A stretch of 62,901 nucleotides of DNA, taken from Candidatus Humimicrobium oleiphilum. Lineage in GTDB: Bacteria > Actinomycetota > Humimicrobiia > Humimicrobiales > Humimicrobiaceae. This document shows, in pieces, positions 1 through 62,901 of the stretch. The notes under the pieces were generated by a model. That model did no database searches, was not told the origin of the DNA, and worked only from the letters and a program-made list of their open reading frames with translations. Location: assembly GCA_002304935.1 (NCBI GenBank), contig DBPS01000051.1, positions 25,861-88,761 of the forward strand. The letters are read 5' to 3'. The translations under genes were made by a program, and so were the position numbers. Position 1 is the first letter of the stretch, and every line of letters starts with the position of its first letter.

Positions 1-137
1 TTTTAGATTTTTCTTGTTTTATTATAGAAAAAATAAAAAAATTAACGTATCTTTTTAAATATCAGCGAAATATTGATATTTTTTTATTTAATGGTTGTGC
101 TTATAGTTTTTTATAAAAAAATATAAAGGAGTAAAAG

Positions 138-788
138 TTGCAGAATGTTTTTAAACTTAATGATTTTATAGAGATTTTAAAGATTGCAGATACTGAGATT
201 GATAAAAATAAGCAATATCTGTCCAATCTTGATTCGGTTATAGGAGATGGGGACCACGGGATTACCATATCTACAGCGTTTTCAAAAATAAACAACGAAA
301 TTTCATCAAGAAATTTTGATTCAATACCTGATTTGTTCAAATTCGTAGGTAATTTGTTCATAACTTCAATAGGAGGTACAACCGGACCGATATTCGGATA
401 CATTTTTATCGGAATGGCTTCTTCGTTAATCGAAAATAAAAAAGATGAAGTATCTCTTTCTGAATTTTATAACATGCTTTCTGCTGCTCTTCAGAAAGTT
501 ACCAGCATAGGAAAGGCAAATCCCGGAGACAAGACACTTGTCGATACCCTTAATGCCGCGGTCAGTTCTCTTAAAGAGTCTGTTGAAAAAAATATGGAAT
601 TATCTGAAGGAATAAAGGCAATGGCAGTTGAAGCGCAAAAAGGGGCTGAATCTACAAAAGATATGGTTGCAACAAAAGGCAGGGCAAGGTATCTGGGAGA
701 GAGGTCTTTGGGATACCAGGATGCCGGAGCGACATCTGTTTTTATTATTTTAAATGCATTTAACATTTATCTGCAAAATAGTCAATGA
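138..788 (+). CDS. dhaL: Dihydroxyacetone kinase ADP-binding subunit DhaL
   Basis: Motifs DSVIGDGDHG, GGTTGPIFG, GDKTLVDTL, ATKGRARYLGERSLG-DAGATS; TTG start with AAGGAG upstream. Confidence 0.9.
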   Translation: MQNVFKLNDFIEILKIADTEIDKNKQYLSNLDSVIGDGDHGITISTAFSKINNEISSRNFDSIPDLFKFVGNLFITSIGGTTGPIFGYIFIGMASSLIENKKDEVSLSEFYNMLSAALQKVTSIGKANPGDKTLVDTLNAAVSSLKESVEKNMELSEGIKAMAVEAQKGAESTKDMVATKGRARYLGERSLGYQDAGATSVFIILNAFNIYLQNSQ

Positions 789-804
789 AAGGATATTGGG
801 AAAA

Positions 805-1806
805 ATGGTAAAAAAACTCATAAATAATCCGGATGATATTGTAAATGAGCTCATTGAAGGTTTTGTACTTATTAATAGTAAAAAGGTTAAAAGAATAGGT
901 GATTCCAATGCAATTGCAAGAATAGAATCTCCAATAAAGGGCAAGGTGGGTATTGTCATAGGAGGAGGTGCAGGGCATGAACCTTTATTTCTTGAACTCA
1001 TAGGCGAAGGGATGGCTGATGCAGTTGCACACGGGCAGGTTTTTGCAGCTCCGTCTCCCGATCATATTTTAAAAGCAATTAATGCTGTAGATGGTGACAG
1101 GGGAGTACTGCTTCTTTATAATAATTATGCTGGCGATGTTCTGAATTTTAATATTGCCCAGGACATGGCAAGAGAACAGGGAATAAATATTGAGACTGTG
1201 CTTATAAACGATGAGATTTCCTCTGCTCCTCTGGAGAGAAGGGAAGACAGACGGGGGACTACTTCAGATCACTTTATAATTAAGCTGGCTGGTGCAGCTT
1301 CAAAAGCCGGAATGGATTTAAGTACTCTTGTAAAATTTCTTAACAAGGCAGTTTATAATTCCAGGTCTCTCGGGGTTTCTTTGTCAGCATGCACGCTGCC
1401 TCAGACTGGTCTGTCGACTTTTACCCTTGAGGAAGGGAAAATGGAATTCGGTATGGGTCTGCACGGAGAGGCAGGAGTAAAAAAAGTTGATCTCATGACT
1501 GCTGATGAAACAGCAAGAACCATAATAGATTATCTTGTAGCAGATCTTCCTTTTGTGGAAAATGATGAGATTATGCTGATAATCAATGGCTATGGATCAA
1601 CCACAAGAATGGAAATGTTTATTGTCGCTAAAAACATATATGAATACCTTTCAGAAAAGAAAATAAATATATATTCAGGTGAAATCGGCGAATTCTGCAC
1701 TTCCCAGGAAATGGCAGGAATATCAGTTACCATGATAAAGCTTGATGATGAGATGAAAAAATATTATGAAATGCCTGCATATAGCCCGGGCTATATAAAA
1801 CCATAA
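805..1806 (+). CDS. dhaK: Dihydroxyacetone kinase substrate-binding subunit DhaK (ORF track starts at 754; ATG 805 more likely)
   Basis: GGGAGHEP, VFAAPS, NYAGD, GMGLHGEAG (hemiaminal His), CTSQEMAG; begins MVKKLINNP as DhaK proteins do. Confidence 0.9.
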   Translation: MVKKLINNPDDIVNELIEGFVLINSKKVKRIGDSNAIARIESPIKGKVGIVIGGGAGHEPLFLELIGEGMADAVAHGQVFAAPSPDHILKAINAVDGDRGVLLLYNNYAGDVLNFNIAQDMAREQGINIETVLINDEISSAPLERREDRRGTTSDHFIIKLAGAASKAGMDLSTLVKFLNKAVYNSRSLGVSLSACTLPQTGLSTFTLEEGKMEFGMGLHGEAGVKKVDLMTADETARTIIDYLVADLPFVENDEIMLIINGYGSTTRMEMFIVAKNIYEYLSEKKINIYSGEIGEFCTSQEMAGISVTMIKLDDEMKKYYEMPAYSPGYIKP

Positions 1807-1898
1807 ACTCTGTTAATGCGATTTATTTTTTATTTTTAAAAATTTAAAAATAAATTATTTTGATAACAAGGTTACCGGCAGTCTTTATTATTAAAGAT

Positions 1899-3089
1899 TT
1901 ATTTTATTGCCCGGGATATTTTTTTACCGAATTCCCTGAGTCCGGCAATATCTTCTTTCCCAGGATGCCACATAAGCCTTAATCCTTCATCAGCAAGCTC
2001 AAATCCTGCCTTCTCCAGTTCACCGTTGATTACTTTTACGGACTCTCCGCTCCAGCCGTAACAGCCAAAAGAGGCAGCCTTTTTATTTTTAAACCCCAGA
2101 CCTTTTATAAATTCCAATAGTGCAGCCAGGGATGCAAGATAACCTTTATTTACTGTCGGAGAACCCGCAATAACGGCTTTTGACTTAAAGATCTCTGTTA
2201 CTATCGTATTCAGATCATGTCTTGCGCTGTTAAAAATCTTTATGGAAATATTTTCATCATCCATTTTAATGCCTTCTGCAATTTCCTCAGCCATTCTTCT
2301 GGTCCCATTCCACATGGTGTCATAGACAATTGTCACCTGGTTTTCATTATAAGCATCTGCCCAGCTTAAATATTTCTCAATTATCTGCTCAGGATTTTTC
2401 CTCCATATTACACCATGGCTGGGGCAGATCATTTTTACTGGCAGATTGAAAGATAAAACTTCCTGTATTTTTTTTATAACCAGGCTGCTGAAAGGGGTAA
2501 GTATATTTGCGTAATATTTAATTGCTTCTTCATATAATTCACTTTCCGGGACAAGGTCATTAAACATGAATTCATTTGCATAGTGCTGCCCGAAAGCATC
2601 ATTGGAAAATAAAACATCATCTCCGGTCAGATAAGTAAACATGCTGTCCGGCCAGTGCAGCATTCTTGCTTCAACAAAAATCAGATCTTTTTTACCTATA
2701 TTCAGTTTGTCACCCGTTTTTACGGTAACAAGATTAAAATCTTTATGAAATTGTCCTTTTAATGATTTAACCGCGTTGCCGGAACAATAGATAGGTGTAT
2801 CCGGTATTTTTTCAGCAAGAAGGGACAAAGCGCCGCTATGATCTACTTCTCCGTGATTTGCCACTATATAATCAATTTTATCCAGGCCGATTTCCTCTTC
2901 CAGCCCGGAAATGAATTCTTTTGCAAAAGGAGACCATACTGTATCTATTAAAACATTTTTTTCGTCTCTTATAAGATATGAATTGTAAGAAGAACCTCTG
3001 AATGTTGACAATTCTTCTCCGTGGAATTTTCTTAATTCCCAGTCTATTTTTCCGACCCATTTTATATTTTCATTGATATTGAAAGACAT
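1899..3089 (-). CDS. fprA: Class A flavodiiron protein (FprA; O2/NO reductase), metallo-beta-lactamase plus flavodoxin domains
   Basis: Diiron ligand motifs NHGEVDHSG, MLHWPDSM, SNDAFGQH, CPSHGVIW; flavodoxin YDTMWNGT and FGCYGWSGE; AGGAGG RBS; no rubredoxin tail. Confidence 0.93.
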   Translation of the reverse strand: MSFNINENIKWVGKIDWELRKFHGEELSTFRGSSYNSYLIRDEKNVLIDTVWSPFAKEFISGLEEEIGLDKIDYIVANHGEVDHSGALSLLAEKIPDTPIYCSGNAVKSLKGQFHKDFNLVTVKTGDKLNIGKKDLIFVEARMLHWPDSMFTYLTGDDVLFSNDAFGQHYANEFMFNDLVPESELYEEAIKYYANILTPFSSLVIKKIQEVLSFNLPVKMICPSHGVIWRKNPEQIIEKYLSWADAYNENQVTIVYDTMWNGTRRMAEEIAEGIKMDDENISIKIFNSARHDLNTIVTEIFKSKAVIAGSPTVNKGYLASLAALLEFIKGLGFKNKKAASFGCYGWSGESVKVINGELEKAGFELADEGLRLMWHPGKEDIAGLREFGKKISRAIK

Positions 3090-3128
3090 TTGCCCTCCTG
3101 TTTAAAATATTGGAATTTTTTAAATTTT

Positions 3129-3157
3129 AGATTAACTTTTTCAAAAATAAAAGTCAA
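3129..3157 (-). promoter_or_regulatory. Probable sigma70-type promoter for fprA
   Basis: Minus strand TTGACT (3157-3152), 17-bp spacer, TAATCT (3134-3129), about 40 nt upstream of the fprA ATG. Confidence 0.55.
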
Positions 3158-3311
3158 AAAAATCATATGCTCTTATTATTCCGGTAATTTTAAATTTAAA
3201 AAAAATTATAGTGATACATGCCAGCTGCTTATATTTTTAAATATTTTTATAATTTATTCTTTTGAGCTAAAATACTAAATAATTTTTAAAGAATCATAAA
3301 CATTTTAAAAT

Positions 3312-4349
3312 ATGAATAGAAAAGCATTAAGGATTATAATAATCCTCATTATTATAATAATAGTACTCATAATGATAGCATCTTCTATAGGTGCAGCAAA
3401 TCTTTCCATTAGTTCGACAGCAAAAATAATTTTCAGCAAAGTGTGGGGGATAAGAAATTTTATTGATATTTCTTCCATCAGTCCTCAGGATATGAAGATT
3501 GTTTTTGACATAAGACTGCCAAGGATACTTATGGCAGTCATGGCAGGGATAGCATTATCCGGTTCGGGAGTAATATTCCAGGGCATATTCAGGAACCCCA
3601 TGGCCGATCCTTACATAATCGGTGTTTCTTCCGGTGCTGCTTTCGGAGCTACAATTGCCATAATGTTTGCAAAAGGCCTGAAATTTTTTAATCTTTCATT
3701 AACAAGCCTTTTTGCTTTTGCCGGAGCGATACTGACCACACTATTGATTTATAATATATCAAAAATAAAAGGTAAAATATCAATACTTACACTTCTGCTT
3801 TCAGGAGTTGCTTTAAGCTCTCTTCTCACATCAGTAATTTCTTTTTTAATGATTTACAGGACACATGATCTTTCAAAAGTATATTTCTGGATAATGGGAG
3901 GGCTTACAAATTCTTCATGGCTCAATCTTTCAATAATAACTCCTGCTGTTGTCCTGATATCTGTGGTTATTTTCTTTTATACCAAAGATCTGAATGTTCT
4001 TTCGCTGGGGGAGGAAAGAGCAAATCAGTTAGGCATGCAGACAGAAAAATTAAAACTTACGCTCTTGATACTTGCTTCACTAATAGCCGCAGCTGCAGTG
4101 TCGGTAAGCGGGATAATCGGATTTGTCGGTCTTATAACTCCGCATATAATGAGGCTTTTTGTGGGACCGGACCATAAGATATTATATCCAAGTGCTGCTT
4201 TATCAGGCGGGATAGTACTGTTATTTTCTGATACAATTGCCAGGATTATTCTTGCTCCGAGAGAAATACCGGTTGGTATAATAACTTCAATAATAGGAGT
4301 ACCCTTTTTTATTTATTTGCTTGTCAGATCAAAAAGGCAGGTATTTTAA
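3312..4349 (+). CDS. FecCD/BtuC-family ABC permease (corrinoid or iron chelate)
   Basis: IRLPRIL, FRNPMADPYIIGVSSGAAFG, SGIIGFVGLITPH, EIPVGIITS; multiple TM helices. Confidence 0.9.
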   Translation: MNRKALRIIIILIIIIIVLIMIASSIGAANLSISSTAKIIFSKVWGIRNFIDISSISPQDMKIVFDIRLPRILMAVMAGIALSGSGVIFQGIFRNPMADPYIIGVSSGAAFGATIAIMFAKGLKFFNLSLTSLFAFAGAILTTLLIYNISKIKGKISILTLLLSGVALSSLLTSVISFLMIYRTHDLSKVYFWIMGGLTNSSWLNLSIITPAVVLISVVIFFYTKDLNVLSLGEERANQLGMQTEKLKLTLLILASLIAAAAVSVSGIIGFVGLITPHIMRLFVGPDHKILYPSAALSGGIVLLFSDTIARIILAPREIPVGIITSIIGVPFFIYLLVRSKRQVF

Positions 4350-5627
4350 TTGGAAAAAAATATATCCTTACAGGCACAGGCACTGTCTTTTGCATATAAT
4401 AAAATCCCGATATTAAAAGGGATTGATTTTGATATTGAAAAGGGAAGCTTCCTCTCGATTATCGGTCCTAATGGTGCAGGGAAAAGCACGCTTGTAAATA
4501 TTATAAGCAAAGTACTTCCCTCTTTTGAGGGAGATTTAAAAATTGAAGGTAAAAGTATAAAAAGGCTCAGTAGTTCTGAAGTTGCAAAAAAAATAGCAGT
4601 TGTTCCTCAATATACCGATATGGGTTTTAATTTCACAGTATCTGAAATAGTATTAATGGGCAGATATCCACACTTAAAAAGGTTCAAAGGAGAAAACAGG
4701 AATGATTATGATATTTGCAGCAGGGCCATGCATATTACAAGGACTGAGGAATTCAGTTCAAGAAAATATAATGAGCTTTCCGGCGGGGAAAAACAAAGAG
4801 TCATAATAGCACAGACTCTTGCCCAGGATACCCCTATAATCATACTTGATGAACCTACAAGTCATCTTGATATAAATTTTCAGATAGAATTTATGGAATT
4901 GTTTTATGATTTAAACAAAAATTACGGCAAAACAATAATTGGCATTTTCCACGATATAAACCTTGCGCTGCAATATTCCGAAAAAATAATTATGCTTAAG
5001 GAAGGAAAAATATTTGCAGATGGCAAAACTGCAGATGTAATCACCAGGTCAAACATAATGGCTGTCTTTAACAGCGATGTCTATGTAGCCAGAAACCCAT
5101 TTACTGGCAGACTATATGTCAGCCCGAATTTTAATTTAAGAATAAATAAAGAAAAAAATATAAGCAAAAAGGAGATAAAAATCCATGTTATCGGCGGAGG
5201 GGGTGCAGCATCGCATATTTTAAACATTCTTCACAATCATGGATATATATTATCTGCGGGTGTAATAAACAATCTTGATACGGATATAAATACTGCTCAG
5301 GAGCTTGGGATTATTTTTATAAATGAAGCGCCTTTTTCACCGATATCAAAAGAAGCCTATTCGAAGAACCTTGAGCTTGTGAAGAATGCTGACCTCGTTA
5401 TTCTTCCCGGTATCGAATTCGGCAATGGCAATATTTTAAATCTTGAAGCTGTCTATGAAGCTGTAAAAATGAATAAAAAGATCATCGTAGTTGACGGTAT
5501 AAATATCAGCATAAGGGATCACATTGGTGGAAAAGCAGCTGATATCTATGAAAAAATAATCAGTTCAGGTGCTTATTTAATAAAAACAGATGAAGATATT
5601 ATAAAGGCGATTCCGGAAGTGATTTAA
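4350..5627 (+). CDS. BtuD/FecE-like ABC ATPase with about 160-aa extra C-terminal domain
   Basis: Walker A GPNGAGKST, signature LSGGEKQRV, Walker B IILDEPTSHLD, H-loop IFHD; abuts the permease stop. Confidence 0.88.
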   Translation: MEKNISLQAQALSFAYNKIPILKGIDFDIEKGSFLSIIGPNGAGKSTLVNIISKVLPSFEGDLKIEGKSIKRLSSSEVAKKIAVVPQYTDMGFNFTVSEIVLMGRYPHLKRFKGENRNDYDICSRAMHITRTEEFSSRKYNELSGGEKQRVIIAQTLAQDTPIIILDEPTSHLDINFQIEFMELFYDLNKNYGKTIIGIFHDINLALQYSEKIIMLKEGKIFADGKTADVITRSNIMAVFNSDVYVARNPFTGRLYVSPNFNLRINKEKNISKKEIKIHVIGGGGAASHILNILHNHGYILSAGVINNLDTDINTAQELGIIFINEAPFSPISKEAYSKNLELVKNADLVILPGIEFGNGNILNLEAVYEAVKMNKKIIVVDGINISIRDHIGGKAADIYEKIISSGAYLIKTDEDIIKAIPEVI

Positions 5628-5784
5628 TAATTTTTATAAAGGAAATTTATGGTATGAATTTCAGATTTATGCCAGAAACTGATTTTAAATAAGGATATTT
5701 TATTATTTTAAGCGTTTGTCTTATTTTTGTTGAAATGATGCTTGTATATTTTAAACGTAAAAAATGGTTATAGATTTTATATAA

Positions 5785-6990
5785 ATGGGCAGATTAAAAG
5801 TAAGCATACATAAGTGTTCAGGTTATGAAAGTGAAGAGCTGGATAAAGCTATTAATATGTGCATGAATGATATCGGGGGATTTGAAGAATTGTTATCAGA
5901 ATCAACTAAAATATTATTAAAGCCGAATCTGCTATCAATTGCTGAGCCTGAAAAAGCAGTTACAACCAATCCTGTGTTTATAGAAGCAGTTATAAGAAAA
6001 ATATTATCAGTCAATGGTAATAATCCAAAAGCAATTACTCTGGCAGACAGTTCAATTCCTATAGTACCTTTTTCCAAAAAAGGATTAAAAGAACTTTATG
6101 AAAAAACAAAGATGCACTATCTGGCTGATAAATATGGAATAAATCTGAATTATGACAATAATGTTAAAAAAATTTCTATCCCTGAAGGGATAACAGTAAA
6201 AAGCATCGAAGTAATGAAAGTAGTTCCTGATAGTGATTTGATAATTAATCTTCCAAAATTCAAGACACATAATTTAACCATATTCACCGGAGCAGTGAAA
6301 AATATGTTCGGGATCATACCCGGGATGGCAAAACCAGGATATCATACAAGATTCTTTAAATTTGAGATGTTCTGTAACCTTCTTATTGATATCGCTACAG
6401 GAGTCAGGCAGGGTCTTAACATAATGGATGCTGTTACCGGTATGGAAGGAAATGGTCCCGGGAAAAGCGGGATTCCCAGGGAAATGGGTCTTGTAATTGC
6501 CGGATATGATTGTTTTGCTGTTGATAATGCCGCATCTAATATAATTGGCCTGGACGAGGACAGTAGTCCGGTTATGAAAGTGGCAAAAAAAAGAAATTTA
6601 AGAGGTGCTTTCCTGGAAAATATAGATATAGCTGGTGAAAAAATTGAAGATGTTTTCATAGACGATTTTTTATTTCCAGAGACCAGGAAAACTGATTTGC
6701 CTGATAATTTTTTTGCAAACGCAATAAAAAGATTTGCGACCAACAGTCTTAATCCTTATCCTTATATTGATTTTATTAAATGCACGAATTGTAAGACCTG
6801 TTTTGAAGTCTGTCCTGAAAAAGCAATAACAGACAGAAATCTTGAAAAAAATAATCTTATATTTGATTACAGGAAATGCATCAGGTGTTTCTGTTGCTCA
6901 GAAGCATGCCCTGAGGGGGCTATTGAACACAGATACAGCTTCCTGGGAGATCTGATTATCAACAGATATGGCCTAAGAAGAAATAAATAA
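5785..6990 (+). CDS. DUF362 domain protein with C-terminal 2x[4Fe-4S] ferredoxin
   Basis: LLKPNLL, INLPKFKTH, GAVKNMFG, DAVTGMEGNGP; CTNCKTCFEVCP and CIRCFCCSEACP. Confidence 0.85.
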   Translation: MGRLKVSIHKCSGYESEELDKAINMCMNDIGGFEELLSESTKILLKPNLLSIAEPEKAVTTNPVFIEAVIRKILSVNGNNPKAITLADSSIPIVPFSKKGLKELYEKTKMHYLADKYGINLNYDNNVKKISIPEGITVKSIEVMKVVPDSDLIINLPKFKTHNLTIFTGAVKNMFGIIPGMAKPGYHTRFFKFEMFCNLLIDIATGVRQGLNIMDAVTGMEGNGPGKSGIPREMGLVIAGYDCFAVDNAASNIIGLDEDSSPVMKVAKKRNLRGAFLENIDIAGEKIEDVFIDDFLFPETRKTDLPDNFFANAIKRFATNSLNPYPYIDFIKCTNCKTCFEVCPEKAITDRNLEKNNLIFDYRKCIRCFCCSEACPEGAIEHRYSFLGDLIINRYGLRRNK

Positions 6991-7017
6991 AAATATATTT
7001 TAAAAGTTTCTTTCTGC

Positions 7018-8157
7018 TCAGCATACCTGGCTTCTGCCTGAATAAAGAAAACCACTGATTATCTTATAAACCTTTTCAATATTCAGTATCGAGGAAAAGT
7101 GAGGGTAATTCAGCCAGTATATCTGCGGTTTTCCAAGTTCTTTCCATAGAAGATTTGATGATTTTCTTGTAAAGAAATGGTCAATATTCGAATTAATCAT
7201 TATAACACTTTCAGGATTTATCATATGGCCAAAAGTCAGAGGATCGCAGAGGTAGCATTTTTTAGTACAAAGCCTGTAAACCGGGTTATTTTCGCTTAAA
7301 AGAGTCTCGCTTAAATCAGTAAAAAAAGTTTTATTTTCATCTTTTTTGAAATTTTCCAGAAAATCAAAATAATTTGAATAATATTCATGGCACTTGTTTC
7401 TGCTTATTGTACCGCTGTCTGCGCAGTTGCCCCTGAGAATAAATCTTAATATGCCTTTCCAGTGAATGTCTTCCCAATAACCTCCGCCAAGAAGAAGAAC
7501 GGCTTTTCTAATTCTTTTTTCTAGCGCTTTTACAATAACTGAGACCATTGCCCCAAGACTTATTCCGCAGATATCTGTCTCTGCAGGGCAGATAAGTTCT
7601 TCTGCAATATCTAATGCTTTTCTGATGTCTACGACACACTGATGGAAAAAATATAATGTATCTTTATCGTCATAAAAAACAAGCCTTTTACCGCTTGACT
7701 CATTCCCAGGCGTCCTGTCAAGATGAAAAGGAAGATTTATAAAAAGGCATATGGTATTATTATCCGTTATTTTTTCAATGAATCTGTAGTAATTGATTAA
7801 TTTATTTTCATTGGTTGAAAAGCCATGGACAAATACGAGCAGCCTGGCCTTATGTCTCAGATTATTAAAAAGCTTTTTTGTAGCTTCAGGATTATCATAA
7901 TATTCCAAAACCTTTTCATTGCTGTCTGAAAGGCCGGTTAATTTAAAATCATTTGTTTTATCAATTAAATCTTTATTGATAAAAAGATGACCGGATACAT
8001 TATCATTTTTCTCTATGCCTGTAATGTGGGGAGATCGGAAAGTAAGATTTAATTCAAAAATATTTTGGGGGACAGAGTTTTTGGGTGCTAAAATTTTTTT
8101 TGCTGGAAACATTCTGAAATCATTATTTTCTTTTCTGTCATATTCGTATATCTTCAT
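7018..8157 (-). CDS. Alpha/beta-hydrolase-fold protein (putative esterase/lipase)
   Basis: Oxyanion-region VHGFS, LPFHLDRTP, nucleophile elbow GISLG, downstream DPL and late His (YPHFS). Confidence 0.7.
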   Translation of the reverse strand: MKIYEYDRKENNDFRMFPAKKILAPKNSVPQNIFELNLTFRSPHITGIEKNDNVSGHLFINKDLIDKTNDFKLTGLSDSNEKVLEYYDNPEATKKLFNNLRHKARLLVFVHGFSTNENKLINYYRFIEKITDNNTICLFINLPFHLDRTPGNESSGKRLVFYDDKDTLYFFHQCVVDIRKALDIAEELICPAETDICGISLGAMVSVIVKALEKRIRKAVLLLGGGYWEDIHWKGILRFILRGNCADSGTISRNKCHEYYSNYFDFLENFKKDENKTFFTDLSETLLSENNPVYRLCTKKCYLCDPLTFGHMINPESVIMINSNIDHFFTRKSSNLLWKELGKPQIYWLNYPHFSSILNIEKVYKIISGFLYSGRSQVC

Positions 8158-8169
8158 TTTTTAACCAGA

Positions 8170-9162
8170 TTAGATTTTTTTGTTTCTGTTAAGAAAGTTC
8201 CTTGCAATCAGCATAATTCCACCGATTATTGCCATAAATATATTTATTACCAGTACAATAAGAGAAAATGTAAGTGCCGAAGAAGAATTAACCCCGAATT
8301 CCTTAAGCAGAATAACCAGAGTATTTTCTCTAAGGCCGAATCCTCCCAGGGTAATAGGTATATTTGAAATTGCCCATGTTACCGGAATTATAAACATATA
8401 AGGGATAAATCCAAGTTCGATATTGAGGGCAAGACCTATAAAATAAAAACTTGCAAAAGATAGCAGATTACTTATCGTGCTATACATAAAGCTGACAAAT
8501 ACATATTTTCCCTTACGTTTGTAGCTGTCTAATACTTCAGAAAATTCAAGGATGCTTTTTTTAAATCTTTTTAAGAATTTTATCTTTCCGAACAAAACAT
8601 CCAATTTGAATTTTTTAGGTACAATAAGAAGAATCACAAGAAAGATCACGATAGGGAAGAATATTATAAGTCCGATTATAAAAGGTCTGCTCAAGTGTTT
8701 ATACATTTTAAAGCAAAATGATATTAAAAGAAAAACTATGCCGCTTATTACTCCCAGAAACCTGCCAAGCAGGAGAGAAAGAATGTTCTCATGGACTGAA
8801 ACTTTAAATTTTCTATGAAGATCTATTCCTCTGTATGCGTCTCCTCCGACACTGGTAGGGAGAAGAGTATTATAAAACCCTCCGATAAGAACAGAATTAA
8901 GAAGATAGGAAATCGGTATCTGGATATTATGTGCCAGCAGCAGCGTTCTCCATCTCGGAGCTTCAATCATTATGCTGGATAGATAAAAAATAATACTTAA
9001 AATCAGAAATAATATATTCAGGTTTTTGAGAAGGCCCGGAACATGCTCAAGATGTTTGTAATTTATTAGTATAAGTATTGCAAGAAGCCCGAAACTGGTT
9101 GCTATCCTTAATATCGCTTTAAGTATTTTATTTAAGGAATCTTTTTTATTTTTACTGATCAT
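8170..9162 (-). CDS. UPF0104 / lysylphosphatidylglycerol-synthase-TM-like integral membrane protein (putative flippase)
   Basis: RWRTLL, FYNTLLPTSVGGDAYR, IPITLGGFGLRE motifs; multiple TM segments. Confidence 0.82.
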   Translation of the reverse strand: MISKNKKDSLNKILKAILRIATSFGLLAILILINYKHLEHVPGLLKNLNILFLILSIIFYLSSIMIEAPRWRTLLLAHNIQIPISYLLNSVLIGGFYNTLLPTSVGGDAYRGIDLHRKFKVSVHENILSLLLGRFLGVISGIVFLLISFCFKMYKHLSRPFIIGLIIFFPIVIFLVILLIVPKKFKLDVLFGKIKFLKRFKKSILEFSEVLDSYKRKGKYVFVSFMYSTISNLLSFASFYFIGLALNIELGFIPYMFIIPVTWAISNIPITLGGFGLRENTLVILLKEFGVNSSSALTFSLIVLVINIFMAIIGGIMLIARNFLNRNKKI

Positions 9163-9249
9163 ATTACTGTTTTATATAAAATGAATTCCCATATAATATT
9201 AAAATAATTGATTTTTTTAAATATATAACTCAGGACTGGTATTTAAAAA

Positions 9250-9609
9250 TTAAATCCGGCTGGAAAGTAGTTCTTTTACCTTGCTTTTGAATTCTGTAAG
9301 GTCTGAAGATTTAACGAGATATTCACTTGCAGCCCATGTGGAAAAATTCTGTGTAAATTCATTATAGGCAGAATAAATTATAATAGGTATATCTTTATCT
9401 TCCTTTCTTATCTTATCGAGCAATTCTATACCATTCATATTCGGCATTTTCAAATCTATGGTTATCAGATCCGGATTTTCCTTTTTAAAAAGCTCATAAC
9501 CGACAGCACCGTCTTCGGCAGTTATTACTTCATATCCTTCGTCAATAAGTTCTTCTTTATATAAACTTCTAATTGTTTTCTCATCTTCAACAACTAGTAT
9601 TTTTTTCAT
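9250..9609 (-). CDS. Single-domain response regulator (receiver only); start ATG 9609
   Basis: KILVVEDE, phosphoacceptor region TIDLKMP, IYSAY, YLVKS; about 119 aa with no output domain; GGAGGA RBS. Confidence 0.9.
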   Translation of the reverse strand: MKKILVVEDEKTIRSLYKEELIDEGYEVITAEDGAVGYELFKKENPDLITIDLKMPNMNGIELLDKIRKEDKDIPIIIYSAYNEFTQNFSTWAASEYLVKSSDLTEFKSKVKELLSSRI

Positions 9610-9682
9610 AAATAAATCCTCCAATAAAATTTTTACCTGCATGAGTTTAAAAAAATATCATTACATGAAAATAAGTCTTTTT

Positions 9683-11503
9683 TCAAGTATTTATATTGTT
9701 GTTTTCAGCTAAGGGCAATTTTACACTAAAAGTTGTCCCCTTTTCAAAATTACTTTCAACTGATATGACACCACTATGTTCTTCTATGATTTTTTTAGTT
9801 ATCGGAAGGCCTAATCCTGTGCCATGTATTTTTGTTGTATAGAATGGAGTAAAAATATTGATTATATCTTTATCGTTCTGTATAAAGGCTTCATTGTTAA
9901 TTTTTATTTCAACCCATTTTTTGCTGTTTTCGTCTATTATCCTTGAATCTACTGATATCTTCTGCCTGCTTATGCTTGCTTCGATAGCATTGTTTAACAG
10001 ATTGATGAAAGCCTGTTTCAGGCTATTGTAAGAACCATAAACTATGATGTCTGTATTTTCAATATAGTTCTGCTCTGACACAAGAGTAATTGAAATATTA
10101 TTTATCTCAGCAGATATATGGGCCAGTTTTATACAATCTTTTAATAAAAGACTCAGATTCATGTTTTCATAGACTGCTTTCTTTCCCGAACCATAATAAA
10201 GAATATCATTCAGTATTTTTTCAAGACGATAAATTTCGCTGATTACTGTTTCAATATTGTTTATATCAAATTCATTATTCTGAAAATATTTTCTCTTGAT
10301 TCTGTTAGCATATCCTCCTATGGAAATAAGGGGGTTTTTTATTTCATGTGCAATTGCTGCAGAAAGTTTGCCAAGTTCTGAAAATCTTTTTGCCTCTTCG
10401 AGAGATTTCTCAAGGTTTACTGTTTTTGTTATATCTTCAATTATTCCTATTACACCATCAATGTTTTCTTTTGAATTTTTTAATATGACGAGCGTAAAAT
10501 CAAATACAGACTCGCTGACTTTCCCAAGCATTTTAATACGTATATTCCTGAAAACCCTGATATCTTTATTTTTTAAAACGTTTTCAACTTCTTCAATAAG
10601 ATCGTATTCACCAATCTTTATATCATAACTCCTGATATTTCTGCCGATTATTTCAAATTTCTGCATACCCATCAGGTTTGAAAAATTATTGTTGCATGCA
10701 GTTAGGTAGAAATCCCTGTCAACTACAAAAACATTTAGAGGGATGCTTTCAAGAATATTCTCATTATATTCCTTTAGAAGTTTTATCTGATAATTAACAT
10801 TTGCAAGTTTGTTCAAGCTCTCTTTTAGCTCATCATAAATCATTGTATTCCTGATTGAGGAAGCGGCAAACTGACCCAGCATCATTAAAAAGACACAATC
10901 TTCCCTGGTTATTTCCCGGTTATTGTATTTATTGTCCACAATTATGATGCCTACTTTTTTTGTCCGGCAAATCAGCGGGATCATACAAAACCTTGGATGG
11001 TTAACCAGGTCAAGTATTTCTTTTTCAATTACGGATGCATCTTTTATCATGAAATCTTCATCTGTTATATTGTTCAGGGTAAGGTCCACATTTTTGGGAT
11101 TACCATCATCAAGGCACTGTTCGATTATGAAATCTTTCTTTATGGGAATACTTATATCGAGTATTTTCTGATTAAACGAAGAAGGTTCTCCGTTTCCAAA
11201 CTTTTCAAGCGACAGAAATTCCTCAAGAGAATAATTTTTCTGCAGTATATCTGCCCATACCTTCCAGGCTTCTTCTGCTGTTTCCGTTCCGATTGCAAGT
11301 CTGCCTTTTAAAGTATTTGCTCTTTCATCTATAAGAAAAAGCATTGCCCGGTTGAAGCCAAAACCATTTCCGAATGTAACCCCTCTAAGGGTTATACCAA
11401 GTATTTTGTTTAATTCCCGCGTAGATGCAACAATCTTTGATATGCTGTTCAATATGTTGTACCTTCTCAGAAGGTCCTCATATTTTTTTATTGTTGAATC
11501 CAT
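9683..11503 (-). CDS. Cytoplasmic sensor histidine kinase, GAF-PAS-HisKA-HATPase
   Basis: H-box AIAHEIKNPL, N-box NLLNNAIEA, FTPFYTTK, GTGLGL; N-terminal GAF (FNRAMLFL ... IIIVDN); PAS (ILESIPLNVFVVD); no TM helix seen. Confidence 0.9.
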   Translation of the reverse strand: MDSTIKKYEDLLRRYNILNSISKIVASTRELNKILGITLRGVTFGNGFGFNRAMLFLIDERANTLKGRLAIGTETAEEAWKVWADILQKNYSLEEFLSLEKFGNGEPSSFNQKILDISIPIKKDFIIEQCLDDGNPKNVDLTLNNITDEDFMIKDASVIEKEILDLVNHPRFCMIPLICRTKKVGIIIVDNKYNNREITREDCVFLMMLGQFAASSIRNTMIYDELKESLNKLANVNYQIKLLKEYNENILESIPLNVFVVDRDFYLTACNNNFSNLMGMQKFEIIGRNIRSYDIKIGEYDLIEEVENVLKNKDIRVFRNIRIKMLGKVSESVFDFTLVILKNSKENIDGVIGIIEDITKTVNLEKSLEEAKRFSELGKLSAAIAHEIKNPLISIGGYANRIKRKYFQNNEFDINNIETVISEIYRLEKILNDILYYGSGKKAVYENMNLSLLLKDCIKLAHISAEINNISITLVSEQNYIENTDIIVYGSYNSLKQAFINLLNNAIEASISRQKISVDSRIIDENSKKWVEIKINNEAFIQNDKDIINIFTPFYTTKIHGTGLGLPITKKIIEEHSGVISVESNFEKGTTFSVKLPLAENNNINT

Positions 11504-11565
11504 TGAATCTGTTTTTTTGCTGCTCGTTGTTATTGAAAAATCATTAAAATAAAATTCTGCAGACT

Positions 11566-13032
11566 TTATGGCTGAATCATAGATTTAAAAAGATCATTAT
11601 AAATCCCTGCAGAATAATCCCATGAATAATCACATATCATTGCATTATATATTATTTTATTCCATATCTGGCTATCTTTAAAAAACAATAATGCTTTTTT
11701 AATACATTTATAAAAGCTTTGCCAGTCATAATCATTAAATAAAAATCCCTGGCCGCCTGTTCCGGCATCTTTTTCTGACCGGACGTCAATAATTGTATCA
11801 GCAAGACCTCCCGTTTTTCTTGCGACTGGAATTGTTCCATATTTCAGGCTTATAAGCTGTCCCAGACCGCAGGGCTCATATTTTGAAGGCATAAGAAAGA
11901 TATCTGCCCCTGCATAGATCTCTCTAGCCAGCCTGTCTGAAAAAGTCAGATTTAAACTTATTTTATCATTATAGATCTTTTGGACATTTTTTAAGAGGTT
12001 CATATATTTATCATCGCCAGTCCCGAGTATTATGACATATATCTGTTCTTTTAATATCTCTTCCAGTGTTTTTACCAGGATATCAAAACCTTTTTGTTCA
12101 GATAATCTTGAAACAACTCCCAGAACAGGCCTGTTGTAATCAGGTTCTTTAAAAGTTTTATTAAGTAATTCTTTTTTGCATTGTTCTTTACCTGAAAAAT
12201 TGCCGGGACTATAGTTTTCTGCAATTTCTCTGTCCTTTTCAGGATCCCATAATTCATAATCTATGCCGTTTATTATTCCGGATAGTTTTGCTTTCCGCAC
12301 ATTTAATATTCCTTCAAGCCCGTATCCGAATTCAGGAGTAAGTATTTCTTTTGCATAGGTCGGGCTTACTGTGGTTATCTGATCCGAGTATACTATTCCA
12401 CCTTTCATGCAATTGATTTTTCCATAAAATTCAAGCCCGTCCATATTAAAATATCTTTTATCGATATCGAGAATATCCATTGTCTCTGGCCCGAAAATAC
12501 CCTGATATGCGATATTGTGAATAGTAAAAACTGTTTTTGTATCTTTAAAATAGCTGTTTTCATTTAAAGTTTTTTTAATTAAAAGAAAGAGAGCGCATAA
12601 TCCTACATGGTAATCATGCAAATGAAGAATGTCAGGCCTGAAGTTTATTGTTTCAAGAAGCTCGAATATCGATTTGGAAAAAAAACCGAACCTTAAATTA
12701 TTATCTCCATAATCGCCATAAGAAGTTCCATAAAGGTTTTCCCTGCCGAAATAAAAAGGGTTTCTTATGAGGTAATAATCTACCCCTTTGTTGCTTATTT
12801 TAAAAATATCAAAAAAATCTTCTTTACTTTCGTTAATTTTTACTTTTATATTTTCGGCTATCTTTATAATATTTTTGAAATTCAAAAAAATATCCTCATA
12901 CCCGGGCATTATTACAATCGGTTCATTAGCTATTTTTTTCAATGCATGGGGGAGTGACCCTGCTACGTCTGCAAGCCCGCCTGTCTTTGCAAATGGAACA
13001 GCCTCAGTGGAGCATATGGCAAGTCTTAACAT
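11566..13032 (-). CDS. glgA: Glycogen synthase (GT5); ORF track start 13071, ATG 13032 preferred
   Basis: PFAKTGGLADV, HLHDYH, FTIHNIAYQG, SRLSEQKG, PSKYEPCGLGQ, TGGLADT. Confidence 0.95.
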   Translation of the reverse strand: MLRLAICSTEAVPFAKTGGLADVAGSLPHALKKIANEPIVIMPGYEDIFLNFKNIIKIAENIKVKINESKEDFFDIFKISNKGVDYYLIRNPFYFGRENLYGTSYGDYGDNNLRFGFFSKSIFELLETINFRPDILHLHDYHVGLCALFLLIKKTLNENSYFKDTKTVFTIHNIAYQGIFGPETMDILDIDKRYFNMDGLEFYGKINCMKGGIVYSDQITTVSPTYAKEILTPEFGYGLEGILNVRKAKLSGIINGIDYELWDPEKDREIAENYSPGNFSGKEQCKKELLNKTFKEPDYNRPVLGVVSRLSEQKGFDILVKTLEEILKEQIYVIILGTGDDKYMNLLKNVQKIYNDKISLNLTFSDRLAREIYAGADIFLMPSKYEPCGLGQLISLKYGTIPVARKTGGLADTIIDVRSEKDAGTGGQGFLFNDYDWQSFYKCIKKALLFFKDSQIWNKIIYNAMICDYSWDYSAGIYNDLFKSMIQP

Positions 13033-13178
13033 TTTAAGCTCATTTATATGTTTATTATTTAAAGGAATCAATCTTTTTTAATTAATCCCATTGCATATTT
13101 AATATTTATATTATATTAATAATTAAAATGCAAAGTTATAAATTTAATAACTGACAGTTTATTTGTATTAGTGATTTT

Positions 13179-15101
13179 ATGGGCGAAACAGACTCTTATA
13201 AAAATTTCAACCAGTTTACAGAATATGATATTTACCTTTTCAAGAATGGTAATAATTTTAAAATCTATGAAAAAATGGGCGCGCACCAGAGAAAGATCAG
13301 CGGTGAAGAGGGAATATATTTTGCTGTATGGGCGCCGAATGCCAGTGATGTGTGCATTGCCGGTGATTTTAATGGATGGGATGGAAAAAATTGCAGACTT
13401 ATAAATAGAAGAGATGAATCAGGGATATGGGAAACTTTTATTCCAGGCCTGGAAGAAGGTTCTTTATACAAATACAAGATAAAACCAAGGTTTAAAACCG
13501 AATATATTGAGAAAGCTGACCCATTTTCATTTTTTTGCGAGACACCTCCAAAGACTGCGTCTGTAGTAAAAAATATTGAGTTTGACTGGAAAGATAAAGA
13601 ATGGATGGGAAAAAGAGCCGGATACAATAAACTTGATGCTCCCTTTTCGATTTACGAGATCCATCTTGGCTCCTGGAAAAGAGATAGTAATAACAATTTT
13701 CTTAATTACAGGCAGATTGCACAGGAATTGGTACAATACATAATAGATAATGGTTATACTCACGTAGAACTTCTTCCAATCATGGAACATCCTTTTTATG
13801 GTTCATGGGGCTACCAGGTTACAGGATTTTTTGCACCTACTTCCAGATATGGAAATCCCCAGGATTTTATGTATTTTGTTGATTATCTTCACCAGAACAA
13901 TATAGGAGTCATTCTTGACTGGGTCCCTTCTCATTTTCCTGATGACCCTCACGGACTTTACCTTTTTGATGGAACTCATCTTTATGAGCATGCTGATAAA
14001 AAACTGGGATATCATCCGGACTGGAAAAGCCGGATCTTTAATTACGGGAGATATGAAGTCAAACAATTTTTAATAAACAATGCATTGTTCTGGCTTGACA
14101 AATATCATATTGATGGTTTGAGGATAGATGCAGTGGCCTCTATGTTATATCTGGATTATTCAAGAAAAGAAGGAGAGTGGATACCCAATAAATACGGTGG
14201 CAGGGAAAATCTGGAGGCAATCGAGTTTCTAAAACAGCTAAATACTGAAGTATATAAAAATTTTCCTGACGTACAAACAATTGCCGAAGAATCTACAGCC
14301 TGGCCGAAGGTCACAAAACCGGTGCATGCAGGAGGACTTGGATTTGGAATGAAGTGGAACATGGGATGGATGCATGATACCTTAAATTATTTCTCCAGAG
14401 ACCCTGTTTACAGAAAACATCATCAGAATGAACTGAATTTTACTTTCTGGTATGCTTTTAATGAAAACTTTATCCTGCCTCTTTCTCATGACGAAGTCGT
14501 GTATGGGAAAAAATCACTGTTAGAAAAAATGCCAGGAGACCTGTGGAGAAAATTTGCAAATCTCCGTCTTCTGTTAAGCTATATGTTTGCCTATCCCGGC
14601 AAGAAGCTTATGTTCATGGGCTTGGAATTTGCACAGCCAGGCGAATGGCAGCATGAATCAGTACTACAGTGGCATCTTGCCAGCAGGGAAGGACACAGGG
14701 AAATCAATAAGATATTAAGGGATCTGAACGATATTTATAAAAAAGAAAAAGCTTTTTATATGAATGATTTTGATGGCGCCAGCTTTAAATGGGTTGATTT
14801 TAAAGATTATGAAAACAGCATTATTTCATTTTTAAGGATATATAAAAATGAAATTACAATACTGGCATGTTTTAATTTTACTCCTGTTCCCAGATACGAA
14901 TACAGTATAGGGGTTCCGTCCGGTGGAGTCTGGAAAGAATTTTTTAATAGTGACTCAGAAATATACGGGGGAAGCGGGCACGGAAATTTCGGGAAGCTGG
15001 CTGCACAGGCTTCTCCCTGCCATGGGTACAACAATTCGATATCCGTGACACTTCCGCCTCTTGGGGCATTATTTTTTAAAAAAGAAGAAATAAACAAATG
15101 A
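13179..15101 (+). CDS. glgB: 1,4-alpha-glucan branching enzyme (GH13)
   Basis: FAVWAPNA, YEIHLGSW, SWGYQ, LDWVPSHFP, GLRIDAVASMLY, IAEEST, LSHDEVV. Confidence 0.97.
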   Translation: MGETDSYKNFNQFTEYDIYLFKNGNNFKIYEKMGAHQRKISGEEGIYFAVWAPNASDVCIAGDFNGWDGKNCRLINRRDESGIWETFIPGLEEGSLYKYKIKPRFKTEYIEKADPFSFFCETPPKTASVVKNIEFDWKDKEWMGKRAGYNKLDAPFSIYEIHLGSWKRDSNNNFLNYRQIAQELVQYIIDNGYTHVELLPIMEHPFYGSWGYQVTGFFAPTSRYGNPQDFMYFVDYLHQNNIGVILDWVPSHFPDDPHGLYLFDGTHLYEHADKKLGYHPDWKSRIFNYGRYEVKQFLINNALFWLDKYHIDGLRIDAVASMLYLDYSRKEGEWIPNKYGGRENLEAIEFLKQLNTEVYKNFPDVQTIAEESTAWPKVTKPVHAGGLGFGMKWNMGWMHDTLNYFSRDPVYRKHHQNELNFTFWYAFNENFILPLSHDEVVYGKKSLLEKMPGDLWRKFANLRLLLSYMFAYPGKKLMFMGLEFAQPGEWQHESVLQWHLASREGHREINKILRDLNDIYKKEKAFYMNDFDGASFKWVDFKDYENSIISFLRIYKNEITILACFNFTPVPRYEYSIGVPSGGVWKEFFNSDSEIYGGSGHGNFGKLAAQASPCHGYNNSISVTLPPLGALFFKKEEINK

Positions 15102-15133
15102 TTTATTTTGATATTCAGGAAATGGTATAAATT

Positions 15134-17821
15134 ATGGCAGATAAAAAAACAGCAAAAAGATTTGTATGCATACATGGTCATTTTTATCAGCCATACAGGA
15201 AAAATCCCTGGATTGAAGAGATAGATATACAAAAAGATGCTTATCCTTATAAAGACTGGAATGAAAGAATAAATGCTGAATGTTACAGAGCTAATGCATT
15301 TGCCCGGGTTCTTGGGAATGATAATAAACTGGCAGATATCTATAACAATTATTCAAAAATAAGTTTTAACTTCGGGCCAACTCTTCTTGAATGGATAAAA
15401 ACAAATGATTTAACTACCTATGAAAGAATAATCGAAGGTGATTTTCAAAGCAGAAATATTTTTTCAGGACATGGCACAGCTATTGCACAGAATTACAATC
15501 ATCTTATAATGCCTCTTGCCAGCAGGCAGGATAAGATTTTACAGATTTACTGGGCAATATATGATTTTGAGAAAAATTTTAGCAGAAAGCCTGAAGGAAT
15601 GTGGCTGGCCGAAACTGCGGTTGATTATGAGACACTGGAGATTCTGGCTGACTTCGGTATAAAATATACCATTCTTTCTCCTTATCAGGCTTCCAGATAC
15701 AGACAATCCCTAAAAAATCCGGATAAAGATTTATCAGGAGAAAACCAGTATTCAGATAAATGGATCCTGGCAGAGGAAGGAAGCATAGATACAAGAAGGC
15801 CGTATACCTGTGTCCTGCCCTCAGGCAGAGAAATATCTGTTTTTTTCTACGACAGGGAACTTTCAACTGCTCTTTCATTTGGAGATCTTCTGAAAAACGG
15901 GGAAGGATTTGCCCAAAGCATTATTAATGCACCATATTCTGATAAAGACAGAAAAGAGATAATCATAATAGCTTCAGATGGCGAAGCATATGGCCATCAT
16001 AAAAAATTTGGTGACATGGCCCTTGCTTACTGCATAAAGACAATACAGGAAGATTGTGATGTGGCTTTTACGGTATTTGGAGAATATCTGGAATTATTCC
16101 CTCCGGATTTTGAAGTTGAAATCATTGAAAATACTGCCTGGAGCTGTAGTCATTTTTTATCCAGATGGGAAGGAGGCTGTAGCTGCGGGATGCCTGAAAA
16201 TCAGCCAGAGGGAAAATGGAGCCAGGAATGGCGGGTTCATCTGAGGCAGGCAATAAATAAAGCAAGAGCAGAAATTGATAAAATATATCAATCAAATATA
16301 AAAGAATATATAAAAGAAGAAGCTAAAGATGACTTACAGATACTTAAAGATTATATAATTGTAGCAGATAAAAGGAATCCAGAAAATATAAGAATATTTT
16401 TAAATAAATATTCAAATAAGAATATGAGAAATATAACAGAAAGTGCCGGTATTTTTAATCTTATTAAGAATGATTACGCTGCTGATGAGGGCTTGCTGCT
16501 TGCGTTGCTTGAGATGCAGAGGCAGGCTATGCTCATGCAGTCCAGTGATGCCTGGTTTTTCGATGATATTTCAAGGATAGAAGTAATACAGATATTTACC
16601 CATGTGTTAATGGCAATTAAACTTGGCAGTTTTTTTGATCTGAAAAAAGCCAGAAAAATTGAAGAAATATTTATAGATATATTAAAGTCTGCAAAATGCA
16701 ATATCCCTGAAGGAACAAGCGGCTCCGATATTTATTTAAATGAAGCTTATAAAAAAGAATATTCTACAGAAAAAATCGTTGCTGATTTCATTACAGATTT
16801 TCTGGCAGCACATAATTTGAAAGACAATCCTGATTTATACAATAATGATGCAATATTTGATTTTTATAACCATGAATTTGTTCTGACACAGACATTTGAT
16901 TTTGAAGACGAAATGCTTTCAGGACAGTCAGGTGGTCTTTACATAATATCAAAGACAACTTTAAAAAAAGAATTTTGTCTATTTTTCTTCCTGACAGGCA
17001 AAAATACAGATTTGCAAAAGGGCAAACATAATGAAATTTTAAAAATTTTAATAAGAAAAAAAACAGCAGGCAATAAAAATAATTTTAAATATTCGCCTGA
17101 AACAATCTTTTTTAACGAAATAATAAAATATAATTTCAGAGGCAATAATACTGAAGAAGTTTTTTATAAATTTAAAAGAAAACCAGGATTTAAATATTAT
17201 GATTTAAAGGATATAAGTGAAAGAATAAAGATAAGATTTCTTGAAAGATATTCATTAATAAAGATTAATGAACTTTACAGAGGATTAAGCGGTTACAAGC
17301 TTTACGCTGATAGTATAGAGGAAAACATGAAGAAATGGGTCGGTGCATACTTTATGGACGATAATGATGGCTCTATTTTTAATGCAATAAAAAAAATAAG
17401 AGCCTTAATAATTTTGAACAATCATAATATAAATGAAAAAGCGATTGAAGAATTAGAATATCTTGCTGATGCTGAAGATTCAGCCATTCTATCGGAAAAC
17501 AAAAATACAGGATATACAGACTTCAGTTTCTTAAAAGCAAGTGCAGAAAATTTATTAAAGACGATGATGAACAAGTATATAAATGATATTACTGACTTGG
17601 AAATGCTGAAAATAATAATCAGGCTCCTGAAGATTTATGGAAGATTCAAACTGAATATTGATTTTCCCGGATTGCAGGATATTGTTTTTAAAATTAAAAC
17701 TATTTTTGATAATCTTCTACATAATAAAAAAAAGTATCTGAATGAAGAAATTCATAATGGCGTAATATTTTTATTAGATTTTTTTAATATAGAACATTTA
17801 TCCGACAATGAGGCTTTTTAA
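15134..17821 (+). CDS. GH57-family / DUF3536 glycoside hydrolase with long C-terminal extension
   Basis: CIHGHFYQP-R-NPW, YNHLIMPLA, GMWLAETAVD (nucleophile Glu), ASDGEAYGHH, MQSSDAWFFDD. Confidence 0.85.
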   Translation: MADKKTAKRFVCIHGHFYQPYRKNPWIEEIDIQKDAYPYKDWNERINAECYRANAFARVLGNDNKLADIYNNYSKISFNFGPTLLEWIKTNDLTTYERIIEGDFQSRNIFSGHGTAIAQNYNHLIMPLASRQDKILQIYWAIYDFEKNFSRKPEGMWLAETAVDYETLEILADFGIKYTILSPYQASRYRQSLKNPDKDLSGENQYSDKWILAEEGSIDTRRPYTCVLPSGREISVFFYDRELSTALSFGDLLKNGEGFAQSIINAPYSDKDRKEIIIIASDGEAYGHHKKFGDMALAYCIKTIQEDCDVAFTVFGEYLELFPPDFEVEIIENTAWSCSHFLSRWEGGCSCGMPENQPEGKWSQEWRVHLRQAINKARAEIDKIYQSNIKEYIKEEAKDDLQILKDYIIVADKRNPENIRIFLNKYSNKNMRNITESAGIFNLIKNDYAADEGLLLALLEMQRQAMLMQSSDAWFFDDISRIEVIQIFTHVLMAIKLGSFFDLKKARKIEEIFIDILKSAKCNIPEGTSGSDIYLNEAYKKEYSTEKIVADFITDFLAAHNLKDNPDLYNNDAIFDFYNHEFVLTQTFDFEDEMLSGQSGGLYIISKTTLKKEFCLFFFLTGKNTDLQKGKHNEILKILIRKKTAGNKNNFKYSPETIFFNEIIKYNFRGNNTEEVFYKFKRKPGFKYYDLKDISERIKIRFLERYSLIKINELYRGLSGYKLYADSIEENMKKWVGAYFMDDNDGSIFNAIKKIRALIILNNHNINEKAIEELEYLADAEDSAILSENKNTGYTDFSFLKASAENLLKTMMNKYINDITDLEMLKIIIRLLKIYGRFKLNIDFPGLQDIVFKIKTIFDNLLHNKKKYLNEEIHNGVIFLLDFFNIEHLSDNEAF

Positions 17822-19343
17822 TAAAAAAAGCGGGATTTTGCTTCATATAACGTCTCTTCCGTCAGAATATGGTATCGGCGACCTGGGACCTGCTGCATAT
17901 AAATTTGCAAAACTGATAAAAGATTGTGGTCAGAGCTTATGGCAGATTCTTCCTACTGCCCCTACCAGCAGATTCAAGCAATATTCTCCTTATGCTTCTA
18001 TTTCTGCCTTTGCCGGCAATACAATGCTAATAAGTCCTTTTTTTTTATACGAAGAAGGATTTTTAAAAAGAAATGAGTTTTTATCATATACGGAAAAATT
18101 TAATAATAAAAGCGGCAGAAGCTATGTTGATTTTGCATACGTAATAAGAAATAAAAAAAATCTTTTAAATAAAGTGTTTTCTAATTTTTATACTGATTAT
18201 CACAGGAATTTTCCTGATTTCCAGGAATTTTGTTTAAGGCATAATGATAACTGGCTTGATTCATTTTCTTTTTTTAATGTCCTTAAAAATAAATATAAGA
18301 ATATTTCCTGGAGTGCATGGCCTGAGGAATTAAAAGAAGGAATAACAGGAAAAGATTTTTACGATAATGAAATAAAGATGGAGATTTTTAGAGAAAAATT
18401 TTTTCAGTTTGTTTTTTTCAGACAATGGTTCAGGTTAAAGAATTATTGCAATAGCATAGGTGTGAGAATTATAGGTGATATACCTATTTATATGGATTAT
18501 GAAAGCAGTGATGTGTGGTCTAATCAGAATATTTTTAAACTTGATAAAAATAAAAGACCGGAATTTGTTTCAGGAGTACCGCCGGATTACTACAGTTCTA
18601 CCGGACAGCTCTGGAACAATCCTGTCTATAACTGGAAAAATTTAAAAAAACAAAACTACAAGTGGTGGTTAAAGAGAATAATGCACAACCTGGAGCTTTT
18701 CGATTTCATTAGGCTGGATCATTTCAGGGGTTTTATCGAATACTGGGAAGTAGGAGCTAATGAGAAAACTGCAAAAAACGGAAATTGGCAAAAAGCAGAA
18801 CCGCAGGAATTTTTCAATGTTTTAAGAAAAGAGATTTATAAAAAATTTAATGATATTCCTCTTATTGCTGAAGACCTTGGTTTTATTACGCCTGATGTGA
18901 TAAAAGTAATTGAAAAGAACAAGTTTCCAGGCATAAGAGTCATTTTATTTGCTTTTGGAAAAGATTTTCCAAATAATATACATTTGCCTGAAAACTATAA
19001 TGATAGATGCGTGGCATATACCGGGACTCATGACAATAACACAGTTTACGGATTTCTTCTCAAAGAAGCAGGCAAGCTTGAAAAGGAAAACATAACAAGA
19101 TATCTCGGATTAAAATCAGGATTAAGCAAAATAAGCATGGAATTTATGAAGAGGATATCAGCATCCAGAGCAGATCTAACAATTTTTCCCGTTCAGGATA
19201 TACTGAATCTTGATTATAGGGCAAGAATGAATAAACCTTCCACCAAAAGAAATAACTGGAAGTGGAAGATGAATTTTTCAGATATGAGCAATAAAAGATT
19301 TGAGGAGCTCGGTCAAATAACTGAAAAAAATAAAAGAAATTAA
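17808..19343 (+). CDS. malQ: 4-alpha-glucanotransferase (amylomaltase, GH77)
   Basis: SGILLHITSLP, WQILP, GDIPIY, GVPPDYYS-TGQLWNNP, RLDHFRGF, IAEDLG, YTGTHDN. Confidence 0.95.
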   Translation: MRLFNKKSGILLHITSLPSEYGIGDLGPAAYKFAKLIKDCGQSLWQILPTAPTSRFKQYSPYASISAFAGNTMLISPFFLYEEGFLKRNEFLSYTEKFNNKSGRSYVDFAYVIRNKKNLLNKVFSNFYTDYHRNFPDFQEFCLRHNDNWLDSFSFFNVLKNKYKNISWSAWPEELKEGITGKDFYDNEIKMEIFREKFFQFVFFRQWFRLKNYCNSIGVRIIGDIPIYMDYESSDVWSNQNIFKLDKNKRPEFVSGVPPDYYSSTGQLWNNPVYNWKNLKKQNYKWWLKRIMHNLELFDFIRLDHFRGFIEYWEVGANEKTAKNGNWQKAEPQEFFNVLRKEIYKKFNDIPLIAEDLGFITPDVIKVIEKNKFPGIRVILFAFGKDFPNNIHLPENYNDRCVAYTGTHDNNTVYGFLLKEAGKLEKENITRYLGLKSGLSKISMEFMKRISASRADLTIFPVQDILNLDYRARMNKPSTKRNNWKWKMNFSDMSNKRFEELGQITEKNKRN

Positions 19344-19578
19344 AAAAAGTTTTATGATTTTAAAAATTTTTATAAAATACATTTATTGGCTCTTAAAAAA
19401 AGTAAAATGTCTTTTCTGTAAAAATGTAACCGGGGAAAAGATTTTTTTTCAAATATTAAAAATAAATATTATTTTTGATTTAAATCTGGTTTTAATGTTT
19501 ACTAAGTAATAATTATTATTTTATAATAAGCCAATAAGTACGAAATTTTAATAATTTTTTTATTTTGGTGAATTTAAA

Positions 19579-20844
19579 ATGCGGATAGAAGTGGTGGCAT
19601 TTGTTTTAAGTGGCGGGAAAGGCGAGAGGCTTTTGCCTCTGACAAAAGACAGGGTTAAACCTGCCATGCCTTTTGGTGGAAGTTACAGGGTAATAGACTT
19701 TGTCTTAAGTAATCTTATTCATTCCAGAATAAGAAAAATATATATTCTTACGCAGTACGAACCACGTTCTCTGGAAAAACATATTTTTGAAGGATGGACT
19801 CCTATTTTCGGTATAGGCCGTTATAGCTTTATAAGAATGCTTCCTCCGAAGCAGGGCTCAGACAGTGGCTGGTATAATGGAACAGCAGATGCAGTTAATC
19901 AGAACAAAAGTTATGCATGGGAAAATAAACCGGATATTATAGACATCTTTAGTGCAGATCATATCTATATTATGGATATTTCGATTATGAACGATTTCCA
20001 CTATGACAAGAACGCCGATCTTACGATTTCCGCACTTCCCGTGAAATGTGAAACTGCTTCAAAAAAGTACGGCGTACTGGTAGTAAATGATGACTGGGAA
20101 CTTATCGGTTTTGAGGAAAAGCCTGAAAATCCTACTCCCATGCCGGGTTCAAATGACTATTGCCTTGCATCAATGGGAAACTATGCTTTTAATCCTCAGG
20201 TTCTCATAGAAGAACTGGTTATTGACCAGCATAAAGAAACACAAAGAGATAAGAGCATAATATTGCAGAATCCTGACAGATATTCTTCACATGATTTCGG
20301 TTTTGATGTTATTCCGGCAATGCTTAAGAGAGGAAGAAAAATATATGTATACAACTTTAATGAAAATTATATCATAAGTACTAATAAGCATGAAAAATCT
20401 TATTGGAGGGATATCGGTGATCTTGATGAGTTTTATCAGGCAAATATGGACTTGCTTAAAGATGAAAAAGATGTCAATCTTCATAATGAAAGATGGGAGA
20501 TATTCACGAGGTCGTCATGCCTGAGATCGCCATCAATAAACGGAAGGTCCATTATTTCAAAATCCATCATTTCCAATGGATGTGAAATTAATAAATCTGA
20601 AATCGACAACTCTATTCTGTCATATCATATTGAAGTTTCAGAAAATACAAAGATCACAGGGTCATTTTTAATGGGTTATAATCATATAGGCAAAAATGTG
20701 AAAATCAAAAATGCAATAATTGATACATTTACTTATGTTCCTGACAATACCAGGGTCGGTTATGACATTGAAGAAGACCTTAAAAGAAAACTTACCATAT
20801 CAAACAATGGTGTTGTAATAGTCCCGAGAAGATTTAAATTCTAA
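19579..20844 (+). CDS. glgC: Glucose-1-phosphate adenylyltransferase (ADP-glucose pyrophosphorylase)
   Basis: GGKGERLLPLT--R-KPA-PFGG-YR-IDF-LSN, GTADAV, SADHIY, FEEKP, ASMGNY, DFGFDVIP, YWRDIG; C-terminal beta-helix. Confidence 0.93.
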   Translation: MRIEVVAFVLSGGKGERLLPLTKDRVKPAMPFGGSYRVIDFVLSNLIHSRIRKIYILTQYEPRSLEKHIFEGWTPIFGIGRYSFIRMLPPKQGSDSGWYNGTADAVNQNKSYAWENKPDIIDIFSADHIYIMDISIMNDFHYDKNADLTISALPVKCETASKKYGVLVVNDDWELIGFEEKPENPTPMPGSNDYCLASMGNYAFNPQVLIEELVIDQHKETQRDKSIILQNPDRYSSHDFGFDVIPAMLKRGRKIYVYNFNENYIISTNKHEKSYWRDIGDLDEFYQANMDLLKDEKDVNLHNERWEIFTRSSCLRSPSINGRSIISKSIISNGCEINKSEIDNSILSYHIEVSENTKITGSFLMGYNHIGKNVKIKNAIIDTFTYVPDNTRVGYDIEEDLKRKLTISNNGVVIVPRRFKF

Positions 20845-20979
20845 AATAGTATATTATAAATTATCCATTTAAACGTCATCCGGAAAGTTGCAGTATCGGA
20901 ATTTTACTTTTTTTAATTAAAATAGTTTAAAATCTAATATAACAATTGTAATTAGTAATGAAAGATAAGAGGAAAATAA

Positions 20980-22137
20980 TTGAAGACAGACAAACCGGAC
21001 GATGAAAATAAGACGATAAATAAATCTATTGTAAAATTTGCCTCAGTCGAGTTTGACAAAATAGATCCTGATGCAACCCTGCCTGCAAAATTTGACAGAC
21101 TTTTAAAGACCACTGATTTGAAAAAAGTTGTCGGAGATAAAGTGGTGGCATTAAAGATGCACATGGGCAGAGGAATCGGTTACACAACAATACACCCTCT
21201 TTTCATAAAAATACTGATCAGGCATATAAAAGAAGCAGGTGGCAGGGTTTTTATAACAGATGTAGGCCCCAGTTTCAGCAGCGGCGGTTTTAACGACCTT
21301 ACTTCTAGAGACAGAGGATATTCTGAAGATGTTCTGGGAGCTCCGATATATCCGGTATCGGGAGTATTTGATAAATATTATTATTCAAAAAAAGTAGATT
21401 TTAAAAATCTTGATGAGATACAGATCGCCGGCCACATACATGATGCTGAAGTCATGATAGATCTCTCCCATTTTAAAGGTCACGGAATAAGCAGCTACGG
21501 AGGTGCCTTAAAGAATATCGCAATGGGCTGTGTGACTGCAAAAACAAGAGGAGACATGCACAGTCTTCATTCTGGCGGCAGCGGTATTGTATGGGATGAG
21601 AATCTTTGTGACCATTGCAATAAATGCGTGGATGAATGCAGATATAAAGCAAACTTTTTCAATGATGAAAACAAATACGAAGTAATTATTCATGACTGCA
21701 CTTATTGCCAGCATTGCATCGAAATTTGTCCGAATTCTGCACTTTCCCTTGAATCCAGAAATTATCTTGATTTCCAGGAAGGAATGGTGATTGCAACAGA
21801 AGAAGTTCTGAAAACTTTCAATCCGGGAAATGTTTACTATATAAATATTCTTTTAAGCATAACTTTTATATGTGACTGCTGGGGAATGTCGGCATCTTCT
21901 GTTGTCCCTGACATAGGTATCCTTGCATCAGATGACATTGTCGCAATTGAAAAAGCTTCACTTGATCTTATAACTCCGGAAAACTTTAATCCCAAATCTC
22001 TGCCAAAAGACAAGGCTCTCAGGGAAGGAAGGCATCTTTTTGAACAGATTTGGGGAAAAGATCCTTATACACAGGTAGAAATAGCTGCAAGGCGCGGTCT
22101 CGGCAAGCCTGATTATATTATTGAAGAAATTAAATAA
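20980..22137 (+). CDS. DUF362 Fe-S protein with internal 2x[4Fe-4S] domain
   Basis: VALKMHMG, SHFKGH, GGALKNIAMGC, CDHCNKCVDEC / CTYCQHCIEICP, CDCWG, DIGILAS-DIVAI; TTG start with AGAGGA RBS. Confidence 0.82.
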   Translation: MKTDKPDDENKTINKSIVKFASVEFDKIDPDATLPAKFDRLLKTTDLKKVVGDKVVALKMHMGRGIGYTTIHPLFIKILIRHIKEAGGRVFITDVGPSFSSGGFNDLTSRDRGYSEDVLGAPIYPVSGVFDKYYYSKKVDFKNLDEIQIAGHIHDAEVMIDLSHFKGHGISSYGGALKNIAMGCVTAKTRGDMHSLHSGGSGIVWDENLCDHCNKCVDECRYKANFFNDENKYEVIIHDCTYCQHCIEICPNSALSLESRNYLDFQEGMVIATEEVLKTFNPGNVYYINILLSITFICDCWGMSASSVVPDIGILASDDIVAIEKASLDLITPENFNPKSLPKDKALREGRHLFEQIWGKDPYTQVEIAARRGLGKPDYIIEEIK

Positions 22138-22162
22138 GCAAGAAACAGAATAGGGGGAATAT

Positions 22163-22381
22163 ATGTCTGTTATAAAAGAATCCTATCCCATTGTAGGCAT
22201 GGAATGTGCAAGTTGTGTAAAAAAAATTGAAGATATCCTGAAAAAAACGAAAGGCGTGATTTCAGCCAGTGCCAATCTGGCTTCGGAAAAAGTGACGGTT
22301 GAATTTGATGAAGAAACTATTAATAAAAAAGAACTAGCAGATATCCTTTCCAGAATAGGATACGACATGATTGTTGAATAA
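22163..22381 (+). CDS. copZ: Stand-alone HMA domain, CopZ-like copper chaperone
   Basis: GMECASC metal-binding motif, ANLASE, C-terminal GY; 72 aa; GGGGGA RBS. Confidence 0.85.
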   Translation: MSVIKESYPIVGMECASCVKKIEDILKKTKGVISASANLASEKVTVEFDEETINKKELADILSRIGYDMIVE

Positions 22382-22447
22382 AAGTAATTTAATATTTAAA
22401 AACAGTAATGATTAAAATAAATAAGGTTAAAATAAAACAGGATCTTT

Positions 22448-24496
22448 ATGGCAGAGCAGGCAAAACTTACAATTGAACAGAAAAAAGAGCTTATAGAAAA
22501 GAAGAAGTCAGAAATATTGCTGAGAAAGCTGATAGCCGGTATTATTCTTTCAGTAATTATTTTGACTGGATCTATGGAAATCCTGCCTGGATTCGGTTTT
22601 ATTGCAGAACGATACAGATTCCTTATACTTTTATTTTTAACCATACCGGTACAATTCTGGGTAGGCTTGCAGTTTTTTAAAGGGCTTACGGTATTATTCA
22701 GATATAAAACAGCCGATATGAATACCCTTGTAATAATCGGGACTCTTGCTGCTTTTGCTTATAGTACCATTGTAGCTGTATTTTCTTTTTTCCCTGGCAT
22801 TTTTTCAAAAATGGGTCTTGAGAAAATAATATATTTTGATTCTTCTGCAATAATAATAACCCTCATACTTCTTGGCAGATTCTTTGAGGCAAAAGCAAAA
22901 GGCAGAGCCTCTGATGCAATAAAAAAATTATTAAGGCTTAAACCCTCAAAAGCAGTAGTCCTGCATGATGGTATGGAAATCGAAAAAGATATAGATGATG
23001 TTAAAGTCGGAGATATTATAATAGTAAGACCCGGTGACAAAATAGCGGTTGACGGAGTAGTTGTCGAAGGAATGTCAGATATTGATGAATCCATGGTCAC
23101 AGGGGAATCCCTGCCTGTTGAAAGAAGAAAAGACGATCCGGTAATAGGAGCTACCATTAATATTTCAGGAACTTTCAAATTCAGAGCTACAAAAGTCGGA
23201 AAGGATACTTTCCTAAGCCAGATTATAAAAATGGTTGAGGAAGCCCAGGGTTCAAAAGCTCCGATACAGAAACTTGCAGATATTGTAGCAAGTTATTTTG
23301 TTCCGGTTGTCATAGGAATAGCCTTTCTTTCTTTTATACTCTGGATGATCTTCGGGGACAATCATTCTTTTTCATTTGCAATCATAAGATTTGTCTCGGT
23401 TTTAGTGATTGCCTGCCCCTGCGCGCTTGGGCTTGCGACTCCGACTGCAATTATTGTCGGTACAGGAAAAGGAGCAGAAAGCGGTATTTTGATAAGAGAT
23501 GCCCAAAGCCTGGAAGCTGCATATAAATTAAATACGATTGTTTTTGACAAAACAGGGACTTTGACAAAAGGAGAGCCGGTAGTTACTGATATTATTGTCA
23601 TAAAAAATAAAATTATTTCAAATGAAAATGAATTGCTTTTCTATGCAGCATCTGCTGAACTGAGATCCGAGCATCCGCTAGGCAAGGCTATTGTTAAAAA
23701 AGCAATAGAGCAGAACATAAAATTAACTGAACCTGAAAAATTCAAGGCGATAAGCGGAAAAGGAATAAAAGCAGAGGTCAAGGGTTTTGAAATAAATAAG
23801 GGTAATTATGGTTTTATGAAAGAACTGGGTGTAGATATAGAAGCAAGTAAAAATGATATTGTAAATCTTGGCAGGCAGGGAAAGACCCCTGTGATTTTAT
23901 CTATCAATCAACAGGCTGCAGGAATAATTGCCGTAGCAGACGAACTTAAAGAAAATGCTGCAGGAATTGTTTCTTCTTTAAAAAAGCTTGGCCTTAAAGT
24001 AATAATGCTTACAGGAGATAATAAAAATACAGCAGAATACATTGCCGGGCTTGCAGGGGTAGACGATATAATGGCCGAAGTCCTTCCGGGAGATAAAGCA
24101 GACAAAATAAAAGAGCTTCAGAAGTCCGGCAATATGGTGGCAATGGTCGGGGATGGAATAAATGACGCACCTGCACTTGCCCAGGCAGATATAGGCATAG
24201 CTCTTGGTACCGGAACTGATATAGCGCTTGAAGCCGGTTCGGTTGCACTGATAAGCGGAGATCTGAGCGGAGTATTAAAAACAATAAAATTATCAAGAAA
24301 CACTATAAGAATTGTAAAGCAGAATCTGTTCTGGGCTTTTATATATAATATAATTTTGATTCCCATTGCTGCAGGTGCATTTTACCCTGCATTCGGAATT
24401 CTTATTAATCCGATGTTTGGAGCAGCAGCCATGGCTTTCAGCAGCATATCAGTTATATCCAATTCGCTGAGGCTCAGGCTGTTTAGATTAAATTAA
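22448..24496 (+). CDS. copA: Cu(I)-translocating P1B-1 ATPase lacking an N-terminal HMA domain
   Basis: TGES, CPC ([11 protein letters not shown]), DKTGT, SEHP, GDGIND, YN in TM7, MAFSS in TM8. Confidence 0.93.
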
Positions 24497-24507
24497 AGAG
24501 AATAAAG

Positions 24508-25110
24508 ATGAATAATAAAAAAATAAATATACTTACAATCTATGGAAGCCCTAGAAAAAATGGTAATACCGATGAATTGTTAAAAAATTTTGAAAAAGGT
24601 GTTTATGAAAATAACAGCCTGGACAATAGTAATTTGAAAATTGAAAGTCTTTTTGTCAGAAATATGAATTTTTCTCCATGTATAGAATGCAGGCATTGCT
24701 CTATAGATGGAGAGTGCTCACGCAGAGATGATATGCAGCAGGCATATTTAAAATTAACAGAAGCAGATTTTATTGCTATAGGTTCTCCTATCTTTTTTGT
24801 GTCTGTTCCAGCTCAGCTAAAATCATTTATAGACAGATGCCAGAGATTCTGGAGCCTTAAATATGAGCTTAATAAAAAAATAATAACAAAAGAAAGGGAA
24901 GGGATTTTTATTTCAGCTGCGGGAGCAGAAAATATTAATATTTTTGATTGTGCAGAAAAAGTGATAAAAGAATTTTTTAATGTACTTTATGTAAAATATG
25001 AAAAGAATTTTTTTTATAATAAAATCGATCAAAAAGGTGATATTTTAAAGAAACCCGGAGCCTTAAAAGAAGTCTTTGAATATGGGAAAAATCTTAAAAT
25101 ACAAATTTAA
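24508..25110 (+). CDS. Iron-sulfur flavoprotein (Isf) / NADPH-dependent FMN reductase family
   Basis: GSPRKNGNT, compact CX2CX2CX5C (CIECRHCSIDGEC), GSPIFF, LKSFIDR. Confidence 0.85.
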   Translation: MNNKKINILTIYGSPRKNGNTDELLKNFEKGVYENNSLDNSNLKIESLFVRNMNFSPCIECRHCSIDGECSRRDDMQQAYLKLTEADFIAIGSPIFFVSVPAQLKSFIDRCQRFWSLKYELNKKIITKEREGIFISAAGAENINIFDCAEKVIKEFFNVLYVKYEKNFFYNKIDQKGDILKKPGALKEVFEYGKNLKIQI

Positions 25111-25144
25111 CATAAGAATACATTTTTTTACCGGAGGGGGTAAA

Positions 25145-25840
25145 TTGACTAAAAAGAATTTTTTAAAATATTGCGGATTATTATTTGTATTATTGCTAAT
25201 TATGACTAGTTTGTTCATTTCAGCCGGTTGCTGCTCAATGCTTCTTCCTGCAAGGGGCACTTCCAGCCAGGAAGATGTACAGTCGGCAATAATTTCTGAA
25301 GACAGCCAGGAAGGTTCAACAACTTCGGGAGAAATTGCAGATGATACGACTGCAACCTCAAAGGCTCCTGATGAAGAACAAAAAGAGGATGCAGAAAATA
25401 GCAATGATGAACCCATGGATTATATTAACAATTTCAGCCTGGATAATCTTAGCGGAGAAAAAATATCATTGTCAGATTTTGCAGGAAAAATAGTTGTCCT
25501 TAATTTCTGGGCAACATGGTGCCCTCCCTGTAAGGCAGAGATACCTGATTTTATAGAGGTATATAATGAATATAAAGATCAGGGAATAGCTTTTCTGGGT
25601 ATTTCTCTTGACGATGACTTAAATGCCCTCAAGCAATTTGTTTTTGATAATAATATAAGCTATCCGATACTGATAGATAATCAGATTGCAAATGTATCCG
25701 GAAACTGGGGTATAAGTGCAATACCAACAACTTTTTTTATTGATAAGAACGGGGAGATAATCGACAAGCGGATAGGCCAGATTCCCAAGCAGGAACTTGT
25801 TTCAGTGCTAAAAGGACTTCTGGCCAGAAACAAGGCCTGA
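25145..25840 (+). CDS. TlpA/ResA-like thiol-disulfide oxidoreductase, probable lipoprotein; TTG 25145 preferred over ORF track start 25076
   Basis: NFWATWCPPC, GISLD, AIPTTFFID; signal peptide with lipobox-like ISAG-C; GGAGG RBS at 25133-25137. Confidence 0.85.
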   Translation: MTKKNFLKYCGLLFVLLLIMTSLFISAGCCSMLLPARGTSSQEDVQSAIISEDSQEGSTTSGEIADDTTATSKAPDEEQKEDAENSNDEPMDYINNFSLDNLSGEKISLSDFAGKIVVLNFWATWCPPCKAEIPDFIEVYNEYKDQGIAFLGISLDDDLNALKQFVFDNNISYPILIDNQIANVSGNWGISAIPTTFFIDKNGEIIDKRIGQIPKQELVSVLKGLLARNKA

Positions 25841-25977
25841 AATCCTGATTTTTGATTTATATCTTTTTTTATAATGTCTAAGGTTTGTGCATTTTATATT
25901 AAATAATTTGAAAAAATACAAAAATAAAAAGATAATGTTTGTTTAAATTATTTTTTTCGGTAATCAAGGAGGTTGTT

Positions 25978-26799
25978 TTGGTAGTAGATCCTGTTGCATT
26001 CAGATTATTTGGTTTGGAAATAAGATGGTACGGTATCCTGATAGCTTTTGGGCTGATACTGGCAATTATTATTTCATATCTTATTGCAAGATACAGAAGA
26101 TTTAAAGCAGATGAAATTCTGAATTTTGCTCCTTTTGCAATAATTGCCGGAGTAATCGGTGCAAGACTTCTTCATGTTGTTGTCAATTGGTCTTATTATT
26201 CAAAAAACCTTTCAAGCATATTTGCGTTCAGGCAGGGCGGTCTTGCAATACAGGGTGTAGTGATAGGTGGATTCATTGCCCTCATAATATTTGCAAGGAT
26301 AAGGAAAATAGATTTCTGGGGTTTTGCCGACTGTATAGCTCCTTCTCTTGCACTTGCACAAGCTATAGGAAGATGGGGTAATTTCTTTAATCAGGAAGCA
26401 TATGGAAAACCCACCGATGCCAGAATAGGTATTTTTATATCTCCTGAAAACAGATTAAGGGGATATGAAAGTTTTGATTATTTTCATCCTACTTTTCTGT
26501 ATGAGTCCATAGCAAATATCCTTCTTTTTGTAATACTTATTGTTTTGCATGTAATATTCAGGAAGAAAGAAAACAAAGTGCCGAACGGGATTATTTTTAA
26601 TCTTTACCTGATCATATATTCTCTTTACAGAATATTTATTGAATATTACAGAATAGACAGTTCCATGCTGGGTTCCGTAAAAGTTGTTTATATTATCAGT
26701 GGATTAACAATAATTGCTGCTTTTATTATACTTAATGTGATTGTAAACAGATTTATTGCAAGAAAAAAGGCAGAATCTGAAAATACAGAAGAAAAATAA
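25978..26799 (+). CDS. lgt: Prolipoprotein diacylglyceryl transferase; TTG 25978 preferred
   Basis: IRWYG, GARL, GGLAIQG, QAIGRWGNFFNQEAYG, HPTFLYES; AGGAGG RBS at 25967-25972. Confidence 0.95.
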   Translation: MVVDPVAFRLFGLEIRWYGILIAFGLILAIIISYLIARYRRFKADEILNFAPFAIIAGVIGARLLHVVVNWSYYSKNLSSIFAFRQGGLAIQGVVIGGFIALIIFARIRKIDFWGFADCIAPSLALAQAIGRWGNFFNQEAYGKPTDARIGIFISPENRLRGYESFDYFHPTFLYESIANILLFVILIVLHVIFRKKENKVPNGIIFNLYLIIYSLYRIFIEYYRIDSSMLGSVKVVYIISGLTIIAAFIILNVIVNRFIARKKAESENTEEK

Positions 26800-26862
26800 A
26801 ATAAATACATTTTTAGCATTTATTGATTAAATATATAAATAATCAGATAAGTCTTTTATTTA

Positions 26863-27423
26863 TCATCTGATGCTGTACCTGCAGCCGCAATAGCTTTGTC
26901 TGTAAAAATCAAATTGTACGGAGATTGTATTTGCAATTTTAAAGCCATTATTTTTTTTAAAATCTGATTCATAATAGCTGATACCATATTTATCAGCTGA
27001 TTCGATGCCAATGGCATTTATTATTCTGTGGTTTTTATGAGGACTCAGTGTCAAAGTAGTTGCAAAATAATCAAATCCTGATTCTTTTGCACAAGCTGCA
27101 GTTTTTCCAAGTCTTAAACTGAAGCATATCTCACATCTCCTTCCGCCCTCTGGCTCATTTTCAAAACCTTTAATCATTTCTTCAAAAACAGATGTTTCGC
27201 AATCTATGATGACAAGCCTGATTTTTTTTATATCTGAATAATTTTTTAAATCTTCCAGCCGTTTTTCATATTCTTCCTTGGGATAAATATTAGGATTATA
27301 AAACAATAAATCAGTATCAAACTTATCTGACAGGTATTCAATCGGATAGCTGGCACATACAGCGCAGCAAACATGTAAAAGTAATCTTGGTTTTTTTCTT
27401 TTTTGTTTAAAGTCTGTAAACAT
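26863..27423 (-). CDS. queH: Epoxyqueuosine reductase QueH
   Basis: LLLHVCCAVC, FYNPNI, EPEGGRRC-ICF-LRL, TTLTLSPHK, YRQSYCGC. Confidence 0.9.
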   Translation of the reverse strand: MFTDFKQKRKKPRLLLHVCCAVCASYPIEYLSDKFDTDLLFYNPNIYPKEEYEKRLEDLKNYSDIKKIRLVIIDCETSVFEEMIKGFENEPEGGRRCEICFSLRLGKTAACAKESGFDYFATTLTLSPHKNHRIINAIGIESADKYGISYYESDFKKNNGFKIANTISVQFDFYRQSYCGCRYSIR

Positions 27424-27575
27424 TTTTTTAAAAGTATAATTCTATGTTTTTTATTCCAAACTTCTATTATTATAAATGAATATAAGGAATAAAATAATGA
27501 TTGTCTTATTTGTTTATTTTTAATATATTTACACAATAAATTTTAATAAGCAAAAATCTTTTTTTTATTTTAAAA

Positions 27576-28919
27576 ATGAAAAGAAATACATTGAAACCAA
27601 TCAGCATAAGTAATTTAAGCCAGGCACAGAATCTTTTTAAAAGTCATTTTGAAATACCTCCTGAAGTTATGGATTCTGCAGGCAGAATAATTAATGATGT
27701 AATAAAAGGTGGGGAAGAAGAAGCTTTAAAATATTGCAATAAATTTGATAATACGTCTTTTAAAAGTATTGAAGACGCAACTGTTACATTAAGCGAAATA
27801 GAAGATGGCTATAAGTTTATAAAAGACAATAAGCCTGAACTGGTAAAGGCAATTGATAAAAGCTACAGCAATATTTTAAGATTTCATGAAGAACAATTAA
27901 AGCATGAGCCATCAACCTGGTATTTTGAACCTGGACCCGGAAAACGACTGGGACAGATTTCATCGCCTCTTGACAGAGTCTGCGTGTATGTTCCCGGCGG
28001 GCGTTTTGTTTATCCTTCATCAGTTCTTATGACGGTTATTCCTGCCAAAGTTGCAGGTGTAAAAGAAGTAGCTGTATGCACACCTTCAAAAGACGGAGGC
28101 AGGATAAATGAACTTCTTCTTTATATATTCAGATACCTGAATATAAGCGAGGTCTATAAGATAAGCGGAGCACAGGCAGTTGCCTTGATGGCTTATGGCG
28201 GCAGGCATGTAAAAAAAGTATCTAAAATAGTAGGGCCAGGGAATATTTATGTAACAGCAGCAAAAAAATTAGTTTTCGGGAAAGTCGGAATAGACAGTCT
28301 TGCAGGTCCGAGTGAAATAGTGATTATAGCTGACAATACTGCAGATCCTGGATTTACAGCAGCTGATCTCTTATCTCAGGCAGAGCATGATCCGGATGCA
28401 AAAAGCATACTTATAACGGATAGCAGCGAACTTGCGAAAAATACAATAATAAATATTTTCAAGCAGATCGACAGACTTAAAGCCGAACATGGCGAAAGAT
28501 TTAACAGTGACCTGGTTCTAAAATGTATAAATAATAATTGTAAAATAATCTTATGCCGGAATATTGAAATGGCATGCAGCATATCTGATATTATTGCTCC
28601 CGAACATCTGGAAATAATGACAGAAAATCCTTTTAAAACGCTTGAATCAGTTAAAAACGGAGGCTCCATATTTATTGGAAATAATACGCCGGTTGCTGTA
28701 GGGGATTATATCGGAGGGACAAATCATGTTATTCCTACAAGCGGAACATCAGTTTTTTCATCACCTCTTGGCGTATATGACTTTTTTAAGAAAAGTGCAG
28801 TTACTTATTATGATTATAATGCTCTTGAAGAAGAGCATGTTCTGATTGAAGATTTTGCCTATTCCGAAAATCTTCTGGCTCACAGAAATTCAGTAAAGTT
28901 AAGAATCAGGGGAAAATAA
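27576..28919 (+). CDS. hisD: Histidinol dehydrogenase
   Basis: YVPGG--YPSSVLM, GAQAVA, GPGNIYV, IDSLAGPSE, DLLSQAEHD, APEHLEI, GDY-GGTNHV-PT. Confidence 0.95.
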   Translation: MKRNTLKPISISNLSQAQNLFKSHFEIPPEVMDSAGRIINDVIKGGEEEALKYCNKFDNTSFKSIEDATVTLSEIEDGYKFIKDNKPELVKAIDKSYSNILRFHEEQLKHEPSTWYFEPGPGKRLGQISSPLDRVCVYVPGGRFVYPSSVLMTVIPAKVAGVKEVAVCTPSKDGGRINELLLYIFRYLNISEVYKISGAQAVALMAYGGRHVKKVSKIVGPGNIYVTAAKKLVFGKVGIDSLAGPSEIVIIADNTADPGFTAADLLSQAEHDPDAKSILITDSSELAKNTIINIFKQIDRLKAEHGERFNSDLVLKCINNNCKIILCRNIEMACSISDIIAPEHLEIMTENPFKTLESVKNGGSIFIGNNTPVAVGDYIGGTNHVIPTSGTSVFSSPLGVYDFFKKSAVTYYDYNALEEEHVLIEDFAYSENLLAHRNSVKLRIRGK

Positions 28920-30028
28920 TGACCTCAATAAAAATAAAACCCTGGATTATTGATCTTCCTGAATATATCCCTGGCAGGACAATTGAGGAAATAAAGAAAA
29001 AATACAAACTGGATACTGTTTACAAACTGGCATCAAATGAAAACATATTCGGGCCCTCTCCGAGAGTGGCAGAAGCTTTGAATAATGCTCTTTCTGAAAT
29101 AAATTATTATCCTGACAGCTACAACAGGGATCTCAGGGAAAAACTTGAGGAAAAGACAGGGTTAAGGAAAGAACAGTTTCTTTTCGGGAACGGGACCGAC
29201 CAGATAATAGAGATGGTCTGTGACGCTATCCTGGATAAGGGCAAAAATATTGTAATACCTGATCCGACTTTTTTAACTTACGAGAGATCTGCTTTGAAGA
29301 ATAATGCCGGCATAATCAAAATACCTTTAAATGATTTCAGGCAGGATTATCGCAGTATTACATCAGCTGCAGATAGGGATACCGGAATTATTTTTCTTAC
29401 CAGTCCCCATAATCCGACAGGTACAATAATCAGTGAGGAAGAATTAAAGTTTATTCTTGATAATATAAGCCCTGAGGTATTGGTAGTTCTTGATGAAGCG
29501 TATACTGAATTTGTCAGGAAAGAAGATAAATTTAATGCTTGCAAAATGATTGATTATTATAAAAATTTAATGGTTATGCGTACTTTTTCAAAAATATATG
29601 GCCTGGCAGGGTTGAGGATAGGCTATGCCGTTGCAGATGAAATAATAATTAAAAGCGTTGAAAAACTTGTTCAGCCTTTTGTTGTCAATCTTCTTGCCCA
29701 GAAAGCAGCTATTGCATCACTGGAGGATGATGAATATATTAATAAAAATATAGATATAATAATAAATGAAAGAGAAAAAATATTTAATTTTCTTAATAAT
29801 AACAATATAGAATATGTTAAATCATATGCAAATTTTATATTAATAAAAACCGGAAAGCATACTGAAGCAATAACAGAAGATCTTCTGAGAAAAGGTTTTA
29901 TAGTCAGGGGCGGCAGCTTCCTGGGTTTTCCGGAATACATAAGAGTTACCATCTCAATTCCGGAGATAAATGAAAAATTTATAAATACATTTTCAGGTAT
30001 TTATAAAAAGTATATGGGGAAAACGTAA
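28919..30028 (+). CDS. hisC: Histidinol-phosphate aminotransferase
   Basis: KLASNEN, GNGTDQII, PHNPTG, LDEAY, RTFSKIYGLAGLRIGY; TAATG overlap with hisD. Confidence 0.92.
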   Translation: MTSIKIKPWIIDLPEYIPGRTIEEIKKKYKLDTVYKLASNENIFGPSPRVAEALNNALSEINYYPDSYNRDLREKLEEKTGLRKEQFLFGNGTDQIIEMVCDAILDKGKNIVIPDPTFLTYERSALKNNAGIIKIPLNDFRQDYRSITSAADRDTGIIFLTSPHNPTGTIISEEELKFILDNISPEVLVVLDEAYTEFVRKEDKFNACKMIDYYKNLMVMRTFSKIYGLAGLRIGYAVADEIIIKSVEKLVQPFVVNLLAQKAAIASLEDDEYINKNIDIIINEREKIFNFLNNNNIEYVKSYANFILIKTGKHTEAITEDLLRKGFIVRGGSFLGFPEYIRVTISIPEINEKFINTFSGIYKKYMGKT

Positions 30029-30070
30029 ACCTGGTATTAAATTTATTTTAAAAAGAAAGGAGGGAATATT

Positions 30071-30913
30071 ATGGAAACTGTTGTAACAGGAAGAAATTGT
30101 GAGGTTAGATTCGGGCAGGAGCTTCCGACTGTTTTTATTGCAGAAAGGATAAATCCTACAGGAAGAAAATCCCTGGCTGAAGAGCTGAAGCTGGGAAAAC
30201 TTGATATAGTAGAAAGAGATGCAATCGAACAGACCAATGCCGGGGCTCATATTATTGATGTAAATGTAGGAGCAGTAGGAGTAGATGAAGTGGACATGCT
30301 TCCAAAAGCAGTAAAAAAGGTAATGGAAGTTACTGACAGACCTATTTGTATTGATTCAGCAAATCATAAAGCTCTCAAAGCAGCATTGAATGTCTGCCCT
30401 TATAAAGTACTGATAAATTCTGTAAATGGTGAAGAAGAGTCTTTGGAGTATATGCTCCCGATAGTAAAAGAAAGCAGTTCTGCAGTTATTTGCCTGACAA
30501 TGGATAACAAAGGTATCCCAAATGATCCTGGTGAAAGGCTTGAGATAGCAAAAAGAATTGTGAAACGTGCGGAATCCCTGGGCATAAAAAGGGAAGATCT
30601 TGTTTTTGATCCGCTTGTTATGGGCGCTGCTACTGATGGCAATGCAGGAAGAATCTGTCTTGACAGTATGAGATTGATTGTGAAGGAATTCGGTGTCTCG
30701 ACTACTGGCGGATTTTCAAATATAAGTTTCGGTATGCCTGACAGAGAGTTTCTGAATGTTAATTTTATTATTATGGGAATTATGGCAGGATTATGCGCTC
30801 CCATAACTGATGTACTTATGAAAAGCCTTGCCCCTGCAGTAAAAGCAGCTGATTTTCTTGCCGGAAGAGATGCTTATGGAATGAATTATATATCCATGTA
30901 TAGAAAAAAATAG
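30071..30913 (+). CDS. Stand-alone pterin-binding methyltransferase (MetH CH3-THF-binding domain / AcsE-like methyl-THF:corrinoid methyltransferase)
   Basis: AERINPTGRK, GAHIIDVN, PICIDS, INSVNGE, FDPLV, GFSNISFGMP-R; strong AGGAGG RBS. Confidence 0.85.
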   Translation: METVVTGRNCEVRFGQELPTVFIAERINPTGRKSLAEELKLGKLDIVERDAIEQTNAGAHIIDVNVGAVGVDEVDMLPKAVKKVMEVTDRPICIDSANHKALKAALNVCPYKVLINSVNGEEESLEYMLPIVKESSSAVICLTMDNKGIPNDPGERLEIAKRIVKRAESLGIKREDLVFDPLVMGAATDGNAGRICLDSMRLIVKEFGVSTTGGFSNISFGMPDREFLNVNFIIMGIMAGLCAPITDVLMKSLAPAVKAADFLAGRDAYGMNYISMYRKK

Positions 30914-30980
30914 TAATAATCCTCAACTGTTTAGGAATAATTAAAATATTTAAAAATAATGTTTTAACTATTCTTAAAGG

Positions 30981-31028
30981 AAAAAAGAGTGAGTGGGATC
31001 CTTATAATTATCCCTCACTCTTTTTTTT
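30981..31028 (+). terminator. Rho-independent terminator after hisD-hisC-methyltransferase (possibly bidirectional)
   Basis: AAAAAAGAGTGAG(T)GGGAT-loop-ATCCCTCACTC followed by T8; one bulged base. Confidence 0.85.
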
Positions 31029-31094
31029 GGTAAAAATCATTTAAATTTAATATAATGTTTATTTGATTAATATCAAAAAATGAAAGGAAATCTG

Positions 31095-32192
31095 ATGGCA
31101 AAGGTTGTTTTGAAAGACCTGATTAAAAAGTACGACGATGTCGTGGCGGTGAACAAAATGAATGCGGTGATAGACGATGAGGAATTCGTCGTCCTTGTCG
31201 GACCCTCGGGCTGCGGCAAGACGACCACACTGAGAATGGTCGCCGGGCTGGAGGAAATAACAGAAGGCGAGATCTACATTGGAGACAGGAAAGTCAACGA
31301 TGTCCCTCCAAAAGACAGGGATATCGCCATGGTCTTTCAGAACTACGCACTTTACCCCCATATGAACGTATATGACAATATGGCTTTCGGGCTAAAGCTC
31401 AGAAAAACCCCGAAAGCTGAAATAGAAAAAAGAGTCCAGGAAGCTGCAAAGATACTTGCGATAGAGGAGCTTCTAAAAAGAAAGCCCAAACAGTTATCAG
31501 GAGGACAGAGACAGAGAGTCGCCCTTGGAAGAGCCATAGTCAGAAATCCCAAGGTATTTCTTATGGACGAACCGCTGTCTAACTTAGATGCCAAACTAAG
31601 GGTCCAGATGAGGACTGAGATTGCAAAGCTTCACAAAAGACTTAATGCGACCATCATATACGTAACCCATGACCAGACAGAAGCCATGACAATGGCTGAC
31701 AGGATAATAATCATGAAAGACGGAATAGTCCAGCAGATAGGTCATCCTCAGGATGTATACGACCATCCGGACAATATGTTTGTAGCCGGCTTTATAGGAA
31801 GCCCTGCAATGAACTTTCTGGATGTAACAGTTACAGACAAAATGACGCTTAAGCACAAAGACTTTGAACTTGAGACATTTGACAATGTAAAAAAAGCCAT
31901 AAAAGAGCATAATCTTGCAGGAAAAGATGTAGTGCTTGGAATCAGGCCTGAAGATCTTGAAGACATTGCATTTGTACCGGGTGCAAAACCTTCAAATACA
32001 ATTACAGCCATGGTAGAGGTAACTGAACCTATGGGTGCCGAGATCTATGCTTATATCGGTATAGAAGGTACCCTTATGACTGCAAGGGTAAACCCGAGAA
32101 GCCAGGTAAAAGACGGAGAAAATATCTCTCTGTATGTCGATCTAGAGAAGATACATCTTTTCTCAAAAGAAGACGAAAAAGCTTATACATAA
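31095..32192 (+). CDS. MsmX/MalK/UgpC-type carbohydrate ABC ATPase (orphan); ATG 31095
   Basis: GPSGCGKTT, MVFQNYALYPHM, LSGGQRQRVA, FLMDEPLSNLD, YVTHDQ, FIGSPAMN, TOBE domain (GIRPE, EPMGAE). Confidence 0.93.
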   Translation: MAKVVLKDLIKKYDDVVAVNKMNAVIDDEEFVVLVGPSGCGKTTTLRMVAGLEEITEGEIYIGDRKVNDVPPKDRDIAMVFQNYALYPHMNVYDNMAFGLKLRKTPKAEIEKRVQEAAKILAIEELLKRKPKQLSGGQRQRVALGRAIVRNPKVFLMDEPLSNLDAKLRVQMRTEIAKLHKRLNATIIYVTHDQTEAMTMADRIIIMKDGIVQQIGHPQDVYDHPDNMFVAGFIGSPAMNFLDVTVTDKMTLKHKDFELETFDNVKKAIKEHNLAGKDVVLGIRPEDLEDIAFVPGAKPSNTITAMVEVTEPMGAEIYAYIGIEGTLMTARVNPRSQVKDGENISLYVDLEKIHLFSKEDEKAYT

Positions 32193-32248
32193 AGATTCTG
32201 TTTCAGTAAAAGTTTTTTATATAAAATAAAATTAAATATTTTTATTAG

Positions 32249-32286
32249 ATTTATAAGGCACAATATTTTTATTGTGCCTTATAAAT
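32249..32286. repeat. Perfect 17-bp inverted repeat with 4-nt loop (terminator or operator)
   Basis: ATTTATAAGGCACAATA-TTTT-TATTGTGCCTTATAAAT, read directly; 11 nt before ATG 32298. Confidence 0.85.
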
Positions 32287-32297
32287 ATTTGATTTTT

Positions 32298-33479
32298 ATG
32301 AAAGAAATATTTGACGTAATCATTAGCGGCTCAGGTCCTTCCGGAAGCATTCTGGGATATCTTCTTTCCAGCAGCGGATACAGAGTACTGATTATCGATA
32401 AAGAAAAATTCCCAAGATATAAAGTATGTGCCGGGGGAATTCAGATTAAAGCTGCCGGGCTGATTCCTTTTAACATTGATTCCCAGATACATAATGTTAT
32501 TAAAAAAATCCATTTTCAGAGAAAAGCAAAAGATGATTTTTTGGGCGAATATGACCAGCCACTCATGTACACTCTTGACAGGCCGGACTTTGATGATTAT
32601 CTTGTAAAAAAAGCTGCAGGAGCAGGCTGTGTGGTTAAAACTGGTGAGAAAGTACAGGAAGTATCGGCTGGTAATAACAATGTGGTCGTTTTTACAGGAA
32701 AAGACAAATATTATGGAAAAATATTTTCCGGCTCTGATGGAGCTAATGGTTTTTCAATAAAAAAATATAATAATTATCGCAAAATAAGAAAAATAATCGG
32801 ATATGAAATTGAAATACCGGTATCAGGATACTGTAAAAAGCCATATCCTGAAAGTAAAAATATCAGGGATCAGGAAAGGAATTTTGCCTTATTTGATAAA
32901 GATACTGTTGTAATTGATTTTGGAGGAGTGAAATTCGGGTATTTATGGCTTTTCCCAAAAAATAAAAGGATTTCTGCAGGAATGGGAGGTTTTCCGGAAA
33001 AATCAAAAGAAATAAAAAAATATCTCAGCTTTTTTATAAGAAATACAGATTTTTTTGATATTAATGAAAAACAGGAACTGCCTCTTCATGCACATTTTAT
33101 TCCGGTAAGAAAAAAGAATGATTTTATATCTTCGTACAGGATACTGGTTACCGGAGATGCCGCAGGTTTGGGGGATGGCTTCACAGGTGAAGGATTGCAT
33201 AATGCAATCCTAAGTTCACATATTGCATTTTCCAGCATAAAAGAAGCTTTAAAAAATTCTTCTTTCGAATTTCATGACTACAGCGAAATGATCAGTCGCG
33301 AAATAATAAAAAATATTGAATATTCAGTTATCATTTCAAAAATATTTTTTTCATCCCAGTATTTTTACTATAAACTGATTAAAAAGAATGAAAAACTTTT
33401 TAAATCATGTTGTAAAATACTAAGAGGAGAAAAAACTTATCTGGATGTTGTAAATAAATTAAAACTAATTAGAATTTGA
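32298..33479 (+). CDS. Geranylgeranyl reductase family FAD-dependent oxidoreductase; ATG 32298 preferred
   Basis: GSGPSGS, FPRYKVCAGG, RPDFDDYL, GSDGANG, GYLWLFPK, GDAAG--DGFTGEG. Confidence 0.85.
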   Translation: MKEIFDVIISGSGPSGSILGYLLSSSGYRVLIIDKEKFPRYKVCAGGIQIKAAGLIPFNIDSQIHNVIKKIHFQRKAKDDFLGEYDQPLMYTLDRPDFDDYLVKKAAGAGCVVKTGEKVQEVSAGNNNVVVFTGKDKYYGKIFSGSDGANGFSIKKYNNYRKIRKIIGYEIEIPVSGYCKKPYPESKNIRDQERNFALFDKDTVVIDFGGVKFGYLWLFPKNKRISAGMGGFPEKSKEIKKYLSFFIRNTDFFDINEKQELPLHAHFIPVRKKNDFISSYRILVTGDAAGLGDGFTGEGLHNAILSSHIAFSSIKEALKNSSFEFHDYSEMISREIIKNIEYSVIISKIFFSSQYFYYKLIKKNEKLFKSCCKILRGEKTYLDVVNKLKLIRI

Positions 33480-33511
33480 CATAAAGAGCAAGCAAGATAA
33501 AAGGGGAAACA

Positions 33512-34315
33512 ATGGTTATTGATAATAAAAAACCTGTCACGATTGTTCAGATTTCAGATATCCATGTTGGCGAGGTTCATTTTGTTCCCAGCCTGTTAAC
33601 CAGAGCTATAGATGAAATAAATGAGCTTGATCCGGATATAGTGATAATAACAGGAGATCTAACTGCAAATGGTTTCAGGAGAGAATACGATACTGTTAAA
33701 AATTACCTGGCTCCGATTAAATGTAATAATCTGATAGTTCAGCCTGGCAATCATGATTCAAGAAATGTGGGATATATCCATTTTGAGGATATCTATGGTG
33801 AACGTTATATTACACATAATAATGAAAAAGTAAAAATAGTAGCTGCTGATTCAACGGAACCAGATCTTGATAACGGGCAGATAGGAAGAGAATATTACAA
33901 GTGGATAAAGAATGAATTTGCAAATACAGATGATAATGTATTTAAGATTTTTACGATGCACCATCATCTTCTTCCTGTTCCGAGTACCGGAAGGGAAAGG
34001 AATGTGGTAAATGATGCAGGGGATGTACTGGAAGTTCTTGTTGATTCAAAAGTAGATATGGTTTTATGCGGCCATAAACATGTTCCCTACATATGGAGAA
34101 TAGAAGATATACTTATGATAACCACAGGGACAGTTTCCTGTCTCAGGTTAAGGGGTAAGATAGAGCCTAATTATAATATAATGTATATCTATGATGACAG
34201 GATAGATATTTTCAGGAGATTTCCGTTTGACAAGATAGAAAAGATCGAAGGAATAAAAAGATCTACTGTTAAGGAAAGGCTTAATGCTAAATTTATTAAA
34301 GAAGCAAAGTTGTAA
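33512..34315 (+). CDS. Calcineurin-like metallophosphoesterase (CpdA/Icc-like)
   Basis: All five metal motifs: SDIH, TGDL, PGNHD, MHHH, GHKH; AAGGGG RBS. Confidence 0.9.
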   Translation: MVIDNKKPVTIVQISDIHVGEVHFVPSLLTRAIDEINELDPDIVIITGDLTANGFRREYDTVKNYLAPIKCNNLIVQPGNHDSRNVGYIHFEDIYGERYITHNNEKVKIVAADSTEPDLDNGQIGREYYKWIKNEFANTDDNVFKIFTMHHHLLPVPSTGRERNVVNDAGDVLEVLVDSKVDMVLCGHKHVPYIWRIEDILMITTGTVSCLRLRGKIEPNYNIMYIYDDRIDIFRRFPFDKIEKIEGIKRSTVKERLNAKFIKEAKL

Positions 34316-35648
34316 AAAGTTCGAAAGAATGGTTGCTCTTGTTGATGGAGAACATTACCCCCAGGTTACAAATGATGCAATCAGAAAATTAAAAAAAGAA
34401 TTTGACGGAACAATTGCAGGAATTATTTTCCTGGGAGGTACCGAGAAGATATCATCAGGAAAATTTTCTGATTTTTTTGATTATGATGTTTTTGTAATAA
34501 AAGATATTTTAAAAGATTTTGTAGCTGCATTGGAAAAATTTAAGCCTGATATTGTGTTTGATTTAAGCGACCAGCCAGTAGTCAACCATGACATAAGAAT
34601 GAAAATCGCCTCTTTTTGCTTTTATAAAAATGTCAGTTATATGGGAACAGATTTCTTTTTTGAAAACCCTGCAGGCCATATCAAACTGGATATTCCTTCC
34701 ATATCAGTTATAGGCACAGGAAAAAGAATCGGAAAAACTGCCATAAGTGCTTTTATTGCCCAGACCTACAAGAAAAAAGGAATAGATGTAATAGTTGTTG
34801 CCATGGGCAGGGGAGGCCCGCAAAAGCCCCAGCTTCTCAAAGGAAGCGAAATGGAAATAACTCCCCGGTTTTTGCTTTCATTAAACAGGAAAGGACTTCA
34901 TGCAAGCTCTGATTATATTGAAGACGCACTGATGAGTAAAATCACAACAGTAGGGTGCAGAAGGTGCGGAGGTGGTTTCGGGGGTAAAGTTTTTTTATCA
35001 AATGTTGCTGAAGGTGCCAGACTGGCAGCTTCATTAAAGCCGGATCTGATAATCATGGAAGGCAGCGGGGCCTCTCTTCCGGATGTTGATACAGACAGCT
35101 ACATATGTGTTATCGGGGCAAATCAGAAATGGGACGAAATTGTAGGATATCTGGGCATATACAGAATTATGATATCGCAGACTATTGTTCTTACAATGTG
35201 TGAAAAACCTGTCTCAGATTTTAAAAATATTGAAGTGCTTTTAAGCAATATCAGGGATATCAATCCTTCTGCCTCAGTTTTTCTTTCCATATTCAGGCCT
35301 CATCCTCTTGGAGAGCTGAGAGGAAAAAAAGTAGTGGTAGGAATGACTGCCAAAAGCATAATGCAGGAAAAAATTAAAAATTATTTAGAAAAAAAGTATA
35401 AATGCATAATAACGGGTATGACTTTCAGCCTCTCGGACAGGCCCAGACTGTATAATGAAATTAAAAAGTTTGATGATTTTGACGTATTTCTTTCGGAGTT
35501 AAAAGCTGCAGCAGTTGATGTGATAACTGATTATTCTGTAAAACAAAACAAGGAAGTCATATATATGAATAATGTCCCGTCTTTCAGGGGAGGAAATAAA
35601 AAATTCACTGATTATCTTTCAATTTTATTTAATGAAATAATCAGTTAG
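34284..35648 (+). CDS. cpgS: Cyclic 2,3-diphosphoglycerate synthetase
   Basis: ALVDGEHYP, GGTEKI, DLSDQPV, P-loop GTGKRIGKT, VAMGRGGP, HASSDYIEDA, VGCRRCGGG, EGSGAS, FRP-PL, ELKAAAVD; overlaps upstream gene by 32 nt. Confidence 0.88.
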   Translation: MLNLLKKQSCKKFERMVALVDGEHYPQVTNDAIRKLKKEFDGTIAGIIFLGGTEKISSGKFSDFFDYDVFVIKDILKDFVAALEKFKPDIVFDLSDQPVVNHDIRMKIASFCFYKNVSYMGTDFFFENPAGHIKLDIPSISVIGTGKRIGKTAISAFIAQTYKKKGIDVIVVAMGRGGPQKPQLLKGSEMEITPRFLLSLNRKGLHASSDYIEDALMSKITTVGCRRCGGGFGGKVFLSNVAEGARLAASLKPDLIIMEGSGASLPDVDTDSYICVIGANQKWDEIVGYLGIYRIMISQTIVLTMCEKPVSDFKNIEVLLSNIRDINPSASVFLSIFRPHPLGELRGKKVVVGMTAKSIMQEKIKNYLEKKYKCIITGMTFSLSDRPRLYNEIKKFDDFDVFLSELKAAAVDVITDYSVKQNKEVIYMNNVPSFRGGNKKFTDYLSILFNEIIS

Positions 35649-35695
35649 TTTTTTAATATATTTAAAATTATTATCAAAAAAATAAATTAAATTAA

Positions 35696-36628
35696 ATGGA
35701 CAAAGAAGTAAATACAAAAGAGATGATAGTAATTTCTGATAAAAAAAAGGGAGGACTTCCTTTTTCCAAAGGTATACTTGCGAATTCAATAATTGTTACC
35801 GGCCTGGACATGCTGACATCACACAGGATAGCTTTTGATGTCCAGGACTATCTTGTTAAAAATAAATTAATGTCAATTTCACTTGAAGAGCTAAGAGCTC
35901 TTGTTTTCAGATTTATAAAGGATGAAGTAAATATTGAATATGCAGAAAAATATCTTTTGTGGCAGTCTGTAGGAAAGCTTAGAAGACCTATAATAATACT
36001 AATAGGAGGTTCTACCGGAGCTGGCAAATCGACCATTTCAACAATTATGTCAAACAGGCTTAATATATCCAGAGTTGTTTCAACAGATGCAATCAGGGAA
36101 ATCATGAGAACTTCTGTTTCTGACAAACTGATAAAACCGCTGCAGGGTTCTTCATATAATGCATACAAACATCTTGCTCTTCCCCCGACAGGTGTAAATC
36201 CCGTGATACTCGGTTTCAGGGAACAGGTAATGGCGGTTACAGTAGGCATAGAAGCAATAATAAAAAGAAGCGTTGAGGAAAAAATAGATACCATCATTGA
36301 AGGCGCTCATGTAGTTCCGGGATATATAAATATTAAAAACATGGAAAACAAAGCGCTGATAGAACATTTTGTCATAATAGTTGAAGATGAAGAACTGCAC
36401 AGAGAACATTTTGTGAAAAGAACGTTTGAAACCCAGGGCTCAAGACCCATGCAAAGATATCTGAGACATTTAAAAAATATCAGAATGATACAAAATTATA
36501 TCCAGGAACTTGCAAATAAAAATAATGTGAAGATACTTGACAACTATAATCTTGACCATACACTTGCAGAAGCAATGGATTTAATGTTTGAAAGAGTAAA
36601 AAAAGAATTTTCAAGTCACAATTATTAA
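35696..36628 (+). CDS. pgk2: 2-phosphoglycerate kinase (archaeal type, N-terminal ATP-cone)
   Basis: ATP-cone PFSKGILANS; P-loop LIGGSTGAGKST; STDAIREIMR; IIEGAHVVPG; RHLKNIR-IQ-Y. Confidence 0.87.
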   Translation: MDKEVNTKEMIVISDKKKGGLPFSKGILANSIIVTGLDMLTSHRIAFDVQDYLVKNKLMSISLEELRALVFRFIKDEVNIEYAEKYLLWQSVGKLRRPIIILIGGSTGAGKSTISTIMSNRLNISRVVSTDAIREIMRTSVSDKLIKPLQGSSYNAYKHLALPPTGVNPVILGFREQVMAVTVGIEAIIKRSVEEKIDTIIEGAHVVPGYINIKNMENKALIEHFVIIVEDEELHREHFVKRTFETQGSRPMQRYLRHLKNIRMIQNYIQELANKNNVKILDNYNLDHTLAEAMDLMFERVKKEFSSHNY

Positions 36629-36630
36629 TA

Positions 36631-37059
36631 TTATCGTATTTCAAACCCGGTTTCTCTGGCAATTATGTCATTTTGGTATAGCTTTACAGAATATCTGCCT
36701 TTCCGATACAGGCTTTCATTTTTTGCAAAAGAGATTTCTATTATCTGGGAGCTTTCTTTTTTTATGGGAATTTTACTTGCCTGAATTATTCTGTTGCCTG
36801 ATTCTCCGCTCATGTAAATCTCTAATCTGTAATTTTCATTTTTCCGGGGATTTTTTAGTTTCAGCACAACCCATATGTCTGTATCTACCTTCTGTTCAAA
36901 AACCGGAATTTTGGCATAAGCTGCAGAATTTCCCTGGCCGGACGATTTATCTATAACAAAAAATGAATCTATTCCGGTATCTTTATTTATCGCATATATA
37001 ATGACAGAGGAAATTATAATTGTAATAATTATTAAAATTACTATTATTTTTATATTCAT
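36631..37059 (-). CDS. Hypothetical protein, N-terminal membrane anchor plus probable beta-rich domain (ORF track start 37188 runs through AT-rich intergenic DNA)
   Basis: MNIKIIVILIIITIIISSVIIYA hydrophobic N-terminus; alternating beta-like pattern (GRYSVKLY). Confidence 0.6.
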   Translation of the reverse strand: MNIKIIVILIIITIIISSVIIYAINKDTGIDSFFVIDKSSGQGNSAAYAKIPVFEQKVDTDIWVVLKLKNPRKNENYRLEIYMSGESGNRIIQASKIPIKKESSQIIEISFAKNESLYRKGRYSVKLYQNDIIARETGFEIR

Positions 37060-37218
37060 AAAAAAAATAAATATTTTTATAATATTGCAAAAATTTTTAT
37101 AATATAGTTTGATATTTTTTTGATTATTTAAATAAAAATATTTTAAGTTATTATATTTTAAAGTAAAGTTTAAAATTCTGACTTTCAAGTATCATAGCTG
37201 TTTTAGGAGGATCTGGAA

Positions 37219-37521
37219 ATGCCGATATATAGTTATAAGTGCAACAATTGTGAAAAAATTTTTGACAAGTTCGAGAAGCCCGGAAGCAATGTTAAAGCAA
37301 CCTGTCCTGATTGCAGTAGCGAAGCTTTAAGAATTTTTTCTCCGGTTGGTATTGTCTTTAAAGGTTCAGGATTTTATTCAACTGATTATAATTCCAAGAG
37401 TTCAAAGCCAGCTTCATCCGTTTCACCGGAAATCAAAAAGGATGAAGTGAAAAAAGAAGAGACAAAGACCGAAAAATCACTGCCGGCGGCAGAAAGCAAT
37501 GCGGGGACCGAAAAGAAATGA
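37219..37521 (+). CDS. FmdB-family zinc-ribbon protein
   Basis: MPIYSYKCNNC...CPDC...VGIVFKGSGFYSTD; low-complexity tail; AGGAGG RBS. Confidence 0.9.
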   Translation: MPIYSYKCNNCEKIFDKFEKPGSNVKATCPDCSSEALRIFSPVGIVFKGSGFYSTDYNSKSSKPASSVSPEIKKDEVKKEETKTEKSLPAAESNAGTEKK

Positions 37522-37570
37522 TTGCTAAAAATCTTTTTAATTTTAGTATTAATTTAAACATAATATAAAT

Positions 37571-38038
37571 ATGTCAGCTTTACTGGTATTCTCTTTTATA
37601 TTGTTTCTATTTCATATTTTCAGCTTAAGGTCTATATTCAAAGCTGGAAATAAAGAAATAGCCACAGATAATCCGAAAATGATAGAGGAGATTAAAAACG
37701 AAGTTAACGAGGAAGGTAAAAAAATCTCTTCAGTTTTTACCCTGCCTATTATAGTTATTATTTTGCTTTCACTCATAGAGCTGGGATATTACTTTTTTGC
37801 AGTATATGTTCTTAATGACAACCTGATAATCATTGGTGCGTCTGTCCTTGCAGGATTTAATATTTATTCGCTCATAAAATTCTTTCCGAAAATAAAAATG
37901 TTTATTAATAAGCCTTTGGATTATCTGAAAGAAAAAACAGAACCTTTTGAAAACATCATAAATGTTGTAATGGCAGTTCTTGAGATTCTTTTCTGTCTGT
38001 ATGTTATCATTAAAATAATTCTTAAAACCGATTTGTAG
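37571..38038 (+). CDS. Hypothetical integral membrane protein (about 4 TM)
   Basis: Four hydrophobic segments; 155-aa ORF filling the gap, co-oriented with neighbours. Confidence 0.6.
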   Translation: MSALLVFSFILFLFHIFSLRSIFKAGNKEIATDNPKMIEEIKNEVNEEGKKISSVFTLPIIVIILLSLIELGYYFFAVYVLNDNLIIIGASVLAGFNIYSLIKFFPKIKMFINKPLDYLKEKTEPFENIINVVMAVLEILFCLYVIIKIILKTDL

Positions 38039-38063
38039 ATTTTATTTAACAACAGGATAAAAA

Positions 38064-38669
38064 ATGGCAAAAACTACTAAGATTCTTCTAATAATATTAA
38101 TAATAATCATTATTGCAGGAGTTCTGATAGTTGTTTTGATAAACAGGCCTTTTGGAAATGCAAACAGAACGGAAGCAGATACTACAGTAATGATAAATGC
38201 AAATACAGGCGAAGAAACAGCAGGCATTACCGTGGAAGAGACTCTTACAAGACAGGAACAATATGAAAAAATGCTGGAAAATGAAGATTTTATTGAAGTA
38301 TATAATAATTTCCGCTACCTGCAGTCAGAAATAACAGATGCAGGACTGGTAGAAGATAATGGTACTTTGTTTTATATGGTATTTGATGCTGCTGATTCTT
38401 TTGAAAAAATCGATCAGTTTTATAAAAACAAAAAAGTACAATCCGTCTGGAGCAGAACAGAGATTTTTGAAACATTAGATAAAAAACTGGAAGATAACTT
38501 TATAGATGATGAAGAAATAACATCTGAAGAAACTGGCAATGATGGTTTCAGATTTTCCAGATATTCTTTTACCAGTCAGGATAAGGACAGATATTTAAAT
38601 GTTCTTATTAAATCATTATCAGACAATAGCACTCAGATAATGCTAATATCCTGGAATCTTGGCTTATGA
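38064..38669 (+). CDS. Hypothetical membrane-anchored acidic protein
   Basis: KTTK plus hydrophobic anchor, then acidic domain; ATGA overlap with xseA. Confidence 0.65.
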   Translation: MAKTTKILLIILIIIIIAGVLIVVLINRPFGNANRTEADTTVMINANTGEETAGITVEETLTRQEQYEKMLENEDFIEVYNNFRYLQSEITDAGLVEDNGTLFYMVFDAADSFEKIDQFYKNKKVQSVWSRTEIFETLDKKLEDNFIDDEEITSEETGNDGFRFSRYSFTSQDKDRYLNVLIKSLSDNSTQIMLISWNLGL

Positions 38670-40048
38670 TACATTCTTTTTTTTTGGAACAGCAGAAAAT
38701 TTACAAAGTCAGTGAATTAAATCTTGAGATTAAACGCAATCTTGAATCCTCATATTTTGATATATGGATAGAAGGCGAGATAAGCAATTTTGCATTTCCA
38801 AACAAAAAACATATGTATTTCACATTAAAAGATGATAATTCAATGTTAAAAGTCGCCTTTTTTGAAAATAGCATAAAATCATCAGAATTATTTTCTTCAG
38901 ATATTTCTGGATATTCTTTACTTAAGGATGGAATACATGTCTATGTAAATGGTTATGTAAGCATTTATGACAAAAGAAGCGAATACCAGATAATTGCAAA
39001 AAACATAATTCCGGTAAGAGAAGGGAATCTTCTTTTGGCATTCGAGCAACTGAAGAAAAAGCTTGAGAGCAAGGGCCTTTTTGATGATGCCTGTAAAAAG
39101 AAACTCCCTGTCCTGCCTGGCAGAATAGGGCTTATAACTTCAAAAAGCGGAGCCGTCATAAAAGATATAATAAAGATATTAAACAGAAGGTTCAATAACT
39201 ATCATCTGGTTTTAAGAAATACACCTGTACAGGGGAAACAGGCCTGCAGGGAAATATGTTCCGCAATAGATGAGCTGGAAGAATATGGAGCAGATGTGAT
39301 AATTATCGCAAGAGGCGGGGGTTCTTTTGAAGATCTTGCATGTTTTAATGATGAGGAGCTGGCCAACAGGATTTTTAGATGCACTATTCCCATAATATCA
39401 GGTGTCGGTCATCAGACAGATTTCACCATATGTGATTTTGTTGCTGACGTCAGAGCTGCAACACCGACTCATGCAGCTGAACTAGTGATTCTGGACAAAC
39501 AGGAAACTCTTCAAAACATATTATCTTTAACCAGAAAGATAAATAATCTGTTAAAGAAGAGGATACTTTCCCTTAAGCGTGAAATCTTTCTAATTTCTAC
39601 TAAAAGTATTTACAGGTGGCCAAGAATAATTATCAATAATTTCTGGCAGTATTATTACAGCAATAGCGAAGAGTTAAAAAATAATATTTATTCTGTTATC
39701 AGTAGTAATAAAAAAAATTATGATATTTTGAATTCAAGGTTAAATCCTTTGATTTTAAAAAGAAAAATAACAAAAGAGGCAGATAGCATAAAAAGAATAT
39801 CTTTTTTATTTAACGAGAAATACAAACTGGTTTTAAGCAAAAAAAGAAATGAAGCTCAGATAATTCTTGAAAGGCTAAAAAATTCTAATCCTGTTACAAT
39901 ATTGGAAAAAGGATACTCTGTTACAAAACTTGTCAGTACCGGTAATCTTGTAAAAGATATCGAAATGGTAAATAAAGGTGATCTGATTGAGACAACTGTT
40001 AAAAATGGCAGATTATATTCTGAAATAATAAGTAAAAATGATTATTAA
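38666..40048 (+). CDS. xseA: Exodeoxyribonuclease VII large subunit
   Basis: VSELN, IWIEGEISNF, HMYFTLKD, IGLITS-SGAVIKD, ARGGGS-EDL, SGVGHQTD-TI-DFVAD-RA-TPT, LEKGYS. Confidence 0.95.
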   Translation: MIHSFFLEQQKIYKVSELNLEIKRNLESSYFDIWIEGEISNFAFPNKKHMYFTLKDDNSMLKVAFFENSIKSSELFSSDISGYSLLKDGIHVYVNGYVSIYDKRSEYQIIAKNIIPVREGNLLLAFEQLKKKLESKGLFDDACKKKLPVLPGRIGLITSKSGAVIKDIIKILNRRFNNYHLVLRNTPVQGKQACREICSAIDELEEYGADVIIIARGGGSFEDLACFNDEELANRIFRCTIPIISGVGHQTDFTICDFVADVRAATPTHAAELVILDKQETLQNILSLTRKINNLLKKRILSLKREIFLISTKSIYRWPRIIINNFWQYYYSNSEELKNNIYSVISSNKKNYDILNSRLNPLILKRKITKEADSIKRISFLFNEKYKLVLSKKRNEAQIILERLKNSNPVTILEKGYSVTKLVSTGNLVKDIEMVNKGDLIETTVKNGRLYSEIISKNDY

Positions 40049-40075
40049 ATAATTTGGAATAATTCCGGGGAAAAA

Positions 40076-40309
40076 ATGGAAAATAAAAATTTAAGTTTTG
40101 AAGAAGCAATGCAGAGGCTTGAAGAAATAGTAAATGATCTGGAAAAAGAAGGAGTAACTCTTGAAGATGCAATGGAAAAATTTGAAGAGGGTGTAAAACT
40201 TTCAGAATTTTGTGTGAACAAGCTGAATGAAGCTGAAAAGAAAATCGAAGAACTGACCAGAACTGAAAATGGCGAATTAAAAGTTAATGATATTACAATA
40301 GAAGAATAA
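40076..40309 (+). CDS. xseB: Exodeoxyribonuclease VII small subunit
   Basis: SFEEAMQRLEEIV--LE--V-LE-A--FEEGV-L--C---L--AE-KI. Confidence 0.95.
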   Translation: MENKNLSFEEAMQRLEEIVNDLEKEGVTLEDAMEKFEEGVKLSEFCVNKLNEAEKKIEELTRTENGELKVNDITIEE

Positions 40310-40404
40310 AAGTCTTTCTCCTTAAAGCTTTTAATCAGGTTAAAAAATAACTTCTTGTATTAATTAATTTATTAATACTTTTTCTTACAAAGTAAAAAAT
40401 AATC

Positions 40405-40433
40405 TTGACAATAATATTTTATTGGTATATCTT
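40405..40433 (+). promoter_or_regulatory. Sigma70-type promoter of the dcw cluster
   Basis: TTGACA (40405-40410), 17 bp, TATCTT (40428-40433), upstream of mraZ. Confidence 0.6.
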
Positions 40434-40443
40434 TATGGTGTGA

Positions 40444-40464
40444 TGTGGGGAAAAGTGGGGAAAA
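40444..40464 (+). promoter_or_regulatory. MraZ-binding direct repeats
   Basis: TGTGGGGAAAA-GTGGGGAAAA: GTGGG at 40445 and 40455, 10-bp period, just downstream of the promoter; matches known MraZ boxes. Confidence 0.75.
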
Positions 40465-40525
40465 TAGTCATATAAATCCCATAATTGGAACATTATAACA
40501 AGTTTTTTTAAAAACAAGTGGGAAT

Positions 40526-40963
40526 ATGTTTTTAGGAGAATATCAGAGAAATTTAGACAGCAAGCAAAGATTATTTATTCCTGCAAAATTCAGGGAAGAA
40601 CTCACCAGGGGAATAGCTGTCATATCCAAGGGCTTTGACGAAAAATGCCTGTTTCTTTTCTCTGTTGAAAGCTGGGAAGAGCTAGCAAAGAAAATAACAA
40701 ATAATCCTGTTACAAACATAAATATACAGAAGTTTTCAAGATGGTTTTTTAAATCAGCGCAAGAAGAAATTCTAGATGCACAGGGGCGCATAAAGATAGA
40801 TAAAACCCTGGCTGACTATGCAAATATAAAAAAAGATGTTGTACTGGTCGGCGTTTCAACAAGAGCTGAAATATGGTCCAGGGAAATCTGGGAGAATTAT
40901 GCTGATTCTGCTGATAAGGAATTTTCAGGAAATGAAAAGGCTTTTGAAAGCCTTGGTTTTTAA
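40526..40963 (+). CDS. mraZ: Transcriptional regulator MraZ
   Basis: MFLGEY---LDSKQRLFIPAKFR, CLFLF, LDAQGRIKI, LVGV--RAEIW. Confidence 0.95.
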   Translation: MFLGEYQRNLDSKQRLFIPAKFREELTRGIAVISKGFDEKCLFLFSVESWEELAKKITNNPVTNINIQKFSRWFFKSAQEEILDAQGRIKIDKTLADYANIKKDVVLVGVSTRAEIWSREIWENYADSADKEFSGNEKAFESLGF

Positions 40964-40993
40964 AATTGGTAAGCGATAAGCCAATTATTATAA

Positions 40994-41944
40994 ATGAAGT
41001 TAGAGCAAATACACATACCTGTTCTTTTAAAAGAGAGTTTGTTTTATCTGAACCTAAAGCCGGGGAAGGTAGTATTTGACGGGACTCTTGGCGGTGCGGG
41101 CCATACCATAGCAATATTTAAAGCCATTGCCCCCACAGGCATAATAATAGCAGTAGATCATGACAGCCAGGCTGTCAGCACCGCCGCCAAATTATTTGAG
41201 GGGAATGAAAATGCGTGTTTTTTTAAGGGAAATTTTGCAGATGTTCTGTCCATTATAAAAAAAGCAGGCATAAAAAAGATAGATGGTTTTTTTCTTGACC
41301 TGGGTATGTCTTCAATGCAGATAGAAGAATCCAGCAAAGGTTTCAGTTATATGAGGGATGAGCCTCTTGATATGAGAATGGACAATGAGGGAGGTTTGTC
41401 AGCTTTTGAAGTAATAAATTACTATTCTGAAGAAAAGCTGAGAGATATCTTTTATAAATATGGTGAAGAAAATTACGGAGCTGCGATTGCAAGAAATATA
41501 ATCAGATTCCGTAATAATAAGATAATAAGGTCAACAGGCGAGCTGAATAAAATAATCGAAAAGTCTATCCCCCCAAAAGCAAGGTATGGTTCAAGAGGAC
41601 ATCCTTCAAAAAGAATATTCCAGGCAGTAAGAATAGAAGTAAACAGGGAGCTTGATAATCTGACTGAAGGCATTGAAGATGGATTTAAGGCCTTAAATAA
41701 AGGGGGAAGAATGGTAATAATTTCCTATCATTCGCTTGAAGACAGAATAGTCAAGAAAAAATTTATGGCTATGCAGGGAAAATGTTCTTGTCCTCCGGGT
41801 CTGCCTGAATGTGTATGTGGTGCAAGAAAAGTTGCAGATATTTTAACTAAAAAAGCGGTTACACCGGGAAATGAAGAAATTACAAATAACCCAAGATCAA
41901 AAAGTGCCAAGCTGAGAGCTATGGAAAAAATAGAAGATTTATAA
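40994..41944 (+). CDS. rsmH: 16S rRNA m4C1402 methyltransferase RsmH (MraW)
   Basis: HIPVLL, DGTLGGAGH, DLGMSSMQ, PLDMRM, YGEE, FQAVRIEVN-EL, ISYHSLEDRIVK, NPRSKSAKLR. Confidence 0.96.
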   Translation: MKLEQIHIPVLLKESLFYLNLKPGKVVFDGTLGGAGHTIAIFKAIAPTGIIIAVDHDSQAVSTAAKLFEGNENACFFKGNFADVLSIIKKAGIKKIDGFFLDLGMSSMQIEESSKGFSYMRDEPLDMRMDNEGGLSAFEVINYYSEEKLRDIFYKYGEENYGAAIARNIIRFRNNKIIRSTGELNKIIEKSIPPKARYGSRGHPSKRIFQAVRIEVNRELDNLTEGIEDGFKALNKGGRMVIISYHSLEDRIVKKKFMAMQGKCSCPPGLPECVCGARKVADILTKKAVTPGNEEITNNPRSKSAKLRAMEKIEDL

Positions 41945-41962
41945 AAAGAAAAGGTTTGTAAA

Positions 41963-42595
41963 ATGCAGAGTGCAGCTGAAAATGAATATTATGAGGAATT
42001 TAATCCTTCTCTTACTCTGATAAAAAATGATAATACTGTCAGAAAAGATAAAGAACAGTACTATCTTTATTATAATTCAGGGATTTTTCCGATACTTCTT
42101 TTTATCATCCTGTTTTTATGTGTCGGTGTGATAATAAATATTGGAATGAGAATACAGAATCTGAATTATGACAGGACCATTCTCAATTTGAATCAGGCAA
42201 TCAGCGCTGAAAAAGACAGGAGCGACAGGCTGAATTTAAAGATATCCCAGCTAAAATCCCCTTCATTAATTGCTTCAGCAATTGCAATAAAAAATAATAC
42301 CAGCCAGGATGCTTCTGACAGCCAGCAGGAAAATGGCATTACAGGAGAAGAAGAGCGGAATAATGGAATTGACGGGCAATCAGCAGATAAAGGAGCTGAA
42401 TCCAGAAAACTTGATATATTTTACAGCCAGACGGCAAACAGTATGGATATTGTTGAAAATAATGCCGATAGTTTAAATAATAACGACTCTAAGAATGATA
42501 ATATTGGCCAGATAAATCTCGGAGCTGTTGTTAATAACATAAGAGATGTTCTTCTAGTAGTGTCAGAAGGAATATTAACATTCTTTATTCCTTAA
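41963..42595 (+). CDS. ftsL: FtsL-like cell division protein, unusually long
   Basis: Position between rsmH and ftsI; one TM followed by coiled coil ending LKSPSLIASA; family assignment mainly by synteny. Confidence 0.6.
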   Translation: MQSAAENEYYEEFNPSLTLIKNDNTVRKDKEQYYLYYNSGIFPILLFIILFLCVGVIINIGMRIQNLNYDRTILNLNQAISAEKDRSDRLNLKISQLKSPSLIASAIAIKNNTSQDASDSQQENGITGEEERNNGIDGQSADKGAESRKLDIFYSQTANSMDIVENNADSLNNNDSKNDNIGQINLGAVVNNIRDVLLVVSEGILTFFIP

Positions 42596-42599
42596 AAAG

Positions 42600-44294
42600 A
42601 TGATAAGAAAAGACAACACAAAAGCCAACAGGAGAAGAATTTTTTTCCTGTTTTTTTTATTTATTGCAGTTTTTGGTCTTATAGTTTACAGACTTGTCAA
42701 TATCCAGTATATATTTGCTGACAGATATAAGGTCGAAGCTGATTATCAGCATACCGGCGATTATATAATCAAATCCAAAAGGGGGAAAATACTCGACAGA
42801 TCGGGCATAGAGCTTGCGTCAAGTCTTGTGGAAAAAACAATTACTGCAAACCCGAAATTAGTAAAAGATGAAGATTATGTGGCAGAAGTAATCGGAGAAA
42901 TCCTTGGTATTGGCAAAGAGACAGTAAAAGAAAAATTTTCAGATAAAGAAAGAGGTTTTGTATATATTGCACGTAAAGTAGATACTTATACAGCAGATAA
43001 AATCAGTTCTTATGGTTTTGAAGGAATAGGGATCGAAGATGAATGCAAAAGATTCTATCCCCAGAATGCACTTGCCAGCCAGCTGATAGGATTTACAGAT
43101 ATTGATAATAAGGGATTGTCAGGAATAGAACTTGGGTATGAAGAACTTTTAAGAGGTGTAGATGGTAAATATAGTGCTGAAAAAGATGTATTCGGAAAGA
43201 TAATAGAAGCTGATGAGGAAAATTACACAGCACCTATATCGGGTTCAGACATCGTACTTACCATTGATTCGGGTCTTCAGTTTTTTACTGAAAGCATATT
43301 AAAGGAAGCAGCGGAACAATATGAGGCACCAAGAGCGATATGTCTGGTAATGAATCCAAAAACAGGTGAGATTTATTCAATGGCTCAGTATCCTACTTTT
43401 GACCTGAATAACTATTCAGAATATTCGCAGGAGTTTTTTAATAATTTTGGAGTATCTTTTACATATGAGCCAGGTTCAACATTTAAAATTGTTAATATAT
43501 CTTCTGCAATAGATGGTGGGTTTGTAGGGCCTGACCAGTTATTTCATCTTTCTCCTACCATTAAAGTAGGTGACAGGGTAATAAAAGAGACTCATCGTAC
43601 TTATGGAATAGATTACACTGTAGGAGATATCATAAAAAATTCAAGCAATATAGGAGCCGTAACTGTTGCTTTGGCGATGGGAAGTGAAAATTATTATAAT
43701 AATATTATTAAGTTTGGATTTGGAAACAAAACCGGTATAAATATTCCTGGAGAAGAAAAAGGTATTATAGCAGATTATAAGACCTGGCCGGCTTCAACAA
43801 TCGGGGCAGTTGCAATAGGGCAGAGCATTTCTGTAACTCCTATACAGCTTTTAAGAGCGGCAAGTGTTATTGCCAATGGCGGATATCTTGTTAATCCTTA
43901 TATAGTTAAAGAGATTCACCAGAATAATGGTAATATCGAAAAAATAATTCCTGATGGGGGAATACAGATAATAAGCAGCATGGCAGCGGATAGTGTAAGA
44001 GAAATGATGCTGCAGGTTGTGGAAGACGGAACAGGAAAACGTGCAGGCATAGAAGGGGTTCTTGTATGCGGAAAAACAGGGACAGCCCAGAAAGCCAATA
44101 AAAGCGGCATAGGATACAGTGAAGGAAGAGTAATAACTTCTTTTATAGGATTTGCACCCTATGAAGACCCGAAAATTGCATGTGTTGTAATAATCGATGA
44201 GCCACAGGGAAATGAAGAAGAAATATGGGGCGGGACAGTTGCAGCTCCTCTATTTTCGGAAATAGTCGAGTTTGCCCTGAAGAAAGTTAATTAG
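42600..44294 (+). CDS. ftsI: Class B penicillin-binding protein FtsI (no PASTA domain)
   Basis: RGKILDR, RFYP, SxxK (PGSTFK), SxN (SSNIG), KTG (GKTGTAQ). Confidence 0.92.
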   Translation: MIRKDNTKANRRRIFFLFFLFIAVFGLIVYRLVNIQYIFADRYKVEADYQHTGDYIIKSKRGKILDRSGIELASSLVEKTITANPKLVKDEDYVAEVIGEILGIGKETVKEKFSDKERGFVYIARKVDTYTADKISSYGFEGIGIEDECKRFYPQNALASQLIGFTDIDNKGLSGIELGYEELLRGVDGKYSAEKDVFGKIIEADEENYTAPISGSDIVLTIDSGLQFFTESILKEAAEQYEAPRAICLVMNPKTGEIYSMAQYPTFDLNNYSEYSQEFFNNFGVSFTYEPGSTFKIVNISSAIDGGFVGPDQLFHLSPTIKVGDRVIKETHRTYGIDYTVGDIIKNSSNIGAVTVALAMGSENYYNNIIKFGFGNKTGINIPGEEKGIIADYKTWPASTIGAVAIGQSISVTPIQLLRAASVIANGGYLVNPYIVKEIHQNNGNIEKIIPDGGIQIISSMAADSVREMMLQVVEDGTGKRAGIEGVLVCGKTGTAQKANKSGIGYSEGRVITSFIGFAPYEDPKIACVVIIDEPQGNEEEIWGGTVAAPLFSEIVEFALKKVN

Positions 44295-44396
44295 CAAAAT
44301 TATTTTTGAAGTTTTCTTCTTATTTATTTTTATTTTTGATAGAACTATTATTTTAGTTAATATATAATTGCTATCTTTAAGGGGCCAGTTTTAAAA

Positions 44397-45890
44397 ATGG
44401 ATTTAAAAAAGATAATTAAAAATTTGAATTATACAGAAATTATCGGTGATACCGATAAAGAGATTTCGGGCATAACTTTTAATTCCAATAATGCTGTTCA
44501 GGATTCTCTTTTTGTGGCAATCCCGGGGTTTAAGAAAGATGGGCAGGATTATATAAAACACGCAATCGAAAAAGGGTCAGTTGCTGTTATTTCCAGCAGA
44601 AAAATTGAAAAAATCCCTGGAATAACACAGGTAATTGTAGAAGATCCAAGAATAGCGCTTGCACATGCAAGCTATATTTTTTTTGACAAACCATCCCGAA
44701 AATTAAAAATTACAGGGATAACAGGAACTAACGGAAAAACAACAACGACCTTTCTTGTTGACTCCATGTTAAAATCTGCAGGTTTTAATACATCATTTAT
44801 AACTACCATAAAATCATCTATTTCAGGTAATCCGGTCAGATTTGACAGAACGACACCCGAGGCACTTGAGTTAAATGATTTCTTTAAAAACAGTATAAAA
44901 AAAGATGCTACCCATACTACAATGGAAGTTTCTTCACATGCAGTCGATCTTCACAGGATTGATTTTATGGATTTTGAAACATTTGTTTTTACAAATCTCA
45001 CACAGGACCATCTTGATTATCATGAGAATATGGAAAATTACTTTAACACAAAAAAGAAATTATTTATAAGCAAATACCGGGATATTTTTAAATGCAAGAA
45101 TGCCGTAATAAACATAGATGACTTTTATGGCCAGATGCTTTACAGACAGACTGATTTGGAAACAATTACTTTTTCAGTAAAGACAAAAGAGGCAGATCTT
45201 TTTGCTGAAAATATAATATGCGATACCAATGGAATAAAAATGGATATTTTATTTAAAGGAAAAAGATTTACAGATATTTCTTCCCCTCTTTCCGGCTACT
45301 TTAATGTTTATAACATACTTGCTGCCGCAGGAGCAGCAATATCGCATGGATTAGGAGATGAAAATATCAGGAAAGGTGCTGAATCAGATACTGAAATAAG
45401 AGGAAGGTTTGAAAAAATAAACGGTATCGATGATTTTACGGTAATAGTTGACTATGCCCATACTCCGGATGGCCTGGAGAATGTTTTAATGACCGCAAAA
45501 TCCCTTCTTAAAAACGGAGCAAGACTGATATCTGTTTTTGGTTGTGGCGGGGACAGGGATAAAGGCAAAAGACCCAAAATGGGGAAAATAGCCGGAGATA
45601 TATCAGACTATATAATTATAACTTCCGACAATCCCAGATCTGAAGAACCTCAATCAATAATCGAGATGATAGAGGAAGGTGTCAGGGAGGCCGGAAATAC
45701 ATGCTATTTAAAGATTTCGGATAGAAAAAAAGCCATCCTGAACGCTCTGGAAACAGCCCGGAAAGATGATATTGTAATCATTGCCGGAAAAGGACATGAA
45801 GATTATCAGGAGTTTTTGGGGAAAAGAATTCATTTCAGTGACCAGGAAATTGTAAAAGAGTGGAACAGCAGAAACAGAGGCGTGAAATAA
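44397..45890 (+). CDS. murE: UDP-MurNAc-L-Ala-D-Glu--meso-DAP ligase
   Basis: GITGTNGKTTT, TTPE, MEVSSH, FTNLTQDHLDYH, VDYAHTPD, GCGGDRD, DNPR (45627-45638, DAP-specific motif), AGKGHE. Confidence 0.95.
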   Translation: MDLKKIIKNLNYTEIIGDTDKEISGITFNSNNAVQDSLFVAIPGFKKDGQDYIKHAIEKGSVAVISSRKIEKIPGITQVIVEDPRIALAHASYIFFDKPSRKLKITGITGTNGKTTTTFLVDSMLKSAGFNTSFITTIKSSISGNPVRFDRTTPEALELNDFFKNSIKKDATHTTMEVSSHAVDLHRIDFMDFETFVFTNLTQDHLDYHENMENYFNTKKKLFISKYRDIFKCKNAVINIDDFYGQMLYRQTDLETITFSVKTKEADLFAENIICDTNGIKMDILFKGKRFTDISSPLSGYFNVYNILAAAGAAISHGLGDENIRKGAESDTEIRGRFEKINGIDDFTVIVDYAHTPDGLENVLMTAKSLLKNGARLISVFGCGGDRDKGKRPKMGKIAGDISDYIIITSDNPRSEEPQSIIEMIEEGVREAGNTCYLKISDRKKAILNALETARKDDIVIIAGKGHEDYQEFLGKRIHFSDQEIVKEWNSRNRGVK

Positions 45891-45894
45891 GATT

Positions 45895-47304
45895 ATGGAA
45901 AAAATCCTAATAAATGACTTAATTTCATGGACTGATTCCCTGCCTGTTTTTTTAAAATCAGGAGCAGTCAGTAATTTCTCAACGGATAGCAGGACCATAA
46001 AAATAAATGATTTCTTTATTCCCTTAAAAGGAGCTAATTTTGACGGTCACAAGTTTATAACAGCGGCAATCGACAAGGGGATTTCTGGTTTTGCTTTTGA
46101 AAAAAATAATGAATTTGTACCTGATGCAGTCAGAAAAGCAAAAGGAAGCAATCAGGCGATAACGGTTCTTGAATGCAGTAACACTCTTTCTTTTTTAATG
46201 GATGCAGCAAGAGGTTATATGCAGAGATATTCACCTGTTTCAATAGGAATAACAGGGAGCGTGGGAAAAACAACTACCAAGAATTTTGTTGCTGGTATTT
46301 TAAGAAATTGCGGTAAAACAGTCTATTCAGAAAAAAGTTATAATAATGAAATCGGGATTCCAAAAACCATTTTTGAGACTGAAAGTTCAACAAAATATTT
46401 TATTGCTGAAATAGGAATGAGGGCAAAAGGGCAGATAAGGGAACTTTCTTCTATCTGTAATGTAAAATTCGGTATAATAACAAGAATAGGTCCTTCACAT
46501 CTCGAATTTTTTGAAAATGTTGAAGAAATTGCCAGATCAAAAATAGAGATATCAGAAGTCATCGGCAAAAATAAAGGAATGATTTTTTTAAATGCAGATG
46601 ATGACTACTATCATATTTTAAAAAAATATGCATCCTGTGAGATAATGGCATGCGGAAGCAACACAAATTATAAATATAATTTTTCTAATACCTTTGTTGA
46701 TGAAAATGCATGCTATGGATTTGATTTAAATCTCTTTGATAAAAAAATTACCGGTATAAAATTATCTATTCCGGGATTCCATAATATTTATAATGCAATG
46801 CTTGCTGCTGCAGTCTCTTTTGAATTAGGGATAGATAAAAAAATGATAAGAGATTCAATAGAAGAAACTTTTACTGATGATTGCAGGATGGAAATAATCA
46901 GGGAAGACGGAAAATATGTAATAAATGATTGTTATAATGCAAATCCTGTTTCATTCAAAAGCGCGATAGATACATTGAAAATTATTGCTCTGACAAAGAA
47001 TGCAAGAAGTGTAGCAATAATAGGCGATATGTTTGAACTTGGCAGAGAGTCTGAAAAATATCATGAAGATATAGGGAAATATTTATTATTAAATGGTATA
47101 GATGTTTTAATTGCATTGGGCGACAAATCAAGAAAAACATACGATATTTATAAAGAAGAAAAAACTAGTTTTGGCAGATGTTATTATTTTAAAGATAAAG
47201 ATACTTTAATAAAATCTGTTAAAGATATAATTGAAAAGGGAGATATTGTTTTAATAAAAGGATCCCGCGGAAATTTAATGGAAGATATTATCAAATATAT
47301 TTAA
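45895..47304 (+). CDS. murF: UDP-MurNAc-tripeptide--D-Ala-D-Ala ligase
   Basis: TDSR, GANFDGH, GITGSVGKTTTK, YNNEIGIP, EIGM, NDCYNANP, GDMFELG, IKGSRG. Confidence 0.94.
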   Translation: MEKILINDLISWTDSLPVFLKSGAVSNFSTDSRTIKINDFFIPLKGANFDGHKFITAAIDKGISGFAFEKNNEFVPDAVRKAKGSNQAITVLECSNTLSFLMDAARGYMQRYSPVSIGITGSVGKTTTKNFVAGILRNCGKTVYSEKSYNNEIGIPKTIFETESSTKYFIAEIGMRAKGQIRELSSICNVKFGIITRIGPSHLEFFENVEEIARSKIEISEVIGKNKGMIFLNADDDYYHILKKYASCEIMACGSNTNYKYNFSNTFVDENACYGFDLNLFDKKITGIKLSIPGFHNIYNAMLAAAVSFELGIDKKMIRDSIEETFTDDCRMEIIREDGKYVINDCYNANPVSFKSAIDTLKIIALTKNARSVAIIGDMFELGRESEKYHEDIGKYLLLNGIDVLIALGDKSRKTYDIYKEEKTSFGRCYYFKDKDTLIKSVKDIIEKGDIVLIKGSRGNLMEDIIKYI

Positions 47305-47312
47305 ATAAAAAA

Positions 47313-48326
47313 ATGAGCTGGATATTTTTATCTGTAATCATAAGCGGTATTTTTTCTGTGCTGATAACTATTGCACTGATACGTATACAAAAGAAAAGAA
47401 ACATAGGGAAAAGCATAAGGTCAGACGGTCCTCAGTCTCATTCCATAAAAGCAGGTACTCCTACTATAGGCGGCATTGCTTTTATCGTGTCTGCAACGCT
47501 GGCTTTTATAGTGGTCACGCTTTTAAAATATCACCGTCATCTTGAATTCAGTATGGAAGGCATATTTCTTTTAAGCATTTTTATTTTATGCGGAGTAATC
47601 GGTTTTATAGATGATTTTATAGGTTTTAAGAAAAAAAGGAATCTGGGCCTCCGGGGATGGGTAAAAATCGGATTACTGCTTTTGGTAAGTATATATTTTA
47701 TATTGTTTTCAAAGTTCATTCTTGACTTTCCTACCACCATATCAATACCCTTTACGAATAAAGTCTTTGATATTGGTAACTGGTATTATCTTATAGTTGT
47801 GCTTATTATTATGAGCACAACCAATGCTGTCAATCTTACTGACGGACTGGACGGACTTGCTGCAGGAACATCCAGCATTGTACTTGCAGTATTTATTTTC
47901 ATCGCTTTTCTGGAATGGACCGTCTACAATATGGAACCCGCTATTGATATTGCAGTCATATGTGGCGGGACAATTGCCGCCTGTATAGGATTTTTGTGGT
48001 GGAATACTTCACCTGCGGAAATATTTATGGGTGATACCGGCTCTTTTGCTCTCGGGGGTCTTATAGGCGCTGTTGCAATTCTTCTGAAACAGGAAATCCT
48101 TTTAATTCTCATAGGTGGAATATTTACCATAGAGACTCTTTCGGTAATAATTCAGGTTTTATTCTTTAAGTTATTTAAAAAAAGGGTTTTTAAAATGGCT
48201 CCCATTCATCATCATTTTGAATTGCTGGGATGGCCGGAAATAAAAGTAATAACCAGGTTCTGGCTGGTTTGCTTCTTATTTGCTGCTGCCGGTTTTTCGG
48301 TTTATTATATTAAATTTATTGACTGA
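47313..48326 (+). CDS. mraY: Phospho-N-acetylmuramoyl-pentapeptide transferase
   Basis: KAGTPTIGG, GFIDD, NAVNLTDGLDGLA, FMGDTGS, MAPIHHHFEL-GW-E. Confidence 0.96.
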   Translation: MSWIFLSVIISGIFSVLITIALIRIQKKRNIGKSIRSDGPQSHSIKAGTPTIGGIAFIVSATLAFIVVTLLKYHRHLEFSMEGIFLLSIFILCGVIGFIDDFIGFKKKRNLGLRGWVKIGLLLLVSIYFILFSKFILDFPTTISIPFTNKVFDIGNWYYLIVVLIIMSTTNAVNLTDGLDGLAAGTSSIVLAVFIFIAFLEWTVYNMEPAIDIAVICGGTIAACIGFLWWNTSPAEIFMGDTGSFALGGLIGAVAILLKQEILLILIGGIFTIETLSVIIQVLFFKLFKKRVFKMAPIHHHFELLGWPEIKVITRFWLVCFLFAAAGFSVYYIKFID

Positions 48327-48333
48327 TGGTCAG

Positions 48334-49818
48334 ATGAAAATCAATGATAGTTTAATTTATGACATTGAAAATAAAAATATTTTTATTTTCGGTCTGGGTA
48401 AAAGCGGATTATCAGTTCTGGAAAAGATAAGTCCCCTTTGTAAAAAAATAAAAGCTCTTGACACAAACCCCGGCTATATAAAACCTGATAATCTGTGCAG
48501 GCTGGAAAAAGAAACTGATATGGAATTATATCTGGGAGAAAGCAGTTTTTCTTCAGAAGACTTATTAAAAAATACAGATATATTTATTGTCAGCCCCGGA
48601 GTGCCATCAGATCATGGAATAATCAAATCCGCTGAAAGCAAAAAAATCCCGGTGATAAGTGAAATTGAATTTGCCTGGCAGTTTATGAATAAAAACCAGA
48701 AAAAACACACTATTGCAGTAACTGGCACAAATGGCAAAACAACGCTGACGTCTTTCCTTGGTCTGGTTTTTAATAAAGCGGGAAGAAAAGCTGTTACCTG
48801 TGGAAATATAGGCAACCCCCTGATTAATACTTTTAATTTCAAATATCAGGATTATGAAAATGGCAGTTATATTGAAGATGATGAAATCATAAGAGTCATT
48901 GAAGTATCAAGCTTTCAGCTTGAAAACACTATAAGCTTCAATCCTTTTTGTTCAATAATATTAAATATTACTGAAGACCATATTGACCGTCACAAGTCGA
49001 TGGAAAATTATGCAGAAATCAAATTCAATATATCCAGATTCCAGAATGAAAAAAACTATCTTGTTTTAAATCTTGATGACAAATATACCAAAAAGGTAAT
49101 TGAAAGCAGTAATTTTAAAAATATCAGGTCGAAGAAAATTTATTTTTCCCTCACCAGAGATAAAATCTCAGACTTGTTCAGTAAGGATGATACTCTTTTT
49201 TATAATATTGGAAATAAAAAGGGAAGCATAAATGTTTCAGAGAGAAAATTAATCGGTTCCCATAATACATCAAACCTGCTTGCAGGTCTTGGTGCATTAA
49301 AGATTTTTGGGATAAAGGATAATTGCATTGAAGAATCAGTTAAAGAGTTCAATCCTCTTCCTCACAGGCTGGAATTTGTCGGAGAAATAAAAGGAATAAA
49401 ATGCTTTAATGATTCCAAAGCGACTAATCCTGATGCCACAATAAAAGCTCTGGAGCATTTTTCTGGCAGCATTACCTTGATTCTCGGTGGTCTTGACAAA
49501 GGTATGGATTTCTCAGGTCTGATACCCGTTTTAAAAAGAAAGGTCAGGAATATAATTTTAATAGGCAGCTGCAGATTCAGATTATCTGAGATACTTGACT
49601 CTGATAAAAAATCTTTTAATTCAATTATAATTTCTGAGAGTTTTGAAGAAGCTGTAAAAAAAGGTATCGAAATTTCTGAAAAAGGAAGTTATTTCATCCT
49701 GTCCCCTTCATGTGCAAGCATGGATATGTTCAGGGATTATAAAGACAGAGGAGAGAAATTTAAAAAATTTTTATTTGAAATAAACAAGCAGGCTTTAACC
49801 GGTAACAAAAATGTCTGA
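48334..49818 (+). CDS. murD: UDP-MurNAc-L-Ala--D-Glu ligase; ATG 48334 preferred over 48280
   Basis: GLGKSG, VSPGVP, AVTGTNGKTT, GNIGNP, EVSSFQL, LNITEDHIDRH, NDSKATN, SP-CASMDMF. Confidence 0.94.
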   Translation: MKINDSLIYDIENKNIFIFGLGKSGLSVLEKISPLCKKIKALDTNPGYIKPDNLCRLEKETDMELYLGESSFSSEDLLKNTDIFIVSPGVPSDHGIIKSAESKKIPVISEIEFAWQFMNKNQKKHTIAVTGTNGKTTLTSFLGLVFNKAGRKAVTCGNIGNPLINTFNFKYQDYENGSYIEDDEIIRVIEVSSFQLENTISFNPFCSIILNITEDHIDRHKSMENYAEIKFNISRFQNEKNYLVLNLDDKYTKKVIESSNFKNIRSKKIYFSLTRDKISDLFSKDDTLFYNIGNKKGSINVSERKLIGSHNTSNLLAGLGALKIFGIKDNCIEESVKEFNPLPHRLEFVGEIKGIKCFNDSKATNPDATIKALEHFSGSITLILGGLDKGMDFSGLIPVLKRKVRNIILIGSCRFRLSEILDSDKKSFNSIIISESFEEAVKKGIEISEKGSYFILSPSCASMDMFRDYKDRGEKFKKFLFEINKQALTGNKNV

Positions 49819-50962
49819 GCATGATCTTGAAAATAAAAAAATAAATTTTATTAAAATAAATATTGAATATTATTTTATTTTCATAATTACTGCCCTCCTG
49901 CTTGTTGTTGGGATGGTGATGGTATCAAGCGCTTCCATGTCTTTCGGGGAAAGTTACAAAAGCGATGCTTTTTATTTTATAAGAAGACAAATGATATGGT
50001 CAGCAATTTCCATAACAGCTCTTCTTGTATTAAATAAAATTGATTATCACAAGATAGCAAAAATATCCAATTTTTTGATTTTAATAGCAATAGGACTTCT
50101 TGCACTGGTGCTTATACCAGGGATAGGCGTTGAGATAGGAGGAGCAAGAAGATGGTTTATATTTATTTTTTCAGTTCAACCTTCAGAGCTTGCAAAAATA
50201 ATTGTCATTATTTATCTCAGCGATATACTTCATAAGAAATACAGGAACATTTATCAGATAAAATCAATATTATTTCCTGCATTCATTTTTCTTCTCATAA
50301 TAACTTTCCTTATATTTATGGAACCGGATTATAGTACAGCAATAATCATATGGATTGTCATATTTATTATTTTATTTATCGGAGAAGTAAGATTTAAACA
50401 TATTGCAGGAATAATGATCACATGGGGTATTTTTGCCGTGGGATATCTTTTTCTTGAGAGCTACCGAAGAGAAAGGATAATCGCATTCCTAAATCAGAAT
50501 TCGGAAGCAGGTAGTTCAAACTTCCAGGTAAATCAATCCCTTATAGCGCTGGGATCAGGCAATATTTTCGGACTTGGACTAGGAAACAGCATGCAGAAAT
50601 ATTCTTATCTCCCTGAAGCAAATACTGATTTTATTTTTTCGATAATAGGTGAAGAATTCGGTTTGATAGGGACTCTTTTTGTTGTCACGCTTTTTGTGCT
50701 TTTTGCATTTTTTGGAATAAGGATAGCAATGAAGGCAAAAGATTATCTTGGAAGGCTTATTGCTGTAGGAATAACGAGTCTTATTGTAATACAGGCTATT
50801 ATGAATATTTCCGTATCTATAGGTCTGTTTCCGGTAACCGGAATAACACTTCCTTTTATAAGCCTCGGAGGTTCGTCTCTTGTGACAACAATGGCTGGTG
50901 CAGGAATTCTTTTAAATATATCTAAATATAAGATAATTTCATCATCTGAGGAAAATGAATAA
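49811..50962 (+). CDS. ftsW: SEDS peptidoglycan polymerase FtsW
   Basis: GARRW, QPSELAK, EPDYSTA, FQVNQSLIA-GSG, LPEANTDFIFSIIGEEFG, TGITLPFISLGGSS. Confidence 0.94.
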   Translation: MSEHDLENKKINFIKINIEYYFIFIITALLLVVGMVMVSSASMSFGESYKSDAFYFIRRQMIWSAISITALLVLNKIDYHKIAKISNFLILIAIGLLALVLIPGIGVEIGGARRWFIFIFSVQPSELAKIIVIIYLSDILHKKYRNIYQIKSILFPAFIFLLIITFLIFMEPDYSTAIIIWIVIFIILFIGEVRFKHIAGIMITWGIFAVGYLFLESYRRERIIAFLNQNSEAGSSNFQVNQSLIALGSGNIFGLGLGNSMQKYSYLPEANTDFIFSIIGEEFGLIGTLFVVTLFVLFAFFGIRIAMKAKDYLGRLIAVGITSLIVIQAIMNISVSIGLFPVTGITLPFISLGGSSLVTTMAGAGILLNISKYKIISSSEENE

Positions 50963-52091
50963 AAAAATAATAATATGCGGAGGAGGGACAGCAGGACATA
51001 TTTATCCTGCAATAGCCATAATCGAGCAGCTCTCAGAGCAATTCAAAAATATAGATATCAGCTATATAGGTACTGAAAAAGGAATGGAAGCCAGTCTGAT
51101 ACCGTCTCTTGGAATAAAATTTGTTACTATTAAATCTTCAGGCCTGGTGCAAAAATCAGGCTTGATAAAAAAAATAAAAAGTTATGTGCTTTTTATTATT
51201 AATGTTATTTCAGGACTTAGCGAATCCTTAAAAATAATTAAAAGAATCAGGCCGGATTTTATTCTGGGGATGGGGGGTTATGTCTGCGCCCCCGCATTTC
51301 TTGCAAGTATTTTATTAAGAAAAAAGTTTTACATACATGAACAGAATTATATTCCCGGAAGATTAAATCTTGTTTTTGCCCGTTATGCCAAAAAAATATT
51401 CATAAGTTTTAAGGAAACAGAAAAATACTTTAAGAAAAAAAGTAAGAAAATAGTCTTTACAGGCAATCCTGTAAGAAAAATAGTCCGTGAATTCAGTTCA
51501 AATGACAAGAATTACCAGAAATACAACCTGTCTCCAGGAGTTTTTACGGTTACAGCTTTTGGTGGCAGTCTGGGAGCTGACAGCATAAATAAGTCCTTTA
51601 TAGGTTTAGCAGATATCATGAAGGATAATAAGAATATACAATTTCTTCTTATATCGGGAAGAAGATTTTACTCCGGACTTGTCGGAAGCAGGAATGGTAC
51701 AGGCACTGACAGTTATAAAAATCTGGGAATCATTCCTTATGAAGACAAGATGCAGGATGTTTATAATATTTCTGATCTGATCATATCAAGATCAGGAGCG
51801 AACACTGTTGCAGAAATTGCAGTAAGCCAGATTCCCGCAATCCTTATTCCTTTCCCTGCGGCAATAAACAATCATCAATACTATAATGCAAAATTTCTGG
51901 CAGATAACAAGAAAGCTATCATACTTAAAGACTCAGAGACAAATGAGCATGTTCTTGAGAAAATATTAAAAGACATGATTTCTGATAACTTTAAGTTATA
52001 TAATGAATTAAAAAATAAAAAAGGTGAAAATATTTTTTTAAACAGTCATAAAATAATTGCAGATGTTCTGATTGGAGATTTATTTGGTTAA
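50955..52091 (+). CDS. murG: Undecaprenyl-PP-MurNAc-pentapeptide GlcNAc transferase
   Basis: GGGTAGHIYP, GMGGYV, HEQN-IPG, TGNPVR, FGGSLGA, SRSGANT, HQYYNA. Confidence 0.95.
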   Translation: MNKKIIICGGGTAGHIYPAIAIIEQLSEQFKNIDISYIGTEKGMEASLIPSLGIKFVTIKSSGLVQKSGLIKKIKSYVLFIINVISGLSESLKIIKRIRPDFILGMGGYVCAPAFLASILLRKKFYIHEQNYIPGRLNLVFARYAKKIFISFKETEKYFKKKSKKIVFTGNPVRKIVREFSSNDKNYQKYNLSPGVFTVTAFGGSLGADSINKSFIGLADIMKDNKNIQFLLISGRRFYSGLVGSRNGTGTDSYKNLGIIPYEDKMQDVYNISDLIISRSGANTVAEIAVSQIPAILIPFPAAINNHQYYNAKFLADNKKAIILKDSETNEHVLEKILKDMISDNFKLYNELKNKKGENIFLNSHKIIADVLIGDLFG

Positions 52092-53466
52092 TGATCTAAA
52101 AAATTTTGGTAAAAACAAAAGCTTTTTCTTTGTAGGAATAGGCGGCGCAGGAATGAGTGCAGTTGCTATAGTCCTTAAAGGAATGGGCTTTCATATAGCT
52201 GGTTCAGATCTTAAAGAATCCGGATATACGGAGAACTTAAAGAAAAAAGGAGTGCAGGTTTTTATAGGACATAATTCAAAAAATATCACAGGATTTGATG
52301 CTCTTATTATTTCTGCAGCAATCAGAAGTGAGAATATAGAATATAAAGCTGCGCAAAGTTCAGGGGTTCCTGTCTATAGCCGTTCAGATGCGCTTGCCTG
52401 GATTTTAAATCAGAAGAAAGGTATAGCAATAGCGGGTACCCATGGTAAAACTACAACAACTTCTATGATTTCTTTTATTTTCAAGGAAGCTTGTCTTGAT
52501 CCCACTATTATTATAGGGGGGGAACTGAATGAGCTTGGAACAAATGCCAGTTTTGGAGAAGGTGAATATATTATTGCTGAAGCCTGTGAGAGTGACGGTT
52601 CATTTTTAAAATATAATCCGTTTGTCAGCATGGTTACAAATATAGAAGAAGATCATCTTGATTTTTATAAAAATTATGAAGAAATCAGAAAAAGTTTTAT
52701 AAGTTTTTTAAATAATACAAAAGAAAACGGATTTATCATAATAAACGGAGATGAAATAAGTGAAGATCTGCTTGAGGGACTGAAAGAAAACAAGAAGATA
52801 TTCAGATTCGGACTTACAGAAAAAAATGATATTTACGCATATGATATTGTGCCTTCAAGCTCAGGGATAAGATTTAAAATAAAAGTAAATAAAAAGGCTT
52901 ATGATGTAAAGCTAAAGATTCCGGGCATTCATAATGTAAAAAATTGTCTTGCCAGTCTGGCCTGCGCATACATCCTGAAACTGGATGTCAGACGGTGCAT
53001 TGAAATAATTGAAAGCTTTACAGGAGTCAAGAGAAGATTCCAGATCAGAGGTTTTTTTAAAGATTCCATGATAATTGATGATTATGCCCATCACCCGACC
53101 GAGATAAAGGCAACTCTGGAAGCTGCAGAAAGTCTTCTAAAAGAAAAAATAATTACTGTTTTTCAGCCACACAGATACTCCCGGCTGATGGCTATTCTTA
53201 ATAAATTTAATAATTGTTTTGAAAAAACTGATACCCTCATTATTACAGAAGTTTATGCTTCCGGTGAAAATCCTGTACCTGGTGTTTCAGGCAAACTGCT
53301 TGTAGATTATCTTTCCGAAAATGATTTCAGCAAAAAACTTGTTTATCTCCCCAAGATAAATGATATTGTTGAATATCTGAAACAGGAAATAAAAAATGAT
53401 AATCTTATACTTGTTATGGGAGCAGGAGACATAACAAGAGTGTCTGACAACCTGCTGAATACTTAA
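52084..53466 (+). CDS. murC: UDP-MurNAc--L-Ala ligase (ORF track TTG 52072; TTG 52084 follows a GGAG)
   Basis: GIGGAGMS, GSD, AGTHGKTTT, EACESD, NIEEDHLD, GVKRRF, DDYAHHPTE, FQPHRYSR, MGAGDI. Confidence 0.95.
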   Translation: MVNDLKNFGKNKSFFFVGIGGAGMSAVAIVLKGMGFHIAGSDLKESGYTENLKKKGVQVFIGHNSKNITGFDALIISAAIRSENIEYKAAQSSGVPVYSRSDALAWILNQKKGIAIAGTHGKTTTTSMISFIFKEACLDPTIIIGGELNELGTNASFGEGEYIIAEACESDGSFLKYNPFVSMVTNIEEDHLDFYKNYEEIRKSFISFLNNTKENGFIIINGDEISEDLLEGLKENKKIFRFGLTEKNDIYAYDIVPSSSGIRFKIKVNKKAYDVKLKIPGIHNVKNCLASLACAYILKLDVRRCIEIIESFTGVKRRFQIRGFFKDSMIIDDYAHHPTEIKATLEAAESLLKEKIITVFQPHRYSRLMAILNKFNNCFEKTDTLIITEVYASGENPVPGVSGKLLVDYLSENDFSKKLVYLPKINDIVEYLKQEIKNDNLILVMGAGDITRVSDNLLNT

Positions 53467-53491
53467 AAAATTTAAAAGTGATTTAATAACC

Positions 53492-54421
53492 ATGCCTGGT
53501 GAAGATAAAATAAAAAAAATAATAGACAATAGCGGAATAAAAAATCTGAAGATATATCATGATGCGGATATGCGCAAACTTTTTACTTTCAGGATTAATG
53601 CAATTATCCCTTTTCTTGTAATTCCGGAGAATGCCGAAGCTCTGGTCAGTCTGACAGCCTGCCTTTTAGATAATAATATTGAATATTTTATCATTGGCGG
53701 AGGGTCTAACTCATTAATAAATGACCTTAATAAAAACATTGTAATCATCAAGCTTGGAAGACTATTCGATAGCATAGATTTTAAAGAAGAGGGCAGCATT
53801 GAATGTGGAGCTGCCTATAATATGGCAAGATTTGTAACAGAATGTTATAAAGAAAGTTATAATTTTGCTTTTCTGGCAGGCATACCTGGCACTCTGGGTG
53901 GAGCAGTTGCAGGTAATTCAGGAACAAAATTCAGTTCAATTTGTGAGTTTGTAGACAGGATAGAATGTCTGAAAATCAAGTCAAATCATGTAGTCAAAGA
54001 AGAGCACAAATTAAGAAAAAATGATTTTGGTTACAGATTCCTTAATATTGAAAATCTTCTTGCAATAACAAAAATCTATCTTAAAAAAGAACGGGCTGAA
54101 AAAGAATTAGTATTCAATGAGATACTTGAAAGAATAAAATATAAAAAAGCATCACAGCCTTTAAACAAATTTACGGCCGGATGCTTTTTTAAAAATCCAT
54201 TAAATTCCAATAAGACAGCTGCAGAACTTATTGATAGTCTGGACCTCAAGGGATTCCAGTACGGAGGAGCTGCTGTTTCAAAAAAACATGCCAATTTTAT
54301 TGAAAACTTTAAAGATGCATCTTCTATGGATATTTATAATCTTTCCAGAATAATTGCGGGAATGGTAAAGGATAATTTTAATATAGAACTTGAAAACGAG
54401 GTGAAGATAGTTGGATTTTAA
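53492..54421 (+). CDS. murB: UDP-N-acetylenolpyruvoylglucosamine reductase, type II with Cys at the proton-donor position
   Basis: IGGGSN, GIPGTLGGA, FGYR, AGCFFKNP, KHANFI, LENEV. Confidence 0.93.
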   Translation: MPGEDKIKKIIDNSGIKNLKIYHDADMRKLFTFRINAIIPFLVIPENAEALVSLTACLLDNNIEYFIIGGGSNSLINDLNKNIVIIKLGRLFDSIDFKEEGSIECGAAYNMARFVTECYKESYNFAFLAGIPGTLGGAVAGNSGTKFSSICEFVDRIECLKIKSNHVVKEEHKLRKNDFGYRFLNIENLLAITKIYLKKERAEKELVFNEILERIKYKKASQPLNKFTAGCFFKNPLNSNKTAAELIDSLDLKGFQYGGAAVSKKHANFIENFKDASSMDIYNLSRIIAGMVKDNFNIELENEVKIVGF

Positions 54422-55400
54422 AAAAAACGAGCTTGCAAAACTTTTTAAAGATATGCCTCTGTCCGGTAAAAAAAAGGATGTAAAAGTAGGTGTCATATGC
54501 GGAGGCATTTCTTCGGAAAGAGAGATTTCCTTAAAAACAGGTAGCGGGATATATTCAGCTCTTATCGAACTTGGCTATAACACAGATTTTATTGATTTTA
54601 AGGGCGACGACATTTCTGTATTTAAAAATATTGACATTGCATTCCTGGCTCTTCATGGAAAATATGGCGAAGATGGCACAGTGCAGGGCGTTCTGGAGCT
54701 TTTTAAAATACCTTATACCGGCTCGGGGATACTCGCCAGCTCTCTTGCAATAGATAAGATATATTCAAAAAAAATATTTAAGCTTGAAGGAATAAATACT
54801 CCGGATTATATAAGCATTGATAATGGAAAAGTTATAGAAATTAAAGGGATAATAAAATCAGTTAATGATAAATTAGGCTATCCTGTTGTAGTAAAACCTG
54901 CAAGAGAAGGTTCCACTATCGGTATTACTATTGCTGAAAATGAGTCAGAAATTGAAAGTGCTATCAATTTTGCCAGGATTTATGACAGCAGAATACTTAT
55001 AGAAAAATATATTAAAGGCAGACAGCTTACTACAAGCATTTTGGGAGAAAATCCTGTTGCCCTGCCTATAATTGAAGTAATACCCAAAAGCGGTTTTTAT
55101 GATTTTAAATCCAAGTATACTTCAGGCCTTACTGAATATATAGTGCCTGCCAGAATAAGTAATGATTTAAGCCTGAAAATCCAGGATATTTCTCTCAAAA
55201 CCCATCAAAGCCTGGGTTGCTACGGAATTTCAAGAGTTGATCTGATTCTGGACGAAAACGGAGAAATATTTGTATTGGAGATAAACACTATGCCGGGAAT
55301 GACTGAAACAAGTCTTGTCCCCAAAGCGGCTGCAGCAGCAGGAATAGACTTTAAAAAGCTTGTAGAAATAATATTAAATCTTTCTGCATTAAAGCAATAA
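54411..55400 (+). CDS. ddl: D-alanine--D-alanine ligase
   Basis: GGISSEREIS, ALHG-YGEDG-VQG, PVVVKP--EGST, FYDFKSKY, SRVD, EINTMPGMT. Confidence 0.95.
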   Translation: MDFKKNELAKLFKDMPLSGKKKDVKVGVICGGISSEREISLKTGSGIYSALIELGYNTDFIDFKGDDISVFKNIDIAFLALHGKYGEDGTVQGVLELFKIPYTGSGILASSLAIDKIYSKKIFKLEGINTPDYISIDNGKVIEIKGIIKSVNDKLGYPVVVKPAREGSTIGITIAENESEIESAINFARIYDSRILIEKYIKGRQLTTSILGENPVALPIIEVIPKSGFYDFKSKYTSGLTEYIVPARISNDLSLKIQDISLKTHQSLGCYGISRVDLILDENGEIFVLEINTMPGMTETSLVPKAAAAAGIDFKKLVEIILNLSALKQ

Positions 55401-55404
55401 TAAA

Positions 55405-56193
55405 ATGGCTGCCAGAATTGTCAGGGATAAAAGAATTGTTTCCAGAAAGCGAAAATCAGCTTTTAAAAAGTTCTCAATATTTTTATGGGTATTGTTTGGA
55501 ATAGCAGTTTTTACCGGAACAATTCTGGGATTAAATTATTTCTATAATAGTGATTATTTTAAGATCAAAAACATAGAAGTAATTAATAATGATTACTATA
55601 ATAAGGAGGAACTAGAAATTTATCTGGGGGCTCTTAAAGGTAAAAATATCTTTGAGGTCGACAAGAAGCAAAATGAATTGTCCATTGAGTCAAACTATAG
55701 CAGAATAAAAAAAGCAGAGCTTAAAAAGATATTTCCTGATAAGCTGGAAATAATTATCATGGAAAGATTGCCTTATCTAAGAATAAGCTATAAAGAAAAA
55801 ATCTTTTTAATAGATGATGAAGGTGTATTTTTAGAAGAAATAAATTCAGGTTCAGAGGGCTATAGTGATTTAATCCTGGTTAAGGAAGCAGTAAATTATT
55901 TACCTGAGATAGGAAATAAAATTGCCAGGAAAAATGTATTAAGCATTGGACAGATCTATAATACCATGAATGAGGATATCCGCTTGCATATCAAGTATGC
56001 CGGGGTAAGCGATGATTCTTTTGGTGACATTTTTTTTAATACCGGTAATAATATGAATATATTATATGGAAATACTTCAGAATTAACGAAAAAAAATTTA
56101 ATATTAGAAAAGATATTAAAAGAAATTGAAAATGAAGGTATTTCTTATAGTATAATAGATGTCAGAATTACTGATAGTCCGATAATAAGATAG
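55405..56193 (+). CDS. ftsQ: Cell division protein FtsQ/DivIB
   Basis: Basic N-terminus, TM, POTRA-like (FKIKNIEV, KKIFPDKLEIII-ER), C-terminal IDVR; synteny. Confidence 0.85.
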   Translation: MAARIVRDKRIVSRKRKSAFKKFSIFLWVLFGIAVFTGTILGLNYFYNSDYFKIKNIEVINNDYYNKEELEIYLGALKGKNIFEVDKKQNELSIESNYSRIKKAELKKIFPDKLEIIIMERLPYLRISYKEKIFLIDDEGVFLEEINSGSEGYSDLILVKEAVNYLPEIGNKIARKNVLSIGQIYNTMNEDIRLHIKYAGVSDDSFGDIFFNTGNNMNILYGNTSELTKKNLILEKILKEIENEGISYSIIDVRITDSPIIR

Positions 56194-56216
56194 AATCTAT
56201 TTTAATGGAGGGTTGA

Positions 56217-57470
56217 TTGCCTGGAAAAGACGAATTGATTGCAGCAATAGATATTGGAACGACAAAAGTAAGCACACTCATCGGCAGGCTTAAAAAAAAT
56301 AATGTTGTTGAAATAAAAGGATATGGATTATCAAAAAGCAGAGGCATAAAAAAAGGTCTGGTCATTGATATAAACGAAGTAACAAAATCAATACTTGATT
56401 CAGTAGAGCTTGCTGAAAAATCATCAAATTTGTTTATTGACAACGCCTACATCGGAGTTACCGGCAAGCATATTGCTTTCGAAAACAATTATAATGAACT
56501 GACAATAGCTTCTCCTAACAAAATAGTAAGGAAAATTGATGTAGACAGGCTTATATCTCTCACAAACAGGATAAACCTTCCTTCCCAGTATGAAGTAATA
56601 CATACGATAATAAAGCAATTTGTTGCTGATGGAGAAAAAGGCATAGAAGACCCCATAGGGCTTGCGACTGAAAGACTGGGGGTTGAGCTGCTTATAATTT
56701 TTGGTTCATCTTCCATTATGAGAAATATAATCAATTGTGTTAAATCTGCAAATCTGGAAATAGAGGACATAATCATAGAAGCCCTTGCATCTTCTGAAGC
56801 TGTTCTTTCTAATGAGGAAAAAGATAGCGGTGTGATTCTTCTGGATATAGGAGGAGGAACAACAGATGTTGCAGTTTACAAGAATAAGAAAATGGTATTT
56901 ACATATTGTCTGCCTGTAGGCGGAGACCTTATTACAAATGATATTTCAATCGGGCTGAATATTCCTTTCGCAAAAGCAGAAGAAATAAAAAAAAGGTTTG
57001 CAAACGTAGATTACAATTTTCCGGATTTATTGAATAAAGCAAGTATCAGTGAGATGAATATAAACACAAATAAGACTACTTTAAGCATACAGCTTTACAA
57101 TATTGTAAGTTCCAGGATTAAAGAGATGATGCAGATAATCAAAGATAAAATAGATGAATATGGCATTTTAAATTCTATACCCTGCGGGCTTGTTATAACA
57201 GGAGGGTCTTCACAGACCAAAGGTATTCTGAAAATGTCCAGTGCGGTTTTCAATATGCCATCCAGGATAGGTATCTGTATTGATGTGGAAGGACCATCTG
57301 AGGTTGTAAATAATCCGATTTTCTCCACAGGTGTGGGAATTTTGAAATATGCTTTTCAGGTTGATAATTTTGAAGACATAGATAATATTAATAATAAATC
57401 AAGAAATAATTTAAGTTTTGGTGAAAGGTTCAGGATGTTTGTAAATAAAATTTTAAAAGGTGAAAAATAG
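56217..57470 (+). CDS. ftsA: Cell division protein FtsA
   Basis: [44 protein letters not shown]; C-terminal amphipathic helix; GGAGGG RBS. Confidence 0.94.
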
Positions 57471-57480
57471 GGGGTTTAAT

Positions 57481-58632
57481 GTGGGTTTGGAATTTGACAA
57501 GAATTATTATGCGGTTATAAAAGTAATCGGAGTTGGTGGCGGTGGCAGCAATGCTGTCAACAGAATGATGGAAGATAATCTTAATGGCTGCGAGTTTATA
57601 GCTATAAATACTGATGCCCAGGCGTTGATGATGTCAAATGCTGACAGGAAAGTATTGATAGGGGAAACTGGCCTTGGAGCAGGTTCAAACCCTGAATCCG
57701 GCAAATCATCTGCTGAGAAATCCGGAGATGCGATCAGGGAAGTATTAAAAGGTGCGGACATGGTATTTATTACCTGCGGAGAAGGAGGCGGAACAGGAAC
57801 AGGAGCAGCTCCTGTTATTGCTGACATTGCAAAAGAAGAAGGGTGTCTAACTGTTGCCGTGGTGACCAGGCCTTTTACTTTTGAAGGAGTAAAAAGAGGT
57901 CTGCAGGCTGAGGAAGGGATAGATAATTTAAAAGGAAAAGTAGATTGCCTGATTGTTATACCGAATGACAAACTTCTTGAGATAGCAGATGAAAATACTA
58001 CTTTGCTTAATGCGTTTAAATTAGCAGATAATGTACTTAAAGCCGGAGTAAGAGGAGTAACTGATCTTATTACACTTCCCGGCCTTATAAATCTTGATTT
58101 TGCTGATGTCAAATCAATAATAAAAGATTCAGGCAATGCTCTTCTCGGGGATGGTATTTCTTCAGGAGAGAACAGGGCAATAAAAGCAGCACAGCAGGCT
58201 ATAAACAGTCCTTTGATAGAATCTTCGATAGATGGCGCAAAAGGAATTCTTTTAAATGTGTCAGGCGGGCCTGATCTGAAATTATTTGAAGTAAATGAAG
58301 CAGCAGAGATAATCAGAAACTCATCCAGCCAGGAAGCAAATATTATTTTCGGTGCTGTAGTCGACGAAAATATGAAAGACAAAATAAAAGTTACAATAAT
58401 TGCAACTGGCTTTAAAGATAAAAATTTTGAATCCAGGCAAAAACAGGAAAAGCAGAATGAGGCAGTAAAGGAAGAGTCTTTTCCTGAAAACAAACAGGAA
58501 GATAAAAAGAGCACTGAAAGAGAAAGTATCTTCCCGGAATTAAAGGAATCGACAAAAGGAATTAAATTCGGAGAAGAGGAAGATATCCTGGATATCCCTA
58601 CGTTTCTTAGAAAAGATAAAAATCCGTTTTAA
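57481..58632 (+). CDS. ftsZ: Cell division protein FtsZ (ORF track GTG 57460; GTG 57481 preferred)
   Basis: [45 protein letters not shown]-terminal core LDIPTFLR. Confidence 0.98.
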
Positions 58633-58643
58633 TTTGATTTTTA

Positions 58644-59543
58644 ATGGAAATAAATGAAGTTTATAAAAATAAGACATTATATTTTTCACCAATCGGGCTT
58701 CAGGAAAAATATGGACTAAATCTTATATTTACAACTGCAACCAAAGGACAAATCAAAGAAAAGTCAGATGACTTTAATCTTTCTTTTAACGATGAATATA
58801 AACCATCAGAAGTCACTAAAAATAGAAAACTGCTACTTCATTCAAATGAAATAAAAACAGAAAATCCTATTATTTTTTTAAGACAGAGACATGGCAGCAA
58901 AATAATAATCATTGATGAAAACTTTATGTTTAAATTTAAAGAACTCTATCTGGAACTAGACATGATATCATGTGCAAAAAATGATATCCGGAAATTTATT
59001 AAAATAAAAGAATCCCTCCCTGAGGGAGACGGGCTGATAACAGCATTGCCGGATATACCGATAATGGTCCTGGGAGCAGATTGTAATATTATTCTGATAT
59101 GCGACATTAAACAAAGGATCATTGCAGCAGTACATGCAGGATGGCGCGGAGTGCTAGACAATATTCTAAGTTACTGTCTCAATATGCTGATTGACAAATT
59201 TGGCAGCAGGCAAAAAGATTTAATGATTTTCTTCGGACCATCCATAAGAAAATGCTGTTTTGAAATTGGAAGTGAGATTTATAAGGATTTTAAGACAGAA
59301 TTCGAAGAAACCTTCGATGAATATGGTGAAATATGTAATGACGGTAAATATTTTATAGATCTGATAGGCATACTTAAATATCAGGCTTTCAAAACGGGTA
59401 TTTTTGATAAAAATATCAGTGTCGTCGGAGACTGCACATGCTGCTCCGATAATAGTTTGTTTTTTTCTTACAGGAAAGATAAAAAAGCAGGAAGACAGGC
59501 TGCCCTGGCATATATAAGCCAGAAGTTCCAATACAGCAATTAA
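58644..59543 (+). CDS. pgeF: PgeF/YfiH (YlmD) peptidoglycan editing factor / laccase-domain protein
   Basis: Q-HG, GDGLIT, GADC, AVHAGWRG, GPSI--CCF, CT-C, FFSYR. Confidence 0.88.
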   Translation: MEINEVYKNKTLYFSPIGLQEKYGLNLIFTTATKGQIKEKSDDFNLSFNDEYKPSEVTKNRKLLLHSNEIKTENPIIFLRQRHGSKIIIIDENFMFKFKELYLELDMISCAKNDIRKFIKIKESLPEGDGLITALPDIPIMVLGADCNIILICDIKQRIIAAVHAGWRGVLDNILSYCLNMLIDKFGSRQKDLMIFFGPSIRKCCFEIGSEIYKDFKTEFEETFDEYGEICNDGKYFIDLIGILKYQAFKTGIFDKNISVVGDCTCCSDNSLFFSYRKDKKAGRQAALAYISQKFQYSN

Positions 59544-59563
59544 ATCATAGTTTTATCAGCAAA

Positions 59564-60250
59564 ATGGATGAAATAAATAAAATAAAAGAAAATTTAAAAA
59601 AGATAAGATTTAATATCAAAGATACCTGCAGCAGGACAGGCAGAGATGTCGGAAGCGTCAGGCTTCTTATTGCATCCAAATATGCAGATGTAGAACAGAT
59701 AAAAAATTTGTACATGCTTGGATTAAGGGAATTCGGAGAGAACAGAGCGGAAGATATGGCAAAAAAGTCGGAGGCAATAGAAAAAGATGCAGTCTGGCAT
59801 TTCATAGGACATCTTCAGTCAAATAAAATTAAAAGAGTGGTACCTGTTGCAGAATGTATACACTCGGTAGACAGTATTAACACAATTTCTGCCATCGATT
59901 CCTATTGTAAAAAAATTAACAAGATACAGAAAATATTAATAGAGGTAAATCTTTCAGGCGAAGATACCAAATATGGTTTAATGGCAAATGATGTTAACAA
60001 TTTTTTCAAAGATGCGCTAAAATATAATAATATTGAAATAAATGGTCTTATGACAATGGCACCTTTTACAGAAGATACTGAAGCCATTAGAAAAGTTTTT
60101 AAAAATTTAAGATTGATAAAAGAAGATCTGGAATCAGACAACAGAAATCTAAAGCTCAAAGAACTTTCAATGGGTATGAGCAATGATTATGTAACAGCAA
60201 TAGAGGAAGGTTCTACAATAATAAGAATAGGCTCTGCAGTTTTTAGATAA
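59564..60250 (+). CDS. yggS: PLP homeostasis protein YggS (YlmE)
   Basis: ASKY, FGENR, WHFIGHLQSNK, HSVD, GLMTMAP, LSMGMSNDY, EGST-IRIG. Confidence 0.95.
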   Translation: MDEINKIKENLKKIRFNIKDTCSRTGRDVGSVRLLIASKYADVEQIKNLYMLGLREFGENRAEDMAKKSEAIEKDAVWHFIGHLQSNKIKRVVPVAECIHSVDSINTISAIDSYCKKINKIQKILIEVNLSGEDTKYGLMANDVNNFFKDALKYNNIEINGLMTMAPFTEDTEAIRKVFKNLRLIKEDLESDNRNLKLKELSMGMSNDYVTAIEEGSTIIRIGSAVFR

Positions 60251-60273
60251 AATAAATAGTTTAAGGAGATTTT

Positions 60274-60807
60274 ATGCCAGGTTTTTTCAGAAAAACATTG
60301 TCTTTCTTGGGTTTTATTGATGAGGATTATGAAGAGCCTGCACCTAAAAAAAGTCCTGCCGGCAACAGAAGGGAGTATAGCTCCAGAAATAATAATTCAT
60401 CAGTAAAAAACGTTTTGGAAGTTTATCGAAACGATGACAGAAATATTGATGAAAGTAAAAAGACCGGCAGCGGCTGGTTCAGATCTTCAAGAAAAGTCAC
60501 TAATCTTGAGGAAGTCAAGATGGAAAAAAAGACCAAAGTTTTTGTAATCGAACCAAACGGATATGAAGATTCCCAGATAATCGGTGACAAATTCAAATCT
60601 GATATTCCTGTAATAGTGAATCTTCAAAATGAAAACCCTGAAACATCCAAGAGAATTATAGATTTTTGCAGCGGCCTTACCTATGCTTTAAACGGAAGCA
60701 TAGAAAAAGTAGCTGAAAAAGTTTTTCTGATTACCCCTTATAATGTAGAGGTAACTTCAGAGGAAAAAGAGATGCTAAAAGAAAAAGGTTTTTATGAAGA
60801 AATATAA
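60274..60807 (+). CDS. sepF: Cell division protein SepF
   Basis: N-terminal amphipathic FFRKTLSFLGF; PVIVNL, KRIIDFCSGLTYALNGSIEKVA--VFLITP. Confidence 0.93.
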   Translation: MPGFFRKTLSFLGFIDEDYEEPAPKKSPAGNRREYSSRNNNSSVKNVLEVYRNDDRNIDESKKTGSGWFRSSRKVTNLEEVKMEKKTKVFVIEPNGYEDSQIIGDKFKSDIPVIVNLQNENPETSKRIIDFCSGLTYALNGSIEKVAEKVFLITPYNVEVTSEEKEMLKEKGFYEEI

Positions 60808-61612
60808 GCTTGGAATTATTGGAATGGGCAATATGGCTTCTGCAATTGTCAGGGGCGTTGCTGACTCTTTTTTTTTAAACACTAAAGATATCTGCTTTTA
60901 TGATACCGATAATGAAAAAGTGCAAAAATCATCATTATCTTTAAAAATGGATTCCTGCAGCGATATCAGAGAAGTTTTTCTGTCATCAGAATTTGTGCTT
61001 CTTGCATTTAAACCCCAAAACCTTAAAGAAAGCTCTTCAATGATTGCCAGCTATTTTAATACTGATAGTAATATACTATTAAGCATACTGGCTGGAATTC
61101 CCATAAAATATTTTGAGGAATTGATTTCAGAAAAAGCAAAGATCATAAGAATAATGCCTAATGCACCTGTCTTAATCAATAAAGGAGTGTCTGCAATTTC
61201 ATTTAATTCAAATATTTCTTCTTCTCAGAAAGATTTTGCAATAAAAATGTTTGGATGTATAGGGAAGACAGTTGTAATTGATGAAAAATATCAAAATCTT
61301 GTGATTGCTTTAAGCGGGAGCAGCCCTGCATATTTTTATCTTATTTGCAAGTATATGGTGGATTTTGGCATAAAAAAAGGAATAGACAAAAAACTTGCAA
61401 AAAAACTGGTCACCGGAAGCATGATAGGCAGCGGAGAGATGCTTGAAAATATTGGTGATGATTTTAATGAAATGATAGTAAAAGTTGCTTCAAAAGGAGG
61501 GACTACGGAAAAAGCTCTTGAAAGTTTTAAAAAAAATGATCTTAAAGAAATAATTAATGATGCCATGGAAAGTGCGTTGAAAAGAGCATATGAAATGGAA
61601 GATTCATTATAA
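60794..61612 (+). CDS. proC: Pyrroline-5-carboxylate reductase
   Basis: GIIGMGNMA, LAFKPQ, SILAG, RIMPN, SGSSPAY, VASKGGTT. Confidence 0.93.
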   Translation: MKKYKLGIIGMGNMASAIVRGVADSFFLNTKDICFYDTDNEKVQKSSLSLKMDSCSDIREVFLSSEFVLLAFKPQNLKESSSMIASYFNTDSNILLSILAGIPIKYFEELISEKAKIIRIMPNAPVLINKGVSAISFNSNISSSQKDFAIKMFGCIGKTVVIDEKYQNLVIALSGSSPAYFYLICKYMVDFGIKKGIDKKLAKKLVTGSMIGSGEMLENIGDDFNEMIVKVASKGGTTEKALESFKKNDLKEIINDAMESALKRAYEMEDSL

Positions 61613-61636
61613 AATTTAATTTTAACAGGAGGAATC

Positions 61637-62497
61637 ATGAATTTAAATTCGGAATATATACAGAAAAAAGAATTCCATACAGTTTTTAAAGGATACAGCA
61701 TGGAAGAAGTAGATAAATTTCTGGATATACTTGCTGTTGAATTCGATAGATTGATAAAGAAAAATAAAGAATTGCAGGATAATCTTGATAAAATGAGATT
61801 TGAAAATCCCTCCCAGGGTGAAGATGTATCAAGGCTTGTCTCTGATGTTCTGGTTTCGGCTCATAAAGTAGCTGATGAAATCAAGAGAAAGGCTGAAATA
61901 GAAGCAAAGGAAATGATTGAAGAGAAAAAAGGCACTGAAGAATTGGAAATAAACAGCCTGATTGAAAGAAAAAGAACAATTGATGAACAGCTGCAGCTAA
62001 CCCAGGGTATTTATAAAGATTTTCTTACAGATATAAAATCTTCTTTAAATGAAATTTCTTTAAAAGTAGAAGATATTGAAAAAAAATTCAAACAAAAACC
62101 AATTGCAAAAACAGCTGATGAAGATGTTTATCCTTCTTTAAAGAAAGATGATTTAAAGACTGAGGCAATGCAGGCTGAAGATGCTGATAAATATGACAGG
62201 AAAGATGATTCTTACATAAGTAATGAAGCTGATATTCCGCAATCTGAAAGCCAGGACAGAGTAATTGAATTTGAGGAAGATAAAAAAATAAGAGATTTTA
62301 TTGAAAGCGGGAATATAGAAGAAGAACAAAATGTTCCTGACAGGGATTTTGATCAGTTGCACGATTCAAGGACAGAAAAAAAGATCTTTGATGAATTTGA
62401 AGAAGAAAAAATACATAAAGATAAAAGAAAAAATGATATTGGAAACCCCGATATAATTGATGAATTTTTTGGGGACAATGAAGAAAGAAAATATTAG
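61637..62497 (+). CDS. divIVA: DivIVA-domain protein with long acidic C-terminal region
   Basis: KEF--VFKGYSMEEVDKFLD, coiled coil, LVSAHKVADEI--KAE-EA; AGGAGG RBS. Confidence 0.85.
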   Translation: MNLNSEYIQKKEFHTVFKGYSMEEVDKFLDILAVEFDRLIKKNKELQDNLDKMRFENPSQGEDVSRLVSDVLVSAHKVADEIKRKAEIEAKEMIEEKKGTEELEINSLIERKRTIDEQLQLTQGIYKDFLTDIKSSLNEISLKVEDIEKKFKQKPIAKTADEDVYPSLKKDDLKTEAMQAEDADKYDRKDDSYISNEADIPQSESQDRVIEFEEDKKIRDFIESGNIEEEQNVPDRDFDQLHDSRTEKKIFDEFEEEKIHKDKRKNDIGNPDIIDEFFGDNEERKY

Positions 62498-62750
62498 GAT
62501 ATTAGTAAAACCCGGCTCATCAAAAACGGAAATTATAGGTATGCATGATGGAATGGTTAAAGTGAGAGTTTCTTCTCAGCCGGAAAAAGGAAAAGCAAAC
62601 AAGGAACTTATAGATTTTATATCTGTAAAATTACGGATACCTAAAAAAGAAATTAAAATAGTTTCCGGAGAATTTTCAAATATAAAAAGCCTTGAAATAA
62701 AAGGATTCTGCCAGGATTCCTTTATAAAACTTATCTCAGAAAATCAGTAA
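62478..62750 (+). CDS. DUF167 (YggU-family) protein; ATG 62478 preferred
   Basis: VKPGSS, V-SQPEKGKAN-EL, I-SGEFSN-K. Confidence 0.88.
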   Translation: MKKENIRILVKPGSSKTEIIGMHDGMVKVRVSSQPEKGKANKELIDFISVKLRIPKKEIKIVSGEFSNIKSLEIKGFCQDSFIKLISENQ

Positions 62751-62901
62751 AGCATCTATTCACATGAAAATATACTAAATAAGCCTATAATAACCGTATA
62801 TTATTTATAATATAGTCTGTAAATTTATTTGATAAATAATATAACTCATTATAACAAATAAAAACTAATCAATACTAATATTATATAATAATAATATATA
62901 A

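Follow-up and report, generated by a model that had tools for sequence, protein, structure and literature searches.

Positions 33512–36628 on the plus strand of the analysed DNA (the window, 62,901 nt of a Candidatus Humimicrobium oleiphilum contig) are likely to constitute a three-gene operon devoted to cyclic 2,3-diphosphoglycerate (cDPG) metabolism. Synthesis of cDPG by the products of the second and third genes, a cDPG synthetase (cDPGS) and a kinase of the 2-phosphoglycerate kinase (2PGK) family, is the best-supported function and, judging from the sequences, quite a likely one, since the synthetase is a full-length member of the CpgS family with all ligand residues, its neighbour belongs to the 2PGK family and the host is bacterial. 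For the product of the first gene, a metallophosphoesterase, we see about even chances of a role in the cDPG pathway; the narrower assignment, that it is the cDPG hydrolase, is tentative and falls somewhat short of that. Both assignments are based on gene linkage and fold.

Occurrence of cDPG has been stated to be confined to methanogens (PMC10690619). Literature searches turned up no account of a bacterium containing cDPG or of Humimicrobiia in connection with cDPG, and in the papers searched no gene is given for cDPG hydrolase. In databases cDPGS and 2PGK are already annotated automatically.

The original prediction had described a two-gene unit at 34284–36628. The pair is real; the third, coupled gene (33512–34315) lies outside that span and was missed. 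The phosphoesterase ORF overlaps the start of the cDPGS gene by 32 nt, with its stop inside the latter. A ribosome-binding site read from the sequence, AAGGAAAGG (34271–34279, plus strand), is situated within the phosphoesterase gene, at its 3′-end, and stops 4 nt before the cDPGS ATG at 34284, an arrangement that suggests translational coupling of the two genes. The gap between the cDPGS and 2PGK genes is 47 nt. We found no terminator-like site between the three genes; signals in the promoter and terminator scan were no more frequent than in shuffled sequence, therefore we name no promoter. Rfam and tRNA scans across the window gave no non-coding feature. The dN/dS values were 0.02 for the phosphoesterase (in comparison with the assembly L001), 0.08 for cDPGS and 0.03 for 2PGK; from their sequences, the kinase and cDPGS genes are judged to be intact and under strong purifying selection.

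The synthetase and kinase genes

The translation of the ORF at 34284–35648 (plus strand, 454 aa) contains the motifs DGEHYP, GTGKRIGKT, MGRGGP, HASSDYIEDA, GCRRCGGG and ELKAAAVD, and that of the ORF at 35696–36628 (plus strand, 310 aa) contains PFSKGIL, GGSTGAGKST and STDAIRE; the coordinates of both adjacent ORFs and every motif quoted for them earlier were verified. In a phmmer search the first protein matched, well above chance level, the Methanothermus fervidus cDPGS structures 8ORK/8ORU (E = 1e-111, 45% identity, query residues 14–433 on chain residues 5–432) and a third PDB entry for cDPGS, 9SXB (E = 1e-103). The M. fervidus enzyme in 8ORK/8ORU was both crystallised and assayed (De Rose 2023, PMC10690619). 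Precomputed annotation places PF27272.1 (CpgS_N) on the window protein (P0001); this domain is a cDPGS-specific N-terminal dimerisation domain that has no other known structural relatives. The PDB sequence search together with the PF27272 annotation settles membership in the cDPGS family, as had been proposed. Pfam-A gave sub-threshold matches to DUF1611 and CbiA only, and NCBIfam gave none; as the copies used did not include a CpgS model, this is no argument against membership. A DUF1611-like P-loop protein was considered and rejected, with DUF1611 scoring 19 bits, below threshold. The family is that designated CpgS, of the HAMAP MF_01908 type.

Like the M. fervidus enzyme, the window protein has the GTGKRIGKT Walker A motif, the Mg ligands T and D and the CpgS_N dimerisation domain; unlike it, it carries a 13-residue N-terminal extension. 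The extension (MLNLLK… or MIDLLK…) is conserved among homologues, and this, with AAGGAAAGG 4 nt upstream, supports the start at 34284. The ligand residues named for the M. fervidus cDPGS (PMC10690619) are K149, T150 and D208 (Walker A/Mg ligands), K145 and R146 with E45 and K46 of the partner protomer (2,3-DPG contacts), and E305, T353, E404 and K406 (nucleotide contacts). The corresponding pairs, window residue first, are E54/E45, K55/K46, K147/K145, R148/R146, K151/K149, T152/T150, D210/D208, E307/E305, T355/T353, E405/E404 and K407/K406; all eleven are invariant in 82 sequences (the window protein, 8ORK and the proteins of 80 loci, 52 of them bacterial and 28 archaeal). P335 is also listed as a nucleotide contact (PMC10690619); in the deposited chain position 335 is occupied by F instead, and F335, P337 and P339 are all conserved. 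By sequence, then, the window cDPGS keeps every 2,3-DPG, Mg2+ and ADP contact residue of the M. fervidus enzyme, the 2,3-DPG contacts K, R and the partner-subunit E as well as those to adenine and ribose. We characterized the ORF as a full-length member of the CpgS family, with the predicted reaction 2,3-DPG + ATP → cDPG + ADP + Pi.

One could suppose that divergence has led the cDPGS homologue to some other ATP-coupled reaction. A precedent is ArcE, the arginine synthetase of Thermococcus kodakarensis (TK2200), which catalyses a reversible reaction coupled to ATP/ADP + Pi and shows that chemistry other than that of cDPGS exists within the P-loop fold family, of which ArcE is a distant member (PMC11032458). 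Bacillota homologues at three loci (L030, L031 and L035) may have diverged as well; they are accompanied by genes for a GntR regulator, an ABC importer and an iPGM-like protein, with no 2PGK. Still, similarity between ArcE and cDPGS is low, with cDPGS serving as an outgroup (PMC11032458), and the window protein falls clearly on the cDPGS side, so that we rejected ArcE identity for it. The two act on different substrates; ArcE sits with arcB and arcC, while the window cDPGS sits with 2PGK, and no ornithine transcarbamylase or carbamate kinase gene is among its annotated neighbours. Given also the 45% identity to an assayed cDPGS and the retained counterparts of K145, R146 and E45, such divergence in the window protein is very improbable.

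The best family for the adjacent kinase, end to end, was the NCBIfam model PRK04220, ‘2-phosphoglycerate kinase’ (297 bits, E = 1.5e-88, profile positions 4–296 of 306), which bears out the proposed 2PGK neighbour. This full-length match leads the next family by >140 bits (PRK12338, 153 bits; mevalonate-3-phosphate 5-kinase, 100 bits). The score is below the NCBI curated equivalog cut-off of 343 bits, and we therefore filed the protein as a member of the 2PGK family with a predicted function. The cut-off is non-discriminating here, as archaeal 2PGKs adjacent to cDPGS scored 301–317 bits on the same model and only one of eight reached it. An N-terminal ATP-cone-like region is weak (E = 0.005, 17.7 bits vs a cut-off of 25.8), while the P-loop GGSTGAGKST of the following kinase domain is clear; the PFSKG motif is invariant in both domains of life. 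A PDB search with the kinase returned no 2PGK homologue, the top match being dephospho-CoA kinase (E = 7e-4). Kinases of different function, among them plant LPA1 and mevalonate-3-phosphate 5-kinase, also fall within the 2PGK family. The predicted reaction is 2-PG + ATP → 2,3-DPG + ADP.

Both window enzymes are full-length homologues of those of the M. fervidus pathway. The 2PGK of that organism is said to have been reported by Lehmacher and Hensel in 1994, and the cDPGS, reportedly, by Matussek in 1998. Unlike the M. fervidus system, the window genes belong to a bacterial host and share one operon with a metallophosphoesterase.

Host and ancestry

Relatives of cDPGS were found in at least 579 species-level genomes, the bacterial ones being mostly early-branching Actinomycetota. 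For the 80 of them closest to the bacterial query (52 bacterial and 28 archaeal loci) we counted gene neighbours: 2PGK adjoins cDPGS in 50, bacterial as well as archaeal, among them loci of Thermoplasmata, Methanolliviera, Aminicenantes and Asgard archaea. Of the 30 metagenome loci whose flanks were long enough, 22 showed the same adjacency. Homologues had been described as annotated in a few bacteria, which understates a spread over hundreds of species-level genomes, with 52 of the closest 80 bacterial.

The contig carries a complete mraZ-to-murC cell-wall cluster that lies 4 kb downstream of the cDPG locus, which identifies the host as bacterial: MraZ, RsmH, MurE, MurF, MraY, MurD, FtsW, MurG and MurC each score above curated bacterial cut-offs, in agreement with what had been concluded from the flanking genes, and a penicillin-binding protein gene lies in the same cluster. 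The closest relatives of the contig are Candidatus Humimicrobiia (Actinomycetota). The host is a low-GC, uncultured and probably anaerobic member of Actinomycetota, and probably a mesophile or a moderate thermophile.

With the pathway characterised only in methanogens, one may ask if the locus is archaeal DNA, brought in by misassembly, in a chimeric contig or acquired only very recently from a methanogen. This is extremely unlikely. GC content is even across the window (0.31–0.40), with no break at the locus; the bacterial cell-wall cluster is on the same contig, and two independent assemblies (L001 and L161) have their genes in the same order between hisC and xseA. In a neighbour-joining tree the window cDPGS is placed in a deep actinobacterial clade, which argues against a recent methanogen-to-host transfer, and it is no more than 40–45% identical to archaeal proteins. 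The label ‘archaeal-type’ is thus not to be taken to mean recent transfer.

The phosphoesterase and its linkage to cDPGS

The gene at 33512–34315 (plus strand) codes for a 267-aa putative metallophosphoesterase (Pfam Metallophos, E = 1.3e-18), which is a candidate for either a cDPG hydrolase or a phosphatase acting on 2,3-DPG. Its five metal-binding motifs (DxH, GD, GNHD, HHH and GHxH) are intact, with D16/H18, D49, N80/H81, H150–152 and H188/H190 invariant. There is a subfamily motif, P-x-P-x-x-GRER…AGD, and near the metal ligands there are invariant basic residues, R84 (after GNHD), K189 (in GHKH) and, from the GRER loop, R161 and R163; by sequence, these residues would suit a polyanionic substrate. 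The AlphaFold model (pLDDT 82) had Rv0805, GpdQ and purple acid phosphatases as top PDB fold matches, at 15–20% identity, and is consistent with a class-III phosphodiesterase-like (Rv0805/GpdQ) fold of the calcineurin-like type (PF00149) with a binuclear metal site. With Rv0805 of Mycobacterium tuberculosis and GpdQ of Enterobacter the protein shares the binuclear-metal fold and the five motifs (TM-score 0.64–0.80); unlike them, it has the P-x-P-x-x-GRER loop, K in GHKH and many invariant arginines, and its context is one of cDPG genes rather than nucleotide signalling.

Of the 80 genome loci, 44 have the phosphoesterase gene immediately before cDPGS, and at L054 and L060 it comes after cDPGS-2PGK; it is thus next to cDPGS in 46. 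In a reciprocal search from the phosphoesterase alone, cDPGS was directly downstream in 39 of 40 metagenome loci at ≥49% identity and in 2 of 12 loci below that level. Eight high-GC soil loci keep the phosphoesterase-cDPGS pair, with 2PGK not adjacent. A related tandem phosphoesterase accompanies cDPGS-2PGK in two further arrangements: in Thermoplasmata, Aminicenantes and metagenomes it follows a CBS-domain gene and is co-directional, and in one Asgard archaeon it is convergent. The linkage is strong, yet not universal, as the tandem phosphoesterases of L165 and L166 lie beside a CBS-domain gene and have no cDPGS within 5 kb; one orthologue (L099) also has no cDPGS nearby. The phosphoesterase of Thermoleophilum album was considered as a cultured counterpart and rejected: with 41% identity, a position away from cDPGS and pstSCAB-phoU beside it, it falls outside the linked orthologue group.

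It is possible, if less plausible than a pathway role, that only the biosynthetic pair concerns cDPG and that the phosphoesterase, a cyclic-nucleotide or other phosphodiesterase, is present via inherited gene order. The neighbourhood past the triad is also partly conserved in Actinomycetota (tal or glpX, rho, DUF1385), so that part of the linkage could indeed be inherited. The closest solved folds are those of a cNMP phosphodiesterase (Rv0805) and a glycerophosphodiesterase (GpdQ), and the database name is CpdA/Icc; against this, the protein is a mere 15–20% identical to Rv0805 and GpdQ, and we rejected the cAMP phosphodiesterase label, as the protein scored far below the cut-offs of both equivalogs (PRK11148, 47.9 bits vs 225; SpdA, 41 vs 400). 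In contrast to the window operon, cDPGS stands alone at the 25 loci of Methanobacteriales type, a group known to accumulate cDPG: no phosphoesterase and no 2PGK occurs there within 6 kb. Arguing for a common role are the contrast between close orthologues and more distant relatives in the reciprocal search, recurrence of the linkage across unrelated phyla and both domains in three gene orders, its retention in the soil loci where adjacency of 2PGK is lost, and the 32-nt overlap of reading frames.

A possible cycle of cDPG synthesis and breakdown

By analogy with characterised archaeal enzymes, 2PGK would phosphorylate 2-phosphoglycerate with ATP to 2,3-DPG, and in cDPGS the attack of the 3-phosphate on the pyrophosphate would expel Pi and close the cyclic phosphoanhydride. 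The phosphoesterase may act on the same pool, most likely in the reaction cDPG + H2O → 2,3-DPG, or else in 2,3-DPG → phosphoglycerate. The module would thus be a regulated cycle storing phosphate, energy and an anionic solute, not a one-way route to a thermoprotectant. A synthase and a hydrolase on one transcript would require post-translational control.

Soluble degradation of cDPG to 2,3-DPG is known in Methanothermobacter, where the hydrolase activity is inhibited by K+ and Pi (review PMC1224877); the cDPG hydrolase of M. thermautotrophicus was reported to be membrane-bound (van Alebeek 1994 and Sastry 1992, via PMC1224877). The role proposed for the window phosphoesterase resembles that of the latter enzyme, the degradative half of a cDPG cycle; unlike that enzyme, the window protein has no hydrophobic membrane-spanning stretch obvious by eye in its sequence. 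We hypothesise that the two are equivalent.

One could also speculate that the pair makes only low, non-accumulating amounts of 2,3-DPG and cDPG, as an intermediate, a signal or a gluconeogenic side branch, with no role as osmolyte or thermoprotectant. The Zeldovich formula relates the IVYWREL fraction to growth temperature, and a fraction of 0.40 suggests, as a rough estimate, growth near 40 °C rather than hyperthermophily; relatives apparently come from sediment and groundwater metagenomes, according to sample and isolate labels. A co-transcribed hydrolase would limit build-up, and turnover of cDPG in Methanothermobacter is rapid, unlike that of a typical osmolyte (PMC1224877). Low temperature is no bar to accumulation, however, as the mesophile Methanobrevibacter smithii accumulates cDPG (PMC1224877). 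We consider this low-level role possible, if less likely than not.

A broader form of the cycle proposed above is speculative: the phosphoesterase and its tandem CBS-linked relatives might be the missing cDPG hydrolase, and cDPG, rather than a peculiarity of hyperthermophilic methanogens, a regulated phosphate, energy and anion buffer in many anaerobes, from mesophiles to moderate thermophiles, among Asgard archaea, Thermoplasmata, Aminicenantes and early-branching Actinomycetota. Automatic annotation is misleading at this locus, with the kinase called ‘zeta toxin family protein’ and the phosphoesterase ‘cAMP phosphodiesterase’. cDPG is treated as an extremolyte exclusive to (hyper)thermophilic methanogens, and its use as a protein stabiliser of high value is under development. 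If the pathway is functional in bacteria, the phosphoesterase would be the first candidate gene for cDPG breakdown, bacteria would offer many non-hyperthermophilic enzyme variants for biocatalytic cDPG production, and the ecological view of cDPG would shift away from thermoprotection, to the storage of phosphate and energy or to osmotic balance in anaerobes short of energy.

Identity of the synthetase and the kinase

Two co-oriented ORFs are present exactly where the original prediction placed a cDPG synthetase (cDPGS) and a 2-phosphoglycerate kinase (2PGK), on the forward strand at 34284-35648 (ORF1, 454 aa) and 35696-36628 (ORF2, 310 aa), and all nine motifs quoted for the pair were found in their translations (9/9). 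In a PDB sequence search residues 14-433 of ORF1 matched the crystal structures of the Methanothermus fervidus cDPGS (8ORK and 8ORU) with E=1e-111 and 45% identity; a third PDB entry named cDPGS, 9SXB (436 aa), was matched with E=1e-103. The latter is a recent deposit and its sequence is not identical to the M. fervidus enzyme. Searches against copies of Pfam and NCBIfam that lack the CpgS model returned only DUF1611 at 19 bits, below threshold, in the first case and nothing in the second; the protein database records PF27272 (model name CpgS_N) both for ORF1 itself and for every one of its relatives. With the PDB match and the PF27272 annotation on one side and a sub-threshold DUF1611 hit on the other, ORF1 belongs to the CpgS family, as was predicted.

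In the M. fervidus enzyme 2,3-DPG is contacted by K145 and R146 and by E45 and K46 of the partner subunit, Mg2+ is liganded by T150 and D208, K149 and K406 provide charge shielding, and the nucleotide is held by E305, T353 and E404 (PMC10690619). With the residue numbering of the M. fervidus chain checked against the printed alignment, all these residues were seen to be kept in ORF1 (E54, K55, K147, R148, K151, T152, D210, E307, T355, E405 and K407), and the ligand columns were invariant in 82 of the 82 aligned cDPGS sequences (52 bacterial loci, 28 archaeal loci, the window protein and 8ORK). PMC10690619 lists a ‘P335’, but the deposited chain has F at this position; F335 is conserved, as are P337 and P339.

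Arginine synthetase ArcE is a distant cDPGS homologue with different chemistry; the similarity is low and cDPGS serves as the outgroup (PMC11032458). We rejected an ArcE-like function for the window protein because it clearly belongs with cDPGS, has retained the residues that bind DPG and is encoded next to a 2PGK gene. Another role is conceivable for homologues in three Bacillota genomes (clusters at L030:325-1656, L031:829-2175 and L035:5041-12815). There, a cDPGS homologue that retains every ligand residue is flanked by a GntR/UTRA regulator on one side and an ABC importer (binding protein, permease and ATPase) on the other; an iPGM-like phosphoglycerate mutase homologue comes next, and 2PGK and the phosphoesterase discussed below are absent at the three loci. 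The arrangement looks like an uptake or catabolic cluster, and these homologues may serve another role, e.g. acting on imported phosphoglycerates, in the reverse reaction or on another substrate.

The NCBIfam equivalog for 2PGK, PRK04220, covers ORF2 end to end (E=1.5e-88, 297 bits), with the runner-up family >140 bits below. This score is under the curated NCBI cut-off of 343 bits; the cut-off is, however, not discriminating here, since cDPGS-adjacent archaeal 2PGKs also fail it (Methanolliviera 317 bits, two Thermoplasmatota 304 and 301 bits) and, of eight proteins tested, only one reaches it. Bacterial and archaeal kinases linked to cDPGS share an invariant P-loop, the PFSKG motif and about 30 further invariant positions. 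The ATP-cone in ORF2 was detected only weakly (E=0.005). There is no 2PGK structure in the PDB. We assign ORF2 to the 2PGK family and infer its kinase function from homology and gene linkage. The NCBI pipeline calls close relatives of the window's 2PGK (proteins P0122, P0126 and P0139) ‘zeta toxin family protein’, a misleading automatic name that stems from a short Zeta_toxin Pfam match over the P-loop (27 bits).

Host, distribution and origin

The genes located 4 kb downstream of the three-gene group (phosphoesterase, cDPGS and 2PGK) encode MraZ, RsmH, MurE, MurF, MraY, MurD, FtsW, MurG, MurC and a penicillin-binding protein. From MraZ to MurC they all score above bacterial cut-offs and far above archaeal pseudomurein models, confirming that the host is a bacterium; GC content is even across the window. 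The closest genome locus among the best 80 kept (of at least 579) is L001, an Actinomycetota metagenome-assembled genome that shares with the window the whole hisC-to-xseA gene order, with cDPGS 85% and phosphoesterase 97% identical. Named relatives include Candidatus Humimicrobiaceae, Humimicrobiales and Hydromicrobium.

Gene content suggests that the host is an anaerobe, as the window encodes a flavodiiron protein (with metallo-beta-lactamase and flavodoxin domains), Fe-S proteins and a methyl-tetrahydrofolate methyltransferase; the DhaL/DhaK dihydroxyacetone kinase subunits, the flavodiiron protein and two DUF362 proteins with 4Fe-4S domains (138-1806, 1899-3089 on the minus strand, 5785-6990 and 20980-22137) are consistent with such a lifestyle. 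The methyltransferase-like gene (methyltetrahydrofolate:corrinoid/iron-sulfur protein type, 30071-30913, + strand; NCBIfam PRK07535, 278 bits, over the cut-off) stands alone, with hisC on one side and a MalK-type ABC ATPase on the other, and no further Wood-Ljungdahl genes were found within the window. A rough estimate from amino-acid composition puts the growth optimum near 40 °C and is indicative only. A glycogen metabolism cluster at 11566-20844 gives this contig a second storage system besides the cDPG genes; its GT5 glycogen synthase gene, on the minus strand, is followed by those for branching enzyme, a GH57/DUF3536 protein, 4-alpha-glucanotransferase and glucose-1-phosphate adenylyltransferase.

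A protein search yielded 7860 relatives of cDPGS among 8000 candidates scored, and a scan of one genome per species gave at least 579 confirmed cDPGS loci, of which we kept the 80 most similar to the bacterial window query. Among these best 80, 52 were bacterial (many Actinomycetota, plus Bacillota and Aminicenantes) and 28 archaeal (Methanobacteriales including gut Methanobrevibacter, Methanolliviera and Thermoplasmata). The Actinomycetota in this set comprised Humimicrobiia-like genomes, Aquicultor, Thermoleophilia, Rubrobacteraceae, Coriobacteriia and Subteraquimicrobiales. In 21 Methanobacteriales-type archaeal loci a conserved ORF of about 95-110 aa (MYKDEMIQLHQFLVYVLKYL...) was seen within about 1 kb of cDPGS, e.g. 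L049:1036-1323.

In a neighbour-joining, midpoint-rooted tree, built without support values, the window cDPGS falls inside a deep Humimicrobiia-like clade. A second group unites the remaining Actinomycetota with the Bacillota, and a third, largely archaeal one holds the M. fervidus enzyme and has Aminicenantes beside Thermoplasmata. This clade structure, together with an identity of 40-45% between the window cDPGS and that of any archaeon, argues for long residence of the gene in bacteria and speaks against archaeal transfer, one of the origins considered originally, if it is read as a recent event.

It had also been thought that cDPG accumulation was documented only in archaea, with homologues annotated in a few bacteria. 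The literature searched agrees with the first part, uniformly treating cDPG as an archaea-confined solute, found ‘exclusively’ in hyperthermophilic methanogens according to PMC10690619. The second part was an understatement: public pipelines name many relatives ‘cyclic 2,3-diphosphoglycerate synthetase’ or ‘2-phosphoglycerate kinase’, and both enzymes are ordinary members of known families. As automatic annotation already names them in many bacterial metagenome-assembled genomes, the pair is not new at database level. The bacterial cDPGS clade, the three-gene operon and a hydrolase gene found no mention in the literature searched.

A phosphoesterase linked to the synthetase

Directly 5′ of cDPGS on the same strand is a gene for a calcineurin-like metallophosphoesterase of 267 aa (33512-34315). 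Its stop codon falls 32 nt within the cDPGS gene, the cDPGS ribosome-binding site sits in its last codons, no terminator-like site was found between the three genes, and a convergent gene starts immediately 3′ of 2PGK. Each of the three is kept under purifying selection: against L001 (dS about 1) the phosphoesterase has a dN/dS of 0.02, cDPGS 0.08 and 2PGK 0.03. A gene for a geranylgeranyl reductase family flavoprotein (32274-33479, + strand; TIGR02032, 177 bits, over the cut-off) ends 32 nt 5′ of the phosphoesterase, a position kept in about a dozen Humimicrobiia-like loci; such a protein is unusual in a bacterium and might be linked to isoprenoid or ether lipids.

Starting from cDPGS, we found the phosphoesterase directly 5′ in 30 of 30 Humimicrobiia-like loci among the best 80, and likewise in 14 other loci, mostly actinobacterial, whose cDPGS is 40-47% identical; with a related phosphoesterase downstream of cDPGS-2PGK in L054 (Thermoplasmata) and L060 (Aminicenantes), linkage was observed in 46 of the best 80 of at least 579 loci. 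No phosphoesterase occurred within 6 kb of cDPGS in 25 Methanobacteriales-type, three Bacillota and three other bacterial loci. Sequence conservation in the Humimicrobiia-like group is higher for the phosphoesterase (70-97% identity) than for cDPGS (49-85%). In the reciprocal test, metagenome contigs were searched with the phosphoesterase alignment alone, cDPGS being unused, and loci were required to have at least 800 nt downstream. When the phosphoesterase was at least 49% identical to the window's, cDPGS lay immediately 3′ in 39 of 40 loci; for more distant ones this was so in 2 of 12. No cDPGS was found near the orthologue L099 or the tandem genes L165 and L166.

Eight high-GC soil loci, Rubrobacter-like (L110:6956-10307, L090, L100, L102, L106, L112, L128 and L135), retain phosphoesterase-cDPGS, with 2PGK not adjacent. 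At L110, the one examined in detail, cDPGS is followed by a GlpX-type fructose-1,6-bisphosphatase and rho, and the corresponding place in Aquicultor-like loci is taken by a transaldolase/FSA gene and rho; these gluconeogenic neighbours may be meaningful or a coincidence. Because Actinomycetota also have genes further downstream in common (tal or glpX, rho, DUF1385), vertical inheritance explains part of the linkage, though not its recurrence across phyla in different gene orders.

The gene order cDPGS, 2PGK, CBS-domain-pair protein, ∼500-aa protein was seen in L054, L060 and six metagenome contigs. The ∼500-aa protein consists of two phosphoesterase domains, and its gene (L054:8698-10188, L060:3657-5613, L081-L086, L164:5001-6653) usually has the CBS-domain-pair gene before it. 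The first domain, at 34-39% identity to the actinobacterial phosphoesterase, has the distinctive P-x-P-x-x-GRER...AGD motif of that protein; the second seems, from the printed sequences, to have degenerate metal-binding motifs. When 1.84 billion representative proteins were searched with a profile, these tandem proteins came out as the closest relatives of the short form. The tandem gene of an Asgard (Promethearchaeota) genome is convergent with cDPGS-2PGK, and contigs L165 and L166 carry it with the CBS gene, without cDPGS.

Proposed function of the phosphoesterase

All five metal-binding motifs are invariant. The closest structures to an AlphaFold model (pLDDT 82) were Rv0805, GpdQ and purple acid phosphatases, at 15-20% identity, and the superfamily hydrolyses phosphodiesters and phosphoanhydrides alike. 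Against the curated cAMP phosphodiesterase models the protein falls far short of the cut-off (48 versus 225 bits). Invariant basic residues beside the metal ligands, R84 (after GNHD), K189 (in GHKH) and R161 and R163 (in the loop after HHH), point by their position to a likely pocket for a polyanion. The nearest relative found in a cultured bacterium, 41% identical to the window's, is from Thermoleophilum album (GCA_900108055.1, L162:6001-6843); it has no cDPGS near and adjoins a divergent pstSCAB-phoU phosphate-uptake operon, which hints that the wider subfamily is concerned with phosphate economy.

Methanothermobacter has a cDPG hydrolase activity inhibited by K+ and Pi as well as soluble degradation of cDPG to 2,3-DPG, and cDPG has been proposed as a carbon and phosphate store with rapid turnover (Roberts' review, PMC1224877). 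In the literature searched no gene was assigned to the hydrolase activity. The most economical reading of the gene linkage is that the phosphoesterase would hydrolyse cDPG or dephosphorylate 2,3-DPG; where the tandem form occurs, the CBS-domain protein could regulate it. In the host, cDPG may build up to the level of an osmolyte or may simply be cycled. The Methanothermobacter hydrolase activity was reported as membrane-bound, whereas the window phosphoesterase has no obvious membrane-spanning stretch by eye. Should the phosphoesterase prove to be a cDPG hydrolase, the finding would be of greater interest.

Follow-up and report, generated by a model that had tools for sequence, protein, structure and literature searches.

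A metallophosphoesterase gene overlapping bacterial cpgS encodes a candidate enzyme of cyclic 2,3-diphosphoglycerate turnover

The window analysed here is a stretch of 62,901 nucleotides from Candidatus Humimicrobium oleiphilum, in which a metallophosphoesterase (MPE) gene is followed by a homologue of cpgS, the gene of the synthetase (cDPGS) that forms cyclic 2,3-diphosphoglycerate (cDPG), and by a gene resembling 2-phosphoglycerate kinase (2PGK). The features of this locus are the following:

33448..33475, + strand: weak sigma-70-like promoter match (TTGTAA-16-TAGAAT, 9/12) within the 3′ end of the upstream gene
33500..33506, + strand: Shine-Dalgarno-like AAAGGGG, read from the sequence, 5 nt 5′ of the MPE start codon
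33512..34315, + strand: MPE gene, a complete ORF with a Pfam PF00149 match (267 aa, 30.9 kDa, predicted cytoplasmic)
34271..34279, + strand: Shine-Dalgarno-like AAGGAAAGG within the MPE coding sequence, 4 nt 5′ of the cpgS ATG at 34284
34284..34315, + strand: 32 nt shared by the 3′ part of the MPE gene and the 5′ part of cpgS (overlap with +1 frame shift)
34284..35648, + strand: cpgS homologue, cyclic 2,3-diphosphoglycerate synthetase (454 aa; Pfam PF27272 CpgS_N)
35696..36628, + strand: 2-phosphoglycerate kinase-like P-loop kinase (310 aa; NCBIfam NF003259)

The MPE scores 68.6 bits (E 1.3e-18) with Pfam PF00149 (Metallophos), whose gathering threshold is 21.5, and the match covers profile positions 2-191 of 191. 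All five superfamily motifs (DxH, GD, GNH[DE], H and GHxH) are present, as SDIH at residue 15, GDL at 48, GNHD at 79, HHH at 150 and GHKH at 187. The active site is intact, and its ligand residues D16/H18, D49, N80/H81/D82, H150-152 and H188/H190 are all invariant in 45 homologues. This core is that of a binuclear-metal hydrolase, to which the family adds its own motifs GNHDSRN, DSxEPDLDNGxIGR and TGRERN. No membrane segment or signal peptide was detected (maximum 19-residue Kyte-Doolittle mean 1.06); peripheral association with the membrane may occur. The ORF, the Pfam match, the motifs and the hydropathy all agree with the initial annotation, which had described a complete calcineurin-like phosphoesterase lacking a signal peptide. 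The AlphaFold model (pLDDT 84, pTM 0.86) predicts the beta-sandwich metallophosphoesterase fold, and Foldseek aligns it to Rv0805, purple acid phosphatases and GpdQ with a probability of 1.00 and TM of about 0.64-0.71. These nearest PDB structures are phosphodiesterases or monoesterases with identities of only 13-19%, generic metallophosphoesterases from which the predicted structure gains no information on substrate specificity. The low-confidence parts of the model are the family-specific loops at residues 117-120 and 163-167. Neither NCBIfam nor Pfam holds a curated model for this subfamily, and every NCBIfam match lies far under its cut-off.

The cpgS homologue aligns with the M. fervidus cDPGS structures (PDB 8ork/8oru) with an E-value of 1e-111 over residues 14-433, and is 45% identical to that enzyme in a 12-sequence alignment. 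In M. fervidus cDPGS the ligands of 2,3-DPG, ADP and Mg are E45, K145, R146, K149, T150, D208, E305, P335, T353, E404 and K406 (PMC10690619). The window equivalents, E54, K147, R148, K151, T152, D210, E307, P339, T355, E405 and K407, all fall in invariant columns; by every available residue test, the protein is a genuine cDPGS. The kinase-like protein matches NF003259 at full length (E 1.5e-88), and since its 297.1 bits are under the curated cut-off of 343 it is best named 2PGK-like, its substrate being suggested by the context. Other genes on the window are xseA, murE, glgA/B/C and one for a PBP2-type transpeptidase, and the nearest genome locus belongs to an Actinomycetota MAG. The window is thus bacterial, and the archaeal setting implicitly assumed at the outset had to be abandoned.

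The overlap between the MPE and cpgS spans exactly the 32 nt first noted (34284-34315). It is considered real because the cpgS N-terminus, M-L/I-N-L-L-K, is kept in homologues and because AAGGAAAGG precedes the ATG at 34284. Placing the cpgS start at Met16 (34329) would remove the overlap, but this was rejected in view of the conserved N-terminal extension and the lack of a Shine-Dalgarno-like site at Met16. In all 32 loci of the close clade the two genes overlap by 20-59 nt, most often by 29 or 32. Among the more distant Actinomycetota-type loci the junction measures -4 to +106 nt in 14 of 15; in the fifteenth (L041) the script placed no cpgS start codon. An overlap of this kind implies translational coupling of the MPE to cpgS. 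Four apparent MPE-cpgS fusions (P0380, P0433, P0438 and P0489) were set aside, as they are truncated and their cpgS parts are of low identity. They may be real fusions or sequencing errors, since the genes overlap out of frame and one indel would fuse them. As for transcription, the promoter match at 33448..33475 may act as an internal promoter for the MPE, cpgS and 2PGK-like genes, but it is a lead only, as the region holds 32 promoter-like matches against a shuffle expectation of 25.4 +/- 4.8, which is not clearly higher. Likewise, the terminator scan did not rise above shuffle expectation, and Rfam and tRNA scans of the whole window gave no matches.

The arrangement is conserved well beyond this window. 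Relatives of cpgS are encoded in at least 518 species-level genomes, and in each of the 45 Actinomycetota-type genome loci that extend far enough upstream an MPE lies directly 5′ of cpgS, with a 2PGK-like gene 3′ of cpgS in 44 (the exception being L073). Across these loci identity falls to 46% for the MPE and to 39-44% for cpgS. The flanking genes vary; ugpC/GGR occur only in the closest clade, and in Hakubella the upstream neighbour is a GHMP kinase and the downstream one a transaldolase.

A second architecture, cpgS-2PGK-CBS-MPE2, was found in 26 collinear loci from other phyla (one Thermoplasmata, one “Aminicenantes”, one Bradymonadales and 23 metagenome contigs), with two divergent variants and one convergent variant, the latter on a metagenome contig. 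The divergent form belongs to Bipolaricaulota, where CBS-MPE2 and cpgS-2PGK are read in opposite directions. MPE2 is a protein of about 500 aa; its N-terminal domain and the window MPE share 34% identity and the motifs GNHDxR and AGRERN. Like the window MPE, it is linked to cpgS and 2PGK; examples of MPE2 are P0241 (Thermoplasmata), P0303 (Bradymonadales) and P0314 (Rhodohalobacter sp. 8-1). Yet MPE2 has a fused second MPE domain without the DxH, GD and GNH motifs, and it follows 2PGK and is always preceded by a CBS-pair protein, whereas the window MPE stands before cpgS. In a neighbour-joining tree the two cpgS-linked MPE clades are separate, so the linkage was gained or retained on two or more occasions. 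A 2PGK-CBS-MPE2 cluster lacking a nearby cpgS was found at eleven distinct loci, all from one Balneolaceae-like lineage to which the isolate Rhodohalobacter sp. 8-1 belongs, which makes 2,3-DPG a possible substrate; at L134, where 2PGK is divergent from CBS-MPE2, the locus has no cpgS either.

The MPE family as a whole is large: among 50%-identity clusters, 175 representatives match at E<=1e-30, and their number rises to 718 at E<=1e-10. Homologues 45% and 43% identical to the MPE exist in Methanobrevibacter sp. DSM 116169 and in a Methanobacterium sp., members of the Methanobacteriales, the order with documented cDPG. The adjacency to cpgS and pgk2 that we looked for clearly holds in bacteria, through the 45 loci, and again in the second, independent gene order of other phyla; none of the 24 Methanobacteriales cpgS loci has an MPE beside it, nor a 2PGK nearby. 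The Methanobrevibacter homologue adjoins NAC and ribose-5-phosphate isomerase genes rather than cDPG genes, and Methanobrevibacter does encode cpgS. Members from DPANN (Diapherotrites, Micrarchaeia), Caldarchaeum, Altiarchaeales and WOR-3 had no adjacent cpgS or 2PGK where inspected. On a Wukongarchaeota contig and in Thermoleophilum album unlinked members lie beside phoU/pst genes, which fits a phosphate-releasing role. No residue signature cleanly separates cpgS-linked from unlinked members; F24, R84, E198 and R214 show no more than a somewhat higher conservation among the linked ones.

Because its pairing with cDPG genes recurs across many phyla, the MPE is a good candidate for the enzyme that breaks down cDPG or its precursor. 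The link is real, conserved and apparently undescribed, and a functional tie to the cDPG pathway is well supported. The initial annotation had proposed that the MPE reopens cDPG or dephosphorylates 2,3-DPG; the two gene orders uphold the tie to the pathway, with the specific reaction still a prediction. Most likely the enzyme serves to turn over cDPG and/or 2,3-DPG by hydrolysis, and opening of the cDPG ring in particular is a serious possibility, if somewhat short of an even chance. Substrate, flux direction and regulation, as we infer them, would be as follows. The MPE would be a soluble binuclear-metal phosphohydrolase, dedicated to the 2PGK/cDPG-synthetase pathway as its hydrolytic partner. 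It would open cDPG at its pyrophosphate ring, yielding 2,3-DPG, and then possibly remove phosphate from the latter, so that the carbon and phosphate stored in cDPG could return to central metabolism. Transcribed with cpgS and 2PGK, it would be made together with the synthetic enzymes, and the direction of flux would therefore need to be set after translation, by metabolites, ions or phosphate. The small CBS-domain protein that in other phyla is always encoded next to MPE2 may set this direction.

Several points run counter to a cDPG hydrolase. No feature of the sequence identifies the substrate, the solved structures closest to the MPE are at most 19% identical, and residues do not tell linked members of the family from unlinked ones. 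Members also lie away from cpgS in Methanobrevibacter, DPANN archaea and WOR-3, and the MPE has no membrane segment, unlike the hydrolase reported from M. thermautotrophicus. A hydrolase and a synthetase made together risk an ATP-wasting cycle unless regulated, and where 2PGK-CBS-MPE2 loci have no cpgS nearby, the tie is with 2PGK and 2,3-DPG and not with cDPG. The latter loci, together with L134, also favour a 2,3-DPG phosphatase, which would control the pool of 2,3-DPG, derived from 2PGK or from cDPG by another route such as reverse cDPGS, and leave the ring closed. We consider this rather unlikely. In the double-MPE clusters the MPE does adjoin CBS and 2PGK, not cpgS, and purple acid phosphatases, which are phosphomonoesterases, are among its structural neighbours. 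Moreover, the M. fervidus cDPGS is reportedly reversible (PMC1224877), so that strictly the pathway could do without an additional enzyme for opening the ring. However, across the 45 Actinomycetota-type loci it is always cpgS and not 2PGK to which the MPE is coupled, a kinase and a phosphatase acting on one compound would form a futile cycle unless 2,3-DPG is a stored solute, and the Balneolaceae genomes may carry cpgS elsewhere. It is similarly improbable that the MPE mobilises intracellular phosphate as a general phosphoesterase, with a different phosphate ester or anhydride as its substrate, and was brought near cDPG genes by common phosphate or osmotic regulation. Such a function would suit the breadth of the family, the phoU/pst neighbours of unlinked members and the lack of a distinguishing specificity signature in linked ones. 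Yet co-regulation seldom yields a conserved coding overlap in 45 loci or a second architecture in other phyla, and unlinked carriers may have cpgS elsewhere; Methanobrevibacter does encode it.

There is a slim chance that the MPE serves in biosynthesis or repair, destroying an intermediate or side product or converting cDPG to another solute. Many compatible-solute pathways have a synthase and a phosphatase in one operon, and translational coupling would provide production in step with the synthetase, but we know of no solute or side product that would suit this role. The CBS-MPE2 pair is, moreover, divergent from cpgS-2PGK in Bipolaricaulota, and cpgS stands alone in Methanobacteriales. The cDPGS mechanism does proceed via a 2-pyrophosphate intermediate (PMC10690619), which could be the compound destroyed; nevertheless, recombinant cDPGS alone turns 2,3-DPG fully into cDPG (PMC12136491), making a helper unnecessary. 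Finally, a cyclic-nucleotide phosphodiesterase of the CpdA/Icc type, with a signalling role apart from cDPG, is very improbable. Source annotations do name “3′,5′-cyclic AMP phosphodiesterase CpdA” or “Icc protein”, Rv0805 is the best structural match and there is a weak NCBIfam CpdA match. These names are pipeline transfers, however, the NF008359 score is 47.9 bits against a curated equivalog cut-off of 225, identity to Rv0805 is 18-19%, and the conserved linkage to cpgS and 2PGK would be left unexplained.

Returning to the cDPG hydrolase, a broader proposal can be put forward tentatively, and we regard it as doubtful: the MPE family would be the missing hydrolase, and a regulated store-and-release cycle composed of 2PGK, cDPGS, the hydrolase and often a CBS-protein sensor would be widespread in bacteria and archaea through horizontal transfer. 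The groups concerned number at least 8 at phylum level by source annotation (Actinomycetota, Thermoplasmatota, Acidobacteriota including “Aminicenantes”, Planctomycetota including Brocadiia, Bipolaricaulota, Bradymonadales, Balneolaceae and Latescibacteria). If this is true, cDPG would be a reserve of phosphate, carbon and osmolyte and not a speciality of hyperthermophilic methanogens, to which it has been said to be exclusive (PMC10690619). Clusters of cpgS and 2PGK are common in uncultured Actinomycetota and in several other bacterial and archaeal phyla; should bacteria truly make cDPG, both its assumed thermoprotectant role and its known distribution would need revision. Activities hydrolysing cDPG were described about thirty years ago. 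Without an assigned hydrolase gene, the cDPG cycle is beyond genetic study or engineering. With a candidate drawn from two independent gene orders and enzymatic cDPG synthesis now possible in one step (PMC12136491), the question becomes directly testable. Where cDPG is to be produced as an extremolyte, one would naturally look to a hydrolase of the host as a knock-out target or control point.

Hydrolysis of cDPG in Methanothermobacter thermautotrophicus is said to have been described by van Alebeek et al. in 1994 and by Sastry et al. in 1992. According to the review PMC1224877, from which its properties are taken here, the activity is bound to the membrane, and K+ and phosphate inhibit it, in keeping with the methanogen activity that the initial annotation mentioned; the same paper regards cDPG as a store of carbon and phosphate. 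No gene assigned to cDPG hydrolysis was found in the literature searched, and here too the earlier statement holds. The archaeal hydrolase carries out the reaction proposed for the MPE (cDPG to 2,3-DPG), and MPE homologues occur in the same archaeal order, although that enzyme is reportedly membrane-bound whereas the window MPE is bacterial, has no membrane segment and has a predicted function only.

The best sequence and structure matches of the MPE in the PDB are class III cyclic-nucleotide phosphodiesterases and their relatives (Rv0805, GpdQ). Rv0805 (PDB 3ib7, 2hy1), CpdA/Icc and GpdQ (PDB 3d03, 2zo9) have the calcineurin-like fold, the five motifs and a similar size in common with it. Yet identity to them is only 15-19%, the E-values are no better than 4e-7, curated cut-offs are widely missed, and the loops GNHDSRN, EPDLDNGxIGR and TGRERN are invariant in, and particular to, the MPE family. 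The UDP-2,3-diacylglucosamine diphosphatase model LpxG (NF033458) is matched only by residues 9-85, with 32.2 bits against a cut-off of 350. The metallophosphoesterase superfamily does include enzymes that cleave P-O-P bonds, and the analogy drawn earlier to LpxH, ApaH and CpdA stands at this superfamily level only. Genes for synthesis and breakdown also share one operon in E. coli ppk-ppx and in the glycogen glg operons. These involve other enzyme families and other compounds and offer an analogy only, but their logic, a reserve builder placed together with its mobilising hydrolase under post-translational control, would be the same as that proposed for the cDPG locus.

The region at 33512–36628 holds three ORFs, all on one strand:

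33512–34315, + strand: metallophosphoesterase (MPE), 267 aa; ORF with Pfam Metallophos
34284–35648, + strand: cpgS, which encodes the synthetase (cDPGS) of cyclic 2,3-diphosphoglycerate (cDPG), 454 aa; match to the solved Methanothermus fervidus cDPG synthetase
35696–36628, + strand: 2PGK-like P-loop kinase, 310 aa; NCBIfam 2-phosphoglycerate kinase model

The MPE (30.9 kDa) is covered by Pfam Metallophos over the whole model (E 1.3e-18) and carries the motifs SDIH, GDL, GNHD, HHH and GHKH at residues 15, 48, 79, 150 and 187. Every metal ligand is invariant across 45 aligned homologues, and neither a hydrophobic segment nor a signal peptide was found in the sequence, in agreement with the complete calcineurin-like phosphoesterase without signal peptide described in the initial annotation. 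The cpgS product matches PDB 8ork and 8oru, both M. fervidus cDPG synthetase (E 1e-111). Contacts of cDPGS to 2,3-diphosphoglycerate (2,3-DPG, the precursor of cDPG), ADP and Mg were reported for E45, K145, R146, K149, T150, D208, E305, P335, T353, E404 and K406 (PMC10690619), and the equivalents in the window, E54, K147, R148, K151, T152, D210, E307, P339, T355, E405 and K407, are all invariant columns. The 310-aa kinase matches the NCBIfam 2-phosphoglycerate kinase (2PGK) model over its full length (E 1.5e-88), yet its 297 bits fall under the curated cut-off of 343 and it is therefore named “2PGK-like”.

The 3′ end of the MPE and the 5′ end of cpgS share 32 nt. This overlap, already noticed in the initial annotation, is real: the N-terminal M-L/I-N-L-L-K of cpgS is conserved in homologues and a Shine-Dalgarno-like AAGGAAAGG lies 4 nt upstream of its ATG at 34284, and on these grounds an overlap-free start at Met16 was rejected. 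The MPE has its own site, AAAGGGG, 5 nt upstream of its start. The junction overlaps by 20–59 nt in 32/32 close-clade genome loci, mostly by 29 or 32, and in 14 of 15 more distant Actinomycetota-type loci it varies between an overlap of 4 nt and a gap of 106 nt; the fifteenth (L041) is left out of this range because its cpgS start could not be placed by script. Some predicted database proteins (P0380, P0433, P0438 and P0489) combine MPE and cpgS segments in one chain, perhaps as natural fusions, perhaps through an artefactual indel where the two genes overlap out of frame.

It is well supported that the MPE acts with the 2PGK/cDPGS pathway, since its coupling to cpgS is conserved in one phylum and a separate architecture exists in others. 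Scanning one genome per species for cpgS gave relatives in at least 518 species-level genomes, a distribution far beyond the hyperthermophilic methanogens to which recent papers, such as a 2023 structure paper (PMC10690619), confine cDPG, and 80 of the loci (L001–L080) were kept and queried with the window proteins. The MPE lies immediately 5′ of cpgS in 45/45 Actinomycetota-type loci having room upstream, and a 2PGK-like gene follows cpgS on its 3′ side in 44 of these, the exception being L073. Forty-four of the 45 carry the label Actinomycetota (among them Aquicultor, Coriobacteriia, Thermoleophilia, Rubrobacteraceae, Subteraquimicrobiales and Hydromicrobium), and the remaining one, L043, is labelled only “uncultured bacterium”; identities go down to 46% for the MPE and 39–44% for cpgS. 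Of the surroundings, the ugpC-like and geranylgeranyl-reductase-family genes upstream persist in the closest clade only; in Candidatus Hakubella thermalkaliphila the triad is flanked by a GHMP kinase on its upstream side and by a transaldolase on its downstream side. The conserved unit is the MPE-cpgS-2PGK triad, not the wider region. The consistent adjacency that the initial annotation had proposed to look for was found in these bacteria but not in the 24 Methanobacteriales-type loci, none of which has an MPE within 10 kb of cpgS; as none has a 2PGK near cpgS either, gene order in this group is uninformative either way.

Relatives of cpgS are encoded, among others, by many Actinomycetota, Bacillota, Thermoplasmatota, Methanolliviera and mesophilic gut Methanobrevibacter. 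In two Bacillota MAGs (L033, 1–7700; L037, 9000–16800) a cpgS homologue is accompanied by neither 2PGK nor MPE, in the order GntR/UTRA regulator, cpgS, ABC importer (solute-binding protein, fused permease, ATPase) and circularly permuted iPGM-like metalloenzyme. The arrangement resembles a locus for uptake and catabolism, in which cDPGS might run backwards on cDPG or 2,3-DPG taken up from outside.

The second, independent architecture was seen in one locus each of Thermoplasmata and “Aminicenantes”, where cpgS, 2PGK, a 142-aa CBS-pair protein and a double MPE of about 500 aa (MPE2) follow each other in this order. Examples of the double MPE are:

L056, 12265–14188: double MPE
L063, 3657–5613: double MPE
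L082, 5956–7891: double MPE

With 34% identity to the window MPE, its N-terminal domain also has the family motifs GNHDxR, D.GR.G and AGRERN in common with it; the C-terminal domain lacks DxH, GD and GNH. In this degenerate but conserved domain, SNTF, CGG and PAGRD replace DxH, GD and GNHD. The CBS-pair protein precedes the double MPE in 45/45 loci with upstream sequence, and the two may form a fused pseudo-dimer with a sensor subunit. By source names, the carriers are Thermoplasmata, Natronoplasma, Saliniplasma, MSBL1, Hadarchaeia, Aminicenantes, Acidobacteriota, Brocadiia, Planctomycetota, Bradymonadales, Balneolaceae, Latescibacteria and Bipolaricaulota. Among all double-MPE loci with enough sequence, cpgS-2PGK-CBS-MPE2 is collinear in 26, cpgS-2PGK is divergent from CBS-MPE2 in 2 (Bipolaricaulota) and the arrangement is convergent in 1. 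A Balneolaceae-like lineage to which the isolate Rhodohalobacter sp. 8-1 (GCA_037646475.1) belongs contributes 11 distinct loci where 2PGK-CBS-MPE2 comes without cpgS in the available DNA; 1 locus has CBS-MPE2 alone and 1 has 2PGK divergent from CBS-MPE2 with no cpgS. The Actinomycetota MPE clade and the double-MPE clade come out separate in a neighbour-joining tree.

The window organism is a bacterium, and the framing of the initial annotation around cDPG-producing archaea had to be corrected: xseA, murE, a PBP2-type transpeptidase and glgA/B/C are present, the closest homologues carry the names Actinomycetota, Humimicrobiaceae, Hakubella and Aquicultor, and an Actinomycetota MAG with a 96% identical MPE supplies the nearest genome locus. 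Directly 5′ of the MPE lies a geranylgeranyl-reductase-family flavoprotein (32274–33479; TIGR02032, 176.6 bits, over its cut-off), an adjacency shared by 17/32 close-clade loci and by no more distant locus. A hairpin with a 17-bp stem and a T-rich tail (32249–32286), 3′ of the ugpC-like ABC ATPase gene, covers the GTG (32274) listed as the start of this ORF, but translation probably begins at the Met at 32298 instead; the hairpin would separate ugpC from the four genes downstream, from the reductase to 2PGK. About 13 kb upstream, at 11566–20844, lie glgA (minus strand), then glgB, an 895-aa ORF (no NCBIfam match at E<=1e-10), a 511-aa ORF and glgC, so the organism encodes a second carbon store beside the putative cDPG system. 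At 30071–30913, a pterin-binding protein resembling methyltetrahydrofolate:corrinoid/iron-sulfur protein methyltransferase (NF005719, 277.7 bits, over cut-off) is a Wood-Ljungdahl-type component.

Searched exhaustively with phmmer, 1.84 billion representatives yielded a family of 175 members at E<=1e-30 and of 718 at E<=1e-10. Single-domain relatives of 37–48% identity occur in Altiarchaeales, Wukongarchaeota, Caldarchaeum, Diapherotrites, Micrarchaeia, WOR-3, Thermoleophilum album (GCA_900108055.1), Gaiellaceae and Methanobacteriales (Methanobrevibacter sp. DSM 116169, WP_409200862.1, 45%; Methanobacterium sp., 43%), and cpgS or 2PGK adjoins none in the 6 neighbourhoods examined. The Methanobrevibacter homologue adjoins NAC and ribose-5-phosphate isomerase genes, no telling genes were found around those of WOR-3, Altiarchaeales and Gaiellaceae, a Wukongarchaeota locus (L092, 6199–10820) reads PhoU-MPE-MPE-PstB-like-PhoU, and in T. 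album (L094, 6964–15821) the MPE adjoins, convergently, phoU-pstBACS and a response regulator. A CpsB/CapC-like protein gene overlaps the MPE in the latter. Residues separating cpgS-linked from unlinked members were sought, with no clean signature. The invariant arginines R84, R126, R161, R163 and R214 may contact the substrate. The AlphaFold model is confident (pLDDT 84, pTM 0.86) except for residues 1–4 and the invariant family-specific loops 117–120 (EPDLDNG) and 163–167 (RERNV). In the PDB it comes closest to Rv0805, purple acid phosphatases and GpdQ (13–19% identity), GpdQ being the best by sequence (E 4e-7), and the MPE scores far below every cut-off of the NCBIfam CpdA, SpdA, YfcE and LpxG models. 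The MPE is a member of the metallophosphoesterase superfamily outside every characterised family in it.

Since this superfamily is hydrolytic, both 2,3-DPG and cDPG belong to the phosphate esters or anhydrides and recombinant cDPGS makes cDPG without a helper (PMC12136491), the MPE is most simply the degradative arm of the pathway. Such an arm would open the cDPG ring or dephosphorylate 2,3-DPG, the two alternatives of the initial annotation, or do both, and the phosphate-gene neighbourhoods of unlinked relatives match this degradative role; ring opening, with or without the second step, is our tentative candidate, at somewhat below an even chance. The pathway link speaks for ring opening, while clusters without cpgS, the missing linkage in Methanobrevibacter and the missing membrane segment speak against it, and family members in organisms with tiny genomes were also counted against it. 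The MPE2 clusters without cpgS point to 2,3-DPG as substrate; a 2,3-DPG phosphatase is judged rather unlikely. A more general phosphate-mobilising esterase is judged equally unlikely. A biosynthetic or repair role appears improbable, and a cyclic-nucleotide phosphodiesterase more improbable still. If the degradative arm is made together with the synthetase, control after translation would be needed, for which the CBS protein, ever-present beside the double MPE, is a plausible sensor.

No paper linking 2PGK or cpgS with a metallophosphoesterase and no report of cDPG genes in Actinomycetota was found in the searchable literature, nor any gene assigned to cDPG hydrolysis, as the initial annotation had also held. 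Within its well-known superfamily the MPE makes up a new functional subfamily, for which a new role in the pathway is predicted, and its link to cDPG merits experiment, which is simple. A cDPG hydrolase inhibited by K+ and phosphate was described in M. thermautotrophicus (PMC1224877); it is membrane-bound, whereas the window MPE has no membrane segment. In that organism cDPG behaves as a carbon and phosphate store (PMC1224877), and this physiology, a store together with a hydrolase, matches the degradative role proposed for the MPE.
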